Origin: a virus
Virus record (IMG/VR): IMGVR_UViG_3300005758_000578
Location: 48,049-112,048 of that record
Length of the DNA: 64,000 nt
Direction: 5' to 3' (one strand)
Both the position numbers and the translations under genes were made by a program. Under the pieces are notes generated by a model. That model ran no database searches, had not been told where the DNA came from, and worked only from the letters and a program-made list of their open reading frames with translations. How positions within the stretch are numbered: position 1 is the stretch's first letter; every line of letters starts with the position of its first letter. This document shows positions 1-64,000 of the stretch, one piece after another.

Positions 1-3000
1 TTTTGTATCACCAGTTAAACGTAAATTTTTAATTGTTGCATTCTTAGTACCTGTCTTTATTTGTTGAGAATCATAAACAAGATAATCAAACAAGCTATAA
101 TCTCTATTTTCTATAAAGTTCTTTATATCTTCAAACTTATCTGGAAAACTAGTAGGACCAAAGAACATTGACTTAAGATTATATACATTATGTAATGCAT
201 CTTCAACAAGTCCTTTTTCATAGATATCCTCTGAAAAATCACCTCTATCTCTGGTAGCACGTAAGTACTCTCTCTCTAAAACAAAAGCAGTGTATTGTTT
301 TTCAGAACTGAATAAAGGTATAACATCTGTACGTTTATCAAATGGTAACTTTGCTAAACCGGTTTCTTCATACTCAGCCTTAGAATAAGTCTTATTATTA
401 TATTCTTCACGTAGTTTAGCTCTATCTAAATAGATTTTACCTTCATAGTATACAGCACTTCTTTTAAGACCCCTTACTTTTTCTACATCAATAGTATCAC
501 TTACAGCATATCCTTTATAATCTTTTACTGTGTTAATATCTACAGACCCAATACTATTTTGGATAATAAACTGCAGAAGATCATTTCTAAATAAATCCAC
601 AAATGAGTCTACATCTCCATACTCCTCACGAATAATATTGTAATTATTATTAACTATATCAGTTAAATAAGTATTTATAGCATTACTTGCTCTTAATGGG
701 AAGTAATCTTTAAATACATTTAAGATATAATCTTGTATAAAGAATGGAGCAATAGAAGATTCATTCTCTAACTTAACTGTAATTTCATTAGGTAATCTAC
801 TACCTTCTTCTAACTGTTCTAACTTACTTAAACGACTCTTTGCTTGATATAAGTTACCAGACTTTTTAGTATCAACGTTAGTAGAAGAAGATATTTCCCG
901 CATTACTTGCGCCTGATCTTCTATTTCTAAGAAATGTATAAATGCTAATTTAGCTAATGGACTTCTCTTGTATTGTTTTTGTACAATCTCTTTTATATTA
1001 TCATCAGAGATAGCATAAACATTATAAGCTTTGGTCATAATGTCTACGGCTGCAGTTAAAGATTTTTTAGAACCTAATGGATTCTTTCTAGTATTTGCAT
1101 TATATAGTTGCTTTAGTAAGAAAGGATCTTTTAATCTCTTCTTTAACTCACGTTTATCATCTTCATCAAATATACCATACTTGTCAATTACATACTGTTT
1201 GGCTTTAAACTTTAAGAAACCAGGACCTTTAGCACTATCTCCAGATGTATCTAGTGATTTAGTATACATACCATTTAATACTCGGTATGTAGATATATAT
1301 TCTTTAATTAAAGGTTGTGATAAGAAATATGCAGCTGTTTTAACATCAACACCAGCTTGTAACATGTATAACAAAGTAGGTATTAACTCATAAATAGCAT
1401 TCATATCAAATACCCATGAATCTTTTTCAATATCCACCCAACCGTTCATAAGCTGAGAGATTACATCAGAGATATAAACAGCTGAATCTTTAGAGTTAAG
1501 ATCTGATAAAGATATCTTACCGTCCTCTGTTTTATTATGTTTAAACAAAATACGATTCTTAGCAGTTCTTTGTTTTCCTTTATTATCTAAGAAATTGTAT
1601 GTCTTATCTAAATATGCACCAACACGGTTAAGAAGTACTGAGTATTTGTTTGATACAGCACCAATACCCAATGTTAATTTACCAATGTTATTAGATTCAT
1701 GCTTATACAAGTTATTTTCTGTCTCAAACATTCTTGTTGGAGAAACAGTAAAGGCAGAGTCTTGGAACTCAGCTTTAGCTCTTGGGTTATAGTCTCTATT
1801 AAACTGTGCTAATTCATCTGCAATTGGTTTAACAATATCTGTTTCGTTAGGAGTAATAAGCTGAACAAAGTTTTCCTTAATCTCCATTATACCAATCATA
1901 GACTTGATGATCTCATTCTCAATACCTCTTATCGTACTATCATCTGCAGTCATACTAGCTTCTTTGTTAAATACCTCATCTAATAACTGCTTATAAGTAC
2001 TTTCTTGTATTGTATCAGTAGTTTGACTAATGCTTATATTAGGCATTAGAATACTTAACTTATCAATATCAAAGTCACCACCAGATTTAGCAACTAGTTC
2101 AGTTGGAACAATTACAATAGATCCGGCTTCTGCAGGTAAGAATTCACCAACCTCCATGTATTCAATAGAGTTAAGACCTTGTACAGGAATACGTACACCC
2201 ACCATTCTGATAGTTTCTACATTAAGATCTCGCCATTGCTTGTCTTTCAACATCTCATTGAGTCTCTCTAATGTACCTACCTTTTTACCATCAACATGGG
2301 TTGTTAATAAAAGCTTTAAGAAATCACCTTGTAATGCAACTTTTACTTGCATTGGTGTAATCTTACCATTTACTACATCATAAAAAGCAAGACCATTAGT
2401 ACCATACTTTAATAGATCTTCTTTAGATGGATTAGTAAATTTAGGATTCTCAAATCCAGAACTAGATACTTGCACTAGCTGCTCACCTTTTACAGTAGGT
2501 CTTACAATTTTTCTTTCAATAATTGAAACCAACTGCTTCTCAATAGTATTAGAGTTAATAATACTATCAAAATCATACTTTAAACTACCATCTTCATTTA
2601 CGTCTAAAATATCCATTTGATGTTCTGGAACTTCTAAACGCACTAATTCTTTCTGAATAGCTTTAATTAAATCTTTTGGATCTCCTTTAATTAACTTACC
2701 ATCAGCACTAAATTCTAAACCTACCTCTTTAAATAACTTCTGCTTATAGAACTTTACATAATTATCAATAGCTTTCTCATATCGTTCTACAATTGATTTA
2801 TATTCTTTCTTAAGAGGTTTACCATTAGCATAAAGGTTTGTCTCAATGATAGTACGTAACTGAGAAGATAATGTAACCTTGCCTTTAAAGTATGGAGCAA
2901 TGTCTAACTGATTCTTAAAGAAGTTTAAGTTAATACCATTTATAGCATACTCACCTGTATACAAAGTACGCTTTGTAGCATCAGTATACATGTTAGGAAT

Positions 3001-6000
3001 AGTACCATCTTCTAATGTAATATTAGAGATCTTACTGCCTGACTTAAATAAAGCATATGATATACCTTGCTCAAGCAATTGTTTATGGAACTGTTCTAAG
3101 TTTGTACCTTTAATAACTGTAGGAATTAAAGGCATTAATGAAAACTTATGTAATCCAGAAGCATTTAATTTTTCTGTCTTTAAAGGACCATAGTAACTAG
3201 CTTTAAGTACCGGAAAGAATTCAGCTACTTTTTTAGGATCTACGGAATCAGGATTATTAATAACATCATTGTATAAATCTTCCTGTATATCAGACCATTT
3301 ATTTAAAGATCTTAAATAGTTCCGGTAGAAATCAAATGTAATCCAACCTTGACCGTCACCTTCTGTAATCTTCTTATAAGGTTTTAAAATCTTCTCTGCT
3401 CTTTCTTCAGATACACCAAGACTAACTAATAACTGTTTGTAATGTGAATAGTATACTGACTCTGGTTCTATATCATTAAGAACTGTAGTTTTAATAGCAC
3501 TATCAAATCTTAACTTAGGTAAACCTTCTTTCTCAGCATATGTATTATTACTTGTATTATTTAAGTAATCAATTGTATAGTTATCTAGAATAGCAAAGTC
3601 TCCGGTAGATGCAATAGATGCATTACGTTTAGGGAATTCTTCTTTTTCATGATTAAACTGAGAAGCATCTCCATAAAATAACTGTGTTTCAAAATTATTA
3701 AACCATGAGTTATAGGTGTATACTTCATTTATTAACTCTAATTGAGCTTGAGGATCATTAGCATATTTATTAGTTTTATCTAATCCTTTACCAATTCTAG
3801 TTTCTTCAGCAATTTTAGTTCTAATCTCAGGACTTAATAATACACTTCCAGTAACAGCACTAATTTGAGTCCAGATCTTATAATTAGTTCTAATCTGATT
3901 ATTAAAATACTTACCTGAATCTTTTTTAATATCCTTCTCTAATTCTTCAGAGTAAACTATATCATCTATAGATTCTGCATTATCTACTAATTCATACAGT
4001 TTAGCTTTAGTAGCAGCAGATAGTACTGAATCAAAAGCCATGATTTTAGTACCATTCTTTTTAAAGCTATCTACATTCTGTAAAGAAGGAATGTTTTTGA
4101 TATACCAAATTCTTTCTAATTCAGCAGATAAATAATTTAAAATAATAGGCATTGCAGAATCATGTCCATATCTAGCTACATCTTTAATAGGTACTATTAA
4201 ATTATCTACTCCGGCTTCACCATAGTACTTATTCATACCAACACCATAAGAAGAACTCTTACTAGCATGTCTGGGAAGTTCTGGTGTCTTACCTAAGATG
4301 ATAGCATGTACATCAAACATAAACTTATCATACTTATTAAGCTTGTTAGTCTTAATACCTTCAACAGTAATACCATTAAAGTCTCTACGAACACCACTTA
4401 AGTTCTCTAAACTAAGAATAACATCCTTTCTTCTATTACCATTAGAATCAAAAAGAGATTTCATAATATAAGAATGTTTAGAATAAGGATTAATATCCGG
4501 ATGATATGCTCGTAAATAATTAAACTGAGGATCTTCTAACATATCACTTAGTTTAGTGACCTTATTAAGACCATCAATAATCTGACTTAAAGAGTTTCTT
4601 AAAGATGTTTCATACTCCATATTACCTTCAGGATTCATAATACCAGTGCTAAAATCACTAGAACTATATTTTGCTTGAAGGGTTAAAATTTTATTTACAT
4701 ATCCTGATTGATTACCTTGCTTAGGATCTCTAAAGAACTTAATAGGATTAGTAATTATAGTTTTATTTTCTTTAGCTTTTTTTAATGCTTCTATTAAATA
4801 ATCAAAAGCAATATAAGTTTCCTTACTCTTTCTATCTAATAAAGCATTCTCTAATGCTTCTCTTAAAGTTGGGTTATCATCTAAATAAAAACCTACAGCT
4901 TTTAAAAAGTCAAATACATTAAGTTTATTAATTGATGAAAAGTCTTCAAATACCTTATCTATATTCAAGATAGGTGTTGATCCCTTCTTTCTAATTACAT
5001 ACTTAGATCGGTTAGTTAAAAATTTAGAATTAAAACTATTAACAATTTTTGTTGTATCACTAGTAGCTCTTTGAATATATGTAGAAACCTTAGTTGATGC
5101 AGATTTATCTTCCTCTTCTTCAATAGATGTAGAAAGTCTGTGTTCTATAATAGGTGTTACAGTTTTATTAAATGTTTGAGCAAATCCTAACCAACGTTTA
5201 AAATTAGCGTTATTAGTTTGAGATTGTTCAGGATCTCCTAATTTAGCAATTAACTGAGCTGCTTCTGGAAAACTTTCTTGCAATCCAACTAACTTAGTAT
5301 AGATCTCATCAAATGTATTTGAGTTAATTAAAGTTTTAGATATTGTACTCCAAGCTTTACCAAATTCAACAAGTTTATTAAAACCTAATCTATTCTTAAT
5401 AGGTTCCCCATTTGCTTTTACTTGATATAAACTCTTAACCATATAAAGAGCTTGTTTAGAAGCTAACTCTTTTAATGATTTATCATTACCTGAACGGTCA
5501 AAACTATCTACTCCTGGATCTGATTTGTCTTCTTCTGCTTCAAGAACTTTTGCTTCAAAAGCTAAGTATTTAGATTTTTGTCTATGATAAGCAATAACAC
5601 CTGACTTTTCTTTACCGGAAATAACATTATCTAAATCACCAAAGTTATTAATAGCATACTCTAGTATCCGGATATTGTTTCTATCTATAGTATTTACACC
5701 ATCAGGATCATTCTCAACCCTAGCAATTGTATCATTTAAAACATCTTGAAAATACTGCTTAGTATTTTTATATAAGAAGTCTAATGCTCTTTTATCACTA
5801 TAGATTGCTGAAATATTTAATCCAGTAGCATTAATAATTTCTGAGAAAGCACCATCAACTGATTCATTAATTAATCTGCTATCAGATAAACTGATACTGG
5901 GTTCTTCTTCATTTAATGGATCTATACCTCTGTATAAGTTACCAAACTGCATGTTCTCTACAGAGTAAGCATACTCAAATAGATTACCCAATCTTAAGTT

Positions 6001-8382
6001 ATCATATAACTCTTTTACTAATGGTACAACAGTAGGATCTACAATATCAGTTTGACCGGTGAAGAAAGCTTTTACAATACGCCATAATTTCTGGAAGATA
6101 CTTTCATTAGGCTTAACAAGAATTTTCTTACCATCAGATAATACATAACCTCTGAAGTCCTCAGCCAAGTATTCTTCTACTTGCTTATCAGTTGCATTAG
6201 CTAAATACTTAACCCCTTTTCTTACTGAATCATATAAACTTTGCTTTTGATCCTTTGTTAATAGTAACTGTGAGAATGCATGCCATGCTTCATGATATAA
6301 AGTAGTGTAATCTTTATTACCAGCTTTTGTAAATAATGTAATACCGCTAGAACTAAATAGTCCTAATGCATCTGAGTTAGTTAAAGCAATTGCTTCATTA
6401 ACCGGGATCATTGTAGAAAGCTTTACTTTCTCACCATCTACCATAACCTCTAAAGATCCATACCAGTCTTTAATCTTTTTAATCTCTTCAGGTGTAGTAT
6501 TTACAGGTTTAAATCCGGCTCTCTTCAAACTATTGTTAATCTCATTAACAAGGTCCATATCAAATGTACCTTTAAAACCAGAAGGTGTAGTATTTACATT
6601 CTGATTCTTAATAATAGTTTTAGGTTTGGCTTTTACTTTAGTTTTAGTTTTTTTACCCTCTTCTTCAACTGGTACCTCTTCTTCCTTTTTCTCAGTTGGA
6701 TACATTTCTTCTAATGCATCAATAGTAAATTCATACTGCAAACTGGGGTTAAAGGTTTTAATGGTACCATCATTACGCAACACGGTAAACACTACAGTAT
6801 TCTGTCTTACAAAATCATTATAATCAATCTTAGTCTTTGTAAATTTGCCTGACTTATAATTAGGTAAATCTATCTTACCATCAATATTATCTTTTGATAT
6901 ATTTATATAAGCGGTAGCTAACTGTTCTGCTATAAAATCTTCATCTGCTAAATCCGGATTTTCAGAATCATATATTACATCCTTATCTGAATAGATACTT
7001 AAAATTGGTTTCTTATTAGTGTCATCGTAACTAATATTAAAAGTACCGTCATTAACGTTATAGATATTCTCCAGTATACCAAATTTTACAGCATTTGATA
7101 CTTTAGGATCCGCAATAAGTTTTGCAAGATTCTTAGCTAATTCATTAGATGTCTTAGTAGGAAATACTTGTACAAGATCTCCAAACTTATCTAATTTTAA
7201 AAATGTTTTACCAGAGTTGTCAAACTCTATATTACTAATAGTATCTGAAGTAATGTTACTTACCTCAGTTAATTTAACCGGTGTATCAGATAATAAGTTA
7301 AAGCCAGATCTACCACCAACTATCTTTAATGGTAAAGCTAAACTCTTATTACCTATAAAGGTTTTAATAAATTTATCTACTAACTCTACTTCTTTAGCTC
7401 TTTGATCCTCTAATTGTTTTCTTAAAACTTCTACATCTGGAATTTCCACTCCGGCTCTAGCAGCTTTAGCAATAGTTCTTTCTACTAGTTCATCTATAGG
7501 TGCAAGACTAGTCTCACCATTCTCTACAAATATGAACTCTCTTTTACCCTTATTAGTATTAGGAGTGATGAAATCAGTTACGGGAATAATAGCACCTTCT
7601 GCTTCATCTTGACCTTCAATATTTGTAATATAACCTCTACTATTTACAAAGATTTTCTTGTATCCATCTTTAGTAAAAGTAGCAAAAGATAACTGCGTAA
7701 TTCTACTACCTCTAGATGTAATTGTATCAGTAGGAATCATATAGATACCTTTGATTTTAGTACCATTAGATGCAGTTATCTCTATTTGTTCAGCACTATC
7801 AAGATTTAGTTTACTTAGTCTATCTAGAATAGAGCGCATAAATGCATAGGTAGCAATCTTTTCAGGATCTGGATCTGCCTCACCTGTTAACTCACCTTCT
7901 TCATTTACCTCTTCTTCTTGACCAGTAGTAACTAAACCAGTAGTATGTTTTGCCTGGAATTCTATATCACTACTTAATTGTGTAGCTCTCTCTAATTGAG
8001 AACTAATAATCCCGGCTTTCTTTCTTACTTGCTCTAGTCTTTCTGGACTTAATTCTTTTACTGCAAGATATTTTTCTACAACTGTAATATCTTCAAAGCT
8101 ATCTCTAAGATCTAAAATATCATCAGTACTAATTTGATTATCTCTAAAATGCTTACGAATATTAGGATTCTTATTAACTATAGTGGCAATAATTCTTGGA
8201 ACCAATTGTATGTAAGTTAATCCTAAACTAGTATCATTACTAGCAGCAACTACTTGCTCATAAAATTGATTAATATAATCTTTTAAATTATAGGGTGTTT
8301 TGTTATCTGTAATAACAGATAAGTCTTTAAAAACTTTAGCGTAAAACTGCTGCTGTTGTAATGCGGATAGTGAACAATTCAT
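1..8382 (-). CDS. Giant virion-associated RNA polymerase (crAss-like, phi14:2 gp66-type) with N-terminal zincin domain; 3' end runs off the window (at least 2794 aa)
   Basis: Not in the ORF track (no stop inside the window). ATG at 8382 (MNCSLSALQQQQFY...). In the same frame: HEAWH at 6280-6294 followed by EEYLAEDF (zincin), and ELVAKSGGDFDIDKL (DFDIDK at 2059-2076), the crAss-type DxDxD catalytic motif, preceded by GVRIPVQGLNS. Confidence 0.92.
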   Translation of the reverse strand, partial: MNCSLSALQQQQFYAKVFKDLSVITDNKTPYNLKDYINQFYEQVVAASNDTSLGLTYIQLVPRIIATIVNKNPNIRKHFRDNQISTDDILDLRDSFEDITVVEKYLAVKELSPERLEQVRKKAGIISSQLERATQLSSDIEFQAKHTTGLVTTGQEEEVNEEGELTGEADPDPEKIATYAFMRSILDRLSKLNLDSAEQIEITASNGTKIKGIYMIPTDTITSRGSRITQLSFATFTKDGYKKIFVNSRGYITNIEGQDEAEGAIIPVTDFITPNTNKGKREFIFVENGETSLAPIDELVERTIAKAARAGVEIPDVEVLRKQLEDQRAKEVELVDKFIKTFIGNKSLALPLKIVGGRSGFNLLSDTPVKLTEVSNITSDTISNIEFDNSGKTFLKLDKFGDLVQVFPTKTSNELAKNLAKLIADPKVSNAVKFGILENIYNVNDGTFNISYDDTNKKPILSIYSDKDVIYDSENPDLADEDFIAEQLATAYINISKDNIDGKIDLPNYKSGKFTKTKIDYNDFVRQNTVVFTVLRNDGTIKTFNPSLQYEFTIDALEEMYPTEKKEEEVPVEEEGKKTKTKVKAKPKTIIKNQNVNTTPSGFKGTFDMDLVNEINNSLKRAGFKPVNTTPEEIKKIKDWYGSLEVMVDGEKVKLSTMIPVNEAIALTNSDALGLFSSSGITLFTKAGNKDYTTLYHEAWHAFSQLLLTKDQKQSLYDSVRKGVKYLANATDKQVEEYLAEDFRGYVLSDGKKILVKPNESIFQKLWRIVKAFFTGQTDIVDPTVVPLVKELYDNLRLGNLFEYAYSVENMQFGNLYRGIDPLNEEEPSISLSDSRLINESVDGAFSEIINATGLNISAIYSDKRALDFLYKNTKQYFQDVLNDTIARVENDPDGVNTIDRNNIRILEYAINNFGDLDNVISGKEKSGVIAYHRQKSKYLAFEAKVLEAEEDKSDPGVDSFDRSGNDKSLKELASKQALYMVKSLYQVKANGEPIKNRLGFNKLVEFGKAWSTISKTLINSNTFDEIYTKLVGLQESFPEAAQLIAKLGDPEQSQTNNANFKRWLGFAQTFNKTVTPIIEHRLSTSIEEEEDKSASTKVSTYIQRATSDTTKIVNSFNSKFLTNRSKYVIRKKGSTPILNIDKVFEDFSSINKLNVFDFLKAVGFYLDDNPTLREALENALLDRKSKETYIAFDYLIEALKKAKENKTIITNPIKFFRDPKQGNQSGYVNKILTLQAKYSSSDFSTGIMNPEGNMEYETSLRNSLSQIIDGLNKVTKLSDMLEDPQFNYLRAYHPDINPYSKHSYIMKSLFDSNGNRRKDVILSLENLSGVRRDFNGITVEGIKTNKLNKYDKFMFDVHAIILGKTPELPRHASKSSSYGVGMNKYYGEAGVDNLIVPIKDVARYGHDSAMPIILNYLSAELERIWYIKNIPSLQNVDSFKKNGTKIMAFDSVLSAATKAKLYELVDNAESIDDIVYSEELEKDIKKDSGKYFNNQIRTNYKIWTQISAVTGSVLLSPEIRTKIAEETRIGKGLDKTNKYANDPQAQLELINEVYTYNSWFNNFETQLFYGDASQFNHEKEEFPKRNASIASTGDFAILDNYTIDYLNNTSNNTYAEKEGLPKLRFDSAIKTTVLNDIEPESVYYSHYKQLLVSLGVSEERAEKILKPYKKITEGDGQGWITFDFYRNYLRSLNKWSDIQEDLYNDVINNPDSVDPKKVAEFFPVLKASYYGPLKTEKLNASGLHKFSLMPLIPTVIKGTNLEQFHKQLLEQGISYALFKSGSKISNITLEDGTIPNMYTDATKRTLYTGEYAINGINLNFFKNQLDIAPYFKGKVTLSSQLRTIIETNLYANGKPLKKEYKSIVERYEKAIDNYVKFYKQKLFKEVGLEFSADGKLIKGDPKDLIKAIQKELVRLEVPEHQMDILDVNEDGSLKYDFDSIINSNTIEKQLVSIIERKIVRPTVKGEQLVQVSSSGFENPKFTNPSKEDLLKYGTNGLAFYDVVNGKITPMQVKVALQGDFLKLLLTTHVDGKKVGTLERLNEMLKDKQWRDLNVETIRMVGVRIPVQGLNSIEYMEVGEFLPAEAGSIVIVPTELVAKSGGDFDIDKLSILMPNISISQTTDTIQESTYKQLLDEVFNKEASMTADDSTIRGIENEIIKSMIGIMEIKENFVQLITPNETDIVKPIADELAQFNRDYNPRAKAEFQDSAFTVSPTRMFETENNLYKHESNNIGKLTLGIGAVSNKYSVLLNRVGAYLDKTYNFLDNKGKQRTAKNRILFKHNKTEDGKISLSDLNSKDSAVYISDVISQLMNGWVDIEKDSWVFDMNAIYELIPTLLYMLQAGVDVKTAAYFLSQPLIKEYISTYRVLNGMYTKSLDTSGDSAKGPGFLKFKAKQYVIDKYGIFDEDDKRELKKRLKDPFLLKQLYNANTRKNPLGSKKSLTAAVDIMTKAYNVYAISDDNIKEIVQKQYKRSPLAKLAFIHFLEIEDQAQVMREISSSTNVDTKKSGNLYQAKSRLSKLEQLEEGSRLPNEITVKLENESSIAPFFIQDYILNVFKDYFPLRASNAINTYLTDIVNNNYNIIREEYGDVDSFVDLFRNDLLQFIIQNSIGSVDINTVKDYKGYAVSDTIDVEKVRGLKRSAVYYEGKIYLDRAKLREEYNNKTYSKAEYEETGLAKLPFDKRTDVIPLFSSEKQYTAFVLEREYLRATRDRGDFSEDIYEKGLVEDALHNVYNLKSMFFGPTSFPDKFEDIKNFIENRDYSLFDYLVYDSQQIKTGTKNATIKNLRLTGDTK

Positions 8383-8386
8383 ATTA

Positions 8387-11300
8387 TTAACAACCTATAT
8401 TATTAAAGAAATCATTATTTACATCTTTCTCAGACTTATTATTAGTCTGATCTTCAAGCTTTTTAGTAGCTTCTTCGTTATCTAAGAAGTCATCTATATT
8501 TTGTGAGTTGGTCTCAATAATCTTCTTCTCTTCTGCTGAAGGAGAAGGAACATCTTTAGTACCAACTACTACATTGGCTTCTGTATCGTATAATGATTTT
8601 ACCATTTTTGAGAAATCTTTCTTTAAAACTGTAATGCGTTTATTAGCATCTTTTGCCGGAGTCATACGCTCACCATACAAAGGTACTACAACTAATTTAG
8701 TACTTGTAACTTTCTCAACCAAACCAAACTTATTATCTCCAAATACTAATACATCTCCCTTTTTAACATTCTCATATTTTACAGACTTACTTAACTCTTG
8801 TTTACGAGACTCAATTGCTTGATTAATAGTATCAATATTAGTTGGATCTTCAGCTAGTAAATCTAAATCTAATTCTTCTAACATAGTATCTAATTCACTA
8901 AGTGACTTAGCTTTACTAATTGTATCTAGGATTGGTTGTAATGGATCAGTAACTACTTCAGTTTCTGTAACTGGCTGTTCTAAAGCAACTAGTTCTGCGT
9001 TATATTTTACATCATCACTTTTAATGCCTACATCCATTTTACCAAACTGGGTAGTATAAACACTTACTACACTACTAAATCTTGAACTGGTAGGTGCTCT
9101 TTTTACTTTTATTACTGTAATCCTTGAGTCATCATCTAATCCTTCAAATATTTCTGCATAATCCTCGTCTAATGGAAACTCTTCTTTAAATTCTTTAAGA
9201 GTCATTGATTTACCTCCCAGTGTCTCAGTAGTATCTCCAACATTTGCTTCATACTCTGTGACACTTACTAATGTACCATCTAAATCTGTAATAGAATTAG
9301 TCTGACTTACGGTTCTTGTTTGACCTTTTCTATTTCCTTTTTCTACAATTTCAGAAGATATTATTTTTGTAGTTCTTTTTTCTATATTAGCTCTAGCATC
9401 TGTAGGTTGAGTAGAAGTAGGTTTAGCAGGTTCAGCTTTAGGTGCTTCTGCTGGTTTTGCTGGAGCTTTCTTTTCATTAAATGCTTTAACGTCTGCAGCA
9501 TTCTCAGGATCTTTAAAGAACTTACTAATAATTCTTCTAACAGATGCTGTACGTAAAAATCTATCTAATGGTAATTCATCTTCTCCATCAGCTTCTCTAG
9601 CAGAATTTTGTTGAGCTAATGCGGATCTGATTAAACCTTGTAGCTTAAGTGGTAATCCATTAAACTGTTTAACTGATTGAATTAAAGGTACACCCTCTTC
9701 TTGTTGAATCTCATCGGATACTGCAGGTTGCTCTTCTACTACCTCTTCTTCTGTAACGACTTCTTCAACTGGAGCTTCCTCTGTTTTTTCTTCAGTTACA
9801 ATACCATCAAACTCGTTAATGATATTAAAGATGAGTAAAGACCTTGGATCAGTTTTATCAAACTCTCTATCTGAATTAAAATCTATAAATACTACATCTA
9901 GATCATTAATTACAGTCTTTACAAATTCGTCATAGTCTTTACTTACATCTTTAGGTAAAGAAGATAATTTTATACCAAAACCTCTATCAGCTAAAAACTG
10001 AATAAAGTCTCTAAGTTTTACAGAGTTAATGAAAGCCTTTCTAGCTTTTTGCATATAGGCTACTTGTTTTTCTTGCCTATACTTTTGCTGTTCTATAAGT
10101 CTATTTACATAATTATAGAAAGTTTGAGGATCATATAATGAGTTTAGATTTTCTGTAAATATATTTACATCATCTGCTAACGAATAGTAATCCGTTACAA
10201 TATTATAAGCTTCTTCAGATTGACCTTTAGAGATAGTTGTTCCGGCTTCCTGAGCTAGAGTATTGAAGTACTTAACAAAAGCATCTTTTAAAAATCTTTT
10301 ATTCTTTAACTCTTGAGGATCAGATACATCTCCAACTTTTTCAAGATTTGTTTTATATAATTCTAAAGCTTTCTTCTTAGCTTTTTTATAGTTAAGAATC
10401 TTTAAAGTTTCTTTGTCTGTTGAACCAGTTAATGATTTGATTTCACTATCTAATAAGTCTAACTCTTGTTCAAGATTATTAGAGTTTAATAAAGGTGTGA
10501 TATCTGAATATGTTAACTTACCAATTGTACCAATAGCAGTAAGTCTATCGGTAAGATCACCCATTCTTTTTTGGGCCTGTTCTCTACCATGTAAACTAAA
10601 TACAGCAACTTTTCTTGCCTCTTCAAATGCTTTATAGTTTATTACTTCTTTAACATATGCATCTTTAGTTTCAGGATCTGATAGATTAGTTCTTCTAAAT
10701 TTATTAGGATTAAAAGGATTTTTATAATCTGAAAATTCTTTATACTGTTCTTTAATTTGCTTAGCTCTTTCAATACTAACATCTAATATTTTTAAAGCTT
10801 GTTCATCAGTTACATCTTCAGTTAAATCAAAGGCTTGCTTTAATTCATCACCCTTCATATCCTTTAAATTCTGTAACTTTTCTATTAATAGATCAAACTT
10901 ACCAGATTCTAATGCTGTATAGATACTGTTAAATCGGGCCATATCTTTTAGATCATGGAAGGCTTTTTCATCAAAGTTCTTCCGGGCTTCTACCATATCT
11001 GTACCTAATCTAACTTGTGTTAGTAGATCTTCAATATCTAAGGTTAAAACCTTCTGACCATTCTTAATAGCATCATCTAATTCGCTAACTATATTTTTAA
11101 ATCTTTCTTGTTCTGCTTTATATAACTGATTGTACTTTTCAGGATCATTCTTTATATAGTTATAATAGATATTAGAACCTGCTCTTCTTGATACGTTAGC
11201 TAAATTACCAGCAATACCAGTAAGACCACCCATTAAGAATCCTGATGCAAACACTTCAAGACCTTGCATAGATGCTTGTTTCTTAGTATTCTCATAAGCA

Positions 11301-12799
11301 TCAGCTAAGTAGATCATAATACCTCCAGCTTCTGGAGTATCATATAATCTATCATAATAATTTTTAGAGGCACCTGCTACAACTTCTTGAGAAATTTCTT
11401 GAAGACCTTCAGATAGATTTCTCTTAAAGTATTGAGCTCCAAAACTTAAATACTCTTTTGGTTTTAATATTTTCTTAGCTGCTTCTTTTGCAGTTAATAC
11501 TGTAGCACCTTCTGTACTTGCAATGATTTGTTCTCCAGTTAGTGCTGATCTTGCAATAACATCATTTGTTGGAGCATTTAACATTGCTGATTTGCCTTTA
11601 AATAAGTTATTAAAAGTAATAGCATTAGTTAAATATATAAGAGGAGTATTAATAGCACTTGTAGTAAAACCAGCATCACTAGCTAAACTATAAATTCTAT
11701 TCATCTCTTCTTGCTCTGGATAATATCCATTCTCTGCAACAAATTGATTTATCTTATCATCAATAAACTCATTCTTAACAGCACCACCTTCCATAGAAGC
11801 TTCAGCAACTGTATATCCAACTTGCTTAAGATCTAATATAAAATCACCAACACCTCTTACAGCATTAGCATAACCAATCACATTGTCTCCAGCATTTATT
11901 GTATTTCTAACATTTGATAATGTTCTTGGTACAAGCGCTTCTGCAACACTCTTAACACCTTGACCAAGACGTGTAGCATCTAAACCTTTAATAGCACTGT
12001 ATGCTTCTCTTGCACCATTAGCAGTAAATAACTTACGCATATTAGCTAAGTCTTTAGCTGCTTTAACTGTTTTAGCAGAACTAGCTCCCAAAGCTGCTGG
12101 TAAAGTAGCACCTTCTGTTAGGGCAACACTACCCGCAATTACAGCTTCAGTTAATAAATAGTCACCAACAATACCTGCTACAAATCCAGATTGTAATAAT
12201 AAGTTAGAGGCAAACTGTGTAGCACCACCTTTAGTACTACCATACTCTGCCATAATCTGAGCAAACTCATCAGCTGCTTTTTCATCAGTCATTGAGAAAT
12301 CACCGGTAAGCATCTCACCCATTCCTCTATAACTAGACTTTACTACAGATAATCCTAAAGCTGGAACACCTAGTAATCCTCTGCCAAGATCTTCATACCA
12401 AGATCTATTTTGATTATAGATCTCATCATTATTAGATAAAGGATCAAAACCTAACTTATAGAAGTTATCATTGTCATTGTAATATCTATTAAAGTTAGTT
12501 TTCTGATATCCGGATTGAAAAGTTTTAATCTTAGACTTTTCAAAAACAAGATCAGATTCAGTAATAGGAGATGATAAAACATCCTTAGTAATATCAAAAG
12601 GATTATTTTTACTATAATTTACTTCAAATCCTCCGGTAGGAACTGCTGGTATACTAACATCTTCATTGTAAGGAACCAACTGTGCACCAGACGGTAAAGA
12701 ATTCATACCATCTACAAATACCATATCTGGTCCTTGTAATGAATTAGGTATACCGGGCTCTATACCTGGAGGTGGTAAAATGTTTTCAAAATCCGCCAT
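8387..12799 (-). CDS. Large virion cargo/ejection protein (1470 aa)
   Basis: Directly upstream of the vRNAP. Gly/Ala-rich hydrophobic helices (e.g. FASGFLMGGLTGIAG), EGLQE motif and coiled-coil regions; synteny with crAss-like cargo genes. Confidence 0.7.
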   Translation of the reverse strand: MADFENILPPPGIEPGIPNSLQGPDMVFVDGMNSLPSGAQLVPYNEDVSIPAVPTGGFEVNYSKNNPFDITKDVLSSPITESDLVFEKSKIKTFQSGYQKTNFNRYYNDNDNFYKLGFDPLSNNDEIYNQNRSWYEDLGRGLLGVPALGLSVVKSSYRGMGEMLTGDFSMTDEKAADEFAQIMAEYGSTKGGATQFASNLLLQSGFVAGIVGDYLLTEAVIAGSVALTEGATLPAALGASSAKTVKAAKDLANMRKLFTANGAREAYSAIKGLDATRLGQGVKSVAEALVPRTLSNVRNTINAGDNVIGYANAVRGVGDFILDLKQVGYTVAEASMEGGAVKNEFIDDKINQFVAENGYYPEQEEMNRIYSLASDAGFTTSAINTPLIYLTNAITFNNLFKGKSAMLNAPTNDVIARSALTGEQIIASTEGATVLTAKEAAKKILKPKEYLSFGAQYFKRNLSEGLQEISQEVVAGASKNYYDRLYDTPEAGGIMIYLADAYENTKKQASMQGLEVFASGFLMGGLTGIAGNLANVSRRAGSNIYYNYIKNDPEKYNQLYKAEQERFKNIVSELDDAIKNGQKVLTLDIEDLLTQVRLGTDMVEARKNFDEKAFHDLKDMARFNSIYTALESGKFDLLIEKLQNLKDMKGDELKQAFDLTEDVTDEQALKILDVSIERAKQIKEQYKEFSDYKNPFNPNKFRRTNLSDPETKDAYVKEVINYKAFEEARKVAVFSLHGREQAQKRMGDLTDRLTAIGTIGKLTYSDITPLLNSNNLEQELDLLDSEIKSLTGSTDKETLKILNYKKAKKKALELYKTNLEKVGDVSDPQELKNKRFLKDAFVKYFNTLAQEAGTTISKGQSEEAYNIVTDYYSLADDVNIFTENLNSLYDPQTFYNYVNRLIEQQKYRQEKQVAYMQKARKAFINSVKLRDFIQFLADRGFGIKLSSLPKDVSKDYDEFVKTVINDLDVVFIDFNSDREFDKTDPRSLLIFNIINEFDGIVTEEKTEEAPVEEVVTEEEVVEEQPAVSDEIQQEEGVPLIQSVKQFNGLPLKLQGLIRSALAQQNSAREADGEDELPLDRFLRTASVRRIISKFFKDPENAADVKAFNEKKAPAKPAEAPKAEPAKPTSTQPTDARANIEKRTTKIISSEIVEKGNRKGQTRTVSQTNSITDLDGTLVSVTEYEANVGDTTETLGGKSMTLKEFKEEFPLDEDYAEIFEGLDDDSRITVIKVKRAPTSSRFSSVVSVYTTQFGKMDVGIKSDDVKYNAELVALEQPVTETEVVTDPLQPILDTISKAKSLSELDTMLEELDLDLLAEDPTNIDTINQAIESRKQELSKSVKYENVKKGDVLVFGDNKFGLVEKVTSTKLVVVPLYGERMTPAKDANKRITVLKKDFSKMVKSLYDTEANVVVGTKDVPSPSAEEKKIIETNSQNIDDFLDNEEATKKLEDQTNNKSEKDVNNDFFNNIGC

Positions 12800-12807
12800 T
12801 ATAATTT

Positions 12808-15375
12808 TTATTCAGTAATCTGATCAAACCTGCTAAGGAGATTGTTAAAGTATATAGAATTCATGTTATCCTGAATAAATGGATCAATTCTTCCAGTAGA
12901 TGAATTATATGCTGTTCCTGATGCAGAAATGCTACCATCATTATTCTGAGTAAATGTAATATCAATATTACTATTAGGATTTTTATATCTATAAGAACCA
13001 GTATTATTTAAAATCAATTGTCTATCAGATGTCTCTAATCTAGTAGCAATAGGATTTGTAACAATCTCTCTTGGAATAACTGCTGTAATACCTCTAGCAA
13101 TAATATTATTATATTGAGCTTCACTAATAAGACCGGATTCTTTTAAAGCTTTTAACTCTTTGTCATTAGAAGAAGGTCTTACAGTTAATGAATGATAATT
13201 ATTATTACCTAAAGCTCTTCCAGCATAATCATATGCAATAGCTGTTTTATCAACAGCCATCTTAGAACGTAAATTATTAAAGTAAGCTTTTAATTCAGGT
13301 ATTGATTCCATATCTGCAAATACACCTTGGCTTTGCGCTGTAACATCAGCAGCATTACCAACACCTACTTTAACTACTGGATTATTTACATCATTCATTA
13401 CACCAATAAATCCAATTGTAGTTGGTGACATAAACTTCTTAGGATCAGCAACACCAGTTACATAGTTAGAGATATACTGACCATCTCCTCCTGCACCTAC
13501 AGGTTTATACCCAGCTTTATTTTGAGCTAGATTTACATAATTAGCTTTATACTCTTCAGAAACATCTGCATAGTTTTCAGCAAAAGTTTCAAATGACATA
13601 GAATAACCAGAATTAGCTAATGCTTTATATGCAGAATTAACATCTCTTAATGATCCATCTTTAGTAAACATAGCTCCTAAAATATTTGGATTATATTCAT
13701 TGCTAGCAATCATATTACTAACTACTACTTTATTATTACTTGCTACTACTGCAGAATTAGAATAAGCTAATTGTTTCCTATCATTTGCAGCAATTAATAA
13801 AGGCGCCATCTTTTTACTTAAATTAGGATCAGCAGATAGCATATTCTCTATTCTTTCCTGAATTTTATTAAGTCCAGTTAAACCAATCTTACCTTGTTTA
13901 AGAGCAGTCATGGTAAATCCAGCACCTGATACAGCAGATTCAATTGCACTTTGTAATTCAGGATCATTAGTATTATAGATACTTTGAGCTAATGCAGAAA
14001 CACTTCCAGCATATTGCTTCCAACTAGTATTAAATTCTTGTCTATCTGCAGCAAGAGGATCACCAGAAACACCAGCTTGATAACTTGTAGAACCTGCCAT
14101 AAACTGATCTTGTCCACCAGCTTGAAAAAGCATTTTCTCTCTTTCAAAATCTTGTCTGATTTTTTCTTTTTTTGTCCAAGTAGAAAATTCTAAACTATTT
14201 TTGAATGCCTCAAGTCTATAAGGATCAGCCTCTCTTTTAACAGAGTAATTTTTATATGCTTCTGTTTCAGAAGCTCTAGCTAATTCATCAGAAATAAAAC
14301 TTGTAGCTTTAGAAGCCTGAAAAGCTCTGCCTAATAAATCTATATCTTGTGTTTCAATGGCACTATTAATCTGTTTAATTCTATCTTCTAAATTAGTAAG
14401 TATTTGATCACCAGTAGCTTTTTCTTTTGCTAATGTTTGATATTGTGCTTGTTCTTTTGGTGAAAGTTTATCTCCCCTGTTTATTCTAGACTCATATACA
14501 CTTAGTTTACTAGAGGTTGTAGATACACTTTCTCTAATATCCTCTAATCTAGACATATCATTTTCTAAAGCTACATCAGCATTATTAATATAATATTCTT
14601 GTTTAGCAGCATTGATATCACCATTATACTTTTGATTTGCTAAAGTGGTAATATCATTCATAGATCTAACATAAGCATCTTCTTGAGCATAAGCTCTAAC
14701 ATTAGGATCATTTCCTAATGCCATACTTAAATATTGTCTAATTACATTTATAGATTTTGGACCACCGGTAGTAGTAATATTATAACCACCTTTTAACTCT
14801 TCAACTGATATGTTTTTAAAATCATCACCGATTAACTCATGAGCCATCTTTGCAATGTTCACAGCTGGCACATATTTAGGTAAAGGCATTTTGTATGCCT
14901 TATCTGCAGATGACATTTTAAATTCCATCTGTCTATACTGTAGACCTTGTACTCCTACTGGAGACCATTTAGCTTGTGTTTCAGGATCATTAGCAGTTCT
15001 ATAAGCTTCTGCTTCACGTTGACCTTGCCTAACACCTTTAGTAAACATGATGTCATACTGCATCTTTTTATCATCTACAAAAGGTTGAAATACTTGCTGA
15101 GCTAATTGTACATTAGCGGGATCAGAGAGATCTAAAGATGTAATTTGCTGAATAGCTTTTTCAGAGTTCTTCAGAAAGTTATCTCTAGCAATTCTATTAT
15201 CATCTCTTGTAAGATCAGCATATACAATACTACCGTATGCGCCACTTAATTGATTAAGTGCGCTATCATACCTAGCCTGTCTTGTTGCTAAAACCGTATT
15301 AAGAAAATCAAAATTGGGTTTGTAAGGTTCAGCCTTTGGTATATAATCGGTAAGACCTTGAATGTAACTAGCCAT
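12808..15375 (-). CDS. Virion cargo/ejection protein (855 aa)
   Basis: Helical protein with N-terminal PYKPNFDFL..VL..RQARYD; lies in the cargo cluster. Confidence 0.6.
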   Translation of the reverse strand: MASYIQGLTDYIPKAEPYKPNFDFLNTVLATRQARYDSALNQLSGAYGSIVYADLTRDDNRIARDNFLKNSEKAIQQITSLDLSDPANVQLAQQVFQPFVDDKKMQYDIMFTKGVRQGQREAEAYRTANDPETQAKWSPVGVQGLQYRQMEFKMSSADKAYKMPLPKYVPAVNIAKMAHELIGDDFKNISVEELKGGYNITTTGGPKSINVIRQYLSMALGNDPNVRAYAQEDAYVRSMNDITTLANQKYNGDINAAKQEYYINNADVALENDMSRLEDIRESVSTTSSKLSVYESRINRGDKLSPKEQAQYQTLAKEKATGDQILTNLEDRIKQINSAIETQDIDLLGRAFQASKATSFISDELARASETEAYKNYSVKREADPYRLEAFKNSLEFSTWTKKEKIRQDFEREKMLFQAGGQDQFMAGSTSYQAGVSGDPLAADRQEFNTSWKQYAGSVSALAQSIYNTNDPELQSAIESAVSGAGFTMTALKQGKIGLTGLNKIQERIENMLSADPNLSKKMAPLLIAANDRKQLAYSNSAVVASNNKVVVSNMIASNEYNPNILGAMFTKDGSLRDVNSAYKALANSGYSMSFETFAENYADVSEEYKANYVNLAQNKAGYKPVGAGGDGQYISNYVTGVADPKKFMSPTTIGFIGVMNDVNNPVVKVGVGNAADVTAQSQGVFADMESIPELKAYFNNLRSKMAVDKTAIAYDYAGRALGNNNYHSLTVRPSSNDKELKALKESGLISEAQYNNIIARGITAVIPREIVTNPIATRLETSDRQLILNNTGSYRYKNPNSNIDITFTQNNDGSISASGTAYNSSTGRIDPFIQDNMNSIYFNNLLSRFDQITE

Positions 15376-15429
15376 TATCTATATTATAAATATAACAAAT
15401 ATAAAGTTAAACTATTAAACCTTTAAGAT

Positions 15430-18400
15430 TTAAGCAGTCTTATTCCTTCTTTTAGACATACCAGCTTGAGCAGCTGCAATATTACCACGCTCATCTACAT
15501 TTACATCACCCATAATACCTTTAAGCAAAGCAGCTTGTACTGAAGGATCTGTAAAATCAAATGGTATACCAGTTGATTCTAAATAAGCCATCATATCATT
15601 ACCTCTTTGTGCTGGGGTAATCTGTCTACCAGGTGTATAATAAGTTTTAAGATAAGCAGGATCAACAAAGAAATTAGGATATAGACTATTCATTTGATCA
15701 GTCATAAATCTATTATCTAATGCAGCATTTGCATAATCTACAACTTGTCTTCTACCAGCTCTTCTAGCATTATCATATTGCTGATTAGTAGTAACTGTCT
15801 TATCATAGAAGTCATTAGCGGCTAATTGATTTCTAAAGTTAGCTTCATTAATCAATTGCTTATTGGCTTGTTCAAACTGATTAGCTACACCAACGTTTAA
15901 GTTATTATATCTACCCAAGATATTAGCTGCATTAGCTAAACCTTTACCTTGTACATCAGAGAATCTAGCATTAAATGATTGCGGTCCGGTAAACTGTGCT
16001 AAATTACTAGCAGCAATATTAGCCATCTCAGCATTAGCGGCCAACTCTCTATTAGGATCATAGAATGTAGGCTTCATAGGCTCTGCGGTAAACTGTGCCA
16101 TTCTAGGAAAGTATCTATTAATACTAGCTAAGTCACCAACAGCAGCTGCAGTATTTAATACATCTTGAGGATAGAAACCAATTGGTCTTCTTTTAGCTGG
16201 TGGTGGAGGAATTAATTCTCCTGGAGGAATCTCTTCTCTTGGAGTTTCTGGTGGTGGTGGAATTTTATCAATAGTAATAGTTGGACGAGACCATGTATAA
16301 TGACCAAACATTTTATCTAATCTATTGGGATCTTTTGAATTAGGATCAAAACCAAATTCTAATACATTCTTCTTAGCTTCTTCTTCACTTAAACCAGCTT
16401 TAATAGATTGATCATAAATATCATTGTTATACCAGTTTTGGAAAATTTCATTGTCAGCTTGATTTTTAGGATTAAAATTAGGATAGAATTTTAAAAATCT
16501 TGCTTGTCTTCTAGTAAAGTCATCTTTGTTTTCACCAGCATACCAGTCTTCAGTACCAAATGTTCCACTACCTTCTCTTCCACCTTGACGACCTGGAGTC
16601 ATACTCCATTCTTTACCTTCATATCTTTTAGGTACAGTAAGTTTAATACCAGCTTTTTCTAACTCAGAAAGTCTAGCAGGATTAATAGTTCTATAGTTAG
16701 GTTCAATAGTTTTAGAACCTAATTCTTTACCTGATGCATCTACAATACTTACAGTATTACCTTTAGTAATTCTTTTACCTTTACTACCATCTGGTAATGT
16801 AACTACTTCTACATATTCTTTCTCTCCAGTTACTTGACCTGCTGTTTGGTATTGTTCTAATTCTCCACCATATTCTTTTTGATCAAGCATGCTATTAATT
16901 TTTTCATTAAGCAAATCATCAATTGTTAATGGTGTAGTTTGTGTTTGTGGTTTAGCTACATTAACAGGTTTTGGAGTTTGAGTAATAGGTTTAGCTTTTT
17001 GTGTTACTGGAGCAGCTTGTTTAACTGGTGCTGCAGGAACTGTATCCACTTGTTGTTTAGCAAATGGTTGATTAATAGAATTTAAAAATTCTTGTCTTCC
17101 TTTATCTACTCTTTGAATATAAGAAGGAATACCACTAGATTTAATAACTAAATCAATTGCAGCTTCTGGATTATTAAATGTATAATCCTGAAATCTTTGA
17201 GGAGACATGTTAACCGCAGATACACTATATGGTGCAGCTTGCATATTGGCTGTAGGTTTAACTTGCCATCTACCATCTTTAAATTCAATATCTTCTGCTG
17301 TATATGGTTTTGTTCTATTAACACGAACATTAGCACCAGTTTGAGCTTTAGGAATACCACCATATCTAGCCATCATCATACCTTCTTCAGGAGATGGTGG
17401 TAAGAACTGTGCAGGATCTAATCCTACTTTATCCATATAAGGAACAGCAATCTGTGGAATACCTTGTGGGAATCCTTTTTGAGATTCTTGTACAAGAGCT
17501 AACTTACCTAAGTTAGAGATATAGTTATCAGCCATCATAACAGATGTAGCTTTACGTAAAAGATCATTTTCAGAATATAAACCCTCACGTAATTCTTTAT
17601 TGTTAAGATCAAACTTCTTAGAAATTTGAGCAGGAGTGTAGCCACCTTTCTTAGCAGCAAAGCCAAAAGATTCTAAGATAGCCGGATCTTTAATCTTCAT
17701 AGCTTTTGTATCTGAGTAAATAAAACTATCTGGTGTAGCTTTTTCTCCAGATAATGGAGTACCACCTTGAGAGTGACGTTTACCACCAATAGTAAAGAAC
17801 TCAGGAATTGTACTATCAGTACCCTTACGTACTAAAGTTTCTCCCTTCTCTGCTTCCAATACAGAAATAGATCTAGGATCCGGTCCTAATGTCTGACCAT
17901 ATTGTTCTTGTGGTTCACCTTTAGTTGCACCATTAAACATGTTCATCATATAAGCCGAGTTACCATATAACTGATTAACAGCTTTAGCATCTTGAGTACC
18001 ACCATATCCAGCTTGTGGTAAACTTGTAATTTTTACTTTTCTTTTCATTTCTCCACCCATCTGGGCAATTTTATTGTAACCTTCAATTATAGCTTCATCA
18101 GGTCTAAAGTCTAAACCAAAACCAGGAGTATTTACTAAATAGTCTCCTCTATTACCAGAATAATCTTCAGGTCTTACATTATATAAGTTATCAGATAAAA
18201 GCTGATTTCTGAAATCTTGTTTAACATTTCTATCTTGAAGTTTTCTAGAAACAGATTTAAATATATCTGTACCGGCTAATAACATTGGTCCTATATAAGG
18301 ATTAGCATTATTAGAATTATTAGTGTTAGTAGCCTTTAATGATTTACCTGGTATTTGATAATCCCAAGATTGATAAGCTGTTGGTTTCCAATCACTTGGC

Positions 18401-18768
18401 ATTTCTAATGGTACACCTGTTGATAATGCTGGAGTTAAATTATTTTGTCCTTGATAAACATCAGCTGGCAAAAAATTAGCAAATGATGTACCTCTTATAT
18501 TAGAGGTGTTTTCATTTATTTTATTTCCTACATTAAAAGATCCTGTAGTATTAGGATCTCCTTGATATACATCTGCATAAAATGAAGGACTAGTATTTAA
18601 ATTAAATGTAGGCATTCCCACATTAAAATTACCAGTAAACTGTGGTACATTACCATAAGGATTTTGCTGACCATAGTACTTAAGTCTTTGATCTGGTGTT
18701 AAAACCATAGATGCTTCTGTACCAACTTGAGCTTTTGGTAAGCTCTTAATTTTTACTTTCTTCTTCAT
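15430..18768 (-). CDS. Virion cargo protein (1112 aa) with x-x-x-G-G motifs
   Basis: Contains an EAEKGE...GGKRHSQGG...FIYSD segment and an Asn/Gln/Ala-rich C-terminus; duplicated K(K/R)KVKI.SLP.A..G motif. Confidence 0.6.
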   Translation of the reverse strand: MKKKVKIKSLPKAQVGTEASMVLTPDQRLKYYGQQNPYGNVPQFTGNFNVGMPTFNLNTSPSFYADVYQGDPNTTGSFNVGNKINENTSNIRGTSFANFLPADVYQGQNNLTPALSTGVPLEMPSDWKPTAYQSWDYQIPGKSLKATNTNNSNNANPYIGPMLLAGTDIFKSVSRKLQDRNVKQDFRNQLLSDNLYNVRPEDYSGNRGDYLVNTPGFGLDFRPDEAIIEGYNKIAQMGGEMKRKVKITSLPQAGYGGTQDAKAVNQLYGNSAYMMNMFNGATKGEPQEQYGQTLGPDPRSISVLEAEKGETLVRKGTDSTIPEFFTIGGKRHSQGGTPLSGEKATPDSFIYSDTKAMKIKDPAILESFGFAAKKGGYTPAQISKKFDLNNKELREGLYSENDLLRKATSVMMADNYISNLGKLALVQESQKGFPQGIPQIAVPYMDKVGLDPAQFLPPSPEEGMMMARYGGIPKAQTGANVRVNRTKPYTAEDIEFKDGRWQVKPTANMQAAPYSVSAVNMSPQRFQDYTFNNPEAAIDLVIKSSGIPSYIQRVDKGRQEFLNSINQPFAKQQVDTVPAAPVKQAAPVTQKAKPITQTPKPVNVAKPQTQTTPLTIDDLLNEKINSMLDQKEYGGELEQYQTAGQVTGEKEYVEVVTLPDGSKGKRITKGNTVSIVDASGKELGSKTIEPNYRTINPARLSELEKAGIKLTVPKRYEGKEWSMTPGRQGGREGSGTFGTEDWYAGENKDDFTRRQARFLKFYPNFNPKNQADNEIFQNWYNNDIYDQSIKAGLSEEEAKKNVLEFGFDPNSKDPNRLDKMFGHYTWSRPTITIDKIPPPPETPREEIPPGELIPPPPAKRRPIGFYPQDVLNTAAAVGDLASINRYFPRMAQFTAEPMKPTFYDPNRELAANAEMANIAASNLAQFTGPQSFNARFSDVQGKGLANAANILGRYNNLNVGVANQFEQANKQLINEANFRNQLAANDFYDKTVTTNQQYDNARRAGRRQVVDYANAALDNRFMTDQMNSLYPNFFVDPAYLKTYYTPGRQITPAQRGNDMMAYLESTGIPFDFTDPSVQAALLKGIMGDVNVDERGNIAAAQAGMSKRRNKTA

Positions 18769-18772
18769 TGCA

Positions 18773-21031
18773 TTAATCTAAATACTCAATACCATACCCC
18801 TGATCAATTAATGCTTGAATTTCATCGGGATGTAATTCTAATTCAGCACCTTCAGTCATACCACCAAATTGTTTTTTCCATTTAGCAGCGTTTCTAGCAA
18901 AGTTAGCTCTTTTTACTTGTGTTGCACTATAGTCCTCTTTATTTGCAAGTACGTGTCTAGCAAACTCTTGCACACCCATGCCGGCTCTATTAGCTGACTC
19001 TGTAAACTTACCTTTATTAGCAGGATTGATATGAATACCACCATTCTTCATTTGATCAGTTTGTGCTTCTTGAATAGCCTGCATAATCTTTTGAATAGCT
19101 TCTTGCTGTTGTATAGGAGGTAAAGATTGTAATTGTGCCATAAGTTGTTGAGGATCAGTTTGAGTCATTTGTGCATACATTTGAATAGCTTGCATAATTT
19201 CATCCTGTTGACCACCTTGTTGATACGTATTACCACCTTTCATCATCTGGTACATGGCATCCATATCCATTTCACCACCATACATATCAGTGTCACCACC
19301 ATACATCTTTCTACTATTTCTATAAATCTGACGTAATTCTTTAGCATCAGGATCATTACCAGTACCAAGTCTAGGATCATTAGAGTTTCTATAAATATCT
19401 AATCCCTCTCTTTCTTGTTTGTTTCTGATTTCATTACCAATCATAAATCCTACAGTGCCTAATCCAGCAACTGCAGTAGCTATTGCATCATTACGCTTCT
19501 TTTTCTTAGCGGCTTTAGCGGCAGCTTCTGCAGCGGCTTTTTGTTCTTCAGTTAATGGAGCTCCACCATCCTGGAATGATTTCTTATATGGTTCTTTAAA
19601 TACAGGATTACCCAAAGGTTTACCAGTTCTTGGATCTACACTTTCTGTAAAAGTCTTCCCAGTTGGCATTTTTGGATTAGCTGTATTAAATATCATACGC
19701 CCGGTTTGATCTGTATAAGTAGGAGGATTAGTATTTATAAAGTATTCATATAACTGATCACGTGATGGCATATCACGTTTCTGTACTCCAGCTTGGTTTA
19801 ACTGCTGCACTTGTTGATTATAATACTGTTCAAATCTAGGATCTTCTACTGGCTGACCACCATCTTGCATAAAAGGATAAGTCATACCACCGTATGCCAT
19901 ATTAGATAAGATCTTAGCTTGTACATAATCTGGCAATGCTTGGAATCCAGCATTAGTTGGTTCACCACCATTAGCCCAAGTACCAAAACGCTTGTGCCAG
20001 TATAAAGGAGAGAATGGATCTTTAGCTTTAGCTGAATTCTTACCACCCATTCTATTCCAGAAATTATCCTTACGCTTCTCAGAATGATGTTGGCTAAAAT
20101 CTTTCATACCGGTATAGCCACCATGTACAATTTTATACTTATCACCTTTCTTAGCTAGTACCATCCACTTCTTACCAGCTCTATCAGATTTTCTCTTAAC
20201 TCCTACTTTAGTAAAACCTCTACTCTTATAACGCTGAGGAATACCACCCATCTTCATCTCTTCCATTTCACCCATGCTCATATCAATATCTTCCTCTTCT
20301 TCCTCTTCCTCACCTTCATTATATTGCATATAATCAGCAACAGTATTTAAATAATCATCTGCTAATGTAATCTTACTAGCTACCCAGGGATCAATCTCTG
20401 TATTACCGTTGATGAAGTTTTGTAATCTAGATAGTTTATCATGCATTGCCATAATCTGACCAGCTGCCATTTCACCACCTTCATCATACTGAGTATCACG
20501 CATCATAATACCGGCACCACCCATTTGCATAGCTGGCATACCCATAACATTCATAGCTAATTTTGCCATCTGCATTTTATCTCCGCTATCTCCCTCAGCA
20601 TTATTCATAGCAGTACTAGCAGCCATTGCACCATTAAGTACAAAATCACCAATAGCATTCATAGGATTATTAGCTCTATCCTCATTCATCTTTTGATAAT
20701 AAGAAACCATATTACCATTATAGTTAGGATATTGGAAAATCTCTTGGTCTTGTAATCCACCACCAGTTTGAGCTTTTCTATATCCACCACCACGACTCTT
20801 ATAAGTTTTAACTAACCAGGCAGAACCATATGCACTAGGCCATCTATCAAATTTAGATTTAGCTTCAGCTTTAACACGAGAATATAATTCAGGATTAGTG
20901 GGTACATTACCACCTTTCTTCATCTGTCTAGCTTCAGGATAGGCTTGAAAGAATGCTTCTTCTGTAGGAAACATAGAATAGAATTCCTTCTCAGATTTAA
21001 CACCAGCTATCTTTAAAAATTTATCTTTCAT
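18773..21031 (-). CDS. Modular GG-punctuated protein (752 aa), putative polyprotein
   Basis: 15 x-x-x-G-G motifs separate short, compositionally distinct modules. Confidence 0.6.
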   Translation of the reverse strand: MKDKFLKIAGVKSEKEFYSMFPTEEAFFQAYPEARQMKKGGNVPTNPELYSRVKAEAKSKFDRWPSAYGSAWLVKTYKSRGGGYRKAQTGGGLQDQEIFQYPNYNGNMVSYYQKMNEDRANNPMNAIGDFVLNGAMAASTAMNNAEGDSGDKMQMAKLAMNVMGMPAMQMGGAGIMMRDTQYDEGGEMAAGQIMAMHDKLSRLQNFINGNTEIDPWVASKITLADDYLNTVADYMQYNEGEEEEEEEDIDMSMGEMEEMKMGGIPQRYKSRGFTKVGVKRKSDRAGKKWMVLAKKGDKYKIVHGGYTGMKDFSQHHSEKRKDNFWNRMGGKNSAKAKDPFSPLYWHKRFGTWANGGEPTNAGFQALPDYVQAKILSNMAYGGMTYPFMQDGGQPVEDPRFEQYYNQQVQQLNQAGVQKRDMPSRDQLYEYFINTNPPTYTDQTGRMIFNTANPKMPTGKTFTESVDPRTGKPLGNPVFKEPYKKSFQDGGAPLTEEQKAAAEAAAKAAKKKKRNDAIATAVAGLGTVGFMIGNEIRNKQEREGLDIYRNSNDPRLGTGNDPDAKELRQIYRNSRKMYGGDTDMYGGEMDMDAMYQMMKGGNTYQQGGQQDEIMQAIQMYAQMTQTDPQQLMAQLQSLPPIQQQEAIQKIMQAIQEAQTDQMKNGGIHINPANKGKFTESANRAGMGVQEFARHVLANKEDYSATQVKRANFARNAAKWKKQFGGMTEGAELELHPDEIQALIDQGYGIEYLD

Positions 21032-21035
21032 TTTG

Positions 21036-23183
21036 TTATTTGTATTTTTTTAACCAGTCTATTTGACCACCTTGTTTCTTTTGTTTAACATATATTGGTT
21101 TACCTGTTGCATCTTTTTTATAATAGAATCTATCATAAAACTCATATGGTTTTCTATTACTACCATATACAACTGCATCCATATATGGTAAGTTAAAATC
21201 ATACTTATCATAAATAGATACATATCTTCCTCTTTCATCCTCACCTTGTGATAATATAAATTTCTGTAAAGGATCTGTCTGAGTAAATGGTATTTCATTA
21301 TCAGTAGTCATCATATCTTGATTAATGATATATGGACTTAATGCATCCATTTGAATAGTTTGTCCAGGTTTACCTTGAGATTTTTGTATATATGCATCAA
21401 TAAGTTTTTGAGGATCATATACATTATTTAAAGCATAGTACTGGGCATTAGGATCATTAGCTTTACTTGGTTTATATTTAGATGGACTAATATATTTTGG
21501 TTTAGTTGGTAATCCTAAAGCTAATCTCCAAGCTTCTTCACTAACATGATAATCTCCTTGCCAATCTCTTAATGGTACATCTTTACCACTATTAACTACA
21601 GCACCAATAACATCAGGATAATCAATAGGACGATATCTATCAAATATTTGTTGTTTAGAAACATCACCAACTTTTTCTGCAACTTTAGTTGTGCCCTTAT
21701 CAACTAATGCTTTTGCAACATGACCTCTTACTTCAGGAGTTAATGCCAACTTTAATAGATTAGTAAAAGATCCACCACTTTGATATTGTTCTAACCACCC
21801 TCCATACTTTGCAACATTAAGTTTAGGTTGTTCTATTTTAGAAACATTATTTAATAACCATAGAAGATCATCCTCATTATAAAGAGATTTTAAATCTTCA
21901 TAATCTTGATGTATAATTGCATTATCATTATTAAAAATTTCAAACTTATTTAGATCTTTATATTTAATTTTATCATTAAATACATCAACTCCAAAATTTT
22001 GATTTAAAAGTTTTCTAGTTGAATTTAGTCTAGCTCTAACTTCAGTAGGATCAGAATAGTAATTAATAGCTCCTTCTTCAGGAGTATTACCATGATCTTG
22101 CCAAAAACCAATGCTCTCTACATTTGGATTTTTTCTTATTCTCTTACTGATCTCAGCTGTATCTTGTTCTGGAATAAGTCTATCCCAAGAAACATTAAGT
22201 ATTGGTCTATCAACTGAATGAGATATTTCATGAGGAAAAACCTCGTTTTTAAAAAAATTTGGAGACGATGATGGATTAACTGTTATACTACCAGTTATAT
22301 TTGAAGAATATCCTCCAATTCCTCTATTTATTTCCCCATTTGTTAATCTATTTAACTCAGTAGGAATAGTTAATAAATTATATGCTCTACCAACTTCAAT
22401 TTGAGAATCTTCATCTTTACCTTGAAGCATATCTCTATATCTAGGAGATGACATATATTTTTTAGTCCAGTTATAAGCAGCTTCAAAATCGGAATTAGAA
22501 AAATTTCTATCTGCGGGTACTTCACTAAAATCTATCTTTTTACTAAATTCATGGTCTCGTAAAGCATCTTCCATAGTATAATTACGTTCTCTCGTATTAG
22601 GTATAACAAAAGAATTAAAAAATCTATTTAAAGCACTTTTAGGTTTAATATGAACTTCAGATATTTTATCAGGATTTAAGAAAGTAGTTGTCTCAATCCC
22701 ACCGTCTTGATACTGATCTAACCAAGTCTCACCACCATCTTCTCTACGCTTATGATTATAGTCTATACGCTTACCAGATGTTTTCTCTCTTTTAAATTTA
22801 GCTTTCTCTGCAGATGACATCTCTGATGTAGTTTTAGGAGTTGTTTCATTTACCCGCTTCTTAGGTCTGCATGCAGGATAAGGTCTAGAACCTTTTTCAT
22901 CACCTGATCTACCACATGGTTTACCGGTCTTAACATCAGTCCACTCTTCAGCAAACCATTGTCTTAAACCACCTTTACCCATCTGTGGAATTTCAGTTAC
23001 ATAATTACCAGGAAAATTGTAATCCTTACCAGGCATCATCATTTGACTGTTACCTAAATCATCTACACCTAATACTGGGTAATTTACCCCCTTCATTGTT
23101 ATGTTAGAAGAGGGTATGATTGTAACTTCACCGGGATATGCCCACTGACCTAAAGGAGATACTATAGGTTTTTTCTTAGCCAT
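21036..23183 (-). CDS. Modular GG-punctuated protein (715 aa) with zincin-like metallopeptidase module
   Basis: HEISH at 22218-22232 plus downstream PTEVRARL; six GG motifs with WL(D/E/K)xY spacers. Confidence 0.65.
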   Translation of the reverse strand: MAKKKPIVSPLGQWAYPGEVTIIPSSNITMKGVNYPVLGVDDLGNSQMMMPGKDYNFPGNYVTEIPQMGKGGLRQWFAEEWTDVKTGKPCGRSGDEKGSRPYPACRPKKRVNETTPKTTSEMSSAEKAKFKREKTSGKRIDYNHKRREDGGETWLDQYQDGGIETTTFLNPDKISEVHIKPKSALNRFFNSFVIPNTRERNYTMEDALRDHEFSKKIDFSEVPADRNFSNSDFEAAYNWTKKYMSSPRYRDMLQGKDEDSQIEVGRAYNLLTIPTELNRLTNGEINRGIGGYSSNITGSITVNPSSSPNFFKNEVFPHEISHSVDRPILNVSWDRLIPEQDTAEISKRIRKNPNVESIGFWQDHGNTPEEGAINYYSDPTEVRARLNSTRKLLNQNFGVDVFNDKIKYKDLNKFEIFNNDNAIIHQDYEDLKSLYNEDDLLWLLNNVSKIEQPKLNVAKYGGWLEQYQSGGSFTNLLKLALTPEVRGHVAKALVDKGTTKVAEKVGDVSKQQIFDRYRPIDYPDVIGAVVNSGKDVPLRDWQGDYHVSEEAWRLALGLPTKPKYISPSKYKPSKANDPNAQYYALNNVYDPQKLIDAYIQKSQGKPGQTIQMDALSPYIINQDMMTTDNEIPFTQTDPLQKFILSQGEDERGRYVSIYDKYDFNLPYMDAVVYGSNRKPYEFYDRFYYKKDATGKPIYVKQKKQGGQIDWLKKYK

Positions 23184-26100
23184 TACCTAAATGATGCAAG
23201 TAGTTTATTATTAGAGAGCTTCAATAAGAACTTAGATGATCCAGAAACAATTTTCTTTAACAGAACCTTATTAATGTAATGTCTAAATTTCTTTCTTTGT
23301 GTAGCTCCCTTATTATAATTTACATAAGTTGGATTAATATTCCTAATGTAACCGTTGGATTCAGTGGCCCACATAGGTGTAAATGTACCAGTAAATTCAC
23401 CACGGTCATTAGTAATATCCCAGAATTGATTGAATCTATATTTCTGTTCTTCTTTAGAGAATAAGATATCAATGTTATTAGCATTTACTAATGGATAACT
23501 ATTAATCAAATATGGATCATTCTTAGGAGATAGATTTAATCTTAGATCACCAGAAATTTGTTCTGTGTTATAGATGATAGCCCGGTCAAAGTTCTCATCT
23601 AATAAATGATGATAGTCTAAACAGTTGGGAGAATATCTATAGCACTCTAAGATATATTCTACTGATCTAGTTGTTGTAACAGTTTGACCTTGGTTCTGTA
23701 CATACTCTACCTCAAATGGATAGTTAACACCATAATAGTTACAGAAAGAATCACATACTAAGTTATGTTTCCAGATACCATTATCCTTTACAGTCATGTA
23801 GTAAGTCTTACTAGACATTACTAAGTTAGGATGCCAGTCATGGAATGAAATAAATGCTCTAGCTTTAGGGTCATAACTTACTGTCCAGGAAGCATTTTCA
23901 AAATATGTAGGATCTCCTAAATCAAATTGATATCCGGGGAAATCTACATGACCAAACTTATTACTGTACAGATAAGTTACTTTACCCTTATACTGTGGCT
24001 TAAGTTGGAAGTCACGCTTACAGAAGAATACAATCTCATTGATGTTGTCATATGTTGTTTGACAACCTATACCAATAATTGTATTGTCTATAATATTAGG
24101 ATCCAAATTAGGGAAGTCTACTAATAAAGCATATGGACTATACTGTGAGAACCACCACTTCATACCAGACTTAGATATATCTTGTAAGCCTTGACCATAG
24201 GAGAATACTTTACCCTGGTTTTGACTCATGTAAAATAATCCGGCTGGTGTATTAATTACAGACAATCTATTCTGGCAGCTCCCATATTCAAACTCAGGAT
24301 CTGAGTTTACTAAATTCTGTAATGGTTGTGCATTAAATAACTGACCATCACCAATAGATAATTTAGTACCACCGTTAAGATCTAATGTTTCTACACCCTG
24401 GAATAAGATAGGAGAGTTATTATTTAACATAATAATTGCTCCGGTCTTACCTACAGAACGCATGCTAACTACTTGAGAATCAAAGTCTTTATAGTTATTA
24501 GCTAAGAACTGTCTCCAGTTATCTTTACTTAATTCAAACTGTTGTTGCAATGAATAGATAACCCGTTTATCATATGTTGTATAACATGATACATTAGCCG
24601 GATCATAAATTCTAGATTGCATATTACCCCATGATGCAAAGTTTGAGAAGTGCTTACTAATACTTAAAGCATAGTCATACTTCTGATAGTTTGTATCTTT
24701 AATATATGGAGTACGGAACATCTCCTCATAATCAGTGTAAGTAGTAAAGTCATAATGTCTCTTACCTGGATCATCTCCGTAATCTCTATATGCTAAGTTA
24801 ATCTCTGATTCTACATAAAAGTCCCGGATACCAGAGTTAAACAAATACATATATGCATATCTAACCATGAATGCTCCAGATATAGTCCTTCTATCTAAAT
24901 GGTGAAAATCATTAGGTAATGCTTGATCACCACCAAATATACCACCTAATAAATCAGCAGCATTATATTTAGTAGTATCCATCCAATATCTTGGATAAGG
25001 AAGCATGTTATATAATCTATAATCCCACTCAGTATTATCTGGCATATCCTGCATCCACTGAGAGAAATAGAAGAATGTAGATTTCTCAGTGTAGCGGTTA
25101 ACATACATGTCACCACCAAAGATTACAGCTGATGTAGACTTAGAAGATATTACAGGAAATAAATTAATGCAACCAATAGGCACTTGTCTAATATTATCCA
25201 ATTGACCATATTGATTATCATTCTTAATCTTTAATGCAGCATAGTGAGCAGATGTAGTTGATGACTGAACAAAGTCTTCTGGTTTCTTCCAGATATCTTT
25301 TGCTTTAATTGGTTTATTATCATTGTCTACACCATATGAACTAGGTAAAGGTCTTCCATTCTCTCCTCTAGCAATTTGACCAATTGTAAATAAAGTATTA
25401 TCTACAACTGTAGGATCTGCAATAGGAGAATTTAAAGATACAGTTACAGTGCTAGCACGGAACAAATTATTAATCCGGTAAGTAGTATCATAATCCTGAA
25501 TAACTGGATCAATGTAAAGAGACTTAATAATCTCTCTTCTTCTGTTACCTACAGGTGATGCAGCAAAGTTTTTATAGAAACCATGTGATACATATTGATA
25601 AGCAAACTGTCTTTTACCACCAGCTGCTTCAATACCCTCAATTAAATTTTGAGTAGATGCTAACCAGTAATAAGAGAATAAGATTGCATACTGAGCCATT
25701 GCACCTATTAATCCGGCAATTGCACCCGTAAATGGTTGAGCTGTTGTAGCAGTTCCAGCAATAGCAGGAATAGCCGCAGTAATACCAGCAGCAATAAGAA
25801 AATCTGTAATGGGAACAGCAGCTCTTGCGGCAGCAACACCTAAAGCAACACCCGCAAGATTAGCAATGATTGCAGAAGTATCTGTAATAAACTTATCTTT
25901 AGGATGATTATCTACTGGTCTAAATCTACCTTCTACATCACCCCATACTTGACCATATACTTTTAATTCTGTAGCTGATAGAAAAGGATTCCGGAATGTA
26001 GTTTCAGGTGAGTGAAAAGAGAAGATATCTCTTTTAACTCCATCAAACAATTGTACATCAACAGCACCAGAATTTCCAGTGTGATACTTATCATCATCCA

Positions 26101-27883
26101 TAGTACCACCACGAGTCTGTCTTATTTTAGGTAATTTCTTCTTATCTCTACCTAAGAAAGAATCATGATCTAAGAAATTGTACGGATAGTTTACGTACAA
26201 TCCGGTAATATTGCTATCTACAATATCATAAGATCTCATGTTGTTAATAAGACCCTTTGCAATAATAGATCTATTAGCTTCTCTTGATCCTCTTAAGATC
26301 TCATAACCAATAATACTTCTGATAGGATTACCTGTTGAATCTTTAGGAAACTCAATATTAGAGAACTCTACACCTAAAGAAATAATGTTATTATTAACCG
26401 GATTATAGTTAGGCATAATAATATCATCAGGAAACTTATGGTGTCTAATTTCTTGGCCACATAAGGTATCCCATACATCTGGTTTATTATCTGGATATTT
26501 TTCAGTAGACTGCCAATAAGCCATCTCACCTTTAAATACAATTGTACCACCATCATCAGTGGTTCCAGTTGCAGGTACTTTGGTAGCAGTATTGTTTACT
26601 TGCCAGTTTTGTTCTGGACCAAAGTTTACAATATGATCAGGGCCAGAGTTATTACTAAGTTCTCCGGGTTTTGATATACGTCCTGGAATATGATAGCTTG
26701 CAGATTTTGCACCTGTGTCATAAATCCAGCGTATAAAGAAACTATATACTTCATCTCTTAAAAATGTTGGTTTGTTTCCGCCTTTATAATAATAGTCAGC
26801 GGGATATTCTACACCTACCCAATTAGTGCTAATCTTATTAGCTAAGGGTTGGTAATTAAAATCTTCATAAGTGGTAGGAGCAATACGGATAAGGTATTCA
26901 TTTACATTATACATACCCTGTGATTTCTCATAAGCCGGGGTACGTAAAGGTATTTGCTCCAAAGGAACTGTAGGTAATGTAGGATCTACAGCATCTAATG
27001 ATATAGTACTAGTCTGAGTAGAATAGTAACCAATTCTTCTAGCTACAGCTTGTTGATTAACAAAACCAATAACTACTAACTCAAACTCATCATACTCTGT
27101 ATCTAAACCATTAATAAAAATATCTAATGACCCGTTTACATTATCATGTGTCCATAAAGCCTGTACGTTAGAAATAGCTAAGTAGTCAGATACTTTAACA
27201 CCATTAACTGAGTAAGCAATTGTAGCTTGGTATGATCCATTAAGTAAGGTACCTAAACCATTACCTTTCTTTACCTGAATACAAGGAGTCTTAGCATATG
27301 CTGCTAATCTTAATTTATCACAATCAATTACTCCAGTTGATACTTCATCTTTACAAGGTCCTGGAAGAACATCTGTTGTAAGATAAGGAACACCATCCCA
27401 ATTACCTACAGGATAAGGCCATGATTCTTCCTTACCAATATTCATAGTCCGGGATACATTGTATCCATGATCCCAGTATAAAGACCAAGTACAATCAGAG
27501 TTATACTTAGATACACCAATTACTGGATATTCTTTAAAGAACTTAAAGCATTGGTTTAAAGGATCATTGTGAATAGTATTATATGCACATGTTTCTTCAT
27601 GAAATAATCCTACTTCAGAAGCAAAATTATTAGAGGAATAAACAGCCCAATAACCGTTATTAATATATACAGTACCAATGATTGTATAAGGAGCTCTTGC
27701 ACAAAGTACATTACTAGGCTCATTACCTAATACACCAACATCTCCAGAAGGAGAGTTGTTTACTGCATTTCTAGCATGTGTCCAATAACCTTCACCTATA
27801 TAAGTATCACTTACGTCTTTAAGTAAGCCTTTGTTATATAGCTCGGTGTGTATTAAACTGGTTTTACCGTCCATTATCTCCAA
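23183..27883 (-). CDS. Tail stabilization/muzzle protein (1566 aa)
   Basis: N-terminal GLLKD...YWTHARN...LGNEPSN, FLRDEVYSFFI, IRHHKFPD and SFHDWHP segments typical of the crAss-like muzzle; position between ring and cargo genes. Confidence 0.75.
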   Translation of the reverse strand: MEIMDGKTSLIHTELYNKGLLKDVSDTYIGEGYWTHARNAVNNSPSGDVGVLGNEPSNVLCARAPYTIIGTVYINNGYWAVYSSNNFASEVGLFHEETCAYNTIHNDPLNQCFKFFKEYPVIGVSKYNSDCTWSLYWDHGYNVSRTMNIGKEESWPYPVGNWDGVPYLTTDVLPGPCKDEVSTGVIDCDKLRLAAYAKTPCIQVKKGNGLGTLLNGSYQATIAYSVNGVKVSDYLAISNVQALWTHDNVNGSLDIFINGLDTEYDEFELVVIGFVNQQAVARRIGYYSTQTSTISLDAVDPTLPTVPLEQIPLRTPAYEKSQGMYNVNEYLIRIAPTTYEDFNYQPLANKISTNWVGVEYPADYYYKGGNKPTFLRDEVYSFFIRWIYDTGAKSASYHIPGRISKPGELSNNSGPDHIVNFGPEQNWQVNNTATKVPATGTTDDGGTIVFKGEMAYWQSTEKYPDNKPDVWDTLCGQEIRHHKFPDDIIMPNYNPVNNNIISLGVEFSNIEFPKDSTGNPIRSIIGYEILRGSREANRSIIAKGLINNMRSYDIVDSNITGLYVNYPYNFLDHDSFLGRDKKKLPKIRQTRGGTMDDDKYHTGNSGAVDVQLFDGVKRDIFSFHSPETTFRNPFLSATELKVYGQVWGDVEGRFRPVDNHPKDKFITDTSAIIANLAGVALGVAAARAAVPITDFLIAAGITAAIPAIAGTATTAQPFTGAIAGLIGAMAQYAILFSYYWLASTQNLIEGIEAAGGKRQFAYQYVSHGFYKNFAASPVGNRRREIIKSLYIDPVIQDYDTTYRINNLFRASTVTVSLNSPIADPTVVDNTLFTIGQIARGENGRPLPSSYGVDNDNKPIKAKDIWKKPEDFVQSSTTSAHYAALKIKNDNQYGQLDNIRQVPIGCINLFPVISSKSTSAVIFGGDMYVNRYTEKSTFFYFSQWMQDMPDNTEWDYRLYNMLPYPRYWMDTTKYNAADLLGGIFGGDQALPNDFHHLDRRTISGAFMVRYAYMYLFNSGIRDFYVESEINLAYRDYGDDPGKRHYDFTTYTDYEEMFRTPYIKDTNYQKYDYALSISKHFSNFASWGNMQSRIYDPANVSCYTTYDKRVIYSLQQQFELSKDNWRQFLANNYKDFDSQVVSMRSVGKTGAIIMLNNNSPILFQGVETLDLNGGTKLSIGDGQLFNAQPLQNLVNSDPEFEYGSCQNRLSVINTPAGLFYMSQNQGKVFSYGQGLQDISKSGMKWWFSQYSPYALLVDFPNLDPNIIDNTIIGIGCQTTYDNINEIVFFCKRDFQLKPQYKGKVTYLYSNKFGHVDFPGYQFDLGDPTYFENASWTVSYDPKARAFISFHDWHPNLVMSSKTYYMTVKDNGIWKHNLVCDSFCNYYGVNYPFEVEYVQNQGQTVTTTRSVEYILECYRYSPNCLDYHHLLDENFDRAIIYNTEQISGDLRLNLSPKNDPYLINSYPLVNANNIDILFSKEEQKYRFNQFWDITNDRGEFTGTFTPMWATESNGYIRNINPTYVNYNKGATQRKKFRHYINKVLLKKIVSGSSKFLLKLSNNKLLASFR

Positions 27884-28740
27884 CTATTAAAATTATAACT
27901 TTTAAATTGATCGTAATATTTGCCATATTGAGCCTTACGGTTCATCTGCCACATCTTATACATCTCAGCAAAGTCTGGAGTATTTACTAATGACAAGGCA
28001 TTATTACGGGCTGCTCTTAATCTCTGTTCAATTAAATTAAGTTTCTGTACTACATCTTCCCCATTCATATACAAGTTCTCAAGCAATCTCTGTTTAAGAG
28101 CATATTCATAATACTCATTTACATATGGGTTATCTAATACCATCAAGTTACCCTCTTCATCTTCCATAGTACCTTCATAGTTGATGTATACTTTACCGTG
28201 GTCTAGATTTAGATAAATGTAACCATTCTTAAGTTGTCCTTTATACGGTGACTTCCAGGTAAGATTAGGACAGTCACAAGAAATAGTTTTAGAGTTATTA
28301 TCTAAAGAGATAACTGTACTAATCTCATATGTCCGGGTCTCATACTGTGTAGTCTGAATTACTTGTAATAAATCACCACACTGAGTCAAACAAGTATTAG
28401 GTTGACAAGTACAGGGATCATCACAATTTGGATTAAAGGGTACAATAGTATCCTCTCTATGCGTACCAGAAATAGCGGGCTGTGTAATGCTATATTCACC
28501 ACACAACATTGCATAGTTTAATACATAGAAATCATCAGGTAGTCTTACTTTACTATTGACAATATCAAGTACTGCTTCCTTAGTTTTATTAATCCTAAGA
28601 CCTAAATCATAATTAACTCTCTGAACAACTTTAATAAGTTGCTGAGGCTCTATCATATTCTCTAAAGCATACATAGAGAAATCAACACTTACATCTTCAA
28701 GTAATTGATTAAATGTACGATATTTTAATTCTGTAAGCAT
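27874..28740 (-). CDS. Tail tubular/ring protein
   Basis: 288 aa, VRLPDDF and G.VYINY.G...DEEG segments; immediately upstream of the muzzle gene. Confidence 0.65.
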   Translation of the reverse strand: MLTELKYRTFNQLLEDVSVDFSMYALENMIEPQQLIKVVQRVNYDLGLRINKTKEAVLDIVNSKVRLPDDFYVLNYAMLCGEYSITQPAISGTHREDTIVPFNPNCDDPCTCQPNTCLTQCGDLLQVIQTTQYETRTYEISTVISLDNNSKTISCDCPNLTWKSPYKGQLKNGYIYLNLDHGKVYINYEGTMEDEEGNLMVLDNPYVNEYYEYALKQRLLENLYMNGEDVVQKLNLIEQRLRAARNNALSLVNTPDFAEMYKMWQMNRKAQYGKYYDQFKSYNFNSWR

Positions 28741-29408
28741 TATCTATTTGGATTAATATTGTCATCACTAAGATCTGTAGGAATAGATAATCTAGATCCT
28801 AAATCTTTAATTGCCATTGCTTCAATTTCAGCTAATAAGAATTCAGGTACATTAATACCCAAATCCTGTTTCTTAGTACATGCATTAGCATCATTAGTTG
28901 CATCTTCTGTAAAAATTGCCTCTACCTTAATAGCATCCCAATCAAGATTAGGCATGTATAAATATCCATTCAAGTACCAAAAGTATTTAAACTTGTTATA
29001 CTTAAAGCCGGTTGTTTTAGTCATAGAGGTATATTGACCAGGTGTGGTTGCATATAACTCTTCAGATGCATCAATAGAGCTCACTGTGCGAATCAAAGGA
29101 CCCCAGTAACCCTCTAACATAGTAGGAAGTTTTTCTTTTGTTCTACGGATAGTGCAGCCGGATTTAATACCAGCACAACATGCCTCAATTTTATCTACTT
29201 CAATTAACTCTAAACAGTCTAGAGTTCTCCAGATAGAATTAAATTTCATTAGCTTATTCTGAGAATCTTGTCTTCTCATTAAAAGCTGTGAGTATTTTAC
29301 TACTACACTATAAACATATCTATCTGTCAGAAAAGCATCTTGCCTTACTGCTTTTACTTGATTCTTTACCCGTGATATTACGGTGCCAATAGTTATCATT
29401 TTTATCAA
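28740..29408 (-). CDS. Tail ring protein
   Basis: CLELIEVD...C...RTKEKLP...YLNGYLY pattern; synteny. Confidence 0.6.
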   Translation of the reverse strand: MIKMITIGTVISRVKNQVKAVRQDAFLTDRYVYSVVVKYSQLLMRRQDSQNKLMKFNSIWRTLDCLELIEVDKIEACCAGIKSGCTIRRTKEKLPTMLEGYWGPLIRTVSSIDASEELYATTPGQYTSMTKTTGFKYNKFKYFWYLNGYLYMPNLDWDAIKVEAIFTEDATNDANACTKKQDLGINVPEFLLAEIEAMAIKDLGSRLSIPTDLSDDNINPNR

Positions 29409-29986
29409 AATTCAAATTCATCATATAACTTTAGCACCTCTTGATCTTGTTTTTTACCACCCTCTTTTCTCATGGCTTTAGAAAACATCTCAGATACTTT
29501 TTTATATGAATCCACAACAATGTATTTCTGCCAAGACACAGGATACTCTTTAGCTACTGATCTCTTGAATTGTCTTATAGCTTGAAAACCCCATAACTCA
29601 CGGTTTGCAAACTTATATTTAGTTTGATAATTAGTATAGAATATCTTAGCTAACTTAGAATCTGATTCTAAATTCCTGTTCTTTATTTCTTTACCGTATT
29701 TAACTGATAGACCATAATTTACATTAGTCTCTCTGTTAAATGTACAGGTACCTATGAACAGGTATCCCAGACTTTCAGGTAACTCAACTCCATCCCTATA
29801 CGCAATTACCTCTTTCCAAATATTTTCATTAAATGTCATCACTATCTTTTTTATAGTTTTGTCATCTAATGATGAGAACTCAGGATGCTTCTCTTTAAAC
29901 TCAACCAGAAAGTCTTTATTCAAGATTCTTTTAGGTTTTATTCTCAGTCTTGAAGCGTGTAAATCAGGTGCTTTATAACCTCTCAT
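29405..29986 (-). CDS. IHF/HU-like protein (crAss structural-module type)
   Basis: Helix followed by VELPESLGYLFI (HU-like V.l..lG.f); basic; conserved position near ring genes. Confidence 0.5.
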   Translation of the reverse strand: MRGYKAPDLHASRLRIKPKRILNKDFLVEFKEKHPEFSSLDDKTIKKIVMTFNENIWKEVIAYRDGVELPESLGYLFIGTCTFNRETNVNYGLSVKYGKEIKNRNLESDSKLAKIFYTNYQTKYKFANRELWGFQAIRQFKRSVAKEYPVSWQKYIVVDSYKKVSEMFSKAMRKEGGKKQDQEVLKLYDEFEF

Positions 29987-30025
29987 GCCTTGACTACATT
30001 AATAAGATACAAAATTTAATCCAGA

Positions 30026-31234
30026 TTAAATACAGTTATAAACAAACTCTCCAATCTTACCGTTGTCATAATCATGAACTTCAATAATAGCAGCTCTTTT
30101 GCTACCAATAAATTTATTATGATAATGCCAGTAGTCAGTTTTAGATAAACTAGGTATGATTTTAATAGAAAAACCGGTTATCTCATCCTCTGTAATATAC
30201 TCCACAGTCTTCTTTTTGTGATAATGCCCGGTATATAAAGTTCTAAACTTAGTATTACCCCAAGATTCTGAGAACTCAGTAGCATATACTAATAAAGAGT
30301 TTTTAGTATTTACATCACCATGCTCAAATGCAAAGAAGTTATTATTAAATGTAAGTACTTTTCTTTCTGCATAATCAGAGTGCCATACAATATTTTCTTC
30401 CTGGATAGCTTTAGATAAAGCATGTACTAAATGATATGATGATAATCTATCATGATTACCCGGAATGTACATAATATGTAATGTCTCACATCTCTCCTTT
30501 AAAAAACGAATGCCCTGGTATAGGGCATCAAAGGCATCAGCATATACTTTATAAGCTTTATCAGAATTCTCTACAGGAGTACCTGATGTGGTTGTACCAT
30601 TAAACGTATCCATGTTTAATATATCACCACCTATCACGTACACTAGATCATCTATAAAATAATTATTACTTACACTTTCTGTAAGTTGTTCTAATGAAGC
30701 AAAGTATTGTTCTATGATATCATCATTACCATCTTTTCCAATATGCATATCTTGCATAGATAGTACACAGCTTACATACCGGTGTCTCTTTTGCTTCTTT
30801 ATAACTACCGGCTGATACTTAGGTTTAAAATTATCAATGATATCTTTTAAATAGTCCTCTTTAGTTTTTACAATCTTAGTTACTAAAGCTGATACTAACC
30901 ATTTATCATTCTTCTCTTTGTTCCAGTACTGAGATAATTTCCATTCTGTAGTATCTATACCCAAAATAGCTATGATCTCTTCAGGAGTTTTAGGATTCAC
31001 TGATACTAGTTTCTCTATTTTTCCGGTGCCTTTTTCTAAATCATAAGACTCAGAATTGATTCTTTCCGTATTGTTATCAGAGTTATATTTTAATTTTTTA
31101 GATTTAAATCCCAGAGACTTTTTAATCTTTAAATATTCATCTAATGTAATACCTAATCTTCTTGCACACTCAACGTTAGATAGCTTCCAAGTCGTGCTTT
31201 TAGCTACTCTATCTTTTAATTCTTGTGAGTACAT
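30026..31234 (-). CDS. Calcineurin-like metallophosphoesterase with N-terminal HTH
   Basis: Motifs DMH, GGD, GNHD, EHGD, GHYH; N-terminal ECARRLGIT helix-turn-helix. Confidence 0.85.
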   Translation of the reverse strand: MYSQELKDRVAKSTTWKLSNVECARRLGITLDEYLKIKKSLGFKSKKLKYNSDNNTERINSESYDLEKGTGKIEKLVSVNPKTPEEIIAILGIDTTEWKLSQYWNKEKNDKWLVSALVTKIVKTKEDYLKDIIDNFKPKYQPVVIKKQKRHRYVSCVLSMQDMHIGKDGNDDIIEQYFASLEQLTESVSNNYFIDDLVYVIGGDILNMDTFNGTTTSGTPVENSDKAYKVYADAFDALYQGIRFLKERCETLHIMYIPGNHDRLSSYHLVHALSKAIQEENIVWHSDYAERKVLTFNNNFFAFEHGDVNTKNSLLVYATEFSESWGNTKFRTLYTGHYHKKKTVEYITEDEITGFSIKIIPSLSKTDYWHYHNKFIGSKRAAIIEVHDYDNGKIGEFVYNCI

Positions 31235-31250
31235 GTAGTAATTGTTTTAT

Positions 31251-31279
31251 CAAATGTAATAAAAATAGTTTATAATCAA
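31251..31279 (-). promoter_or_regulatory. Bacteroidota-type sigma70 promoter
   Basis: TACATTTG (TAnnTTTG) at 31251-31258 and TTG 18 nt upstream, just before the phosphoesterase ATG. Confidence 0.5.
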
Positions 31280-31288
31280 GTTATTATA

Positions 31289-31317
31289 CAATAAACCCCG
31301 GCTTTTTACACCGGGGT
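31289..31317 (-). terminator. Intrinsic terminator
   Basis: ACCCCGG-TGTAAAAAG-CCGGGGT followed by TTATTG. Confidence 0.65.
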
Positions 31318-31360
31318 CTAAATCAGAGGGATAAACCAACAAACCCTCTTTGTACTTATA
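31289..31360 (-). ncRNA. Candidate ~70-nt small RNA (hairpin plus terminator)
   Basis: Late-promoter-like motif at 31361-31375, stem AGAGGG/CCCTCT with loop TTTGTTGGTTTAT, then terminator hairpin; no ORF. Confidence 0.4.
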
Positions 31361-31399
31361 TACAATAATAATATACTGCAGTTGGTTTAATTAAGCAAG

Positions 31400-32272
31400 C
31401 TATTTTTCTAAAGCTTTTATAATATCTTTTGCATCAAAGATATCAGCATCTACTACATATGGATATTCCATAGGATCACCAATAATATTATACTTATGGA
31501 GATAAGAATATTTTAAACTTGGTTTTCTAGTAGCTGGTTTAGCAACAACGTTTGTATGTAAATCATAACCAAAAACATTTGGATCATTAGCAATCCAACA
31601 AACTACTGAAGGTAAACCTAATGCCGCAGTAGCATGATTTGCAAAAGAATCAATTAATAAACGTTTGGTAGACAGCATTAACAATACACACAATGATCTA
31701 AATCCTTCATTGACAGTTACTGTATTATGTAAAGCCGGTTGATCTTCTCTACGGATATGACAGATTACATAATCTTTAGAGAAATGATCTACTACTTCTT
31801 GTGCAATTGGAATAGGTAGATCTCTGGCCCAAGAATGTTTAGTCTCTTGACCTACGGCACCACCATTAGTTTGAATAACCATAATAGGCTTATCAACTAT
31901 GTACTTGTTAGTAAAGTAACTAATCTCTGAATTAGTTAAAAATAATTGTGGAAATTCTTCCTGGTAAGTATAGTTAAACATCTTTGACCAGGTAACAATT
32001 AAGTGCTCCTCACCTTTAATATGAGCTGCCTCTAAATAAGGGTTGTGGGCATGTACCTTAACTTCTTGATTCTCAATGTAATCTTCATAGAAGTATGTCT
32101 GTTGTCCTAAAATAAAAACCCTATCTACAATAGGGTTATTTAAAAACACTTCAGGAAAACCAGTAATGACAATTAATTTAGATTCTGGATGTGCTTTTTT
32201 AATTACCTCACATACAGCCGTGGCCATTATAGACTTACCTAGACCACCATCAATTTGAAAAATAACATTCAT
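31400..32272 (-). CDS. GT9-like (heptosyltransferase-like) glycosyltransferase
   Basis: N-terminal GGLGK..MATAV; C-terminal IDSFANHATAALGLPSVVCW, matching GT9 DSG..H.AAA. Confidence 0.75.
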   Translation of the reverse strand: MNVIFQIDGGLGKSIMATAVCEVIKKAHPESKLIVITGFPEVFLNNPIVDRVFILGQQTYFYEDYIENQEVKVHAHNPYLEAAHIKGEEHLIVTWSKMFNYTYQEEFPQLFLTNSEISYFTNKYIVDKPIMVIQTNGGAVGQETKHSWARDLPIPIAQEVVDHFSKDYVICHIRREDQPALHNTVTVNEGFRSLCVLLMLSTKRLLIDSFANHATAALGLPSVVCWIANDPNVFGYDLHTNVVAKPATRKPSLKYSYLHKYNIIGDPMEYPYVVDADIFDAKDIIKALEK

Positions 32273-32330
32273 AGATTAAATATATTTAAGCAAATATAAG
32301 TAATCTATGAATGTTATATAGATTTTTTTA

Positions 32331-33737
32331 TTATGGTACAATAGTCAATACACCAGCATTGCTCCAAACCGCACCGCTTGGAAGACCTACACTTGATGTA
32401 GGAATATTAGTTAATACTAAACGGTTAGCGTGAAAAGCACAAGCTAATCTAGAAGTAACAGCACAACCTACAACAGAACTATAGTCATGACTTGCCACGT
32501 TTAATAAACCTCCTAAAATATATGTATGAAGTCCACAAGCAGTATTTTGACCACCTGCAAATACACCAGACCAACATCCACTAGCTACGTTGCAACAACC
32601 ACCACCAATTGCACTTACCCAACCAGTAACACAGTTTAAGAATCCAGATCCTACAAAACCATTATTGCAACTTGCAAGGTTACGACCTCCACCACCAATA
32701 AATGTATATGGTCCAGTTGCCACGTTCAAGTAACCACCACCAATAAATGATGGGTCACCACCTGCTGTATTGCTATCACCACCCATAATTGAAGAACGGG
32801 TATTAGAAGTCATATTACATTGACCGCCTCCAATAAAATTTTGGAGTGAACATGTTCTATTATAATATCCACCACCAATAAAACTATTACTACCACCTGA
32901 AATATTATTACCACCACCACCAATAAAACTTTGAGATCCATTTGTAACATTATACTGACCACCACCAACAAATGAAAGAGATGCTCCAGGATTTACAGTA
33001 TTATTATATCCACCAACAATTGTAGAAAATCCAGAATGTACATAATTAGTACTACCTCCTAAAATAGCAGAACATGCTTCATTCATATAATTGTTTGTAC
33101 CATTACCAATAAATGAATATCTAGGTTGATTTCCTGTACAAACAACAAGGTTATTATTACCTCCAACAACAGCATTTCCAAAAGTGTTAATTTGTATAGT
33201 ATTAGCACTCCCACCACCAATAAAACCATAAGGACTACAAATTCTATTACCACCACCACTAATAATTACAGAATAAGTACTTGCAGCTATACTATTATTA
33301 CAACCACCAATAATACTATTAATATCGTCAACGCCACTTGTTCCAGATATAGTATTATTACTACCACCACCAATATTAGAATATTTTACAGATACATTAT
33401 TAGTAAATCCACCTGAAATATTAGAATATGGTCCAGATACTGCATTTACAGTACCTCCACTAATAGTAGAATAGCAACCAGTAGCATTATTTAATTCTCC
33501 AGATAATACTCCAGAATAAGCACCACTAGCACAGTTACTGGCAGCATCTCTTAAAGTAGATTTTAATCCGGTACCTTCTACAATAATAGATGATCCACTA
33601 GGAGGTGTAGGTCCTGGGGTAAGTGTATTAACATAATCCACTAAGGTATTAAGGTGACCCATTCTAGCCACATCAAAATCCTGACTATTTCTAATAAAGG
33701 GATCAGGTGATTTCGGTATAAATCTTTCAATTGTCAT
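32331..33737 (-). CDS. Fibre/decoration protein with GG..N beta-helix repeats
   Basis: ~15-aa repeats S(F)IGGG..N; C-terminal IPTS..GLPSGAVW; N-terminus shared with 50459..50884. Confidence 0.65.
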   Translation of the reverse strand: MTIERFIPKSPDPFIRNSQDFDVARMGHLNTLVDYVNTLTPGPTPPSGSSIIVEGTGLKSTLRDAASNCASGAYSGVLSGELNNATGCYSTISGGTVNAVSGPYSNISGGFTNNVSVKYSNIGGGSNNTISGTSGVDDINSIIGGCNNSIAASTYSVIISGGGNRICSPYGFIGGGSANTIQINTFGNAVVGGNNNLVVCTGNQPRYSFIGNGTNNYMNEACSAILGGSTNYVHSGFSTIVGGYNNTVNPGASLSFVGGGQYNVTNGSQSFIGGGGNNISGGSNSFIGGGYYNRTCSLQNFIGGGQCNMTSNTRSSIMGGDSNTAGGDPSFIGGGYLNVATGPYTFIGGGGRNLASCNNGFVGSGFLNCVTGWVSAIGGGCCNVASGCWSGVFAGGQNTACGLHTYILGGLLNVASHDYSSVVGCAVTSRLACAFHANRLVLTNIPTSSVGLPSGAVWSNAGVLTIVP

Positions 33738-33770
33738 TTTTATAATTATTAAATTTTATCAAATATTTTA

Positions 33771-33968
33771 TTAATTAGGTGCGGCACGTTCTGTAAGAAC
33801 TTCCTCAATTTCACCAAATTCCACATCAGGTTGACTATTAATAAACTGTACAGCTAATACAATATTAGTTGTTTCTACTAAACCATAACATCCTTTAGTC
33901 ATAGCAATGTTTAATGCTTCGCTGATAATTTGTTTAGCTAACTGTGGGGTCATTTTGTTGTTGTTCAT
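33771..33968 (-). CDS. Small hypothetical protein (possible fibre chaperone)
   Basis: 65-aa ORF between fibre genes, with A-rich leader. Confidence 0.5.
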   Translation of the reverse strand: MNNNKMTPQLAKQIISEALNIAMTKGCYGLVETTNIVLAVQFINSQPDVEFGEIEEVLTERAAPN

Positions 33969-33999
33969 AATTTATATATTTATTGGTTTTTAATATTAA

Positions 34000-34335
34000 T
34001 TATTCAGGAGCTACCCAGGGCAATGGTGTATTTTGAGGAACTACTGGAGGATTCTTTTTAGCATTAATAGCACCTTCAATACATTTCTCAATAGAAATGA
34101 TACCGTTCTCTCCTAATTCCTGTTTAATCCAACTTACTACAATATCATTTGTAAGATCTGCATAAGGAATAAAAGGAGTGGTTTTTTCAGTAGAAAACCG
34201 TGACATATTACTTAGAGAATATTCATATTCACCATCAGTACCTGTTACTTTGTAGTTAGCAACTACAACATAATCTTGCTCATCACCTACAGGTTTAGTA
34301 TAAAGTGATGTAATTGTCCAATTATAAGTTATCAT
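34000..34335 (-). CDS. Fibre-associated protein (MITYNWTI...FIPYADLT...PLPW type)
   Basis: Likely start at 34335 rather than 34383; pattern commonly found next to phage fibre genes. Confidence 0.6.
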   Translation of the reverse strand: MITYNWTITSLYTKPVGDEQDYVVVANYKVTGTDGEYEYSLSNMSRFSTEKTTPFIPYADLTNDIVVSWIKQELGENGIISIEKCIEGAINAKKNPPVVPQNTPLPWVAPE

Positions 34336-34357
34336 ATTATTATATTTAATTTCAAAT

Positions 34358-36196
34358 TTATGCCAATAATATCTTCTGGGCAACCCCGTTGATAGTGACG
34401 TTCCATACTTGTGTAGATGTATTGACTTCAGTTGCTACAGACCCAGCAGGATATGTTAAACTTCCAACAACCATTTCATTTGTAGTAGTTGCAGTTGCTC
34501 CATGACCAATTACGATAGAACCTCCATTATTACCATTACTTGCAGAATTCCCGATAACAATACAATCATCACCTATTATATCAATACTCATCGCTTGATG
34601 ACCTATTGCTATAGTGTTATTTATCAAACTAATATTATTATCGTATAAAGCACGAAATCCCAATGCTGTATTATTTAATGACGTACCACTTTGATACATA
34701 GATTCACTACCAACAGCGGTGTTTTGCGTTCCTGATGATATATTGAACATACAATTGTATCCAATAGCAGTGTTGTCATCAGCATCTGAAAAAGTTAAAG
34801 CGTATTGACCCACAGCCGTATTGTAGTTTCCTATCACGTTGCCTGATAAACTCGCATGACCCAACGCAGTATTTCCACCACCTGCTATATTAGAATACAT
34901 AGAATAACTACCAACAGCAACTTGTTGATTTTGCGTATTATAGTACATAGATTGGATACCAATAGCAACATTTTCTGTTGTATCTATTTGTTGATTTAGG
35001 GCTTCAAAACCTATAGCCACGTTATTGGTTGAAATTTGGCTATTTAACATAGCGTCCTTACCGATACTTACATTGTTCTGTCCGCTTGTATTGAAAGTCA
35101 TTGAATTTTTCCCAATAGCCACATTAGAAGCACCTGTAGAGTTAGATGTTAAGGCAGATGCTCCTATAGCAACGTTTGAAATACCCGATAGATTATTGTT
35201 TAACGAATCTGTACCCACAGCCACGTTTGAACTCCCTGTTGTATTAGCACTTAAAGCCCTATATCCAACAGCCGTGTTACTTTGCCCAGTAGTATTAGTT
35301 GATAAGGCTAACGAGCCAACAGCCGTATTAAAACTCACTGTATTAAATCGCAATGCTTGATGTCCTACAGCCACGTTTGAGCCTCCAGTAGTATTAGCCG
35401 ATAAAGCACCTGTACCTATTGCTACGTTGAGACTGCCAGTAGTATTTAATTGTAGTGATTGATATCCAAGTGAAATATTGTTTGAACCAGATGTGGTAGA
35501 TTGTAAAGCATATGTTCCGAGAGCCGTATTAAAATTACCTGTTGTAACTGCACTTAATGCTAAACGACCAATGGAAACAGCCCCTGCTCCTCCTTTTGCT
35601 CCTGAACCTATAATAATAGATTCTGAACCTCCAATTGCATTTGCCCCGATAATGACCGCATCAACCACAGTTGCTGAGCCAACATTTGCAAGATATCCAA
35701 TAGCAGTATTATTAGTACCCGTAGTTGTGGTTAGTAGAGACTGATATCCAATCCCAGTATTCCCACTAGCAGTTGTGTTGTTTCGTAATGCTTGATATCC
35801 AATAGCAGTTGTACCAGTTCCAGTTGTATTGCTCAATCCTGCTTGATGCCCAACTCCAGTATTATTAGATGCAGTATTAAATCCTAAAGCAGAATAACCT
35901 ATTGCAGTTATGCCCACTCCTACAGTATTTGCATATCCTGCTTCATATCCAATGGTAGTGTTCCAAGTTCCAGTTGTATTACTAGCAAGAGCTGATTTAC
36001 CAAATGCTGTATTAGTTATAACATTACCACCACCATAGTTTGTAACACTATTAGTAGAAAGTCTTAATGGACTAACTGTATTATTTTGATCCACTACATT
36101 TCTTAATGTAGCATCTAATGGTAAACCATTTTGAATTTGTAATATACCAGTATTTAATGCTGATCCTAGTGAAAAAAACTTAGCGTATTTTGCCAT
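34358..36196 (-). CDS. Fibre protein with YadA-like N(T/V)A(I/V)G 14-aa beta-roll repeats
   Basis: Many NTAIG..AL repeats across 612 aa. Confidence 0.75.
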   Translation of the reverse strand: MAKYAKFFSLGSALNTGILQIQNGLPLDATLRNVVDQNNTVSPLRLSTNSVTNYGGGNVITNTAFGKSALASNTTGTWNTTIGYEAGYANTVGVGITAIGYSALGFNTASNNTGVGHQAGLSNTTGTGTTAIGYQALRNNTTASGNTGIGYQSLLTTTTGTNNTAIGYLANVGSATVVDAVIIGANAIGGSESIIIGSGAKGGAGAVSIGRLALSAVTTGNFNTALGTYALQSTTSGSNNISLGYQSLQLNTTGSLNVAIGTGALSANTTGGSNVAVGHQALRFNTVSFNTAVGSLALSTNTTGQSNTAVGYRALSANTTGSSNVAVGTDSLNNNLSGISNVAIGASALTSNSTGASNVAIGKNSMTFNTSGQNNVSIGKDAMLNSQISTNNVAIGFEALNQQIDTTENVAIGIQSMYYNTQNQQVAVGSYSMYSNIAGGGNTALGHASLSGNVIGNYNTAVGQYALTFSDADDNTAIGYNCMFNISSGTQNTAVGSESMYQSGTSLNNTALGFRALYDNNISLINNTIAIGHQAMSIDIIGDDCIVIGNSASNGNNGGSIVIGHGATATTTNEMVVGSLTYPAGSVATEVNTSTQVWNVTINGVAQKILLA

Positions 36197-36216
36197 GATT
36201 AATTATTTTTTATTTT

Positions 36217-36726
36217 TTATCCTACTCTATCTACTGTTAAAATAACAGATGGTATTCCTGGTAATCCTAATGGTGCAGCATCATAATTTAACTGAATATG
36301 TGAGTCTGTTGCATACCATGCAATTTCTAAATAGTCTCCAGCGTTCATTGATTCCATAAAGTTCCAAGCAGGAACTAATAAATCATTATTATTAGCTAAT
36401 GTAAGCGCTGTATTGCTATCCGGAATATCTGCACCATTCTTTTTAAACCAAATATATAATGTCTGTGATGATCCACCAGAAGTTTTTAAAACTTGAGCAG
36501 AGAACTGAAAATTATATACTCCAGGATTTGCTACAGTAATTCTAGAAGCTTTACCTCCAAAAGTTACTATAGATACACCACTTGATAAAGCAGTGTTATT
36601 AAATGTCATTACTTCAGCAGCACTTCCAAGAGTAGTCTGAGTAACGGTAGAATAAAAACTACCGTAGTAGTTTGTTACACCACCACCAGAACTTGTTCCA
36701 AATTGGAAATACTTTGAATAACGCAT
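36217..36726 (-). CDS. C1q/BclA-CTD-like trimeric fibre tip protein
   Basis: YGSFYS...ITVANPGVYNFQFSAQ...WFKKNG.DI..S...GDYLEI pattern. Confidence 0.6.
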   Translation of the reverse strand: MRYSKYFQFGTSSGGGVTNYYGSFYSTVTQTTLGSAAEVMTFNNTALSSGVSIVTFGGKASRITVANPGVYNFQFSAQVLKTSGGSSQTLYIWFKKNGADIPDSNTALTLANNNDLLVPAWNFMESMNAGDYLEIAWYATDSHIQLNYDAAPLGLPGIPSVILTVDRVG

Positions 36727-37028
36727 TACTTACTTACAATATATGATAAAGTTCCTACACCAGATACAGAAATTGTTGCGGGATCTACTGTATCAATAGT
36801 AATACCAGCTCTATCTGGAAGCATTATAGAACTACCACCATCAATAGATAAGTCAATACTTCCACCAGTTGTATTGATAATAGTTACATAAACAGCTGAC
36901 TCAGAAGCTAAAGGAGTTAATACACCACCTAAAACTACTGTCCGGGAAATATCATTACCACGTCTTACTGCATTGTATAATCTCTCAATGAGTGATCGGG
37001 TCCAAACTTCAAAACTTTTAGTTAACAT
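36726..37028 (-). CDS. Hypothetical beta-rich structural protein
   Basis: 100-aa ORF translationally coupled within the fibre cluster. Confidence 0.45.
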   Translation of the reverse strand: MLTKSFEVWTRSLIERLYNAVRRGNDISRTVVLGGVLTPLASESAVYVTIINTTGGSIDLSIDGGSSIMLPDRAGITIDTVDPATISVSGVGTLSYIVSK

Positions 37029-37048
37029 CGTTTTATTATTTTAAATTA

Positions 37049-37495
37049 TTATGGGGTACAAGGTGATCCTGTAAGTACAGTTAATCCACCTGGGTTACTA
37101 TATGGTCCACCAAAACCATTGCTTAAACAAAAAGGACCTGCTGTATCACCATTAGCTACAGTAATAGTAACAGTGTTAGTTGGATCACTGCACAATACAT
37201 AAGATAATGACTGTGAACTACCTGTTGCATTGTTAAAAGTATATTCTTGGCAATCATTTAAATCTGATTGTACTTCATTACCAGCAGCATAAATACCATC
37301 ACCACAGTAAGATTGTACTTCTACATCATATGTAACACCACTAGTTAAACTACCAATAGTAAATTCTTCAGGAGATAAACCTGTACTAGGTACTATTAAT
37401 TCTGTAAAACTAATGTCAGTACTCTTCTTATACCGGATTTTATATTGAACCGGTACAGGAAATGGGGGTGTGAAGGTTATAAATAAAGTGCTCAT
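37049..37495 (-). CDS. Fn3-like virion protein
   Basis: YKIRYKK...LTSGVTYDVEVQSYC Fn3 signature. Confidence 0.6.
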   Translation of the reverse strand: MSTLFITFTPPFPVPVQYKIRYKKSTDISFTELIVPSTGLSPEEFTIGSLTSGVTYDVEVQSYCGDGIYAAGNEVQSDLNDCQEYTFNNATGSSQSLSYVLCSDPTNTVTITVANGDTAGPFCLSNGFGGPYSNPGGLTVLTGSPCTP

Positions 37496-38025
37496 GCAGT
37501 TAATGTTTTAAAACTTAATGTGATAGAAACGCAACAATCAGTAGATACAGAAGTACTTGTTTTAATTCTTACATAGTAAGTAGTATTTGCTACTAAGTTA
37601 ATTGCAGTCCATTGAGTATATGTATTATTCAAAGGTACTTGAGTTACACCAACAGCAAATGTAGGATCAGTGCTATACTCCAATTTTACTGCAGTAATTG
37701 CTGCAGGTGCTGGAGGATATGACCAAAACAAAGTTGCTTCAGTTGACTTAATATCTAAGATTTCAAAGTCTTTAATACTTTGACAAACAGCTGTAGGATC
37801 ATAACAAGTAGGATCTGTAAGATACAAAGCCAACTTCTTAATCACTACATCTAATCTATCTCCATTATTAATCCCAATATCATAGATATTATTTCCGGTA
37901 TATAGTACGCACTCAAATGCGGTAATCTCCTCACAAGGCTCAGCATTAGTACATACTGTAGTTACTGGAGAAGTCAAAGCGGTTTCAGTGCATCCGCATG
38001 GTGTTGATATACAATTGCAGCTCAT
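37492..38025 (-). CDS. Cys-rich, Fn3-containing virion protein
   Basis: ATLFW...LEYS...LVANTTYYVRIKT; Cys-rich N-terminus with CVLYTG. Confidence 0.6.
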   Translation of the reverse strand: MSCNCISTPCGCTETALTSPVTTVCTNAEPCEEITAFECVLYTGNNIYDIGINNGDRLDVVIKKLALYLTDPTCYDPTAVCQSIKDFEILDIKSTEATLFWSYPPAPAAITAVKLEYSTDPTFAVGVTQVPLNNTYTQWTAINLVANTTYYVRIKTSTSVSTDCCVSITLSFKTLTA

Positions 38026-38027
38026 GA

Positions 38028-39548
38028 TTAGTTAATTAAATATGCTTCTACGCCAGTTGGAGATGTACATCCAGTACTTGTAATTGCAATCAATTCTTTA
38101 GGACAAGTACGTACAACAGTTGGAATACCATCTACTGGTGTATTAATAATTTGTACTTCAAAGTAGTAGTTACCCAAAGTCAATCCAGTTACAGCTCCAG
38201 TTACAGGATTAGGTAATAATGTAGCAGCATTAGTATCAGAAGTAGATACTAAAGCTAATGTAGCATCATATACGTTTAATCTGTAAGAAGTAGTAGGACT
38301 AGTAGAGAACAGGTTATTAAATGAGTACTGAATCTCTCCAACACCAAACAAGTAACTAGAAGTAAGAGTTAATGTAGGACATCCAACTGTATTAACTACA
38401 GGGAATGTAATAGTATTCTGACAAGTCAAATCACTAGTACCATTAAAGAAACAGTAGTTAACTGATACAGTAAAGTCCTCAGCTAAGTTTAATGAAGAAC
38501 CAGAAAGATCAAAATCAGCAGATGATGCACCATCTAAGATACCTACAATGTTATTAAAGGTATATGTAGCACTATTAGCGCTGCTATCTGTAATGGTAAT
38601 GGTAGAACTTGGAGTAGGACATTGTACAAACTGACTAGGTACAACACTTCCAGGACTAGCAAAAATGCTTAAAGTACTTCCGCTAAGTTGACCAAAGAAT
38701 CCTAAGTCAATATCAGCACAAGTCTTATTGCAGCAATCTTGTAACTGGGTTACTAAACCACGCATATCACAGAGAGCAATCCATAAGTTATTGATGGTAT
38801 CAGCTAATGTATTTACAGATACTTTCCAATCAGGATATGCTGAAGCCATTGTACCAGGTAATGATAAAGCTGGCTCATTAGTAATATTACAGAAAGGAAC
38901 AATCTCAGCAGCTAATTCTGCAGGTGTTCCGGTAACAGCTTCTAAATCACATACTGCTTGTTCTACTGTTGCAAGAATAGTAGCCAGACTAGCAGTACCA
39001 GTTCCTAAACACACATACGTAGAATTTAATGGAGCATACGTGCTAGGTAAAGTAAGTAAGGTATTATTGATAGTAGTAATACTTGAACCATATCCACTAA
39101 CCACACTAGATAAGTTAGTTACTGTAGTTTCAAGATCACAAAACTGATTACCAATTAATTCAGCATATGCTACTACACCTAATGTAGTACTTCCGGCTTC
39201 TGCTTGTAAGCAAGGAGCTACATCACATGTTAAATTAATAGGACTAGGAATAACAATACCATCTACAATAGTGTAAAGATCACACAGCTTATTTACAACG
39301 TACTGAATTAAATCATTATAGTTTGTGTATACAAAATCTCCACCACCTAAACATGCAACATTTACAGAAACTTCTGCAGCTCTGGTATTAATATCACAGA
39401 GCAACTCTCCAAGTTTAGCTACTACATCAGTAACAGTATCTCCTTTGCATAACCCAATACATGGAATATCAGGTCCTTGCCAAGAAACACAGTTGGAAGA
39501 TATTACACTACATGGTGTGCTTTTATTATTTGATCCTACGGGTAACAT
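38028..39548 (-). CDS. Cys-rich tail fibre/baseplate-like protein
   Basis: CVSWQGPDIPC..LC.GD N-terminus, related to CVLYTG of the next gene; coiled-coil and beta-rich segments. Confidence 0.5.
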   Translation of the reverse strand: MLPVGSNNKSTPCSVISSNCVSWQGPDIPCIGLCKGDTVTDVVAKLGELLCDINTRAAEVSVNVACLGGGDFVYTNYNDLIQYVVNKLCDLYTIVDGIVIPSPINLTCDVAPCLQAEAGSTTLGVVAYAELIGNQFCDLETTVTNLSSVVSGYGSSITTINNTLLTLPSTYAPLNSTYVCLGTGTASLATILATVEQAVCDLEAVTGTPAELAAEIVPFCNITNEPALSLPGTMASAYPDWKVSVNTLADTINNLWIALCDMRGLVTQLQDCCNKTCADIDLGFFGQLSGSTLSIFASPGSVVPSQFVQCPTPSSTITITDSSANSATYTFNNIVGILDGASSADFDLSGSSLNLAEDFTVSVNYCFFNGTSDLTCQNTITFPVVNTVGCPTLTLTSSYLFGVGEIQYSFNNLFSTSPTTSYRLNVYDATLALVSTSDTNAATLLPNPVTGAVTGLTLGNYYFEVQIINTPVDGIPTVVRTCPKELIAITSTGCTSPTGVEAYLIN

Positions 39549-39635
39549 GGTTATATAAAGATATAGTGCACACCGGTATAGTGTACACTATAATATAAGA
39601 AAACTTTCTAATAAAATCAAAAGTATTAACTTACA

Positions 39636-39674
39636 TAACAAAAATACCCCGTTAATTACTTTATAACGGGGTAT
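39636..39674 (-). terminator. Intrinsic terminator
   Basis: ATACCCCGTTA/TAACGGGGTAT stem followed by a T-rich tail (TTTTGTT) on the minus strand. Confidence 0.75.
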
Positions 39675-39693
39675 AATCAATATTATGTACTAA

Positions 39694-40020
39694 TTAGTTA
39701 GCGGGATCTACAAATTCAGTAGTAACAATTGTAACGGTATCAGGACCAGTTACTACTTGAATTTGCTCAATTGCTTTATTGTGAATCAAAGTGATCAAAC
39801 CATCTCCCCAAAATTCTTCTACAGTCAGGTCAGTATTAATACGTCCTGGTAAAGAAGAGAAATTCAAGGGTTGCTTACCAGCTTTCCAATCTGCTTCAGA
39901 TTTGTAATAAGCTACAGAAGCCCAATCACCATTAAGCAAATAGATATTCAAATATCCAAATGCATCAGTTACTTCAAAACCTTCATCGGTTACAAGTGTT
40001 GTGTTTATAGAAAGTGCCAT
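39694..40020 (-). CDS. Hypothetical protein (108 aa), own transcription unit
   Basis: Preceded by the late-promoter motif and followed by a terminator. Confidence 0.55.
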   Translation of the reverse strand: MALSINTTLVTDEGFEVTDAFGYLNIYLLNGDWASVAYYKSEADWKAGKQPLNFSSLPGRINTDLTVEEFWGDGLITLIHNKAIEQIQVVTGPDTVTIVTTEFVDPAN

Positions 40021-40081
40021 ATTAAATTTTTTTATTTTTTGTTTACAGTATAATATACAAATTTATAATGAGTTAACCAAT

Positions 40082-40285
40082 TTAACTTTGGTTAAGCACC
40101 AAATCCGTATCTAGTTTAGCATTCATATCACATAACTCTTTGTTATAGATATCTAATTCCCAGTTTTCATCACAGCATGTTGCAATGCCGTATTTCATTC
40201 TCTTGAACACTGTGTATACAGCTTCAGCAAACTTTACGTTTGTTGATTCGGATCCACAGTTGTAACAGTTGCTGCATGCTTCCAT
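40082..40285 (-). CDS. Small Cys-rich protein
   Basis: CxxCxxC and YGIATCC. Confidence 0.45.
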   Translation of the reverse strand: MEACSNCYNCGSESTNVKFAEAVYTVFKRMKYGIATCCDENWELDIYNKELCDMNAKLDTDLVLNQS

Positions 40286-40428
40286 TCTATTCTATTTTTA
40301 AGTTGTTCTTCATAACTGGTTATGCAGCTATTGCATACCCTTGTTCCATCACTAGCAGATTTAATCTGACATCCGCAAGATAATTGTGTGTTACATCTTG
40401 GACATTTCATATTACCTTTTACTCCCAT
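40234..40428 (-). CDS. Small zinc-ribbon-like protein
   Basis: CPRC...CGC...CNSC. Confidence 0.5.
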   Translation of the reverse strand: MGVKGNMKCPRCNTQLSCGCQIKSASDGTRVCNSCITSYEEQLKNRIEWKHAATVTTVDPNQQT

Positions 40429-40434
40429 TTTGGT

Positions 40435-40983
40435 TTAATTACAATATGTGCAGGAAAGTTTATCAAGTTGTGTAAGAGCATAATTATAGATTGCCATACC
40501 TTGATCAGCATTGTGGCAAAATTCTACTTTAGCTTTTGCACCATCCAGCATAGTACGTAATAACCTCAACTTTGTAAGCTTCTCTTTCTCTGGGGCTAAA
40601 GGCTCACAACCAGATAGATTAACATTACAGAAGATGTTATAGTACTTATTCATTGCTGCTGTAATACGAAGATAATTATATTCTACAAATACTTTATCAT
40701 TTGGTGCTACACTATAACGAATTACATAAATACCATCAGGTAATGCTACAGGAACAGTATCACAGTTAGTGCTTTGAATACCTAACATGCATGCGGTAAC
40801 TAAAGTTTCCCCTCCTTCTACCATTGTTACAGTAACAGGATCTGTATATCCGGGAACTAAGATTTGTAATGTAGGACATGCTACAGCCAAATCAGCACTA
40901 TAAATACTAGTATCCACAACCCTCAATACATTTAAATTGAGAGTATCTGGAATATCTAAACTAAGGATGTGTTTGTTTGCCAT
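40435..40983 (-). CDS. Putative tail hub/structural protein
   Basis: LPDGIYVIRY motif; position in the crAss-like tail block. Confidence 0.45.
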   Translation of the reverse strand: MANKHILSLDIPDTLNLNVLRVVDTSIYSADLAVACPTLQILVPGYTDPVTVTMVEGGETLVTACMLGIQSTNCDTVPVALPDGIYVIRYSVAPNDKVFVEYNYLRITAAMNKYYNIFCNVNLSGCEPLAPEKEKLTKLRLLRTMLDGAKAKVEFCHNADQGMAIYNYALTQLDKLSCTYCN

Positions 40984-41033
40984 AATTGTAAAGTAGCATT
41001 AACTACTCATATATAATTTAATCATAATTTGCA

Positions 41034-41066
41034 AATAAAAAAAGGGGAAGATTTCTCCTCCCCTTC
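41034..41066 (-). terminator. Intrinsic terminator
   Basis: AAGGGGAGGA/TCTTCCCCTT stem plus T-run after the 41088 gene. Confidence 0.75.
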
Positions 41067-41087
41067 TTTTTTATGATACGCTCTGAA

Positions 41088-42446
41088 TTATTTCAATTCA
41101 GTTAAGGTAACAGGGTTACCAGCTGCAGTTAAGATAGCAGCAATATCACTAGCAAAATCAGAGGCTGCAGCACTTGCAAAAGTCAAGTTAGCAGCAGCTA
41201 CACCAGCTACAGACAAGGTAGAAGTGGTAGCAACCAATTCCAACAAGTACTGATCATTATCAAAAGTACCAGTAGGGTTGTTGAAACGAGGTACACTGTG
41301 CTGTACATAGAAGCGACCATAAGTACCAGTACGGCTAATTACACTCAAAGGAGCATTACCCAAAGTGATTTCACGGATACGTGGATCATCATTCCAGTTG
41401 TTTTGACGGTAGCGCTCAGACAAGATCAAGTCACGTACTACAGTTTCTCCAAAGCCTTCACCTTGAATACCCAATACAGGACCTAAACCAGCAGTAGCAG
41501 GATCATTGTCAGCACCAGTACCACGCTTAACGCACAATCCAGTAAATACGCAAGGATCACCAGTTTCATCTACTTCAGAAGCATAAATCTGAATAGGCTC
41601 TTTTTCAAAGTAATCAGTAGGCTCAAAAGAACAATCTCCAAAACGGGTATCAACATAAGCACCAGCCAAAATCAAACCAGCACATACATCAGCAGCAGCA
41701 ACACCAACAGGAGTTACATAAGTATCCCAGTCAGAAGTAGCAATAACAGAACCATTGATAGTTACGTTACCACCATCTTTACTCCAGTAAGTCCAAGTAA
41801 CAGTACTAGGATCATAAGTTTGTACTACAGGTAATACAAAAGGAGAGAGGATAGGGTTAGCATCATTGTAAGGAGTGGTTTGAGTACCAGCAATTTGCTT
41901 AGCCCAACCAATCATTACAAATGCAGGATCTACTTCATTAGGAGTAGTAGTAGAGCAGCAGCCAGTGTAGTAAGACAATACTTGGTAAGCATTGTGATTC
42001 AAGAAACGCAAAGCTGGGCTACCTTTAATATCAATACGCAAATAGTAGGTCTCACCACACAAGAAGTTAGGGCAAGCACAGCTATAAGGAGCAGCTTTAG
42101 TAGTAGCAGTCTGACCTACGTAAGTAACTGCTTGGCTAGCAGTTTTAGGAGCAGAATAGAAGAATCCGCTAACATACTTAGGGTTGATAGCCTTTGACTT
42201 CATACTTTCAGAGAAACCACCAATGAAGGGGCTAATCTTGTCAGTACCAGGAGTTAAGCTAGAACTAGCAATAATGAAAGGGCTAGAAGTTCCAGCACCT
42301 GCCAAGTTAGCAAAGCTTTTAGCATCATACAAACCAAATTTACCTAAGTTAGCTGATCCAACTAACTGGCTGTTGGTAGTTCCAGCAGCGGTCTGATAAA
42401 TACCGATTGTTGGAAATACCTTTTTGAAGGCGTGATTAAAATACAT
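41088..42446 (-). CDS. Putative auxiliary capsid protein (452 aa)
   Basis: Highly biased codon usage like the MCP; own promoter and terminator; C-terminal GEGFGETV.R...Y..FYVQH; synteny with the crAss-like auxiliary capsid gene. Confidence 0.55.
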   Translation of the reverse strand: MYFNHAFKKVFPTIGIYQTAAGTTNSQLVGSANLGKFGLYDAKSFANLAGAGTSSPFIIASSSLTPGTDKISPFIGGFSESMKSKAINPKYVSGFFYSAPKTASQAVTYVGQTATTKAAPYSCACPNFLCGETYYLRIDIKGSPALRFLNHNAYQVLSYYTGCCSTTTPNEVDPAFVMIGWAKQIAGTQTTPYNDANPILSPFVLPVVQTYDPSTVTWTYWSKDGGNVTINGSVIATSDWDTYVTPVGVAAADVCAGLILAGAYVDTRFGDCSFEPTDYFEKEPIQIYASEVDETGDPCVFTGLCVKRGTGADNDPATAGLGPVLGIQGEGFGETVVRDLILSERYRQNNWNDDPRIREITLGNAPLSVISRTGTYGRFYVQHSVPRFNNPTGTFDNDQYLLELVATTSTLSVAGVAAANLTFASAAASDFASDIAAILTAAGNPVTLTELK

Positions 42447-42506
42447 AATTTTTATTTTTTATTGTTATACAAATAGATACACTAATATTATAGTGAATTT
42501 TTTTTA

Positions 42507-42935
42507 TTATTGCAAGAAAATTAATTTATACTTAGCAGAATTGATATCTGACTTAATAGTATCTAAGTCATTAACAATTTCTGAGTAAGGCATAATCTTC
42601 TGTAAACTATTTACTTTATTATACAATGAACGTAAATAAACTACAGCTTCATCTGCGGTCTTAATAGCTGGCAAACTTACTTCAGGGTAGTTAAGTAGTT
42701 TTTCTGCAGCACCCTGATATGCTTCTGCAATAGTGTCAGCATGACCAGGTAATGCATCATAAATTTCATTAAGAGCTTTGTGAGCTGCGTAAGAACCAAC
42801 ACCAGTAACTAACAAGTGTGCAATATGTAACTTAGTTCCAGCATGCATCATCTCAACAACTAAATCAGCTGTTGCTTTATCTACATTGTTATTGCTAGAA
42901 CCAGGAAATCCGGGACGTTGTAATTTTTGTATCAT
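42507..42935 (-). CDS. Dps/ferritin-like protein
   Basis: HIAHLLVTG..SYAAHKALNEIYD...ADTIAE resembles the Dps HW.V.G..F..LH...E.Y....D..AE ferroxidase signature. Confidence 0.7.
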   Translation of the reverse strand: MIQKLQRPGFPGSSNNNVDKATADLVVEMMHAGTKLHIAHLLVTGVGSYAAHKALNEIYDALPGHADTIAEAYQGAAEKLLNYPEVSLPAIKTADEAVVYLRSLYNKVNSLQKIMPYSEIVNDLDTIKSDINSAKYKLIFLQ

Positions 42936-42940
42936 TTTAA

Positions 42941-43642
42941 TTAATTATTTCTATCAGCATTTTGAGAACCACGGGCAAACTGATTTACAGACTCAATATC
43001 TCCAGCAAGAATACTTACTGCTTCATCAATAATTAATTCTGTAATATCATCTTTAAACTCGCAAGTAACATCACTAAGAGAGAGATTACCAGTATAGGGA
43101 TCTATACTATTAGCAATCTGAATATATCTAGGTTTTCTGTAATAGGTAAGAGTAGCATTTACTACATCAAAATCTCCAGCTGTATAAATCCGGATTTTAT
43201 TACCCATAATAGTACAGAAAGTTTCACCCCACTCATAGCTAGGTTTTCTAAAATCATCATCTAATAACTCATCTACATTGGCTTCTTCTGCTAGATATAC
43301 AGTCATACTATCTGGTCCACAACATTTTGTCTTAGCAAAAGTACTAACACGTTTATATTCTAGATAGTCTGCAGGTAAGTCTGTAGTTTCATAGTACAAA
43401 GTAGTCTGGGTTCCGGACAAAGGAACTTGCAATAACAATAATTGCAAATCATCAATCCTTCTTTTAGATCCTTCATCACCTTCTCTGTACTGGTTACCAC
43501 CATGTAACTGTCTTCTAACCCACTCAATCTGAGCTTTGTTAAAAGCCTCAATAATCTGCCATACCTCTAGATTATCATAATCATTAGAGTCCAGCTTATT
43601 AAGCCTTTGCTTAACCTTTAGTTGTAGTATAGAGTTATTCAT
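42941..43642 (-). CDS. Tail ring/head-tail connector protein
   Basis: NKLDSN...FNKAQ...RRIDDLQ...LPADYL...LTYYRKP...IIDEAV pattern; synteny after the gene-75 homolog. Confidence 0.65.
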   Translation of the reverse strand: MNNSILQLKVKQRLNKLDSNDYDNLEVWQIIEAFNKAQIEWVRRQLHGGNQYREGDEGSKRRIDDLQLLLLQVPLSGTQTTLYYETTDLPADYLEYKRVSTFAKTKCCGPDSMTVYLAEEANVDELLDDDFRKPSYEWGETFCTIMGNKIRIYTAGDFDVVNATLTYYRKPRYIQIANSIDPYTGNLSLSDVTCEFKDDITELIIDEAVSILAGDIESVNQFARGSQNADRNN

Positions 43643-43649
43643 AATAGAT

Positions 43650-43676
43650 AATAAGGGGGAGTGTTAATCCCCCTTT
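43650..43676 (-). terminator. Probable terminator/attenuator
   Basis: AAGGGGGA/TCCCCCTT stem followed by ATTAT. Confidence 0.55.
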
Positions 43677-43680
43677 TAGA

Positions 43681-43824
43681 TTAACATTTCTTCTTAGTTC
43701 CAGATTTCTTAACTGTTCCACCCATTTTCATGTAACCACCCATCATAGATGATTCACGTCCAGTAGGCTTACCTTTAGGTACAGGTTTAGAGAAATTTGG
43801 TTTACTTGCTTTTTTAGTTGCCAT
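43681..43824 (-). CDS. Small basic peptide (47 aa) with MMGG/MKMGG motifs
   Basis: Not in the track; translated by hand: MATKKASKPNFSKPVPKGKPTGRESSMMGGYMKMGGTVKKSGTKKKC*. Confidence 0.7.
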   Translation of the reverse strand: MATKKASKPNFSKPVPKGKPTGRESSMMGGYMKMGGTVKKSGTKKKC

Positions 43825-43831
43825 GATATTA

Positions 43832-44842
43832 TTATTTCCAGTGTTGTTCTACTTTATTAATAATTGCATCAGCTACATCTTGATTAAGAGGGTTCTTCAA
43901 GAACTCTACAATATCACTAGATGTTTTACCTAACATTGTACTGCTAGCTAAATGATAGATGAATCCATCAGATTTAGTAACAATGTACTTGTAAGTAGCA
44001 GCATCTTTTACAATAGCCCGCAATTTTAAAGTGGTAAGATCATTCTCAGCAACAGCCAAGAATCTTTCTGCACACTTCTTCTTATCTCTATCTACACTTT
44101 CTCCGTTAATAAATTTATCCATGTTATCATAGATAATATCATTAGGTGTAGATTTCTTATACTGTGCACTATCAATATCAATGATCTTAGCAACATAGAA
44201 CAACTTAGTTTGATTCTTATCAAACATCTTCTGTAATTCAGAAAGAGCTTTGTTCCTAGTTTTCTTAGTCTCTGTTTTGATAGTAACAGTTTCTTCCATC
44301 TTATCTAAAAAGAACTTAGGAGGTTTAGGCATTTTTCTAGCTTCATCATATGACTTAGCTACAATACTAAATCCACCTGCTTCAATTGCATAAAGCTTAA
44401 TAAGATCATAAGGATCTGTAGCTGGATCTAAATAAAGAGGATCATTACCAACTCTAATTACAATCTTACTCCAGAACTCATCATTATCCGGCTTTAACAA
44501 TTTAATCTTATTCCAGAACTCAGGATCTTCAGGATTAACAACATTAGCTGCTAATTCTTTTTCTAGTTGTGAAACAACTTTTCTAATTTCTTTAATCTTA
44601 CTCTCTCTTTCATCATCTGGTAAGAATTTTACTTCAGGAGCAAATTCATTTAATCCGGTTAAATAACGCTTAATCCCGTTAATCTCCAGACATGCTAACT
44701 GTTCTTCATGGAATACACCATCAAAAAGAGAGAGACCATAAGACTCTAATCCCATGTTACTCACATTAGGATCAAAGTAAGATTTAATACTCAAGGTACC
44801 TTTTTTGTTTTGAGGATACCTGTCTACAATTGTTACACTCAT
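43832..44842 (-). CDS. Conserved crAss-like protein downstream of MCP (gene-75-like)
   Basis: YLTGL...FW...LYLD...P.DLIK pattern; synteny. Confidence 0.55.
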   Translation of the reverse strand: MSVTIVDRYPQNKKGTLSIKSYFDPNVSNMGLESYGLSLFDGVFHEEQLACLEINGIKRYLTGLNEFAPEVKFLPDDERESKIKEIRKVVSQLEKELAANVVNPEDPEFWNKIKLLKPDNDEFWSKIVIRVGNDPLYLDPATDPYDLIKLYAIEAGGFSIVAKSYDEARKMPKPPKFFLDKMEETVTIKTETKKTRNKALSELQKMFDKNQTKLFYVAKIIDIDSAQYKKSTPNDIIYDNMDKFINGESVDRDKKKCAERFLAVAENDLTTLKLRAIVKDAATYKYIVTKSDGFIYHLASSTMLGKTSSDIVEFLKNPLNQDVADAIINKVEQHWK

Positions 44843-44992
44843 TGGTTTATATATTATTTGGTTGGTTTAATATTCAAATATATTGGAACCTAGTAAGAGT
44901 TACAAGCTCTATTCTCAGATGTATCACTAGGTTATACAGTATTAATTTACTATATTTTTATCAGATTTAATAATTTATTAAATTTTTAATGT

Positions 44993-47203
44993 TTAAACTA
45001 GTCCTCCGTCTGTAATTACCCAACCTAAATCATTAATTAATCCATCTCTACTAGACTCACCAGCTAATGTATATTGTACATCTGTTTCAAAAGTAGCAGA
45101 TGGAAAATTACTATCAGTCATATAACTAGCATACCAGTTATTATAAATGTTATCTAAATTAGCAGGACTAAGTGATGTATTATAAATAAAATTATAAGCA
45201 TTTAAATTTCCACTCCAAGCATATCGTCCAGGAACAAGATTACTTAAATCTTGATTAAATGCCATAGTAGTAGTATCTGAATAAAACATTTCAGAAATAT
45301 CTTCAACATAAGGTAATGTCCAGTTATTTAATGGTTGATTGAATGATATAGCGTTATAAAACATGTTATACATATAAGCAGCATTAGATACATCCCAAGT
45401 ATTTAATGGTTGGTTAAACGATGTACAATTAGCAAACATACCTGAATAATCACTTAAATTATAAGGAGTCCAATTATTTATGTCTGGACTTCCTCCATTA
45501 TTAAATGATATAGCTCCATAAAACATATATGATGGTTCTATATTAAAATTATTATAAATATTAGTAACATTAGATATATCCCAACTTCCTATATTTTGGT
45601 TAAATGAAGATGCTGCCATAAACATTTTAGCCATGTTTGTAACAGCACTTGTATCCCATAAATTTAAAGGTTGGTTGAATGCCGATGCACCATTAAACAT
45701 TTCTCGCATTGTAGTAACAACTAATGTATTCCAAGTATTAATATTTTGATTAAATGCTGCTGCATTACGAAAAGTACTTTCCATATTCCATACTTTACTT
45801 ACATTCCAGTTATCTAATGGTTGGTTAAATACTAAAGCTCCATCAAATGTATATAATAAATTAACTAATGCTGTAGTAGTCCAAGTATTAATGTTTTGGT
45901 TAAATGCTGTTGCGTTCTGAAACATACCAGCAAAAGTTATTACTTTAGATACATTCCAATTACCAATTGGTTGATTAAAAGATGTAGTATCTTTAAATAC
46001 AGCCTGCATATCAGTAACATTTGAAGTATCCCAAGTATTTAATGGTTGGTTAAATAATGTTGCCCCAGAAAACATTTGAAGCATAGAACTTATTTTACTA
46101 GTATTCCAGTTACTGATATCCTGATTAAATGCTTTTGCATTTCTAAACATACTAGTCATATACTGTACATTACTAGTATTCCAATTGTTTAATGGTTGAT
46201 TAAACACAGTACAACCATCAAACATAGAAGATAAGTTGGTATTAAGACTAGTATTCCAAGAGTTTAAGGGTTGATTAAATAATTGACAGTTAACAAACAT
46301 CTGACTCATATTGGTAACTTTAGATGTATTCCAGTTGTCTAATGGTTGGTTAAATTGAAGACATCCACTAAACATCTGTCCCATGAAAGTAACAGATGAA
46401 GTATCCCAATTATTTATATCTGAACTACCTCCGTTGTTAAAAGATCTATTAAATTGGAACATACCACCCATATTAGTTACTTTAGAAGTATCCCATCCTC
46501 CAATATTCTGATTAAATACCATATATGGTGTAGTATTTGGGAATTTTCTAAACATATTATTCATACTAGTAACTTTAGATGTATTCCACATACCAATTGG
46601 TTGATTAAATGATGTCGCAGCCTGAAACATACCATTCATATTAGTTACATTACCTGTATCCCAATTATCTAAAGGTTGGTTAAATGCAGCAGCTGCATTA
46701 AATAAACCAGACATGCTGGTTACTTTAGATACATCCCAGTGATTAATATTAGAGTTAAATACTGTACATCCATTAAAACCACTACTTATATCTGTAGTAC
46801 TTATAATAGGTGCATCTATAGCAGATATTTGTAAATTATTGCAACCTCTAAAAAATGAATTTATACTTAGTATAAAACTATTTCCAAACTGAGAAATATT
46901 TGTAATCTTACTTCTATCACCAGTGTTACCTTGATACCAACCTTTACATAATCCTAAAATAACAATATTATATATCCCGGTTGATGAATAAGTATGAGTA
47001 GTAGCAGGATCATTCCAAGTAGTTATAACACTACTAGTACCATCGCCCCAATCTACAGTCATATTATATGTACCCTCAAAAAGTAATGGTAATTTATATT
47101 GTAGATTAGTAGTACTTCCTGCACTAATATTAGCAGTATTAACTGTGAATCTGAAACCTTGAGGTACAGAAACCCCTTCTAAAAAATTTAATGGTGTTAA
47201 CAT
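44993..47203 (-). CDS. PKD + DUF285/BspA-like repeat protein
   Basis: VDWGDG..THTY PKD domain; ~25-aa repeats FNQPL.NW.TS.VT.M..MF. Confidence 0.85.
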   Translation of the reverse strand: MLTPLNFLEGVSVPQGFRFTVNTANISAGSTTNLQYKLPLLFEGTYNMTVDWGDGTSSVITTWNDPATTHTYSSTGIYNIVILGLCKGWYQGNTGDRSKITNISQFGNSFILSINSFFRGCNNLQISAIDAPIISTTDISSGFNGCTVFNSNINHWDVSKVTSMSGLFNAAAAFNQPLDNWDTGNVTNMNGMFQAATSFNQPIGMWNTSKVTSMNNMFRKFPNTTPYMVFNQNIGGWDTSKVTNMGGMFQFNRSFNNGGSSDINNWDTSSVTFMGQMFSGCLQFNQPLDNWNTSKVTNMSQMFVNCQLFNQPLNSWNTSLNTNLSSMFDGCTVFNQPLNNWNTSNVQYMTSMFRNAKAFNQDISNWNTSKISSMLQMFSGATLFNQPLNTWDTSNVTDMQAVFKDTTSFNQPIGNWNVSKVITFAGMFQNATAFNQNINTWTTTALVNLLYTFDGALVFNQPLDNWNVSKVWNMESTFRNAAAFNQNINTWNTLVVTTMREMFNGASAFNQPLNLWDTSAVTNMAKMFMAASSFNQNIGSWDISNVTNIYNNFNIEPSYMFYGAISFNNGGSPDINNWTPYNLSDYSGMFANCTSFNQPLNTWDVSNAAYMYNMFYNAISFNQPLNNWTLPYVEDISEMFYSDTTTMAFNQDLSNLVPGRYAWSGNLNAYNFIYNTSLSPANLDNIYNNWYASYMTDSNFPSATFETDVQYTLAGESSRDGLINDLGWVITDGGLV

Positions 47204-47222
47204 CTTATTTATTATTTATTTA

Positions 47223-49892
47223 TTAAGCTAGACCTCCGTCTGTAATAGTCCAGCCAAATGTATTAACTAATTCATCACGAGAAGTTTGAGCAGCAACTGT
47301 ATATTTTGCAGTACCAAAACTAACTTCTAAATTATATGGTAGATTACCTCCATTATTTGCCCAACCATTAAGCAATGCATCATAAGTTGTGGGAGGATAT
47401 GTAACTGGAGTTTTATCACCCATAAATCCTGTTGCTGAATACGGAGAAAACATATTATAAAATATCCAATTTTGCAAAGATTGATTAAATGCAGTACAAC
47501 CATAAAACATATCATTCATTGATGGAATGTCAAACACTGCTGAATCATTAATATCAGGACTTTCACCATTATTAAAAATAGTACATCCATAAAATAAACC
47601 ATCAACAAGACCAGATGAAAAATTAATTTGTCCAACATTCTGATTAAAAGAAGTACATCCCTTAAACATATACTGCGCATCACCATAAATCTCAAGAGGA
47701 TTCAAAGGTTGTCCACCATTATTAAAGGATATACAACCATCAAACATATAATTAGCAGGACTACCTAATAATCCAGATGCATTAATAATACCATTTATAT
47801 TTTGATTAAATGATACACATCCTGCAAACATTGAACTAGTATCCTTACCAGGATAACTAAATATATCATTTAAAGGCATTGGTTGTCCGCCATTATTGAA
47901 TGCTGTTGCATTAAGAAACATAGAATTGGTATCAACACAATAAAGGGCATTCCAAGTACTTATATCTTGATTAAAAGAAGTAGCTCCAGCAAACATTCTA
48001 GATGTTGCACTAAGACTACTAGGTAAAATCCAGTTACCTATTGGTTGATTGAATGATGTAGCATTTTCAAACATACTAGAAAATGTTGTAGGACCACCAT
48101 ATCCCGAAAAATTCCAATTATTAATATTTGGACTATTACCATTATTAAAAGATGTTGCATTAAGAAACATTCCTTCTATAGAAAATCCATATGTAGAATG
48201 ACCAGCAAATTTCCAACTTTCTATATTTTGATTAAATGCTGTTGCATCTTTAAACATTTCTTGAGCATTCCATAACGGAGTAATAGAAAATAAATTATTT
48301 ATGGGTTGATTAAATACCGCTGCTCTTTCAAACATTAAATCAGCTATTACAGGACTTGTACCAGTTAATTGCCAATTATTTATATCTGGACTTCCACCAT
48401 TATTAAATAATTCAGCTACACTAAACATTTTAGATAAACTAGTTAAATTTGTACTAAATAAAAAGCTACCAATATTCTGATTAAATTTCCTAGCAATACT
48501 AAACATAAAACTGGCATCTTTAATTCTAATAGTCCAAGTTAAAGGTTGTCCTCCATTATTAAACTTATCACACCAATAAAACATAAAACTACAATCAACC
48601 CCTTGAGTTGGTAATTGTGGAATAAATGTCCAACTACTTAAATTCTGATCAAATTCTCTACAATTATAAAACAACCTACTCATGTTAGTAATAGTACTAC
48701 CAATAGTCCAATTATTTAATGTATTATTAAAAATAAATGAGCTTTCAAACATACCAGTCATATCTGTAATAGCAGTTAAATTCCAGTTATTAATTGGGGC
48801 ATTAACCTCACAATATTTAAACATACCAGCTGTAGTAGTTACTTTAGATACATTCCAACCAGTAAGTGATTGATTAAATATCATAAATTTTCCAGAACCA
48901 TAATATGAATTATAGAACATATTACTTAAATTAGTAACATTACTTGTATTCCAGTTATTAATTGGTTGGTTAAATGATACTGCACCAGCAAACATGTATG
49001 ACATAGTGGTAACACTACTAGTGTTCCAAGAATTTAAAGGCTTATTAAAAGAATCTGCAGAAGCAAACATACTCAACATAGTAGTTACTTTAGATACATC
49101 CCAGTTTCCAATAGGTTGGTTAAATAATAATGCACCTCTAAACATAGTAGACATATTTATTACTTTACCAGTATTCCAGTTATTAATATTAGCACTACCT
49201 CCATTATTAAATTTACAATATTGAAACATTCCACTCATAGTAGTTACGTTAGATGTATTCCAATTACTAATATCTTGATTAAAATCATTACTAGTTGATA
49301 CACTAAATCCGGCAAACATTGAACTCATATTAGTTACTTTAGATACATTCCAACTTCCAATTGGTTGATTAAATCTGTATGCCTGTAGAAACATACCAGA
49401 CATATTAGTAACACCGCTAACATCCCATTTATTAGCCTTTGGAAATGTAGCATATATACATGCTCTAAACATGTTTGTAGCATTAGCTGTTGCAATATCT
49501 AATTTATCTGAAGCAACAGTATACATATTATTACAACCATTAAAAGCAGCATCAGTAGTAATTTTTAGACATCCCCATCTAGAAACTAGTATAATTTTAC
49601 TTCTGTCACCGGTATTGTTTTGTCTCCAACCATCACAAACACCAGTAATTTCAACTTCATATATACCCACTGCAGGATATGTATGAGTAGTTGCAACATC
49701 ATTCCAAGTTGTTATAGTGCTAGTAGTACCGTCTCCCCAATCTACAAGCATGTTATAAACACCAGTGCTTATTAATGGTAACTTGTATTGAATATTTGTA
49801 CTTGATCCGGAACTAACGTTAGCCGTATTAACTTTAAATTGAAAACTCTGTTTTACAGAATTACCTTTTAGAAAATTTAATGGTATTAACAT
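47223..49892 (-). CDS. PKD + DUF285/BspA-like repeat protein (paralog)
   Basis: Same architecture; shared ML.PLNFL start and GW.ITDGGL end. Confidence 0.85.
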   Translation of the reverse strand: MLIPLNFLKGNSVKQSFQFKVNTANVSSGSSTNIQYKLPLISTGVYNMLVDWGDGTTSTITTWNDVATTHTYPAVGIYEVEITGVCDGWRQNNTGDRSKIILVSRWGCLKITTDAAFNGCNNMYTVASDKLDIATANATNMFRACIYATFPKANKWDVSGVTNMSGMFLQAYRFNQPIGSWNVSKVTNMSSMFAGFSVSTSNDFNQDISNWNTSNVTTMSGMFQYCKFNNGGSANINNWNTGKVINMSTMFRGALLFNQPIGNWDVSKVTTMLSMFASADSFNKPLNSWNTSSVTTMSYMFAGAVSFNQPINNWNTSNVTNLSNMFYNSYYGSGKFMIFNQSLTGWNVSKVTTTAGMFKYCEVNAPINNWNLTAITDMTGMFESSFIFNNTLNNWTIGSTITNMSRLFYNCREFDQNLSSWTFIPQLPTQGVDCSFMFYWCDKFNNGGQPLTWTIRIKDASFMFSIARKFNQNIGSFLFSTNLTSLSKMFSVAELFNNGGSPDINNWQLTGTSPVIADLMFERAAVFNQPINNLFSITPLWNAQEMFKDATAFNQNIESWKFAGHSTYGFSIEGMFLNATSFNNGNSPNINNWNFSGYGGPTTFSSMFENATSFNQPIGNWILPSSLSATSRMFAGATSFNQDISTWNALYCVDTNSMFLNATAFNNGGQPMPLNDIFSYPGKDTSSMFAGCVSFNQNINGIINASGLLGSPANYMFDGCISFNNGGQPLNPLEIYGDAQYMFKGCTSFNQNVGQINFSSGLVDGLFYGCTIFNNGESPDINDSAVFDIPSMNDMFYGCTAFNQSLQNWIFYNMFSPYSATGFMGDKTPVTYPPTTYDALLNGWANNGGNLPYNLEVSFGTAKYTVAAQTSRDELVNTFGWTITDGGLA

Positions 49893-50025
49893 GTTATCTT
49901 TATTTTTAATTTATTATAAAAAAATACTACTCTTTATTACTAAAAAGTAGTATTAATTTTAAATACAAAATCATCTACTAGACTTACCGGTGTGTATAAA
50001 AAACTAACTGGTAATAGCATGATGA

Positions 50026-50397
50026 TTATGGATTATCTACGGGAAATACTTGAAATTTTTGAGATTTTGCTAGGATGTTAGGGAAGTTTCCAAGAATGTA
50101 CCAGAATTCAGGTTTTTGATTAGAAGCATGTTTTACTTCTACAGTAGTATTTTTATACTTAGCTTCAACTTGCTTTTTAAAAGCTAATGCACGTTCTTCA
50201 GTCATAAACTTATAACCTTCTACAACGTAATACTTTTTTAATTCTTGTAACCAATCTTCTTCAATAGTAGTTTGATACAGATTTCCGCATCCTCCACTCA
50301 TTGTTTGTTCGGGTTCAACTTTACCCCAGCTTGCTTTTTTGTCATCACCGTAACAAATAAAGTACGTAGTTTTTTCAGGAAAATGAATAGTAACCAT
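50026..50397 (-). CDS. Hypothetical protein
   Basis: 123-aa ORF in the inserted block. Confidence 0.5.
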   Translation of the reverse strand: MVTIHFPEKTTYFICYGDDKKASWGKVEPEQTMSGGCGNLYQTTIEEDWLQELKKYYVVEGYKFMTEERALAFKKQVEAKYKNTTVEVKHASNQKPEFWYILGNFPNILAKSQKFQVFPVDNP

Positions 50398-50458
50398 AAA
50401 ATAAAAGATTAGTTTTTACTATTGCTAGTAAAAATGTAAGTTATTAATAAGTAATTAA

Positions 50459-50884
50459 TTAGAAGAAGTTTAAAGTGTAAACTCCGTAGAAATTGGTTCC
50501 ATCATAAACCAAAGTAATCACATCTACAACACCGTAACCAACGCTCAATGTAGGTGCAATACCACCACTCCATTTAACAGTTGCAGGCCAAGTTACAGAT
50601 AAACCAGTACCATCACCTTGAATCAATTTCAAGATATAAGCACCAGCTTCAGCATTACTAAAAGTCAATAAGGTATCTGCCTGAAGTGTAAGACTAACAA
50701 TGTTACCATTTGAGAAATCAACCAAAGTCTCTACAGCTGAGGTAGAAATGTTTTGATTAGCATTTGCAATACCATTGATGTAATCTACAATGTTATTCAA
50801 ATGGCCAAATTTGGCAACCGTCATATCTGCATCATTGAAGATTTCAGTATCAGGAGAAGTGGGGTAAAATTTCTGCATGCTCAT
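50459..50884 (-). CDS. Putative head fibre/decoration protein
   Basis: Directly after the MCP; C-terminal LIQG..G...VTWPA.VKW.GG..PTLS...DVI fibre domain; N-terminus shared with 32331..33737. Confidence 0.55.
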   Translation of the reverse strand: MSMQKFYPTSPDTEIFNDADMTVAKFGHLNNIVDYINGIANANQNISTSAVETLVDFSNGNIVSLTLQADTLLTFSNAEAGAYILKLIQGDGTGLSVTWPATVKWSGGIAPTLSVGYGVVDVITLVYDGTNFYGVYTLNFF

Positions 50885-50957
50885 TTTATGTATATTTTAA
50901 ATTTTTTATAATTAGAACCTGGTGGAAGTTACGAGCCTCCACCAGGTTGAACTGTTA

Positions 50958-52577
50958 TTAGAAAGAACCGCCAGTGATGGGGTTACGCATAACAATTTTA
51001 AGAACTTTAGTGGGGTCCTTAACCCAGATAGCAGGCATAGTTTGGCTCATGTATACACGGTATCCATTGAACTGACCAGAGCTTTGGAAGCCTTGAGTAC
51101 GTCCCATGTAATCCATAGTACCATTTTGATAGAACCACTTCAATTGATTATCCCAAGACAATTTCAACATGAAGATATTATCATTTACGTTATCAGTGAT
51201 ATCAAAGATAATGTAGTTGTAAGAACTCAAGGGGAAACCATCAATCAAGGGGTTTTCAATATCGTTAGTGTGCAAGTTATCAAATGCAGGGTTAAGCACA
51301 AACTTAACGTTAGCCAAGAAAGGAATTACATAGCTGGTGTAAGCAAATCCAAAATTCAAGTCCATTCCTTTACCAGTGATAGCACCAATTTCTTGAGCAT
51401 TGATGATCATACCAGATTGGATAGCTTCTTTCTTGATAGCTTCATTAACCAACTTCATACCACCCAAACCAGTTTGTACAATCAACTGACGCTTAGGATC
51501 TGGACCTTGGAAGTCAACCTTACCCAAGTAGAAATTGTAAATTTCAGACTTGAACAAATCCAAGTTAAAGCTAGACTTGTTGTATACACGCTTAAAGCTG
51601 TTATCCAACTGCTTCCAAAGACCCACTGACAAGCGGATATCATCTGGACCATCTTGCTTAATCTTACCACCTTGTCCCCACATCAAGTAGGTTTCAATGT
51701 CATTAGCTACTTTAGTCAAGTGAGCTGCTTCCATAGTGGTCAAGAAAGTACGGGTCAAGTTACCATTGTCAAATGCACGCTTAACTGCATCTTTACCCAT
51801 AGTTTGTACCATAGACTCCAAGCTAGTGATAGAAGGATCCATAGTCTTGTCAAAGTTACGCCAGATCTCAGTTACAGGAACTGTACCATCAGCGTTCAAA
51901 CCACCCTTCAACATCAAATCTGCACGAGAAGAGATTGAATAGTGTACATGAGCTTCTGCACCACCTACGTAGTTGTAGAATTCACGGAAACCAGCACCAT
52001 AGTGTCCAATATCAGAGAAACGCTCACCGTATTCACCACGAGCAGAACCTTTACGGAAGAACTTAGTACCAGAAGCCAAGTATTTGTTCTCTAAAGATAC
52101 ACCGTTGCTGTTGTTAACCAATTGAACAGTGTAGATGAAACCATCACCGGTTGGGATAATGTCATCAGCAGTGATGTACATTTCCAATCCGTTGTATTTG
52201 TCATAAGTAACAATATCACCATGACCAAATACACGCTTGTTCAATTTGATTTGGAAGTTAGTACCATCAATACCTTTAGTGGTATTGGTAGAATCTACAT
52301 CAGTTACAATGTAAGGAAGATCTTGAGCAACAGGAACCTGCCACTTGTACTCTCCACGAGCATTGTCTACGTTGATAATGTTTTTGCCACCAAAGCTAGA
52401 GAACTGGTACAAAGGCATTTCAACCTTTTGAGCCATAGCCCAAATGTCTACAGGACCTAAATCCATTGGTTCACTGCTTTTCAGCATGTTTACGAGGTGG
52501 TATGAATCTACGTGAGAGCTAGCTTGGTAGCTGGTATCACGCAGAAATATACCATTGTTTAAAACTGGAGTTGCCAT
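50958..52577 (-). CDS. Major capsid protein (crAss-like, HK97 fold)
   Basis: 539 aa, strongly biased codons, EYKWQV, GLWKQL and TGLGG segments; position in the terL-portal-77-MCP-75 order. Confidence 0.85.
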   Translation of the reverse strand: MATPVLNNGIFLRDTSYQASSHVDSYHLVNMLKSSEPMDLGPVDIWAMAQKVEMPLYQFSSFGGKNIINVDNARGEYKWQVPVAQDLPYIVTDVDSTNTTKGIDGTNFQIKLNKRVFGHGDIVTYDKYNGLEMYITADDIIPTGDGFIYTVQLVNNSNGVSLENKYLASGTKFFRKGSARGEYGERFSDIGHYGAGFREFYNYVGGAEAHVHYSISSRADLMLKGGLNADGTVPVTEIWRNFDKTMDPSITSLESMVQTMGKDAVKRAFDNGNLTRTFLTTMEAAHLTKVANDIETYLMWGQGGKIKQDGPDDIRLSVGLWKQLDNSFKRVYNKSSFNLDLFKSEIYNFYLGKVDFQGPDPKRQLIVQTGLGGMKLVNEAIKKEAIQSGMIINAQEIGAITGKGMDLNFGFAYTSYVIPFLANVKFVLNPAFDNLHTNDIENPLIDGFPLSSYNYIIFDITDNVNDNIFMLKLSWDNQLKWFYQNGTMDYMGRTQGFQSSGQFNGYRVYMSQTMPAIWVKDPTKVLKIVMRNPITGGSF

Positions 52578-52606
52578 AATTATTTATTTGTTTGTGTTGT
52601 TTGTTG

Positions 52607-53836
52607 TTAAAAGCGTTTAAAAATATTTGTTTGTCTTGGAATCTTACGCTGTTTGGGTTCCTCTTTTTCTTCAGGTACAGTACTAGAGATCTTTCTAGAC
52701 TGCTCTGTTTTAAGTTGCCTTACAGTGTTTTCAACCACTTTGTTTTTTCCTTGTTCCATGATCTTTGACTTATATCCATCTGGATCAGCCAATAACCACA
52801 GAGCTTCTGCTACTAATGGGTAGTTAGGTTCTACAAACTGATGCTTCTCTAACAAATGTCCCAATAGGTTTGTATTTCTTCCTGAGATAGAAGGATAGTT
52901 AGGTTGTACAAGACCAGCATATAACATAGACTGGGTTTTCTTATCCAACTTAATACCGGCTAATTCAGCAGGTTTAAGAGCCTCATATACGTTATCCATA
53001 TACGCAGCTGCTGCTTGCTCTTGTTGTGCCTTCATTTGCTCTTGTTCAGCAATTTTTTGGGCTACAATAGACTCCTGCATCCGGTCCAACTTTGGTTTAA
53101 ACTTATTAGCTTGTTGTTCTAACTTACCTAAGTCTTTCCAAGTTATGATTTCCTCATCAATTTCTTCATCATTACCAAATCCAGTAGCACGCAAGTAAGA
53201 ACGTACAATCTGTTCTTGATCCATCTCATCTGTTGGATCTAAACCACGTACTTCCTCTACTTGTGCTAATGCTCCGAACAAACCTTTAAGGTCTGTACCT
53301 CCATTAGCTACATACTGGGCAGCATACTGAAGTTCTTCAGGAAGTGCTTCAAAGAACTCTTTAGGAGTTTGCTCTTTAACTGCACGCTCCTTTTCTTCAA
53401 AGTTTGCTTGCAAGAGCTCCTTCCAATCTTTAAGAGAGTATTCTTCCATTGGCTTATCATCTTCAAAGCCAATCAAGACACCCTCTTCAATTAGTTTAGA
53501 GAAGGTTTCCACCATACCACTCTTATCTACCTTAGGTCTACCTCCTTTGGGTGACTCCTCTTCTTGCTCTAATAAATCATTAACATCATCTGTTAATTCT
53601 TTAAGAACATCTTCAGCAGACTGGGTAGGTTTCTTGATGTTTCCATCTTCATCTTCCTCCTCTTCTTTATCTAAGAACGTTAAATCTGTTTTGGGGGTTG
53701 AAAAGAAACTAGGTTTCTTCTCTTCTTCTGCAGGTAGCACAATGCTATCTGCCCCAGGAGCTCCACCAAAGATATCATCAATGTTGATATCTACTTGTTG
53801 TACGGTGGTTTGCTCTGTTGGTTTGCTTTCACTCAT
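52607..53836 (-). CDS. Acidic scaffold-like protein (crAss gene-77-like)
   Basis: Very acidic N-terminus, helical C-terminus; lies between portal and MCP. Confidence 0.65.
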   Translation of the reverse strand: MSESKPTEQTTVQQVDINIDDIFGGAPGADSIVLPAEEEKKPSFFSTPKTDLTFLDKEEEEDEDGNIKKPTQSAEDVLKELTDDVNDLLEQEEESPKGGRPKVDKSGMVETFSKLIEEGVLIGFEDDKPMEEYSLKDWKELLQANFEEKERAVKEQTPKEFFEALPEELQYAAQYVANGGTDLKGLFGALAQVEEVRGLDPTDEMDQEQIVRSYLRATGFGNDEEIDEEIITWKDLGKLEQQANKFKPKLDRMQESIVAQKIAEQEQMKAQQEQAAAAYMDNVYEALKPAELAGIKLDKKTQSMLYAGLVQPNYPSISGRNTNLLGHLLEKHQFVEPNYPLVAEALWLLADPDGYKSKIMEQGKNKVVENTVRQLKTEQSRKISSTVPEEKEEPKQRKIPRQTNIFKRF

Positions 53837-53944
53837 ATAGTTGGTTGTTTTTAGTTTGTACTGTACATAAAGAATATAATATATTACTTTTTATAAACTT
53901 TAAAAATTTGTTCTTAAAGCTGTATTTCTTGTAATATAAAGCTA

Positions 53945-53986
53945 TTACTTCTTGCTGTTGTCTGGCTTATCGTACTTGTTTTTATT
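53945..53986 (-). pseudogene. Orphaned former 3' end of the portal gene
   Basis: Reads NKNKYDKPDNSKK*, aligning with the current portal end NKTQYEIKQENNKKK*. Confidence 0.6.
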
Positions 53987-53987
53987 A

Positions 53988-54704
53988 TTAGGCATACTTA
54001 AAATATAGTCCATGTGTGCTTTTAGACTTATTTTTACAGACTCTTGATATATGTGTATTTGCAATATTATAAAATTTTGCAGCTTCTGTAGCAGATTCAA
54101 AATATTTATCTACTGAACCATCTTCTTTTAAACTTACTACAGGTTTTTTAATTTTAGAAATCATTCTATTTAAACATTCTGGATTTTTACTAAAATTTTC
54201 TTTCATCTTTTTAGAATGTTTATTTCCAATTTCTATACGTTTTTCTACTGGTAAGTGTCCATAACCAAATTTAACACTTCCTTCTGCATGTTTTTCTTTC
54301 ATAATATTAGAATGTTCTATATTCTTTTTAGCCCATGCATCAGATGTTTTAAGTGTATTATTTCTTTTAATAATAGAAGATTTAGACATTTTATAACCAC
54401 ACGTCCCTTCACCACCCATAGTATGGTTTTTTAAATTACAACCTATGGCTTTAAATAAACGTATATAACCTCTTTCTGCTTCAATCCAACAATAGTCATC
54501 TACCTCATCTATAACTTCAATTATAGGAAGCATATTAGATTTAGCTAAATTTTTAATCCAACTATTTAATCTATTTAATCTTCCTACTTTTCTTTTCCAA
54601 TTATGTTTATGTTGAGCATAACGTTTTTGAATACTGGTTGCTGTTTTACCTACATACTTTATTTCTAAAGTAATAGGATCTTTTAAAACATATATAAATA
54701 CCAT
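53988..54704 (-). mobile_element. Free-standing GIY-YIG homing endonuclease with NUMOD1-like C-terminus
   Basis: FIYVL...YVGKT..R...H; E...I...LKN...GGEG; C-terminal FESATEAAK...ISRVC; more AT-rich than flanks. Confidence 0.85.
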
Positions 54705-57457
54705 TATTTCTTTTTGTTATTTTCTTGCTTAATCTCGTATTGAGTTTTGTTTGTACGTGCAATCTCTAACTGTTTATTTGCAATCTCTCTTTGAGAGGCT
54801 AGTCTTTCACGCTCAATTGCCATCTTATCCATATTTACAGCTTTCTGAGTAGCAGCAGATTCTTTCTTAAGATCCATTTGCTGCTGGAACTCTTCACTCT
54901 TACGGATATCTTTCATGGCATCTTGATAATCAGATTGTAGATTCTGGTTAATATCTACTGCTGATCCATAACCAGCTGCCCGGATTTCTGCAATAACAAT
55001 ATCATTCTGTCTATTCTTCTCATTCTCATCAGCTTCAAACTGCATCTTCATCATAGCCTCTTGAGACTTAGCTTGTAATGCTTGCTCTTGCATAGCTTGT
55101 TGCTGCTGCATTTCTTGTTGACGCTGTGCTTGTTGTTTCTCTTCAGAAGCTTTAAGGATGTGTGTAACCTCTGCAATAGACTCAGCCTTCATGATATTAC
55201 CTAAATCGTAAATAGAGGCCCCTGCGGTGTTGTTTGTGATAGCCAATTGCTTCAACTGCTCCAATGTAGCTCTGTGATTAGTTTTAGTTGTACAGAAGAT
55301 ATTAAAATCTCTAAGCAATAAATCTGTACCGTTCATCTCAAAGTTCACCTTCTCATCTGTAGAAGTTACATACTGCAATCTAATAGATGGTTTAGTTGAC
55401 TGATAGAACTGAGCTAAGTCTGTACGCATCTGATGCACACGAGGCATTAAGTAATCACAGTGATTAATAAAGTATGTCTCTGTTTGTGCATAAGAGTTTG
55501 ATACAGCAATTCTAACACCGGTAGCTGTAGCTTGTTCAACTTGTTCTCCAAGACGCTGTGGTGTAATACCTATCACCTCAAATGCTTGCTGCTTAAAGTA
55601 GTTAGCTAATTGAGTTCTAGACATCAAACGTTGTGTCTGTTCCAAGTTTAATACCTGATAATGTTGGAAATTAAGAGCATTCTCAGTGTTAGTAATGGAT
55701 GTATCCAATGGTAACATCTGGAAGTTCTTCATTGCAACATAGGCTTTTGCCAAGTTGTTCTTTCCCCAATCCTCTCCCAATGAGTGTCTAGGTAAAGCAT
55801 TCTGATCTAACATGATCACAGTACCTAACTCATCTACAAGGATATCAGCAATTTGGTTATTTACAATGTTATAACCAATCTGGTAAGGCTTCATTAAATC
55901 TACTAAAGATGTAGACTTAGTATTTCTATCTGAGAATACAGATCCTTCTACTGGTAACTTACAACCGTACAATGTAGTATCTCCTTTAAATTGGAAAGGT
56001 ACACGTCCGGGTTTAGGTTGATTAATACCTAAGTAAATAGGGTTGATACCACCAGAGTTGTTATTCATACCAAAGTATGCAGGATAATTAGGCCCAATCT
56101 TTACACCACCCCATACCTCATTAATCCAAATCCAGTCAATATGCTCACCAGCAATCAGGTTTTCTTTATTCTTATTCTTGAACAATGTAGTATCATAGAT
56201 GGGTTTCTGAGTAATCTTATATGACTCATCTACAACATCCTGGATAACTTGTCCATTCTCATCAATCTTAGTTAAGTGTCCTACTTTACGTTGTGACTTC
56301 CAGTAAATGTGAGCCACCCGTAACATATCTGTATTCTTGTAATCTACATAGTCCTCAGACTCAGACATGATGTAACTAACAATATCATTACCAGCGGTGC
56401 TATTTTGCTCCCATACAGACATAAACTGTCTATACTGTAATGAAGGCATATTAGTATTCCAGTCATGAGATTTAGTAGCATCATAGTAAGAACCATCATT
56501 CTGATAACCCTGTAAAGGATATCCAGCTGCTCTTGTAGGATAAATAGCCTCCATAGAACGTAACTGGTCATCAGTCATCAAGTAACCATACTTATCAATG
56601 ATATCCGCTACTGTATATAACTCAATCTTACCTACCCAGTTACCCTGAGAGATATATCTTACATCAGGAGACTTATGATAGAAAGTAACCAATGGGTTCC
56701 ATAACTCTATTTCATAGTCATCCTCATTCATCTTGAAGTGCCAGAACTCTCTATCTGTGATTAACATATCACGGAAAGCTCTCTCTTCAAGTTCATCCAT
56801 CTTAAATCTTTCCTCATCTACACGGGCTTGGTGTTCTGCCCACTCTTCTAACATTGAACGGTAGTCTTTCTTAAAGTACTGCTCAATCTCAGGTAATGAC
56901 TTAAGGTTTTCTGGGGCTAAAGCTTTCTGAATTTCAGGATCCTCTAAATCAGCACCCTGTTCAATCATACTAAGAACCATCTTACGTTCAGCATCAGCTA
57001 ATAGCTTTTGCTCAATCATAGCTCTTTTCTGCTCTAATAACTCGTTATATGAGATCTCATCTACTGCCCGGAATGTAACTCTTGTATTTCTTTTGGCAAA
57101 TTCTGCCACTAATACATTGATTACGTTGGGGATAATTGGGTAAAACTTTAACTCTAATGCTGACTGATCTTCTTTGGTAAGAACATCAATTAACTCAGCA
57201 TATTCTACATCCTCTTCTACAATATAATCTGTACGGTCAATAATACCTTTAGCAAGTTTATAGTTCTTAGAAAGCCTTCTGGCATTTCTACGTAACTGTT
57301 TCATACCCTGCCATTCTAGCCAATCAAGATTCCATGCACCCCAATCATCATCCTTCTCCTTTCTTGGTAAAAATTGTATAGGTTGAGTAAGAGTACTCAT
57401 CCTATTATACTCTGCTTTAGCTCCATTCTTGAGCTGCATAGCGTTATATAACTGCAT
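54704..57457 (-). CDS. Portal protein
   Basis: 917 aa between terL and the scaffold; FYPIIPNVIN.L..E, SLVDLMKPYQ..YN and GITPQRLG segments of crAss-like portals. Confidence 0.85.
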   Translation of the reverse strand: MQLYNAMQLKNGAKAEYNRMSTLTQPIQFLPRKEKDDDWGAWNLDWLEWQGMKQLRRNARRLSKNYKLAKGIIDRTDYIVEEDVEYAELIDVLTKEDQSALELKFYPIIPNVINVLVAEFAKRNTRVTFRAVDEISYNELLEQKRAMIEQKLLADAERKMVLSMIEQGADLEDPEIQKALAPENLKSLPEIEQYFKKDYRSMLEEWAEHQARVDEERFKMDELEERAFRDMLITDREFWHFKMNEDDYEIELWNPLVTFYHKSPDVRYISQGNWVGKIELYTVADIIDKYGYLMTDDQLRSMEAIYPTRAAGYPLQGYQNDGSYYDATKSHDWNTNMPSLQYRQFMSVWEQNSTAGNDIVSYIMSESEDYVDYKNTDMLRVAHIYWKSQRKVGHLTKIDENGQVIQDVVDESYKITQKPIYDTTLFKNKNKENLIAGEHIDWIWINEVWGGVKIGPNYPAYFGMNNNSGGINPIYLGINQPKPGRVPFQFKGDTTLYGCKLPVEGSVFSDRNTKSTSLVDLMKPYQIGYNIVNNQIADILVDELGTVIMLDQNALPRHSLGEDWGKNNLAKAYVAMKNFQMLPLDTSITNTENALNFQHYQVLNLEQTQRLMSRTQLANYFKQQAFEVIGITPQRLGEQVEQATATGVRIAVSNSYAQTETYFINHCDYLMPRVHQMRTDLAQFYQSTKPSIRLQYVTSTDEKVNFEMNGTDLLLRDFNIFCTTKTNHRATLEQLKQLAITNNTAGASIYDLGNIMKAESIAEVTHILKASEEKQQAQRQQEMQQQQAMQEQALQAKSQEAMMKMQFEADENEKNRQNDIVIAEIRAAGYGSAVDINQNLQSDYQDAMKDIRKSEEFQQQMDLKKESAATQKAVNMDKMAIERERLASQREIANKQLEIARTNKTQYEIKQENNKKK

Positions 57458-57602
57458 AATCTGTAATTGTTGTGTTAGGTTGTTCTACTAATTCCTTTAA
57501 ATCTATATCTGCTACTTCCTCATCTTCATCATAATAACTAACGTATACAATGTTAATTGTAACGTTTTGCATTAATGATGTACTCATCTTCCAGTTTATC
57601 AT
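57444..57602 (-). CDS. Small acidic protein (47-52 aa)
   Basis: Not in the track: (MINWK)MSTSLMQNVTINIVYVSYYDEDEEVADIDLKELVEQPNTTITDYAVI*; ATGA overlap with the terL stop and overlap with the portal start. Confidence 0.5.
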   Translation of the reverse strand: MINWKMSTSLMQNVTINIVYVSYYDEDEEVADIDLKELVEQPNTTITDYAVI

Positions 57603-59791
57603 CTTAAGTTTTTAAATGCCTGTTTTGGCCTTTGCATACCACTAGAAGACCCACTTTTTCCAATATGCCTAAAAGCCCCTACTTTTAATTTATATAAATC
57701 TTTTGATTTATCCAAACTTTCAGAGTTTACTTCTCTACGTTTTAAATATCCACGGTTTGATTGTTGGATTTTTGCAAAAGCTACAAGGGCTGTAAATGCT
57801 ACAAGTCTATCCACGTTTAATCCATCTCTATATGCCAGCATCTCTTTGATTAGCATAGGATCTGGTATCCTAGATACACCATATGTGGTCCTTACAACTG
57901 TACCATCTGTCTTATAATCATGATCTATCTCCTCTCTTAAGAACTCAATAGCATAAGATAATAAGTGTGCTTTAAATAATGTACCGGTGTTTCTCCAACC
58001 ATACTGCTGATATACACTAGCATTACTACCAATATCTTTCAAAAATAAGATCTGATCTTTAGTAACTAAGTATCTCTGCTTTCTTTGAGAGATCATGTAC
58101 TGGATAAATAGGGATACGTTATTCTCCACCAATGTCCAGGCGTTATACCACTCAATGATTAACTCTAGTCTTTCATGTGTTTTCTTGATGTCATCAAAAC
58201 GCCCACACCAGGCGGCTACAATTCTATCTTGTTCTATATGCGTTTTCTGCTCTCCACCCTCTTCTCTAGATACTTCCACAGGGGCTTTATACACAAAAAT
58301 AGAGCACAATGAATCAGAGGTGGTAGTTTTACCTTCAGAAACCGGGTCAATACTTGCATAATACATTCCAAATGTGGGATCTTTTTTAGGTCTTTCCCAC
58401 ACGACCAAGCATCCTGTTTTATCTTCTGTCTTCTTAGAAATAGGGAATTCAGATATAGGTAGTTTATTAGAGTCTTTAACAGCTAAGTTACTATGCTCAT
58501 CTCTATATAACTCTAATAACTCATAAGGATATTCTTTATCCTCAATCCTTCTTAACTGAGCAGCTAATAAATGTACAGCAAATACAGATTCCCGTCTAAA
58601 TGCAAAAGCCTCTTCAATATTTGTAGGCTTCTGAGAAATACGTAACTGGTACTTGTCTGGCTCAATTTCTTTCTTCCATTTAATTCTCTCCTCTTTGATA
58701 GCCTCTAAAGCTTTGTCTACCAATGAGTTACCATATTGATCTACATACGGCATCATTGACCATTGCTCAGGAATAAATAATCCTGCTGTACCAATTGTCC
58801 CTTTACCATCTAGTAGATTAGTTTCTACAGCAAAGATGTCATTAGCTTCTGGGTTTAAGATCAAGTTCTTTAAAGGTTCACATTGATCAAGATCACCGAC
58901 AGATCCTGCTGCAATAAACACCCCGGTAGTTACCATACCAGATTGTAATGCAGGACGCAAGTACTCATATGTTTCCCCCATCTTAGGAGCAATACCTGCT
59001 TCCTCATGGAAGAAGTACTGACAAGGACCACCCACACCTGCTGTTGCAGATTTCTCAAATGACATACCTTGTATAGTACCTTTTAATCCTACCTCAGTCT
59101 TCTTATTCCCTTTTCTTACTTCAATCTTTTGTTGCCAGAGCATTACTTTATCCGGGTTCATAGGTCTGTACCAGGCAGTATGCTCATTCAAGAAAGATGC
59201 ATACTCATCTAAGAACTTCCATGTACCCTTATCATTTATATAATCTTTTAGAGAGGCTCCCATCTTAAGGGTAACCCCCTCTTCAAACCATAATGAATTA
59301 ATTAGTTTACCGGCATGAAAGTATGAAGATGCAATCTGACGTTTCTTAAGGATAGCAACATGTTTATAGTATAGTTCAGCTAATAACTCGTACAGAGCCA
59401 TGTGGTACTGAGCATCCCGGACTTTAGCAAATCCAAACCTCTTCTCTTCTTTATCATAGATAGGTAGGAAGTTAAGCCACATATAATAATCCCTGGTTAA
59501 ATACCAGACATTCTTTTTATCCTTATACAATACCCCATTCCTACATTTCTTCTTCTGATCATCCCAGTAATAGATATAATCTTTAGATTTAAATGGGGCT
59601 ACTGTATAGAATCCTTGCTTATTAAAGTTAGTTGCCTCTTTATTAAACAGTAGAGCTGTTTCATTAAAGTTATATTGACCCGGCTCCTTAAATAATGTAA
59701 AGACATACTCCCGCCATTCCTCTCTAGAAGAGAAGGTAGTAGTAGTCCATTCACCATTATCCCAGGTTGGGATCTCTACAACATCATTCAT
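57599..59791 (-). CDS. terL: Terminase large subunit
   Basis: Walker A-like LKKRQIASSY, Walker B FFHEEAG, RNase H-like ASIDPV, VENN and NVDR. Confidence 0.92.
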   Translation of the reverse strand: MNDVVEIPTWDNGEWTTTTFSSREEWREYVFTLFKEPGQYNFNETALLFNKEATNFNKQGFYTVAPFKSKDYIYYWDDQKKKCRNGVLYKDKKNVWYLTRDYYMWLNFLPIYDKEEKRFGFAKVRDAQYHMALYELLAELYYKHVAILKKRQIASSYFHAGKLINSLWFEEGVTLKMGASLKDYINDKGTWKFLDEYASFLNEHTAWYRPMNPDKVMLWQQKIEVRKGNKKTEVGLKGTIQGMSFEKSATAGVGGPCQYFFHEEAGIAPKMGETYEYLRPALQSGMVTTGVFIAAGSVGDLDQCEPLKNLILNPEANDIFAVETNLLDGKGTIGTAGLFIPEQWSMMPYVDQYGNSLVDKALEAIKEERIKWKKEIEPDKYQLRISQKPTNIEEAFAFRRESVFAVHLLAAQLRRIEDKEYPYELLELYRDEHSNLAVKDSNKLPISEFPISKKTEDKTGCLVVWERPKKDPTFGMYYASIDPVSEGKTTTSDSLCSIFVYKAPVEVSREEGGEQKTHIEQDRIVAAWCGRFDDIKKTHERLELIIEWYNAWTLVENNVSLFIQYMISQRKQRYLVTKDQILFLKDIGSNASVYQQYGWRNTGTLFKAHLLSYAIEFLREEIDHDYKTDGTVVRTTYGVSRIPDPMLIKEMLAYRDGLNVDRLVAFTALVAFAKIQQSNRGYLKRREVNSESLDKSKDLYKLKVGAFRHIGKSGSSSGMQRPKQAFKNLR

Positions 59792-60005
59792 CCACTAAAC
59801 TATCAAATTGCTCAGGCTTTCCATCAGTCTTAATAATCATATATAATAACGTATCAATAGTCTTAGATGAGATCTTAGACTTGCACTCTAATCCATTACC
59901 AAAATATGCCTCTTTATCATCACGATGAAAAGCGTTCCATTGCTTTGTATATGTGTTGTAATTAAACAACCAGTTATACAAACTATTATTTATCTCATTG
60001 GTCAT
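59784..60005 (-). CDS. Hypothetical protein
   Basis: 73-aa ORF coupled to both neighbours. Confidence 0.55.
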   Translation of the reverse strand: MTNEINNSLYNWLFNYNTYTKQWNAFHRDDKEAYFGNGLECKSKISSKTIDTLLYMIIKTDGKPEQFDSLVDE

Positions 60006-60510
60006 AAGCTAATCCTATATTTCCTCTTACTTGACTTTGCTGTTCTTCAGCTAAATCTTTATATGCTCCTTTAAATGACTGCCTGATCTGTTCAAACTTA
60101 GCAGCAGCATTCACTAAAGCCGTAATGTTACCATCTCTACCATGCTGAATCTCTGTAGTCTCCATATAATGGGCCAATCTATCCAACATAGACTTAATAC
60201 CTACATACGTTCTATACGTAGGAGTCTCATATAACTTCTTACATGTATTCATACCCCGGATAATTAAATCATCCTCCGTAGAAATATCCATATCAATCTC
60301 AGATATAATAATCTCTTCCTTCTCATGTTCAGGAACATTAAAGAAAGGGTTAAGATCTGGGTTAGGACAAGTCATATAAAACAAGTAGGTATATACTTTC
60401 AGGTAATCCTCTGGATATTCTTCCATGATATCCTTTAATGAAGAGATAGTATAGCAGTGCTCAGTTGGCACCACCTTATTATTAACTATATCAAATAGTT
60501 TAATGAGCAT
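59995..60510 (-). CDS. Conserved protein upstream of terL (candidate small terminase)
   Basis: Helical 171-aa protein ending in VRG; synteny only. Confidence 0.4.
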   Translation of the reverse strand: MLIKLFDIVNNKVVPTEHCYTISSLKDIMEEYPEDYLKVYTYLFYMTCPNPDLNPFFNVPEHEKEEIIISEIDMDISTEDDLIIRGMNTCKKLYETPTYRTYVGIKSMLDRLAHYMETTEIQHGRDGNITALVNAAAKFEQIRQSFKGAYKDLAEEQQSQVRGNIGLAYDQ

Positions 60511-61312
60511 CTTGTTTATGTTTAATTAAGTTAATAACCTCAGCCTTAAGGTAGGGTAAGTCATAAGGTACAATCTTTTTAACCATTGGTTCTCCTTGAT
60601 CATCTAACTTAGTGATAGGATTACCAAATTTATCTGTACCCTCTGTATAGAACAAAACATGGTGAATTGTTAGTTTTCCAGGTTTAAGTTTTGGGTTATG
60701 CTTCAATATAATATACATATATGTAGACAACTGTAGTGCATAATGCCAAAAATTACAGTCATCTAAGTGACTAACCGGTGCTGACATCTTCTGACTAACT
60801 CCCTCCCAATTTACATAAGATTCCTTCTTAATTTCTTTATTAGTTTTATAGTCAGTAATGTTCACATATCCTTTTGCCACCTCTACAAGATCCGATTGCC
60901 CACAAATACCAGCAGACTTTAGGTATACAAAATGCTCAGGATACATACCCTCTGTAAGCTTCTGTACAGGTGCATGCTTAATATCATCAGTCACTAATGG
61001 CCTAATAATAGGTAGGATGCAACCATGTCTTTCAATAGTATTCAATTCAAGTAGATCAGCCTCACGTTGATTGTGATACCAGTTACCCTGATCAATAGCT
61101 CTATTAGATTCATTCTCCCAAGCCTGTAAGATATCTTGTACAGACATGCCATACCACTTAGACTTCTTAGACTTAGAAGACTTCTCAGCTACAGACTGAG
61201 CATCAAATGGCTTCTTATACTTAGATATAAACGAGGTCACTGAAGTCCACTCAATGCCATCAGCATCTATAGACTCATACTTATGGTTCTGAGATTTAAA
61301 TATTACACTCAT
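60500..61312 (-). CDS. PD-(D/E)xK exonuclease (Cas4/RecB-like)
   Basis: SVT...G.WYH...E...GQSDLV...ITDYKT...YALQLSTY. Confidence 0.8.
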   Translation of the reverse strand: MSVIFKSQNHKYESIDADGIEWTSVTSFISKYKKPFDAQSVAEKSSKSKKSKWYGMSVQDILQAWENESNRAIDQGNWYHNQREADLLELNTIERHGCILPIIRPLVTDDIKHAPVQKLTEGMYPEHFVYLKSAGICGQSDLVEVAKGYVNITDYKTNKEIKKESYVNWEGVSQKMSAPVSHLDDCNFWHYALQLSTYMYIILKHNPKLKPGKLTIHHVLFYTEGTDKFGNPITKLDDQGEPMVKKIVPYDLPYLKAEVINLIKHKQDAH

Positions 61313-61644
61313 AGCTTAGATAATAAATCATCCTCTTCTTCCTGGGTAAGTAATGCAGGCCATTTCTTACTTGGACACTCAGAAGACAAACTCCGGGTCT
61401 TAAACTTCAACGAGCACCCACATGCAGAGCAGCAAGGCTGTGTACCTGGTGCTAAACAACTAGCCCCGGTAACATCAAAGTTAGGACAAGCTTGACATAT
61501 AGTATAACGCTCAAGAGCAATCTGCTCAATAGTATCTGTGGTAAATACATAATTCTTAATACCCTCAAGTATCAAAGCCTTATTATTCCACAGAGTTGTC
61601 AGTTTGTTGTTTTTTATTTTTTCTATGATCTTTCTTTTTCTCAT
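61309..61644 (-). CDS. Zinc-binding protein
   Basis: R..IC..C...C..CGC.L..KTR....CP..KW. Confidence 0.65.
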   Translation of the reverse strand: MRKRKIIEKIKNNKLTTLWNNKALILEGIKNYVFTTDTIEQIALERYTICQACPNFDVTGASCLAPGTQPCCSACGCSLKFKTRSLSSECPSKKWPALLTQEEEDDLLSKL

Positions 61645-61966
61645 ACTCTTCTTTCATTTTAACCTCTAAACCTTGCATCTTCTCTAACTTATCTACTGTA
61701 CCCTTGTATACATGATACCTAGAAAACACCAGATTCTCCCGGTTTTGTAAATACTCAGAATATCTCCGGATATTAGTCTGGAGAATATCCCACTTAATAT
61801 TAAACGTACCAAGACCATCTATAAACACATGGGGATCCTCTAAAGAGGAGAGAGACTTCCTGGCTTTATCCCAGTAAAAGTCCATCACCGCTTTAACAAC
61901 CTTCTGTTCCATGTCTAACTCTACAGATGTCTCTTTTAAAATATCTTTATACTTCTTCGGATTCAA
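61583..61966 (-). CDS. HU/IHF-like DNA-binding protein
   Basis: Two helices then VFIDGLGTFNI. Confidence 0.65.
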   Translation of the reverse strand: MNPKKYKDILKETSVELDMEQKVVKAVMDFYWDKARKSLSSLEDPHVFIDGLGTFNIKWDILQTNIRRYSEYLQNRENLVFSRYHVYKGTVDKLEKMQGLEVKMKEEYEKKKDHRKNKKQQTDNSVE

Positions 61967-62315
61967 GACTTACAAATTTATAATCCAATAACACATTACC
62001 CTTTGCTTGCACATTAAGGTTAGGTGACAACCTAATCATCTTCCTACCCTTACCATTCTTCTCAATCATTCCCTTACGCTCAAACTTAATAACAGCATTC
62101 CGTACAGACTGGGGGGTCTTAAAAACCCCCTCATCTGATGCATTGTTACAAAACTCTGTAAGTTCAATTTCTCCGTTAAATGCAAGCATAGTAAGACAAT
62201 CAAGATCAGCGTTACTAACATTGATCTTCTCCAAATAACAATGAGTGAGGAGCTGATACTTTACAATATCCCCCTTACTCATCTTAACCTTCTTACTAAC
62301 TTGATTTACAATCAT
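61947..62315 (-). CDS. Putative winged-HTH protein
   Basis: TPQSVRNAVIKFERKGMIEK wHTH-like pattern. Confidence 0.55.
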   Translation of the reverse strand: MIVNQVSKKVKMSKGDIVKYQLLTHCYLEKINVSNADLDCLTMLAFNGEIELTEFCNNASDEGVFKTPQSVRNAVIKFERKGMIEKNGKGRKMIRLSPNLNVQAKGNVLLDYKFVSLESEEV

Positions 62316-62548
62316 GACCTCTTAAGTGTTCTAGGTTTTTCTTCCTCCTCTTCAGGTTCATCAGCCAACATGTTAGCAACCATTACCTGGTACTGCAACC
62401 GCTTAGCTCTCTGTTCCTCAATCTGAGTAACCAAACTCTCATACTCTAACTGTACAGTTAAAAACTCTACTTGTTCAGTGTAGTACTGAACCAACTTTTC
62501 TTTGCGCTCTTTTACCTCTTCAGGTGTAAGCTCTTTATTTTCTTCCAT
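62312..62548 (-). CDS. Small coiled-coil protein
   Basis: Likely ATG at 62548 (MEENKELT...). Confidence 0.55.
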   Translation of the reverse strand: MEENKELTPEEVKERKEKLVQYYTEQVEFLTVQLEYESLVTQIEEQRAKRLQYQVMVANMLADEPEEEEEKPRTLKRS

Positions 62549-62553
62549 GATAA

Positions 62554-62694
62554 TTAAATTTCCCAATATACAAACACTAGATCATTACAGTCACAAGGGT
62601 CCATAGGATCCATAGGTCTACCACACCTAATACACGTGGTACTAGTTACCTTAACCGTACTGTCTTTGCTGTCTTTAACTTCTTCATCCTCCAT
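62554..62694 (-). CDS. Small Cys-containing protein (46 aa)
   Basis: Not in the track: MEDEEVKDSKDSTVKVTSTTCIRCGRPMDPMDPCDCNDLVFVYWEI*. Confidence 0.4.
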   Translation of the reverse strand: MEDEEVKDSKDSTVKVTSTTCIRCGRPMDPMDPCDCNDLVFVYWEI

Positions 62695-62892
62695 AATATA
62701 CAAGTTTACACATTATATATTTACCCCCACTAACATTTTATAAACAACTATCCCCCCGTACATGGGGTTCACTCTAACACCCCCTACCACGTATATGGGG
62801 ATTGTTTTATATATGGGGGTGTGGGTGACCCTCCCCCAGCGCACCCCAGGCTACCAGAAAAGAAGGGGCTACCCCCGCAGGCTGGCATATGG

Positions 62893-63133
62893 GGGCTACT
62901 CTTGTTTACTCTTTGTTTAATATGCATATGCATATTATAATATTTATTTTATCTAACCAATAGAGTATTACCATACTCTATTATTTATCTAAATTAAACA
63001 AAAGGAACAAGTGTTGTTTCATCCCTCATTCTTGCTAGCAGAATGTTGGATGTGCACACACACCCGTAACCCCCCCTACGGGTGGTTCCTTTTGTTTTAC
63101 AAAAGAGGGCTACTCTTTATTACTCTTTGTTTA
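62893..63133 (+). repeat. 27-bp direct repeat, two copies
   Basis: GGGCTACTCTTGTTTACTCTTTGTTTA (62893-62919) and GGGCTACTCTTTATTACTCTTTGTTTA (63107-63133). Confidence 0.85.
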
Positions 63134-63169
63134 GTGAAAATTTCACATTAACACTAATAATTTACAATT

Positions 63170-63655
63170 ATGAGCATTAAAGCAAAATTTGCACGCACTT
63201 ATCGTGCTACCAAAGGCCTCCAAAAAGGCAAACTCGTTAGAGTTTACCTTGTTTCCGCTTCAACTGATGAAGAACTTCAACAGTATGAAGAATCACAGGG
63301 TGATTACCTTCAGCACGATGAAGACACGGGAAAGCCCTTGTGGAAAACCACAGACGCTTTCATCCCATCAGTAGTTACACTTGAGTGGAACTATGATGGC
63401 AGCCGTGTGTACGCCAAGTTTGACACTGTGGCCAAAATGCAATCTGCGATTGACAGTTTAGGCACAGGTCTCTTGGCTCAGGCTACTGCACAGTTAGCTG
63501 CACAGCAGTTGATGGCATCCCTTGGATTGTCAACTACTGTTGCTGCACCTGCACAGCAACCTGCCGTGCCACAGCAAGCAGAATCTTCTGCGGTTACACC
63601 ACAGGAAGAACCTGTTGCTGAAAGTGAAACACCATTCACCGAAGAAGGTGAATAA
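63170..63655 (+). CDS. Hypothetical protein, first gene of the opposite-strand arm (possibly SSB-like)
   Basis: Biased codons, beta-rich N-terminus, Ala/Gln linker and acidic tail; followed by a terminator. Confidence 0.6.
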   Translation: MSIKAKFARTYRATKGLQKGKLVRVYLVSASTDEELQQYEESQGDYLQHDEDTGKPLWKTTDAFIPSVVTLEWNYDGSRVYAKFDTVAKMQSAIDSLGTGLLAQATAQLAAQQLMASLGLSTTVAAPAQQPAVPQQAESSAVTPQEEPVAESETPFTEEGE

Positions 63656-63666
63656 TGTTCCACCAC

Positions 63667-63700
63667 AAAAGAGATAGGGTCAAACCTATCTCTTTTTTTT
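63667..63700 (+). terminator. Intrinsic terminator
   Basis: AAAAGAGATAGG-GTCAAA-CCTATCTCTTTT followed by a T-run. Confidence 0.85.
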
Positions 63701-64000
63701 CTTTTAGTAGCCCTACAGAACTACATTAATACTTCTATGAACGGAGGAATATGTATGACTACTTACACCAAATAACCTCTAAATGATGAATTACTTTAGT
63801 ACTTTTGGTCTCAACACGGGAAATCGTGAGACAACACTAAAGAAATTTATAATTATGTGGGGGTGTGAGAGAGGATGACAGACAAACTTCACCACAAAAC
63901 TACCTATGGTAGAAAGTGGTAAGAAGTGGGATTAGGTGGGACACGTTGAGCCATTATATGGCTAACACATTGATTAGAACAGATATGGAAAAGAAAATTG

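Follow-up and report, generated by a model that had tools for sequence, protein, structure and literature searches.

A double-glycine seam at module junctions in candidate cargo proteins of an uncultured crAss-like phage

In an uncultured crAss-like phage, the products of three adjacent genes are punctuated by short motifs ending in Gly-Gly, raising the question of whether these sites are cut to release the parts of packaged polyproteins or serve a chain that stays intact. A previous sequence-only reading proposed the former and named a repeated packaging tag as its alternative. We analyzed the window, 64,000 nucleotides of a 112-kb crassvirus record that make up its structural half. The three open reading frames, all on the minus strand, encode proteins of 715 aa (21036..23183), 752 aa (18773..21031) and 1112 aa (15430..18768). 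They are preceded by ring 2 (28740-29408; Pfam CrAss_Ring_2, 1.3e-18), ring 1 (27874-28740; Pfam CrAss_Ring_1, 6.9e-12) and, immediately upstream, the gene for a 1566-aa muzzle protein (23183..27883, minus strand; Pfam crAss_MUZ, E = 1.3e-34). Downstream lies the gene for a giant virion RNA-polymerase protein (3148 aa; 1..8382, minus strand), which runs past the window edge and has its DFDxD site at 2062-2076. A crass-type major capsid is encoded in the same block (Pfam Crass_capsid, 3.8e-31); major capsid, ring 1, ring 2 and muzzle occur together, as in the Crassvirales virion module. The position of the three genes is that of a cargo or ejection block, as their earlier placement between muzzle and ejection genes had implied, and it matches that of the PhiCrAss001 cargo genes C1 (gp45) and C2 (gp46), which likewise come next after the muzzle gene (Bayfield et al. 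2023, PMC10172136; PDB 7QOG and related). On the basis of gene position and PhiCrAss001 mass spectrometry, the three proteins are likely to travel in the virion and to be injected.

All previously listed motifs were found in the three translations. Further GG runs, absent from that list, were present at residues 81, 304 and 329 of the 752-aa protein, at residue 290 of the 715-aa protein and at four sites in the 1112-aa protein, several of them within conserved domains rather than at joints. Measured against 2,000 shuffles preserving composition, GG was overrepresented in the 752-aa protein (20 versus 7.6 expected) and the 715-aa protein (7 versus 3.3), with no enrichment in the 1112-aa protein (8 versus 6.9). 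The extended pattern [MYFAW]xxGG occurred 12, 4 and 5 times in the 752-, 715- and 1112-aa proteins (1.9, 0.6 and 1.4 expected); the pooled count of 21 (3.7 expected), to which the 752-aa protein contributed most of the signal, was reached in 0 of 2,000 shuffles. Comparison with the other phage proteins, a check that the sequence-only reading had suggested, likewise showed enrichment, with 8.1 occurrences per 1,000 aa in the three proteins versus 1.08 in the remaining 33,279 aa of the proteome, a 7.5-fold difference. Across 475 redundancy-filtered GG contexts from relatives, position-wise information was confined to -3, -2, -1 and +1: Y, M or F occupied -3 in 37% of contexts (13% background), Q was enriched 3.3-fold at -2 and E 2.3-fold at +1. 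The GG-seam pattern is real, and we found no earlier account of it in the literature searched.

The 752-aa protein, a cargo-type polyvalent protein with 18 GG runs, is a succession of dissimilar modules, all on the minus strand. Residues 42-83 (20783..20908) match the N-terminal half of DUF5872 (Pfam PF19197, E = 7e-9, profile positions 1-43). This domain is split, its halves being carried by the neighbouring 752-aa and 715-aa genes; the matches each cover half of the profile and score 36.7 and 45.9 bits, respectively, against a cut-off of 27.5. Acidic, Met-rich modules with net charges of -4, -2 and -16 (residues 93-263; 20243..20755) are probably disordered, given their AF2 pLDDT of about 25-30. 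The earlier claim that compositionally unrelated segments flank the motifs is correct, as illustrated by the jump in net charge from -16 (residues 187-263) to +12 (residues 264-305). There begins a Tlr6f/DUF5754-like basic core (residues 264-356; 19964..20242; Pfam PF19058, E = 5e-6; PHROG 220), whose 26.9 bits are marginal relative to the curated cut-off of 27.4; the assignment is backed by 78 related ORFs with 66-95% identity, in which the core lies at positions 3-1738. Embedded cores almost always have [M/Y/F/L]-x-x-GG directly before them, behind many unrelated upstream sequences. The core also forms free-standing genes of 91-108 aa that start without a seam and mostly stop before GG. The variable block (residues 357-579; 19295..19963) differs between relatives through permutation, duplication or loss of its modules, and a hydrophobic stretch in it, read off the translation, probably spans a membrane. 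Four tandem seams within 33 residues (19211..19309) are separated by 7-14-aa spacers, with no intervening module. The basic K module (residues 666-724; 18860..19036), with a weak NikA-like ribbon-helix-helix match (E = 0.008), is GG-flanked here as well as in cargo-position proteins of the gut crassviruses cr108_1 and PhiCrAss001 (gp45). AF2 models were poor overall (mean pLDDT 48.5 and 45.5). That of the 752-aa protein contains confident small helical modules, its pLDDT drops at GG, and 10 of 18 GG runs have the end of a helix or strand 0-3 residues ahead of them; much of the chain is predicted to be disordered (pLDDT below 50 in 446 of 752 residues).

The cargo-type polyvalent protein of 715 aa runs from an N-terminal anchor through the DUF5872 C-half, a compound seam, a zincin-like passenger, a second compound seam and a conserved C-terminal domain to a half-seam tail (minus strand throughout). 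Anchor, DUF5872 half and C-terminal domain are retained in relatives, and the passenger modules between them are exchanged. Module A (residues 1-72; 22968..23183), a conserved beta-rich anchor ending in a seam, is present in nearly all 120 homologues. Module B (residues 73-151; 22731..22967), the basic DUF5872 half (net +9; Pfam PF19197, E = 1e-11), has a homologue of 86 aa that stands alone in Prochlorococcus phage P-SCSP2 and starts at the aligned residue after GG. Compound seam 1 (22698..22736) reads GG-x2-W-L-x-x-Y-Q-x-GG, and compound seam 2 (21771..21812) aligns with residues 426-439 of PhiCrAss001 gp45 (BLASTP, 16 aligned columns with 56% identity, pairwise E = 0.007). Domain D (residues 472-706; 21066..21770), the core module of the family, has an AF2 pLDDT of 76-90 over approximately residues 540-700 and gave no convincing fold match in structure comparison (best Z 4.8). 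The protein ends in the half-seam GG-x3-W-L-x-K-Y-K-stop (21039..21080). In 70 of 120 relatives, 4-12 residues separate the last GG from the C-terminus, the commonest tails being GG-x-W-L-x-K-Y, which suggests that the W-L part acts as an independent peptide. The 1112-aa protein has a more fixed architecture, with four sites of the seam type, further variants and a basic leader at 18721-18768 that recurs internally at 17998-18066; it had no match in Pfam, PHROG or the phage collection.

The zincin-like passenger (residues 163-462 of the 715-aa protein; 21798..22697, minus strand) had no Pfam match. Its sequence H-E-x-S-H-S-x-D-R-P (22203-22232) places an Asp three residues after HExxH, as in phage-type zincins. 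HExxH is retained in 109 of 110 homologous stretches, which sit at varying positions in proteins of 143-2433 aa. This sole embedded peptidase-like module is an optional passenger, carried by only 3 of the 120 family members and 5 of the 80 related loci. The genome contains three HExxH sites, which the sequence-only reading had overlooked: two inside the window, in the 715-aa and RNA-polymerase proteins, and one in an 1855-aa protein. The site in the RNA-polymerase protein (6280-6294) marks a candidate trans-acting zincin.

Among hundreds of relatives, GG-delimited segments were permuted, duplicated, lost or inserted whole, confirming the expandable cassette suggested earlier. The motifs mark module boundaries in homologues: homology breakpoints fell exactly at GG in 25% of cases versus 3% at random for the 752-aa family, and within 5 aa of GG in 32-37% versus 10% for the 715-aa family. 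Stand-alone genes for two modules begin exactly at the residue after GG, and the 715- and 752-aa proteins are fused as a single ORF in relatives. Judged from the DUF5754-like cores described above, the seam is junction-specific and belongs to no single module. The motif is established, as are its restriction to this protein set and the exchange of modules at seams. The proteins have multiple unrelated domains per chain, architectures that vary among relatives and a late or virion gene context, all features of polyvalent proteins, for which two to fifteen domains per polypeptide are described.

We favor, at about even odds (0.5), a seam that stays uncut and acts as helix cap and hinge, possibly also as a docking handle. 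The three genes would then encode ejected virion cargo proteins of the polyvalent kind, chains of small modules that each fold on their own: the two DUF5872 halves, the Tlr6f/DUF5754 core, a ribbon-helix-helix-like module, a hydrophobic membrane segment, acidic Met-rich spacers and a zincin-like enzyme. At every junction, a short linear [M/Y/F]-[Q/K/A]-x-G-G motif, or its longer form GG-x(0-3)-W-L-x-x-Y-Q-x-GG, would terminate the last helix of a module, and the double glycine would provide a hinge insulating adjacent folding units. Such a hinged chain may permit high-density storage, unfolded threading through portal and tail and module-by-module refolding, with the W-L form probably also a putative docking handle on the virion interior. 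Because seams insulate modules, recombinants joined at them would be viable, which would explain cassette-like gain, loss, permutation and gene fusion or fission. This reading draws on the gene position, the motif statistics, the cassette behavior and junction specificity of the seams, the helix or strand ends ahead of GG, the continuous gp45 segment, the C-terminal tails and the failure to find a C5, C48 or C39 match in the genome. We infer the hinge, cap and docking roles, and several features count against an uncut seam. A plain hinge needs neither M/Y/F at -3 nor Q at -2, and insulation does not need four module-free tandem seams. Q-x-G-G is the tail cut by SUMO-type proteases.

The strongest competitor, which we consider unlikely, is that the proteins are true polyproteins, in which a protease recognizes [M/Y/F]-[Q/K/A]-x-G-G and, either in the head or once injection has occurred, cuts behind or inside GG to free many small effectors. 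Candidate enzymes are a co-packaged zincin (in the RNA-polymerase or 1855-aa protein), the optional passenger or a host Ulp/C48-like peptidase. The motif has the compact, one-sided form of a protease site, with specificity only on the N-terminal side of GG (-3 to -1 plus GG), and the post-GG residue is the exact N-terminus of free-standing homologues, as processing predicts. Seams and gene boundaries are interchangeable, tandem seams lie 7-14 aa apart, and single chains carry modules of opposite charge and unrelated function. The three HExxH sites and a PF02902 (C48) match in Bacteroides thetaiotaomicron, from the control panel, supply conceivable enzymes. A zincin-like domain adjoining the crAss virion RNAP has been noted and proposed as a cleaver of fused polyproteins (bioRxiv 10.1101/2020.03.07.982082), and processing by embedded zincins has been predicted for polyvalent proteins, P1 DdrB being a processed example (PMC5512222). 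In a peptide-mass fingerprint of published PhiCrAss001 gel bands (~58-100 kDa), gp45 was undetected, full-length protein included, which is at most a weak negative.

Against cleavage, a search for a cognate protease in the 94%-complete genome gave no match at E<=1 to PF00770 (C5), PF02902 (C48) or PF03412 (C39), and Pfam revealed no peptidase family in its structural half; the window indeed lacks a recognizable cysteine protease, as had been remarked. A divergent or host-encoded enzyme could still act on the seams. Seams are kept in all family members and loci despite the rarity of the passenger. Residues 425-552 of PhiCrAss001 gp45 form one continuous modelled portal-bound cryo-EM segment, in a structure paper that mentions neither processing nor a protease (PMC10172136). 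This segment includes the stretch homologous to compound seam 2 and spans three GG pairs; none of the three has M/Y/F at -3. Moreover, position +1 shows no avoidance of N-degron residues (24% versus 28% background), and other cargo proteins show no general GG depletion. Of the packaged-polyprotein proposal, the cargo position and the GG module boundaries stand, whereas proteolytic processing is unsupported so far by the protease search, the rarity of the passenger and gp45 continuity. The packaging tag suits the protease-negative, passenger and gp45 data at least as well.

A slimmer prospect is that seams are multivalent ‘stickers’, aromatic or Met residues beside Gly as in FG- or YG-type low-complexity regions, that coincide with boundaries only because stickers need disordered linkers. 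The residues beside GG, the tandem seams, the extent of low pLDDT in the 752-aa protein, its Met-rich acidic modules and the approximately 5.5 MDa of PhiCrAss001 cargo without ordered density (PMC10172136) are compatible with this, but 18 sites per 752 aa is far below typical sticker-rich domains and every site precisely adjoins a folded module. Very improbable is a functionless recombination scar (for example, GGTGGT microhomology) or C-terminal relic of once-separate small proteins: GG codons are nearly always GGTGGT and genes fuse and split at seams, but GGT is simply the favored Gly codon (157 of 213), seams lack longer surrounding DNA identity, the -3/-2 preferences hold across unrelated upstream modules and distant relatives, and most free-standing copies stop before GG.

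Known systems share parts of this design. Polyvalent proteins (Iyer et al. 2017, PMC5512222) are likewise large virion-delivered chains of many unrelated small domains, with zincin-like HExxH plus Asp three residues later, a late-gene setting and extensive domain shuffling. That study is silent on glycine, linkers and boundaries and so defines no junction motif; its predicted processing involves embedded zincins, whereas here the zincin is optional and the seam persists without it. PhiCrAss001 gp45 shares the GG-flanked basic K module, a compound GG-W-L seam and a hydrophobic membrane segment. In contrast to gp45, the present locus has three genes, far more seams and DUF5872, DUF5754 and zincin-like modules. 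Full-length homology to gp45 was undetected: Pfam crAss_CARG1 (PF25725) had no match at E<=1 in six frames of the whole genome, BLASTP of the 1112-aa protein against gp45 was not significant, and hhalign of domain D against gp45 415-600 gave a probability of 0.3%. Tlr6f/DUF5754 and DUF5872 proteins of polinton-like viruses, giant viruses and phages are normally small and free-standing (PMC12220804, PMC12085832), whereas here they are embedded between seams, with DUF5872 split over two genes.

Comparison also extends to proteolytic systems. Cysteine proteases that cleave between GG and the following residue include adenain (C5), ASFV pS273R, Ulp/SENP acting on SUMO tails and C39 enzymes acting on double-glycine leaders. 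Their substrates share a specificity residue ahead of GG and, in SUMO Q-x-G-G, the Q two before it; the adenain and C39 consensus has its hydrophobic residue one position nearer GG than the seams do. Unlike those systems, no such protease was found encoded here, and seam cleavage is hypothetical. In T4- and phiKZ-like phages, capsid-targeting sequences of internal head proteins are removed by a dedicated prohead protease that cuts after Glu. These proteins are also packaged and injected, with short conserved peptides at module ends; Pfam and the literature searched yielded no head-maturation protease for the present phage.

Also unlikely is a still unrecognized form of processing in crassviruses and related phages, with the seams as its recognition sites and the cut after Q/K-x-G-G made either by a zincin packaged alongside or by a Ulp-like protease commandeered from the host. 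If true, at least a dozen small effectors, Tlr6f and DUF5872 proteins among them, would be freed in the host at the start of infection. The system would then be a phage counterpart of core-protein maturation in adenovirus or ASFV, its cargo forming an evolvable plug-in cassette.

The virus record (112,048 bp; estimated completeness 94%), of which the window covers bases 48049-112048, encodes the crassvirus major capsid protein, ring proteins 1 and 2 and the muzzle protein, all matched in Pfam and all on the minus strand. In transcription order, ring 2 (28740-29408), ring 1 (27874-28740) and the muzzle (23183-27883) are followed by the genes for proteins of 715 aa (21036-23183), 752 aa (18773-21031) and 1112 aa (15430-18768), then by those for an 855-aa, a 1470-aa and a 3148-aa protein (1-8382), all (-); the last carries the DFDxD motif of crAss virion RNA polymerases (2062-2076). 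The 715-, 752- and 1112-aa genes sit in the cargo position because PhiCrAss001 has, likewise directly after its muzzle gene, those for cargo proteins C1 (gp45) and C2 (gp46), then RNA-polymerase proteins, all found in virions (PMC10172136). We therefore infer that the three proteins are present in virions. The nearest relatives of the muzzle protein belong to Cellulophaga phages phi4:1 and phi17:2, an epsilon crAss-like phage and Flavobacterium phages; searching the phage collection with the nucleotide sequence of the region gave no match. Elsewhere, homing-endonuclease-type domains (GIY-YIG, NUMOD1/3, LAGLIDADG and HNH) are scattered over genome positions 1-31600, outside the window, and over 30-64 kb of the window. 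Two adjacent large proteins (44993-47203 and 47223-49892, (-)) with many DUF285 repeats (Pfam E=8e-172 and 9e-131) and weakly PKD-like N-termini are probably tail fibres or receptor-binding proteins.

The sequence-only reading had divided the three proteins into modules at x-x-x-G-G motifs, and every motif that it listed was found. Its pattern, [MYFAW]xxGG, occurs 21 times in the three proteins versus 3.7 in shuffles, at 8.1 per 1000 aa versus 1.08 in the rest of the proteome, and the segments between GG runs, which it had called compositionally unrelated, differ sharply in charge (for example, net -16 then net +12). GG itself is 2.6 times as frequent as expected in the 752-aa protein and 2.1 times in the 715-aa protein, with no enrichment in the 1112-aa protein. 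A stricter pattern, itself defined from these proteins after the fact, is present 18 times in them versus nine in the other 33,279 aa of the proteome. Among 475 GG contexts drawn from ~430 relatives after removal of related contexts, the informative positions were -3 (Y/M/F, 37% versus 13%), -2 (Q, 3.3-fold), -1 (Y, E) and +1 (E), with no information beyond -4 and +2. These data define a compact peptide, [M/Y/F]-[Q/K/A]-x-G-G, termed here the seam. A longer, compound form, GG-x(0-3)-W-L-x-x-Y-Q-x-GG, lies on both sides of a passenger module in the 715-aa protein. DNA microhomology at seams was not detected beyond GGTGGT. The acidic modules (20243-20755) and tandem seams (19211-19309) of the 752-aa protein, (-), are unusually rich in Met (12-36%), spaced as M-x-M and M-x-x-M; these residues might form flexible hydrophobic surfaces or bind metal. 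A 468-aa protein (32331-33737, (-)) with 18% glycine, 33 GG pairs and a weak match to the grass antifreeze beta-roll (E=8e-5) is a repeat protein of a different kind, with no relation to the seam.

To compare architectures, 120 homologues of each protein were cut at GG and the pieces clustered, requiring a match over most of the piece length. Modules are gained and lost at GG, as the idea of an expandable cassette had implied. In the 752-aa family, whole pieces are permuted, duplicated or lost in a middle block between constant ends. The 715-aa family has a core of three pieces (N-terminal anchor, DUF5872 half and C-terminal domain), which alone makes up its smallest members (407 aa) and between or after which passengers of many kinds are inserted, in some relatives with LysM, lytic transglycosylase or YkuD domains (Pfam). 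Homology breakpoints fall exactly at GG in 25% of cases versus 3% at random in the 752-aa family, and within 5 aa of GG in 32-37% versus 10% in the 715-aa family; the homologues within each set share ancestry, so these counts do not represent independent events. Architecture varies far less in the 1112-aa family. The basic leader of the 1112-aa protein itself (18721-18768, (-); K-V-K-I-x-S-L-P-x-A-x-x-G) recurs internally, right after the first seam (17998-18066), and unrelated proteins carry similar L-P-K-A-Q peptides after GG where their zincin-like modules end.

Modules also occur as genes of their own. An 86-aa protein of a Prochlorococcus podovirus is a free-standing homologue of the DUF5872 half of the 715-aa protein; its residue 3 is aligned with the residue that immediately follows GG. 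Among 80 related viral loci, a Tlr6f/DUF5754-like core lies at positions 3 to 1738 in ORFs ranging from 91 to 2181 aa. Embedded copies nearly always have [M/Y/F/L]-x-x-GG(G) immediately before them, irrespective of the upstream sequence, and free-standing copies, in genes of 91-108 aa, follow an initial Met-Ala or Met-Pro. Because such free-standing copies have no seam at their start, the seam belongs to no single module. Two phages place the small free-standing gene directly after a large muzzle-like gene, the cargo position. Several relatives carry the 715- and 752-aa modules in a single ORF, so that a seam and the gene boundary at 21031/21036 can stand in for each other. A distant phage contig (L084, 9660-10300, (+)) has a 112-aa DUF5872-like gene beside a free-standing 96-aa Tlr6f/DUF5754 gene, in the order of the matching fused modules in the 752-aa protein.

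The passenger of the 715-aa protein (residues 163-462) is a zincin-like module and a genuine, widespread domain. Its HExxH site is retained in 109 of 110 homologous stretches, and its position varies among the proteins, which range from 143 to 2433 aa. Pfam searches with single modules gave weak matches only, and for the zincin-like module the ESM Atlas offered only a weak lead, to the polyvalent-protein-associated domain LPD23 (score 0.88). The 715-aa family was folded from a reduced alignment in which the zincin region had almost no depth and folded poorly; a fold search with this model yielded no assignment (best Z 4.8). The C-terminal domain of the 715-aa protein (21066-21770, (-)) shares a faint likeness with residues 450-490 in the portal-bound domain of gp45 (D-P-x-Q, Y-D-x-Y-x-F; hhalign probability 0.3%), a lead only. 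Separate HExxH sites lie in the 3148-aa protein (zincin-like; 6280-6294, residue 697) and, outside the window, at residue 199 of an 1855-aa protein (genome 39678-45245).

We put the probability that the seam is an uncut joint at about one half. This reading is favoured because of predicted caps at GG, tails consisting of half a seam, and an ordered gp45 seam on the portal. Overall, AF2 modelled the 752-aa protein poorly (mean pLDDT 48.5), though with confident small helical modules separated by dips at GG; in ten of 18 GG runs, the preceding helix or strand stops 0-3 residues short of GG, which suggests that the seam may act as a helix cap followed by a hinge. In 70 of 120 relatives of the 715-aa protein, the last GG lies 4-12 residues from the C-terminus, and the commonest tails, GG-x(0-3)-W-L-x-K-Y and then stop, equal half a compound seam. 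These tails suggest that the W-L peptide may have a role of its own, most simply a putative binding function. The joint would stay intact and insulate folding units from each other while the chain is stored, threaded and refolded; the W-L form would also serve as a putative docking handle.

Polyprotein cleavage at the seams, the proposal of the sequence-only reading, is the strongest rival, although a doubtful one. It would account for the one-sided specificity, N-terminal of GG, the SUMO tail-like Q-x-G-G, a tandem run of four seams in 33 residues and the match of seams to termini of free-standing proteins. Embedded zincins are predicted to process polyvalent proteins (PMC5512222), and a zincin-like domain beside the crAss virion RNA polymerase was proposed to cleave fused polyproteins (bioRxiv 10.1101/2020.03.07.982082). 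Here, however, the zincin-like module occurs in only three of 120 family members and five of 80 related loci, all of which keep their seams, and we rejected it as a general processing enzyme because it is an optional passenger. Of GG-cleaving proteases, C5, C48 and C39 gave no match at E<=1 in the 94%-complete genome, and no peptidase Pfam family was matched across the structural half. The early region holds only a DUF2201-type putative metallopeptidase domain, with DUF2201 VWA-like and AAA-family matches. Residues after GG show no avoidance of N-degron residues. GG depletion in co-packaged proteins, considered as a protease signature, is not general among the other cargo proteins, being confined to the RNA-polymerase protein (2 versus 8.6 expected, P about 0.008). 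Moreover, the gp45 stretch aligning with the second compound seam (21771-21812) falls within residues 425-552, described from cryo-EM density as a single continuous domain bound to the portal (PMC10172136); this argument is incomplete, as none of the three GG pairs in that domain has M/Y/F at -3. The gp45 peptides quoted there are ordinary tryptic ones and uninformative on cleavage. Peptide-mass fingerprinting with the MALDI peak lists published for PhiCrAss001 gel bands (PMC6235969 supplement; seven bands scored, 3-9) correctly identified the RNA-polymerase proteins and assigned gp47 and gp50 to band 3 and gp49 and gp44 to band 4; gp45 was at background level in all seven bands, a result that does not discriminate between cut and uncut seams. 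If seams were cut, they would represent a new phage polyprotein system. A sticker or condensate role is improbable, and a functionless scar more improbable still.

The three proteins qualify as polyvalent proteins (PMC5512222), down to the Asp that follows HExxH by three residues in zincins of the phage type. No junction motif is described in that account. With PhiCrAss001 gp45 they share position, one module and the compound seam, but the crAss_CARG1 profile is not matched. For crassvirus or phage ejection proteins, a literature search returned nothing relevant on Gly-Gly processing or junction motifs. Their conserved, well-defined seam peptide makes the three proteins a variant of the known polyvalent cargo proteins.

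Among the phages of the human gut, crassviruses rank first in abundance; they are also common in the sea and carry megadaltons of protein cargo. A conserved five-residue seam at module joints provides a rule for parsing otherwise unannotatable proteins into functional units and, by way of seam mutants and peptides, an experimental handle on cargo loading, ejection or processing. It would also explain the evolution of cargo repertoires by cassette exchange, and it links two widespread orphan virus families, Tlr6f/DUF5754 and DUF5872, to cargo delivered by virions.

Follow-up and report, generated by a model that had tools for sequence, protein, structure and literature searches.

The c4 antisense RNA of P1/P7 and the sar RNA of P22 are short structured phage RNAs, and in T4 a protein, RegA, acts on the initiation regions of many phage messages. 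Among bacterial regulators, CpxQ, SroC and DapZ, together with OppZ/CarZ of Vibrio, are terminator-ended small RNAs derived from 3' UTRs, and RsaE/RoxS of Firmicutes are small RNAs with C-rich loops that pair with Shine-Dalgarno sequences. To our knowledge, next to nothing is known of RNA-level regulation in crAss-like phages, and little more of the way in which Bacteroidota, whose ribosomes do without Shine-Dalgarno pairing, choose messages for translation. The small RNA GcvB reportedly sets a G/U-rich seed against C/A-rich elements, an observation attributed to Sharma et al. in 2007. In enterobacteria this seed silences C/A-rich (ACA) enhancer elements upstream of start codons (PMC3879156). 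Bacteroidia ribosomes do not use Shine-Dalgarno pairing and instead use upstream adenines and open structure (PMC6847099, PMC13000457).

Here we analyse a stretch of 64,000 nucleotides (positions 48049-112048, hereafter the window) that makes up the right part of a 112,048-bp virus record, and in which a hairpin followed by a terminator had been put forward as a candidate small RNA. Judged from sequence comparison, the hairpin and terminator are a new conserved phage RNA motif with an apparently specific antisense relation to a start-site motif that is private to these phages. We put the probability that the element is a terminator-ended, base-pairing RNA directed against leaders at slightly better than even, roughly 0.55.

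A structured element at the border of two gene blocks

Every gene of the window is carried on the minus strand. The right arm of the record holds minus-strand structural genes and very large virion proteins, and the left arm holds plus-strand replication genes, including a family-B DNA polymerase. Pfam matches comprise CrAss_Ring_1 and CrAss_Ring_2 (27874-29408), a P22-type portal, an SU10-type adaptor and DUF285 repeat proteins. The capsid protein shares 28% identity with its counterpart in Leptolyngbya phage Lbo-JY46 and has more distant relatives in Cellulophaga phi4:1/phi17:2 and in gut crAss-like phages; a Phages DNA search found no nucleotide-level relatives. Of 117 genes, 23 have the Bacteroidota -7 promoter box, TAnnTTTG, in the 120 nt upstream of them, and among cultured relatives those with a Ring-2 homolog have Flavobacterium or Cellulophaga as hosts, the exceptions being Lbo-JY46 and a gut phage whose host is not stated. 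Given the crAss ring genes, the -7 boxes and the hosts of these cultured relatives, the phage is an environmental crAss-like phage, most likely of a Bacteroidota host. MAG membership yielded no host call, because contigs of the clade are spread over MAGs of many unrelated phyla.

The element lies in a 165-nt spacer (31235-31399) between a 290-aa ORF upstream (31400-32272, minus strand) and the gene of a 402-aa Mre11/SbcD-like nuclease downstream (30026-31234, minus strand; GNHD motif; phrog_704, E = 2e-46). The 290-aa ORF is the last gene of a hypervariable block and has no homologs in seven other genomes. Across eight genomes that are complete or nearly so, what stands upstream of the hairpin has no homologs from one genome to the next; these genes are preceded by a conserved 506-aa-type gene and look like tail-fibre or receptor-binding cassettes. 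Downstream, the nuclease, a 193-aa protein, Ring 2 and Ring 1 are conserved, and belong to a conserved block of about 47 kb that also includes cargo proteins and the virion RNA polymerase. The hairpin therefore stands where the hypervariable, tail-fibre-like genes give way to the conserved nuclease and ring-protein genes. The nuclease itself is optional in the clade: genomes G009 and G010 lack it, and their hairpin is still at the same border.

The spacer contains no ORF of at least 60 aa, in keeping with the original prediction, and its fold is more stable than that of shuffled sequences (z = -2.9). On the minus strand, at 31325-31349, sequence, fold and a covariance-model match all indicate a hairpin with a 6-bp stem and a 13-nt loop, UUUGUUGGUUUAU. 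AGAGGG (31349-31344) pairs with CCCTCT (31330-31325; CCCUCU as RNA), and the loop at 31343-31331, with its invariant core GUUGGU, is unpaired in both the MFE and the centroid structures (RNAfold). Eight nucleotides past this hairpin, at 31286-31319 on the same strand, follows an intrinsic-terminator-like hairpin with a GC-rich stem, a 9-nt loop and the tail UUUAUUGUAU. Its stem, predicted at 11 bp, pairs CCCCGG (31316-31311) with CCGGGG (31301-31296) directly before the tail, which gives it, at the sequence level, the GC-rich stem and U-tract of an intrinsic terminator; a simple consensus scan left it out, its loop being longer than 8 nt. The predicted arrangement of an exposed loop followed by a terminator is accordingly present at the predicted place.

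The RNA is more likely to be the end of a 3' UTR, possibly processed, than the product of a gene with its own promoter, as far as gene order and sequence signals suggest. The sequence read earlier as a late promoter, ATATTATTATTGTAT (31361-31375, minus strand), is not recurrent: with up to three mismatches it has 17 matches in the window, where 20.1 are expected, and that claim did not survive. Many relatives (L010-L031) have the upstream stop codon about 7 nt before the hairpin, so in these the hairpin must belong to the 3' UTR of the upstream gene. In Lbo-JY46 the hairpin sits between two terminators, an arrangement that would fit a separate transcription unit. Because a -7 promoter box of the TAnnTTTG type, TACATTTG (31251-31258, minus strand), lies between the terminator and the nuclease ATG, 16 nt before the latter, the conserved downstream block probably has its own promoter past the terminator.

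The hairpin is kept in the source phage and well over a hundred relatives. Through the nuclease protein we retrieved 80 IMG/VR loci (44-94% amino acid identity), 79 of them usable, and in 78 of the 79 a hairpin with the loop TTGTTGGTT (at most one mismatch) is followed by a terminator; it lies 87-158 nt upstream of the nuclease gene in nearly all 78. In every relative the hairpin is succeeded, always after 4-12 nt and at the end of an operon, by a GC-rich terminator hairpin whose tail is richer in U. Within the loop the columns UUGGU do not vary, and the G and U columns that flank them are at least 90% conserved, giving the core GUUGGUU(U), or GUUGGUUU; conservation across the clade extends to only about 11 nt. 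The element also stands at this border in two cultured phages: Lbo-JY46 (stem AUAUAAA/UUUAUAU, loop UUUGUUGGUUG, terminator) and Cellulophaga phi4:1 (stem AUAGU/ACUAU, variant loop UUUUUGGUUUUU, terminator), in the latter between the tail-fibre gene gp046 and the Ring-2 homolog gp045. The phi4:1 copy is on the minus strand of NC_021788.1, at about 50,940-51,030. Searches of FpV4, phi14:2 and crAss001 gave no convincing copy.

Stem sequences differ completely between groups and yet pair (AGAGGG, GAAGGAU, GUAGAG, GGAGG, GUCAGG, GUCGGAG, GUUACG, AUCAGG and others). RNAalifold applied to a MAFFT alignment did not recover the stem, because stems of unequal length fall out of register there, and a covariance model was therefore seeded by hand from 10 in-register sequences. 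The model aligned 52 matches, of which 41 distinct rows were scored: 98.5% of 206 cells are paired, with at most 3 unpaired and 13 G-U cells on the gene-sense strand, and 5 of the 6 pairs have changed on both sides. Shuffles reached the real value in 0 of 500 cases on four measures and in 2 of 500 on a fifth, and sliding the partner lowered pairing to 13-52%. Since the model shaped this alignment, a stem scan made independently of it matters; that scan found the loop closed by a contiguous helix of at least 5 bp in 57 of 60 distinct sequences, and with shuffled flanks in about 20%. The model (R1) finds 31323-31351 in this phage at 22.4 bits, its sole match in the entire 112-kb genome, and one strong copy per genome in the six searched, this one included.

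The hairpin is a conserved, covarying structured RNA motif that matches no Rfam family. At the gathering thresholds of Rfam 15 no family was found in the whole window, the C4 family thus being without a match, and for the spacer alone the best scores were at most 22 bits (E at least 0.3) against thresholds of 37-186. Two further identities were considered and dropped. A DGR target hairpin is contradicted by the absence of a reverse transcriptase, with no RVT_1 match in the 112-kb genome, and a pseudoknot between the loop and an A-rich spacer, considered from the alignment, is not available to this phage, whose spacer is not complementary.

The functional strand is the minus, gene-sense strand, since the G-U cells would be A-C mismatches on the other strand and the U-tract of the terminator lies on the same one. 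This disfavours the earlier suggestion of a plus-strand decoy. It also bears on whether the element acts as DNA, either as a single-stranded or cruciform signal for replication or recombination or as an anchor for swapping the tail-fibre cassette. The hairpin does mark the exact border between the hypervariable and conserved blocks, and hairpin origins, too, show an invariant loop on a covarying stem. However, the G-T pairs are strand-specific and the terminator is always coupled on the same strand, the roughly 11 nt conserved clade-wide are too short for homologous exchange, and a DNA function would leave the leader motif described below unexplained. We regard a role as DNA as very improbable.

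A start-proximal motif complementary to the loop

The original prediction held that the loop is antisense to a leader motif, AAACCAA. In the window AAACCAA occurs 32 times against 13.9 expected, more than chance would give, part of the excess coming from coding DUF285 repeats. Within the 118 leaders of this genome alone, AACCAA is the commonest word of four A and two C (9 occurrences), with no clear gap to other A/C words (7-8), and the signal is clear only after leaders are pooled across the clade. The pool comprised 312 non-redundant leaders (-30 to -1), taken from this genome and from loci retrieved via the nuclease and PolB genes; loci that had been picked by the motif 9-mer itself were excluded. 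Against a first-order Markov model of these leaders, which as homologous loci are only partly independent samples, AACCAA was observed 43 times (8.3 expected), ACCAAC 22 times (2.9), AACCAAC 19 times (1.3; z = 15.8) and AAACCAA 32 times (3.5). The top leader words, at z = 12-16, rank above the -7 promoter box, and AACCAA is the most over-represented of all 4096 possible 6-mers.

The claimed complementarity was borne out: the loop core GUUGGUU(U) complements this top start-anchored word, and the motif consensus AAAACCAACA complements the conserved loop UGUUGGUUUU exactly. Motif starts are concentrated between -25 and -6 from the ATG, with a peak at -15 to -6; the -15 to -1 bin holds 40 of them, against 0-14 for non-overlapping permutations of four A and two C. 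Motif and ATG are mostly 0-6 nt apart, while anything from 4 to 22 nt separates the -7 box from the motif; the motif thus keeps its place relative to the start codon, as a ribosome-binding element does.

The motif was seen enriched only in genomes that have the hairpin. At -25 to -1, AACCAA was found 68 times in ten hairpin-bearing genomes, where about 26 are expected, and once in FpV4, phi14:2 and crAss001, which have no hairpin and where 3.3 are expected. Among the hairpin-bearing genomes, G002, G004 and G007 show weak enrichment or none. A role in host shut-off was considered and set aside, since AACCAA was not enriched in about 200 leaders from three Bacteroidota MAG samples, MAGs that are not known to represent the host.

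Duplex energies were calculated for the loop UUUGUUGGUUU against 936 TIRs of eight whole genomes, with 150 permuted loops as the control. Duplexes of -9 kcal/mol or lower number 31 for the real loop and 9.4 +/- 4.5 for the permuted, composition-matched loops, and the only permutations that reach the real count are shifts that keep UGUUGGUU. Pairing is A-U rich, at -9 to -14 kcal/mol; the excess is clear in G000, G003, G005, G009 and G010 and weak in G002, G004 and G007, the last of which has few sites. Counted as an exact 7-mer in the start regions of the same eight genomes, AACCAAC is present 15 times, and an average permutation about 2.6 times. The loop is a conserved, accessible seed whose complements in start regions exceed chance.

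A different reading of these data is that the hairpin binds a protein or serves the RNA end (as a 3' stabiliser, a processing signal or a signal for termination or antitermination), that the leader motif is a separate enhancer, and that their complementarity has no function. The constant placement of the hairpin 4-12 nt before a terminator at an operon end would suit such an element. Lbo-JY46 also retains hairpin and terminator, and its leaders show neither the motif (AACCAA 3 observed, 3.6 expected) nor an excess of duplexes. No compensatory change between loop and leaders was found: a G-to-A loop variant in G005 has no matching change in the leaders of that genome, and phi4:1 and the core clade show no significant difference in the base that follows AACCAA, although the variant loop of phi4:1 has an 11-nt match, AAAACCAAAAA, in one leader. 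As upstream adenines are known from Bacteroidia start sites, A-rich, unstructured leaders are plausible enhancers by themselves (PMC6847099, PMC13000457).

Other observations sit poorly with two unconnected signals. The top leader word among 4096 exactly complements the invariant loop core, G/U loops of permuted order match leaders less well, and the motif is enriched only in genomes that bear the hairpin. Perfect leader complements of 12-14 nt extend into loop flanks that are specific to individual genomes, and no alternative pairing of the hairpin with the terminator is visible. We consider a protein-binding or RNA-end function credible but unlikely, and favour an RNA that pairs with leaders.

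Candidate targets and a possible mode of action

All four leader sites named originally were found. The first is that of a 336-aa late gene (43832-44842), whose leader and start (44840-44872, minus strand) hold two copies, TAAACCAACC and ATAAACCA-ATG, with TTAAACCAACCAAATAATATATAAACCA-ATG at 44842; its duplex of -11.4 kcal/mol is the best TIR duplex in the window. Leaders of the orthologous genes of about 338 aa have the motif in seven of eight genomes, usually as two tandem copies. The second site belongs to a 409-aa gene (52607-53836) between the portal and the major capsid protein, with AAAAACAACCAACTAT-ATG and AACAACCAACTAT-ATG in a leader at 53834-53850 (minus strand; ATG 53836; -8.8 kcal/mol), and here too the orthologs, of about 410 aa, carry the motif in seven of eight genomes. 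The remaining two precede small ORFs: a 65-aa ORF (leader 33966-33992, minus strand; AAAAACCAATAAATATATAAATT-ATG, ATG 33968; -11.0 kcal/mol) and a small Cys-rich ORF (start 40426-40437, minus strand; TAAACCAAA-ATG, ATG 40428). Similar small Cys-rich ORFs with the motif are found in G005 (22440), G007 (4470) and G010 (64690).

The strongest site in this genome is a 12-nt perfect complement, ATAAACCAACAA, in the PolB leader (genome positions 27791-27802; -13.8 kcal/mol); a terminator-like hairpin follows it immediately and ends 13 nt short of the PolB ATG. At the syntenic PolB site of G007, whose PolB is only 52% identical, 14 nt are perfectly complementary to the loop of that genome, and G010 has a 13-nt perfect complement of its own loop directly before an ATG. 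The two main candidate targets are conserved late genes, but the original restriction to assembly genes is not supported, as strong sites, 2-6 per genome, occur in both arms. Motif-bearing genes show no concentration in the operon closed by the hairpin (6 of 64 versus 45 of 874, p = 0.15). One further copy of the target motif, UAAACCAAC (31381-31389, minus strand), lies 31 nt upstream of the hairpin and could pair with the loop in cis, the predicted duplex having -11.2 kcal/mol; in close relatives it is partly kept (AAACCATC in L003-L006) and in L001 it is missing.

The PolB arrangement, with a complementary 12-mer directly before a terminator-like hairpin, would repeat the logic of a control of transcription in cis, in which the hairpin, free or paired with a leader, alters read-through of the terminator into the conserved block. 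The fixed position just before a terminator, at the entry to about 47 kb of conserved genes, is what such a control would call for. A search of public runs returned two runs, with 5-6% of words each, both of them contigs of relatives. A 438-nt metatranscriptome contig of a relative about 90% identical spans 31068-31399, across hairpin and terminator, and lends weak support to read-through; contigs cannot show RNA ends, and this one would fit either read-through or carry-over of DNA. Against control in cis, the nuclease gene has its own -7 box past the terminator, the stems of hairpin and terminator neither overlap nor compete, and we know of no factor that would mediate it. We think such control improbable.

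Under the pairing explanation that we prefer, a single-copy stem-loop and intrinsic terminator would close the hypervariable tail-fibre-like operon and leave an RNA 3' end, or a short stable processed fragment, of about 60-75 nt, which the terminator hairpin would protect. The invariant G/U-rich loop would be displayed as a seed and would pair with the A/C-rich AAACCAAC located 0-6 nt upstream of a few genes' start codons. The most consistent targets would be the late gene of about 338 aa, the late gene of about 410 aa beside the capsid gene and the small Cys-rich ORF, with the 12-nt perfect site in the PolB leader as an additional target in this phage. We know of no chaperone for such pairing. 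The duplex would lie over the region where ribosomes load, on messages that lack a Shine-Dalgarno sequence, and because Bacteroidia ribosomes rely on the upstream adenines and open structure that it would cover, lower translation is the likeliest effect; an activating or stabilising role may also be possible. Accumulation of the RNA, its pairing in vivo and the sign of its effect are all three matters that we infer.

A bolder form of the same idea is that the clade has a private start-site code, with AAACCAAC at the Shine-Dalgarno position, in hosts whose ribosomes disregard such sequences, and read by a single phage RNA that would act as a master switch, or positive adaptor, for head-assembly and replication genes. 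We hold this to be unlikely; if true, it would supply, from a crAss-like phage, an RNA counterpart of T4 RegA.

Relation to described regulators

Two conserved and complementary signals, a start-proximal motif and a hairpin loop, form a concrete pair that can be mutated, and the occurrence of the element in the cultured phages phi4:1 (with its variant loop) and Lbo-JY46 opens the question to bench work. Should the proposed pairing hold, it would reveal a new family of phage regulatory RNAs and provide a handle on initiation without Shine-Dalgarno sequences.

The logic would resemble that of RegA, in that one phage product reads a short sequence shared by initiation regions and tunes translation; RegA, however, is a protein, whereas the reader here would be RNA. 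RsaE/RoxS likewise present a hairpin-loop motif complementary to a ribosome-binding motif shared by multiple targets, but their target is the universal Shine-Dalgarno sequence and not an A/C-rich motif private to a group of phages. With CpxQ, SroC, DapZ, OppZ and CarZ the element would share the use of an mRNA 3' end as the regulator, with a seed upstream of the operon terminator that makes a separate promoter unnecessary. Those RNAs are bacterial, and their processing and activity are experimentally proven, whereas the phage element is known from its sequence and has its seed in a hairpin loop.

On the phage side, c4 and, as a protein, T4 RegA come closest. The c4 and sar RNAs are phage RNAs whose loops, as proposed here, complement ribosome-binding regions of the phage's own messages. 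In contrast to the present element, c4 serves temperate-phage immunity, uses two loop elements, acts within one operon and is excised by RNase P; the hairpin described here would use one loop against several dispersed targets and belongs to a crAss-like genome of virulent type.

The nearest functional parallel is GcvB, in which a G/U-rich single-stranded seed is directed against A/C-rich elements within or just ahead of the ribosome-binding regions of several mRNAs, and in both cases the A/C-rich elements may themselves favour translation. GcvB differs in being chromosomal, Hfq-dependent, about 200 nt long, transcribed from its own promoter and at work in bacteria that use Shine-Dalgarno sequences. 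The phage element consists of one phage-encoded hairpin loop that would operate in hosts without Shine-Dalgarno pairing, and with no Rfam match it shares neither sequence nor structural homology with GcvB.

Sequences ahead of the DNA polymerase gene

In the left arm of the phage genome, outside the window (genome positions 27774-27846, equal to 7774-7846 of the polymerase locus L081), we identified a terminator-like hairpin (GGGGGA-UGUAAAAG-UCCCCC followed by a U-run) whose end lies only 13 nt from the ATG of the family-B DNA polymerase gene, PolB. Given this spacing, PolB must be expressed either by read-through of the upstream hairpin or under the control of that same hairpin. Comparable hairpins stand immediately ahead of the PolB start in many relatives, and the loop UGUAAAAG is similar to the loop UGUAAAAAG of the terminator (31286-31319, minus strand) adjoining the conserved RNA hairpin of the window (31325-31349, minus strand). 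Many relatives (loci L097-L149) also carry a conserved motif, GGGG(A/G)ACAGCTTAACTGAA, 20-60 nt upstream of PolB; it is absent ahead of PolB in the phage under study.

Variable genes and repeat proteins of the window

Immediately upstream of the conserved hairpin lies a hypervariable block (31400-36196, minus strand), with equivalent blocks in the related genomes G002-G010. For this 3-8 kb region, a comparison across eight genomes found no homologs. The block encodes a beta-roll-like repeat protein of 468 aa, and the block and its counterparts probably hold receptor-binding cassettes.

Two large DUF285-repeat proteins were identified with Pfam on the minus strand (44993-47203, E = 8e-172, and 47223-49892). 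The FNQPL...W repeats of both encode TTTAACCAACCA within coding sequence and inflate the raw count of the leader motif AAACCAA in the window. Additionally, a GIY-YIG/NUMOD homing-endonuclease-like gene (53988-54704, minus strand) sits between the portal gene and a 409-aa late gene. A small Cys-rich, zinc-ribbon-like ORF starting at 40428 (40286-40428, minus strand) is shorter than 90 aa and so is missing from the ORF list, which had a 90-aa minimum; similar ORFs are present in three relatives (G005, G007 and G010).

Host signals among related phages

Leptolyngbya phage Lbo-JY46 (L240, PP438436.1), which shares the gene order common to this clade, has a cyanobacterium as its recorded host. Its genome contains Bacteroidota-type -7 boxes, with cTTTGt as the top leader word. 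The host given in the record may be worth re-examining. Clade contigs from genome_contigs (L241-L258; capsid 65-89% identical) had been assigned to MAGs from a wide range of unrelated lineages, including Fluviibacter, Micavibrio, Clostridium, Campylobacteraceae, Rickettsiales, Patescibacteria and Chitinophagaceae, a spread that most likely reflects mis-binning of low-GC phage DNA.
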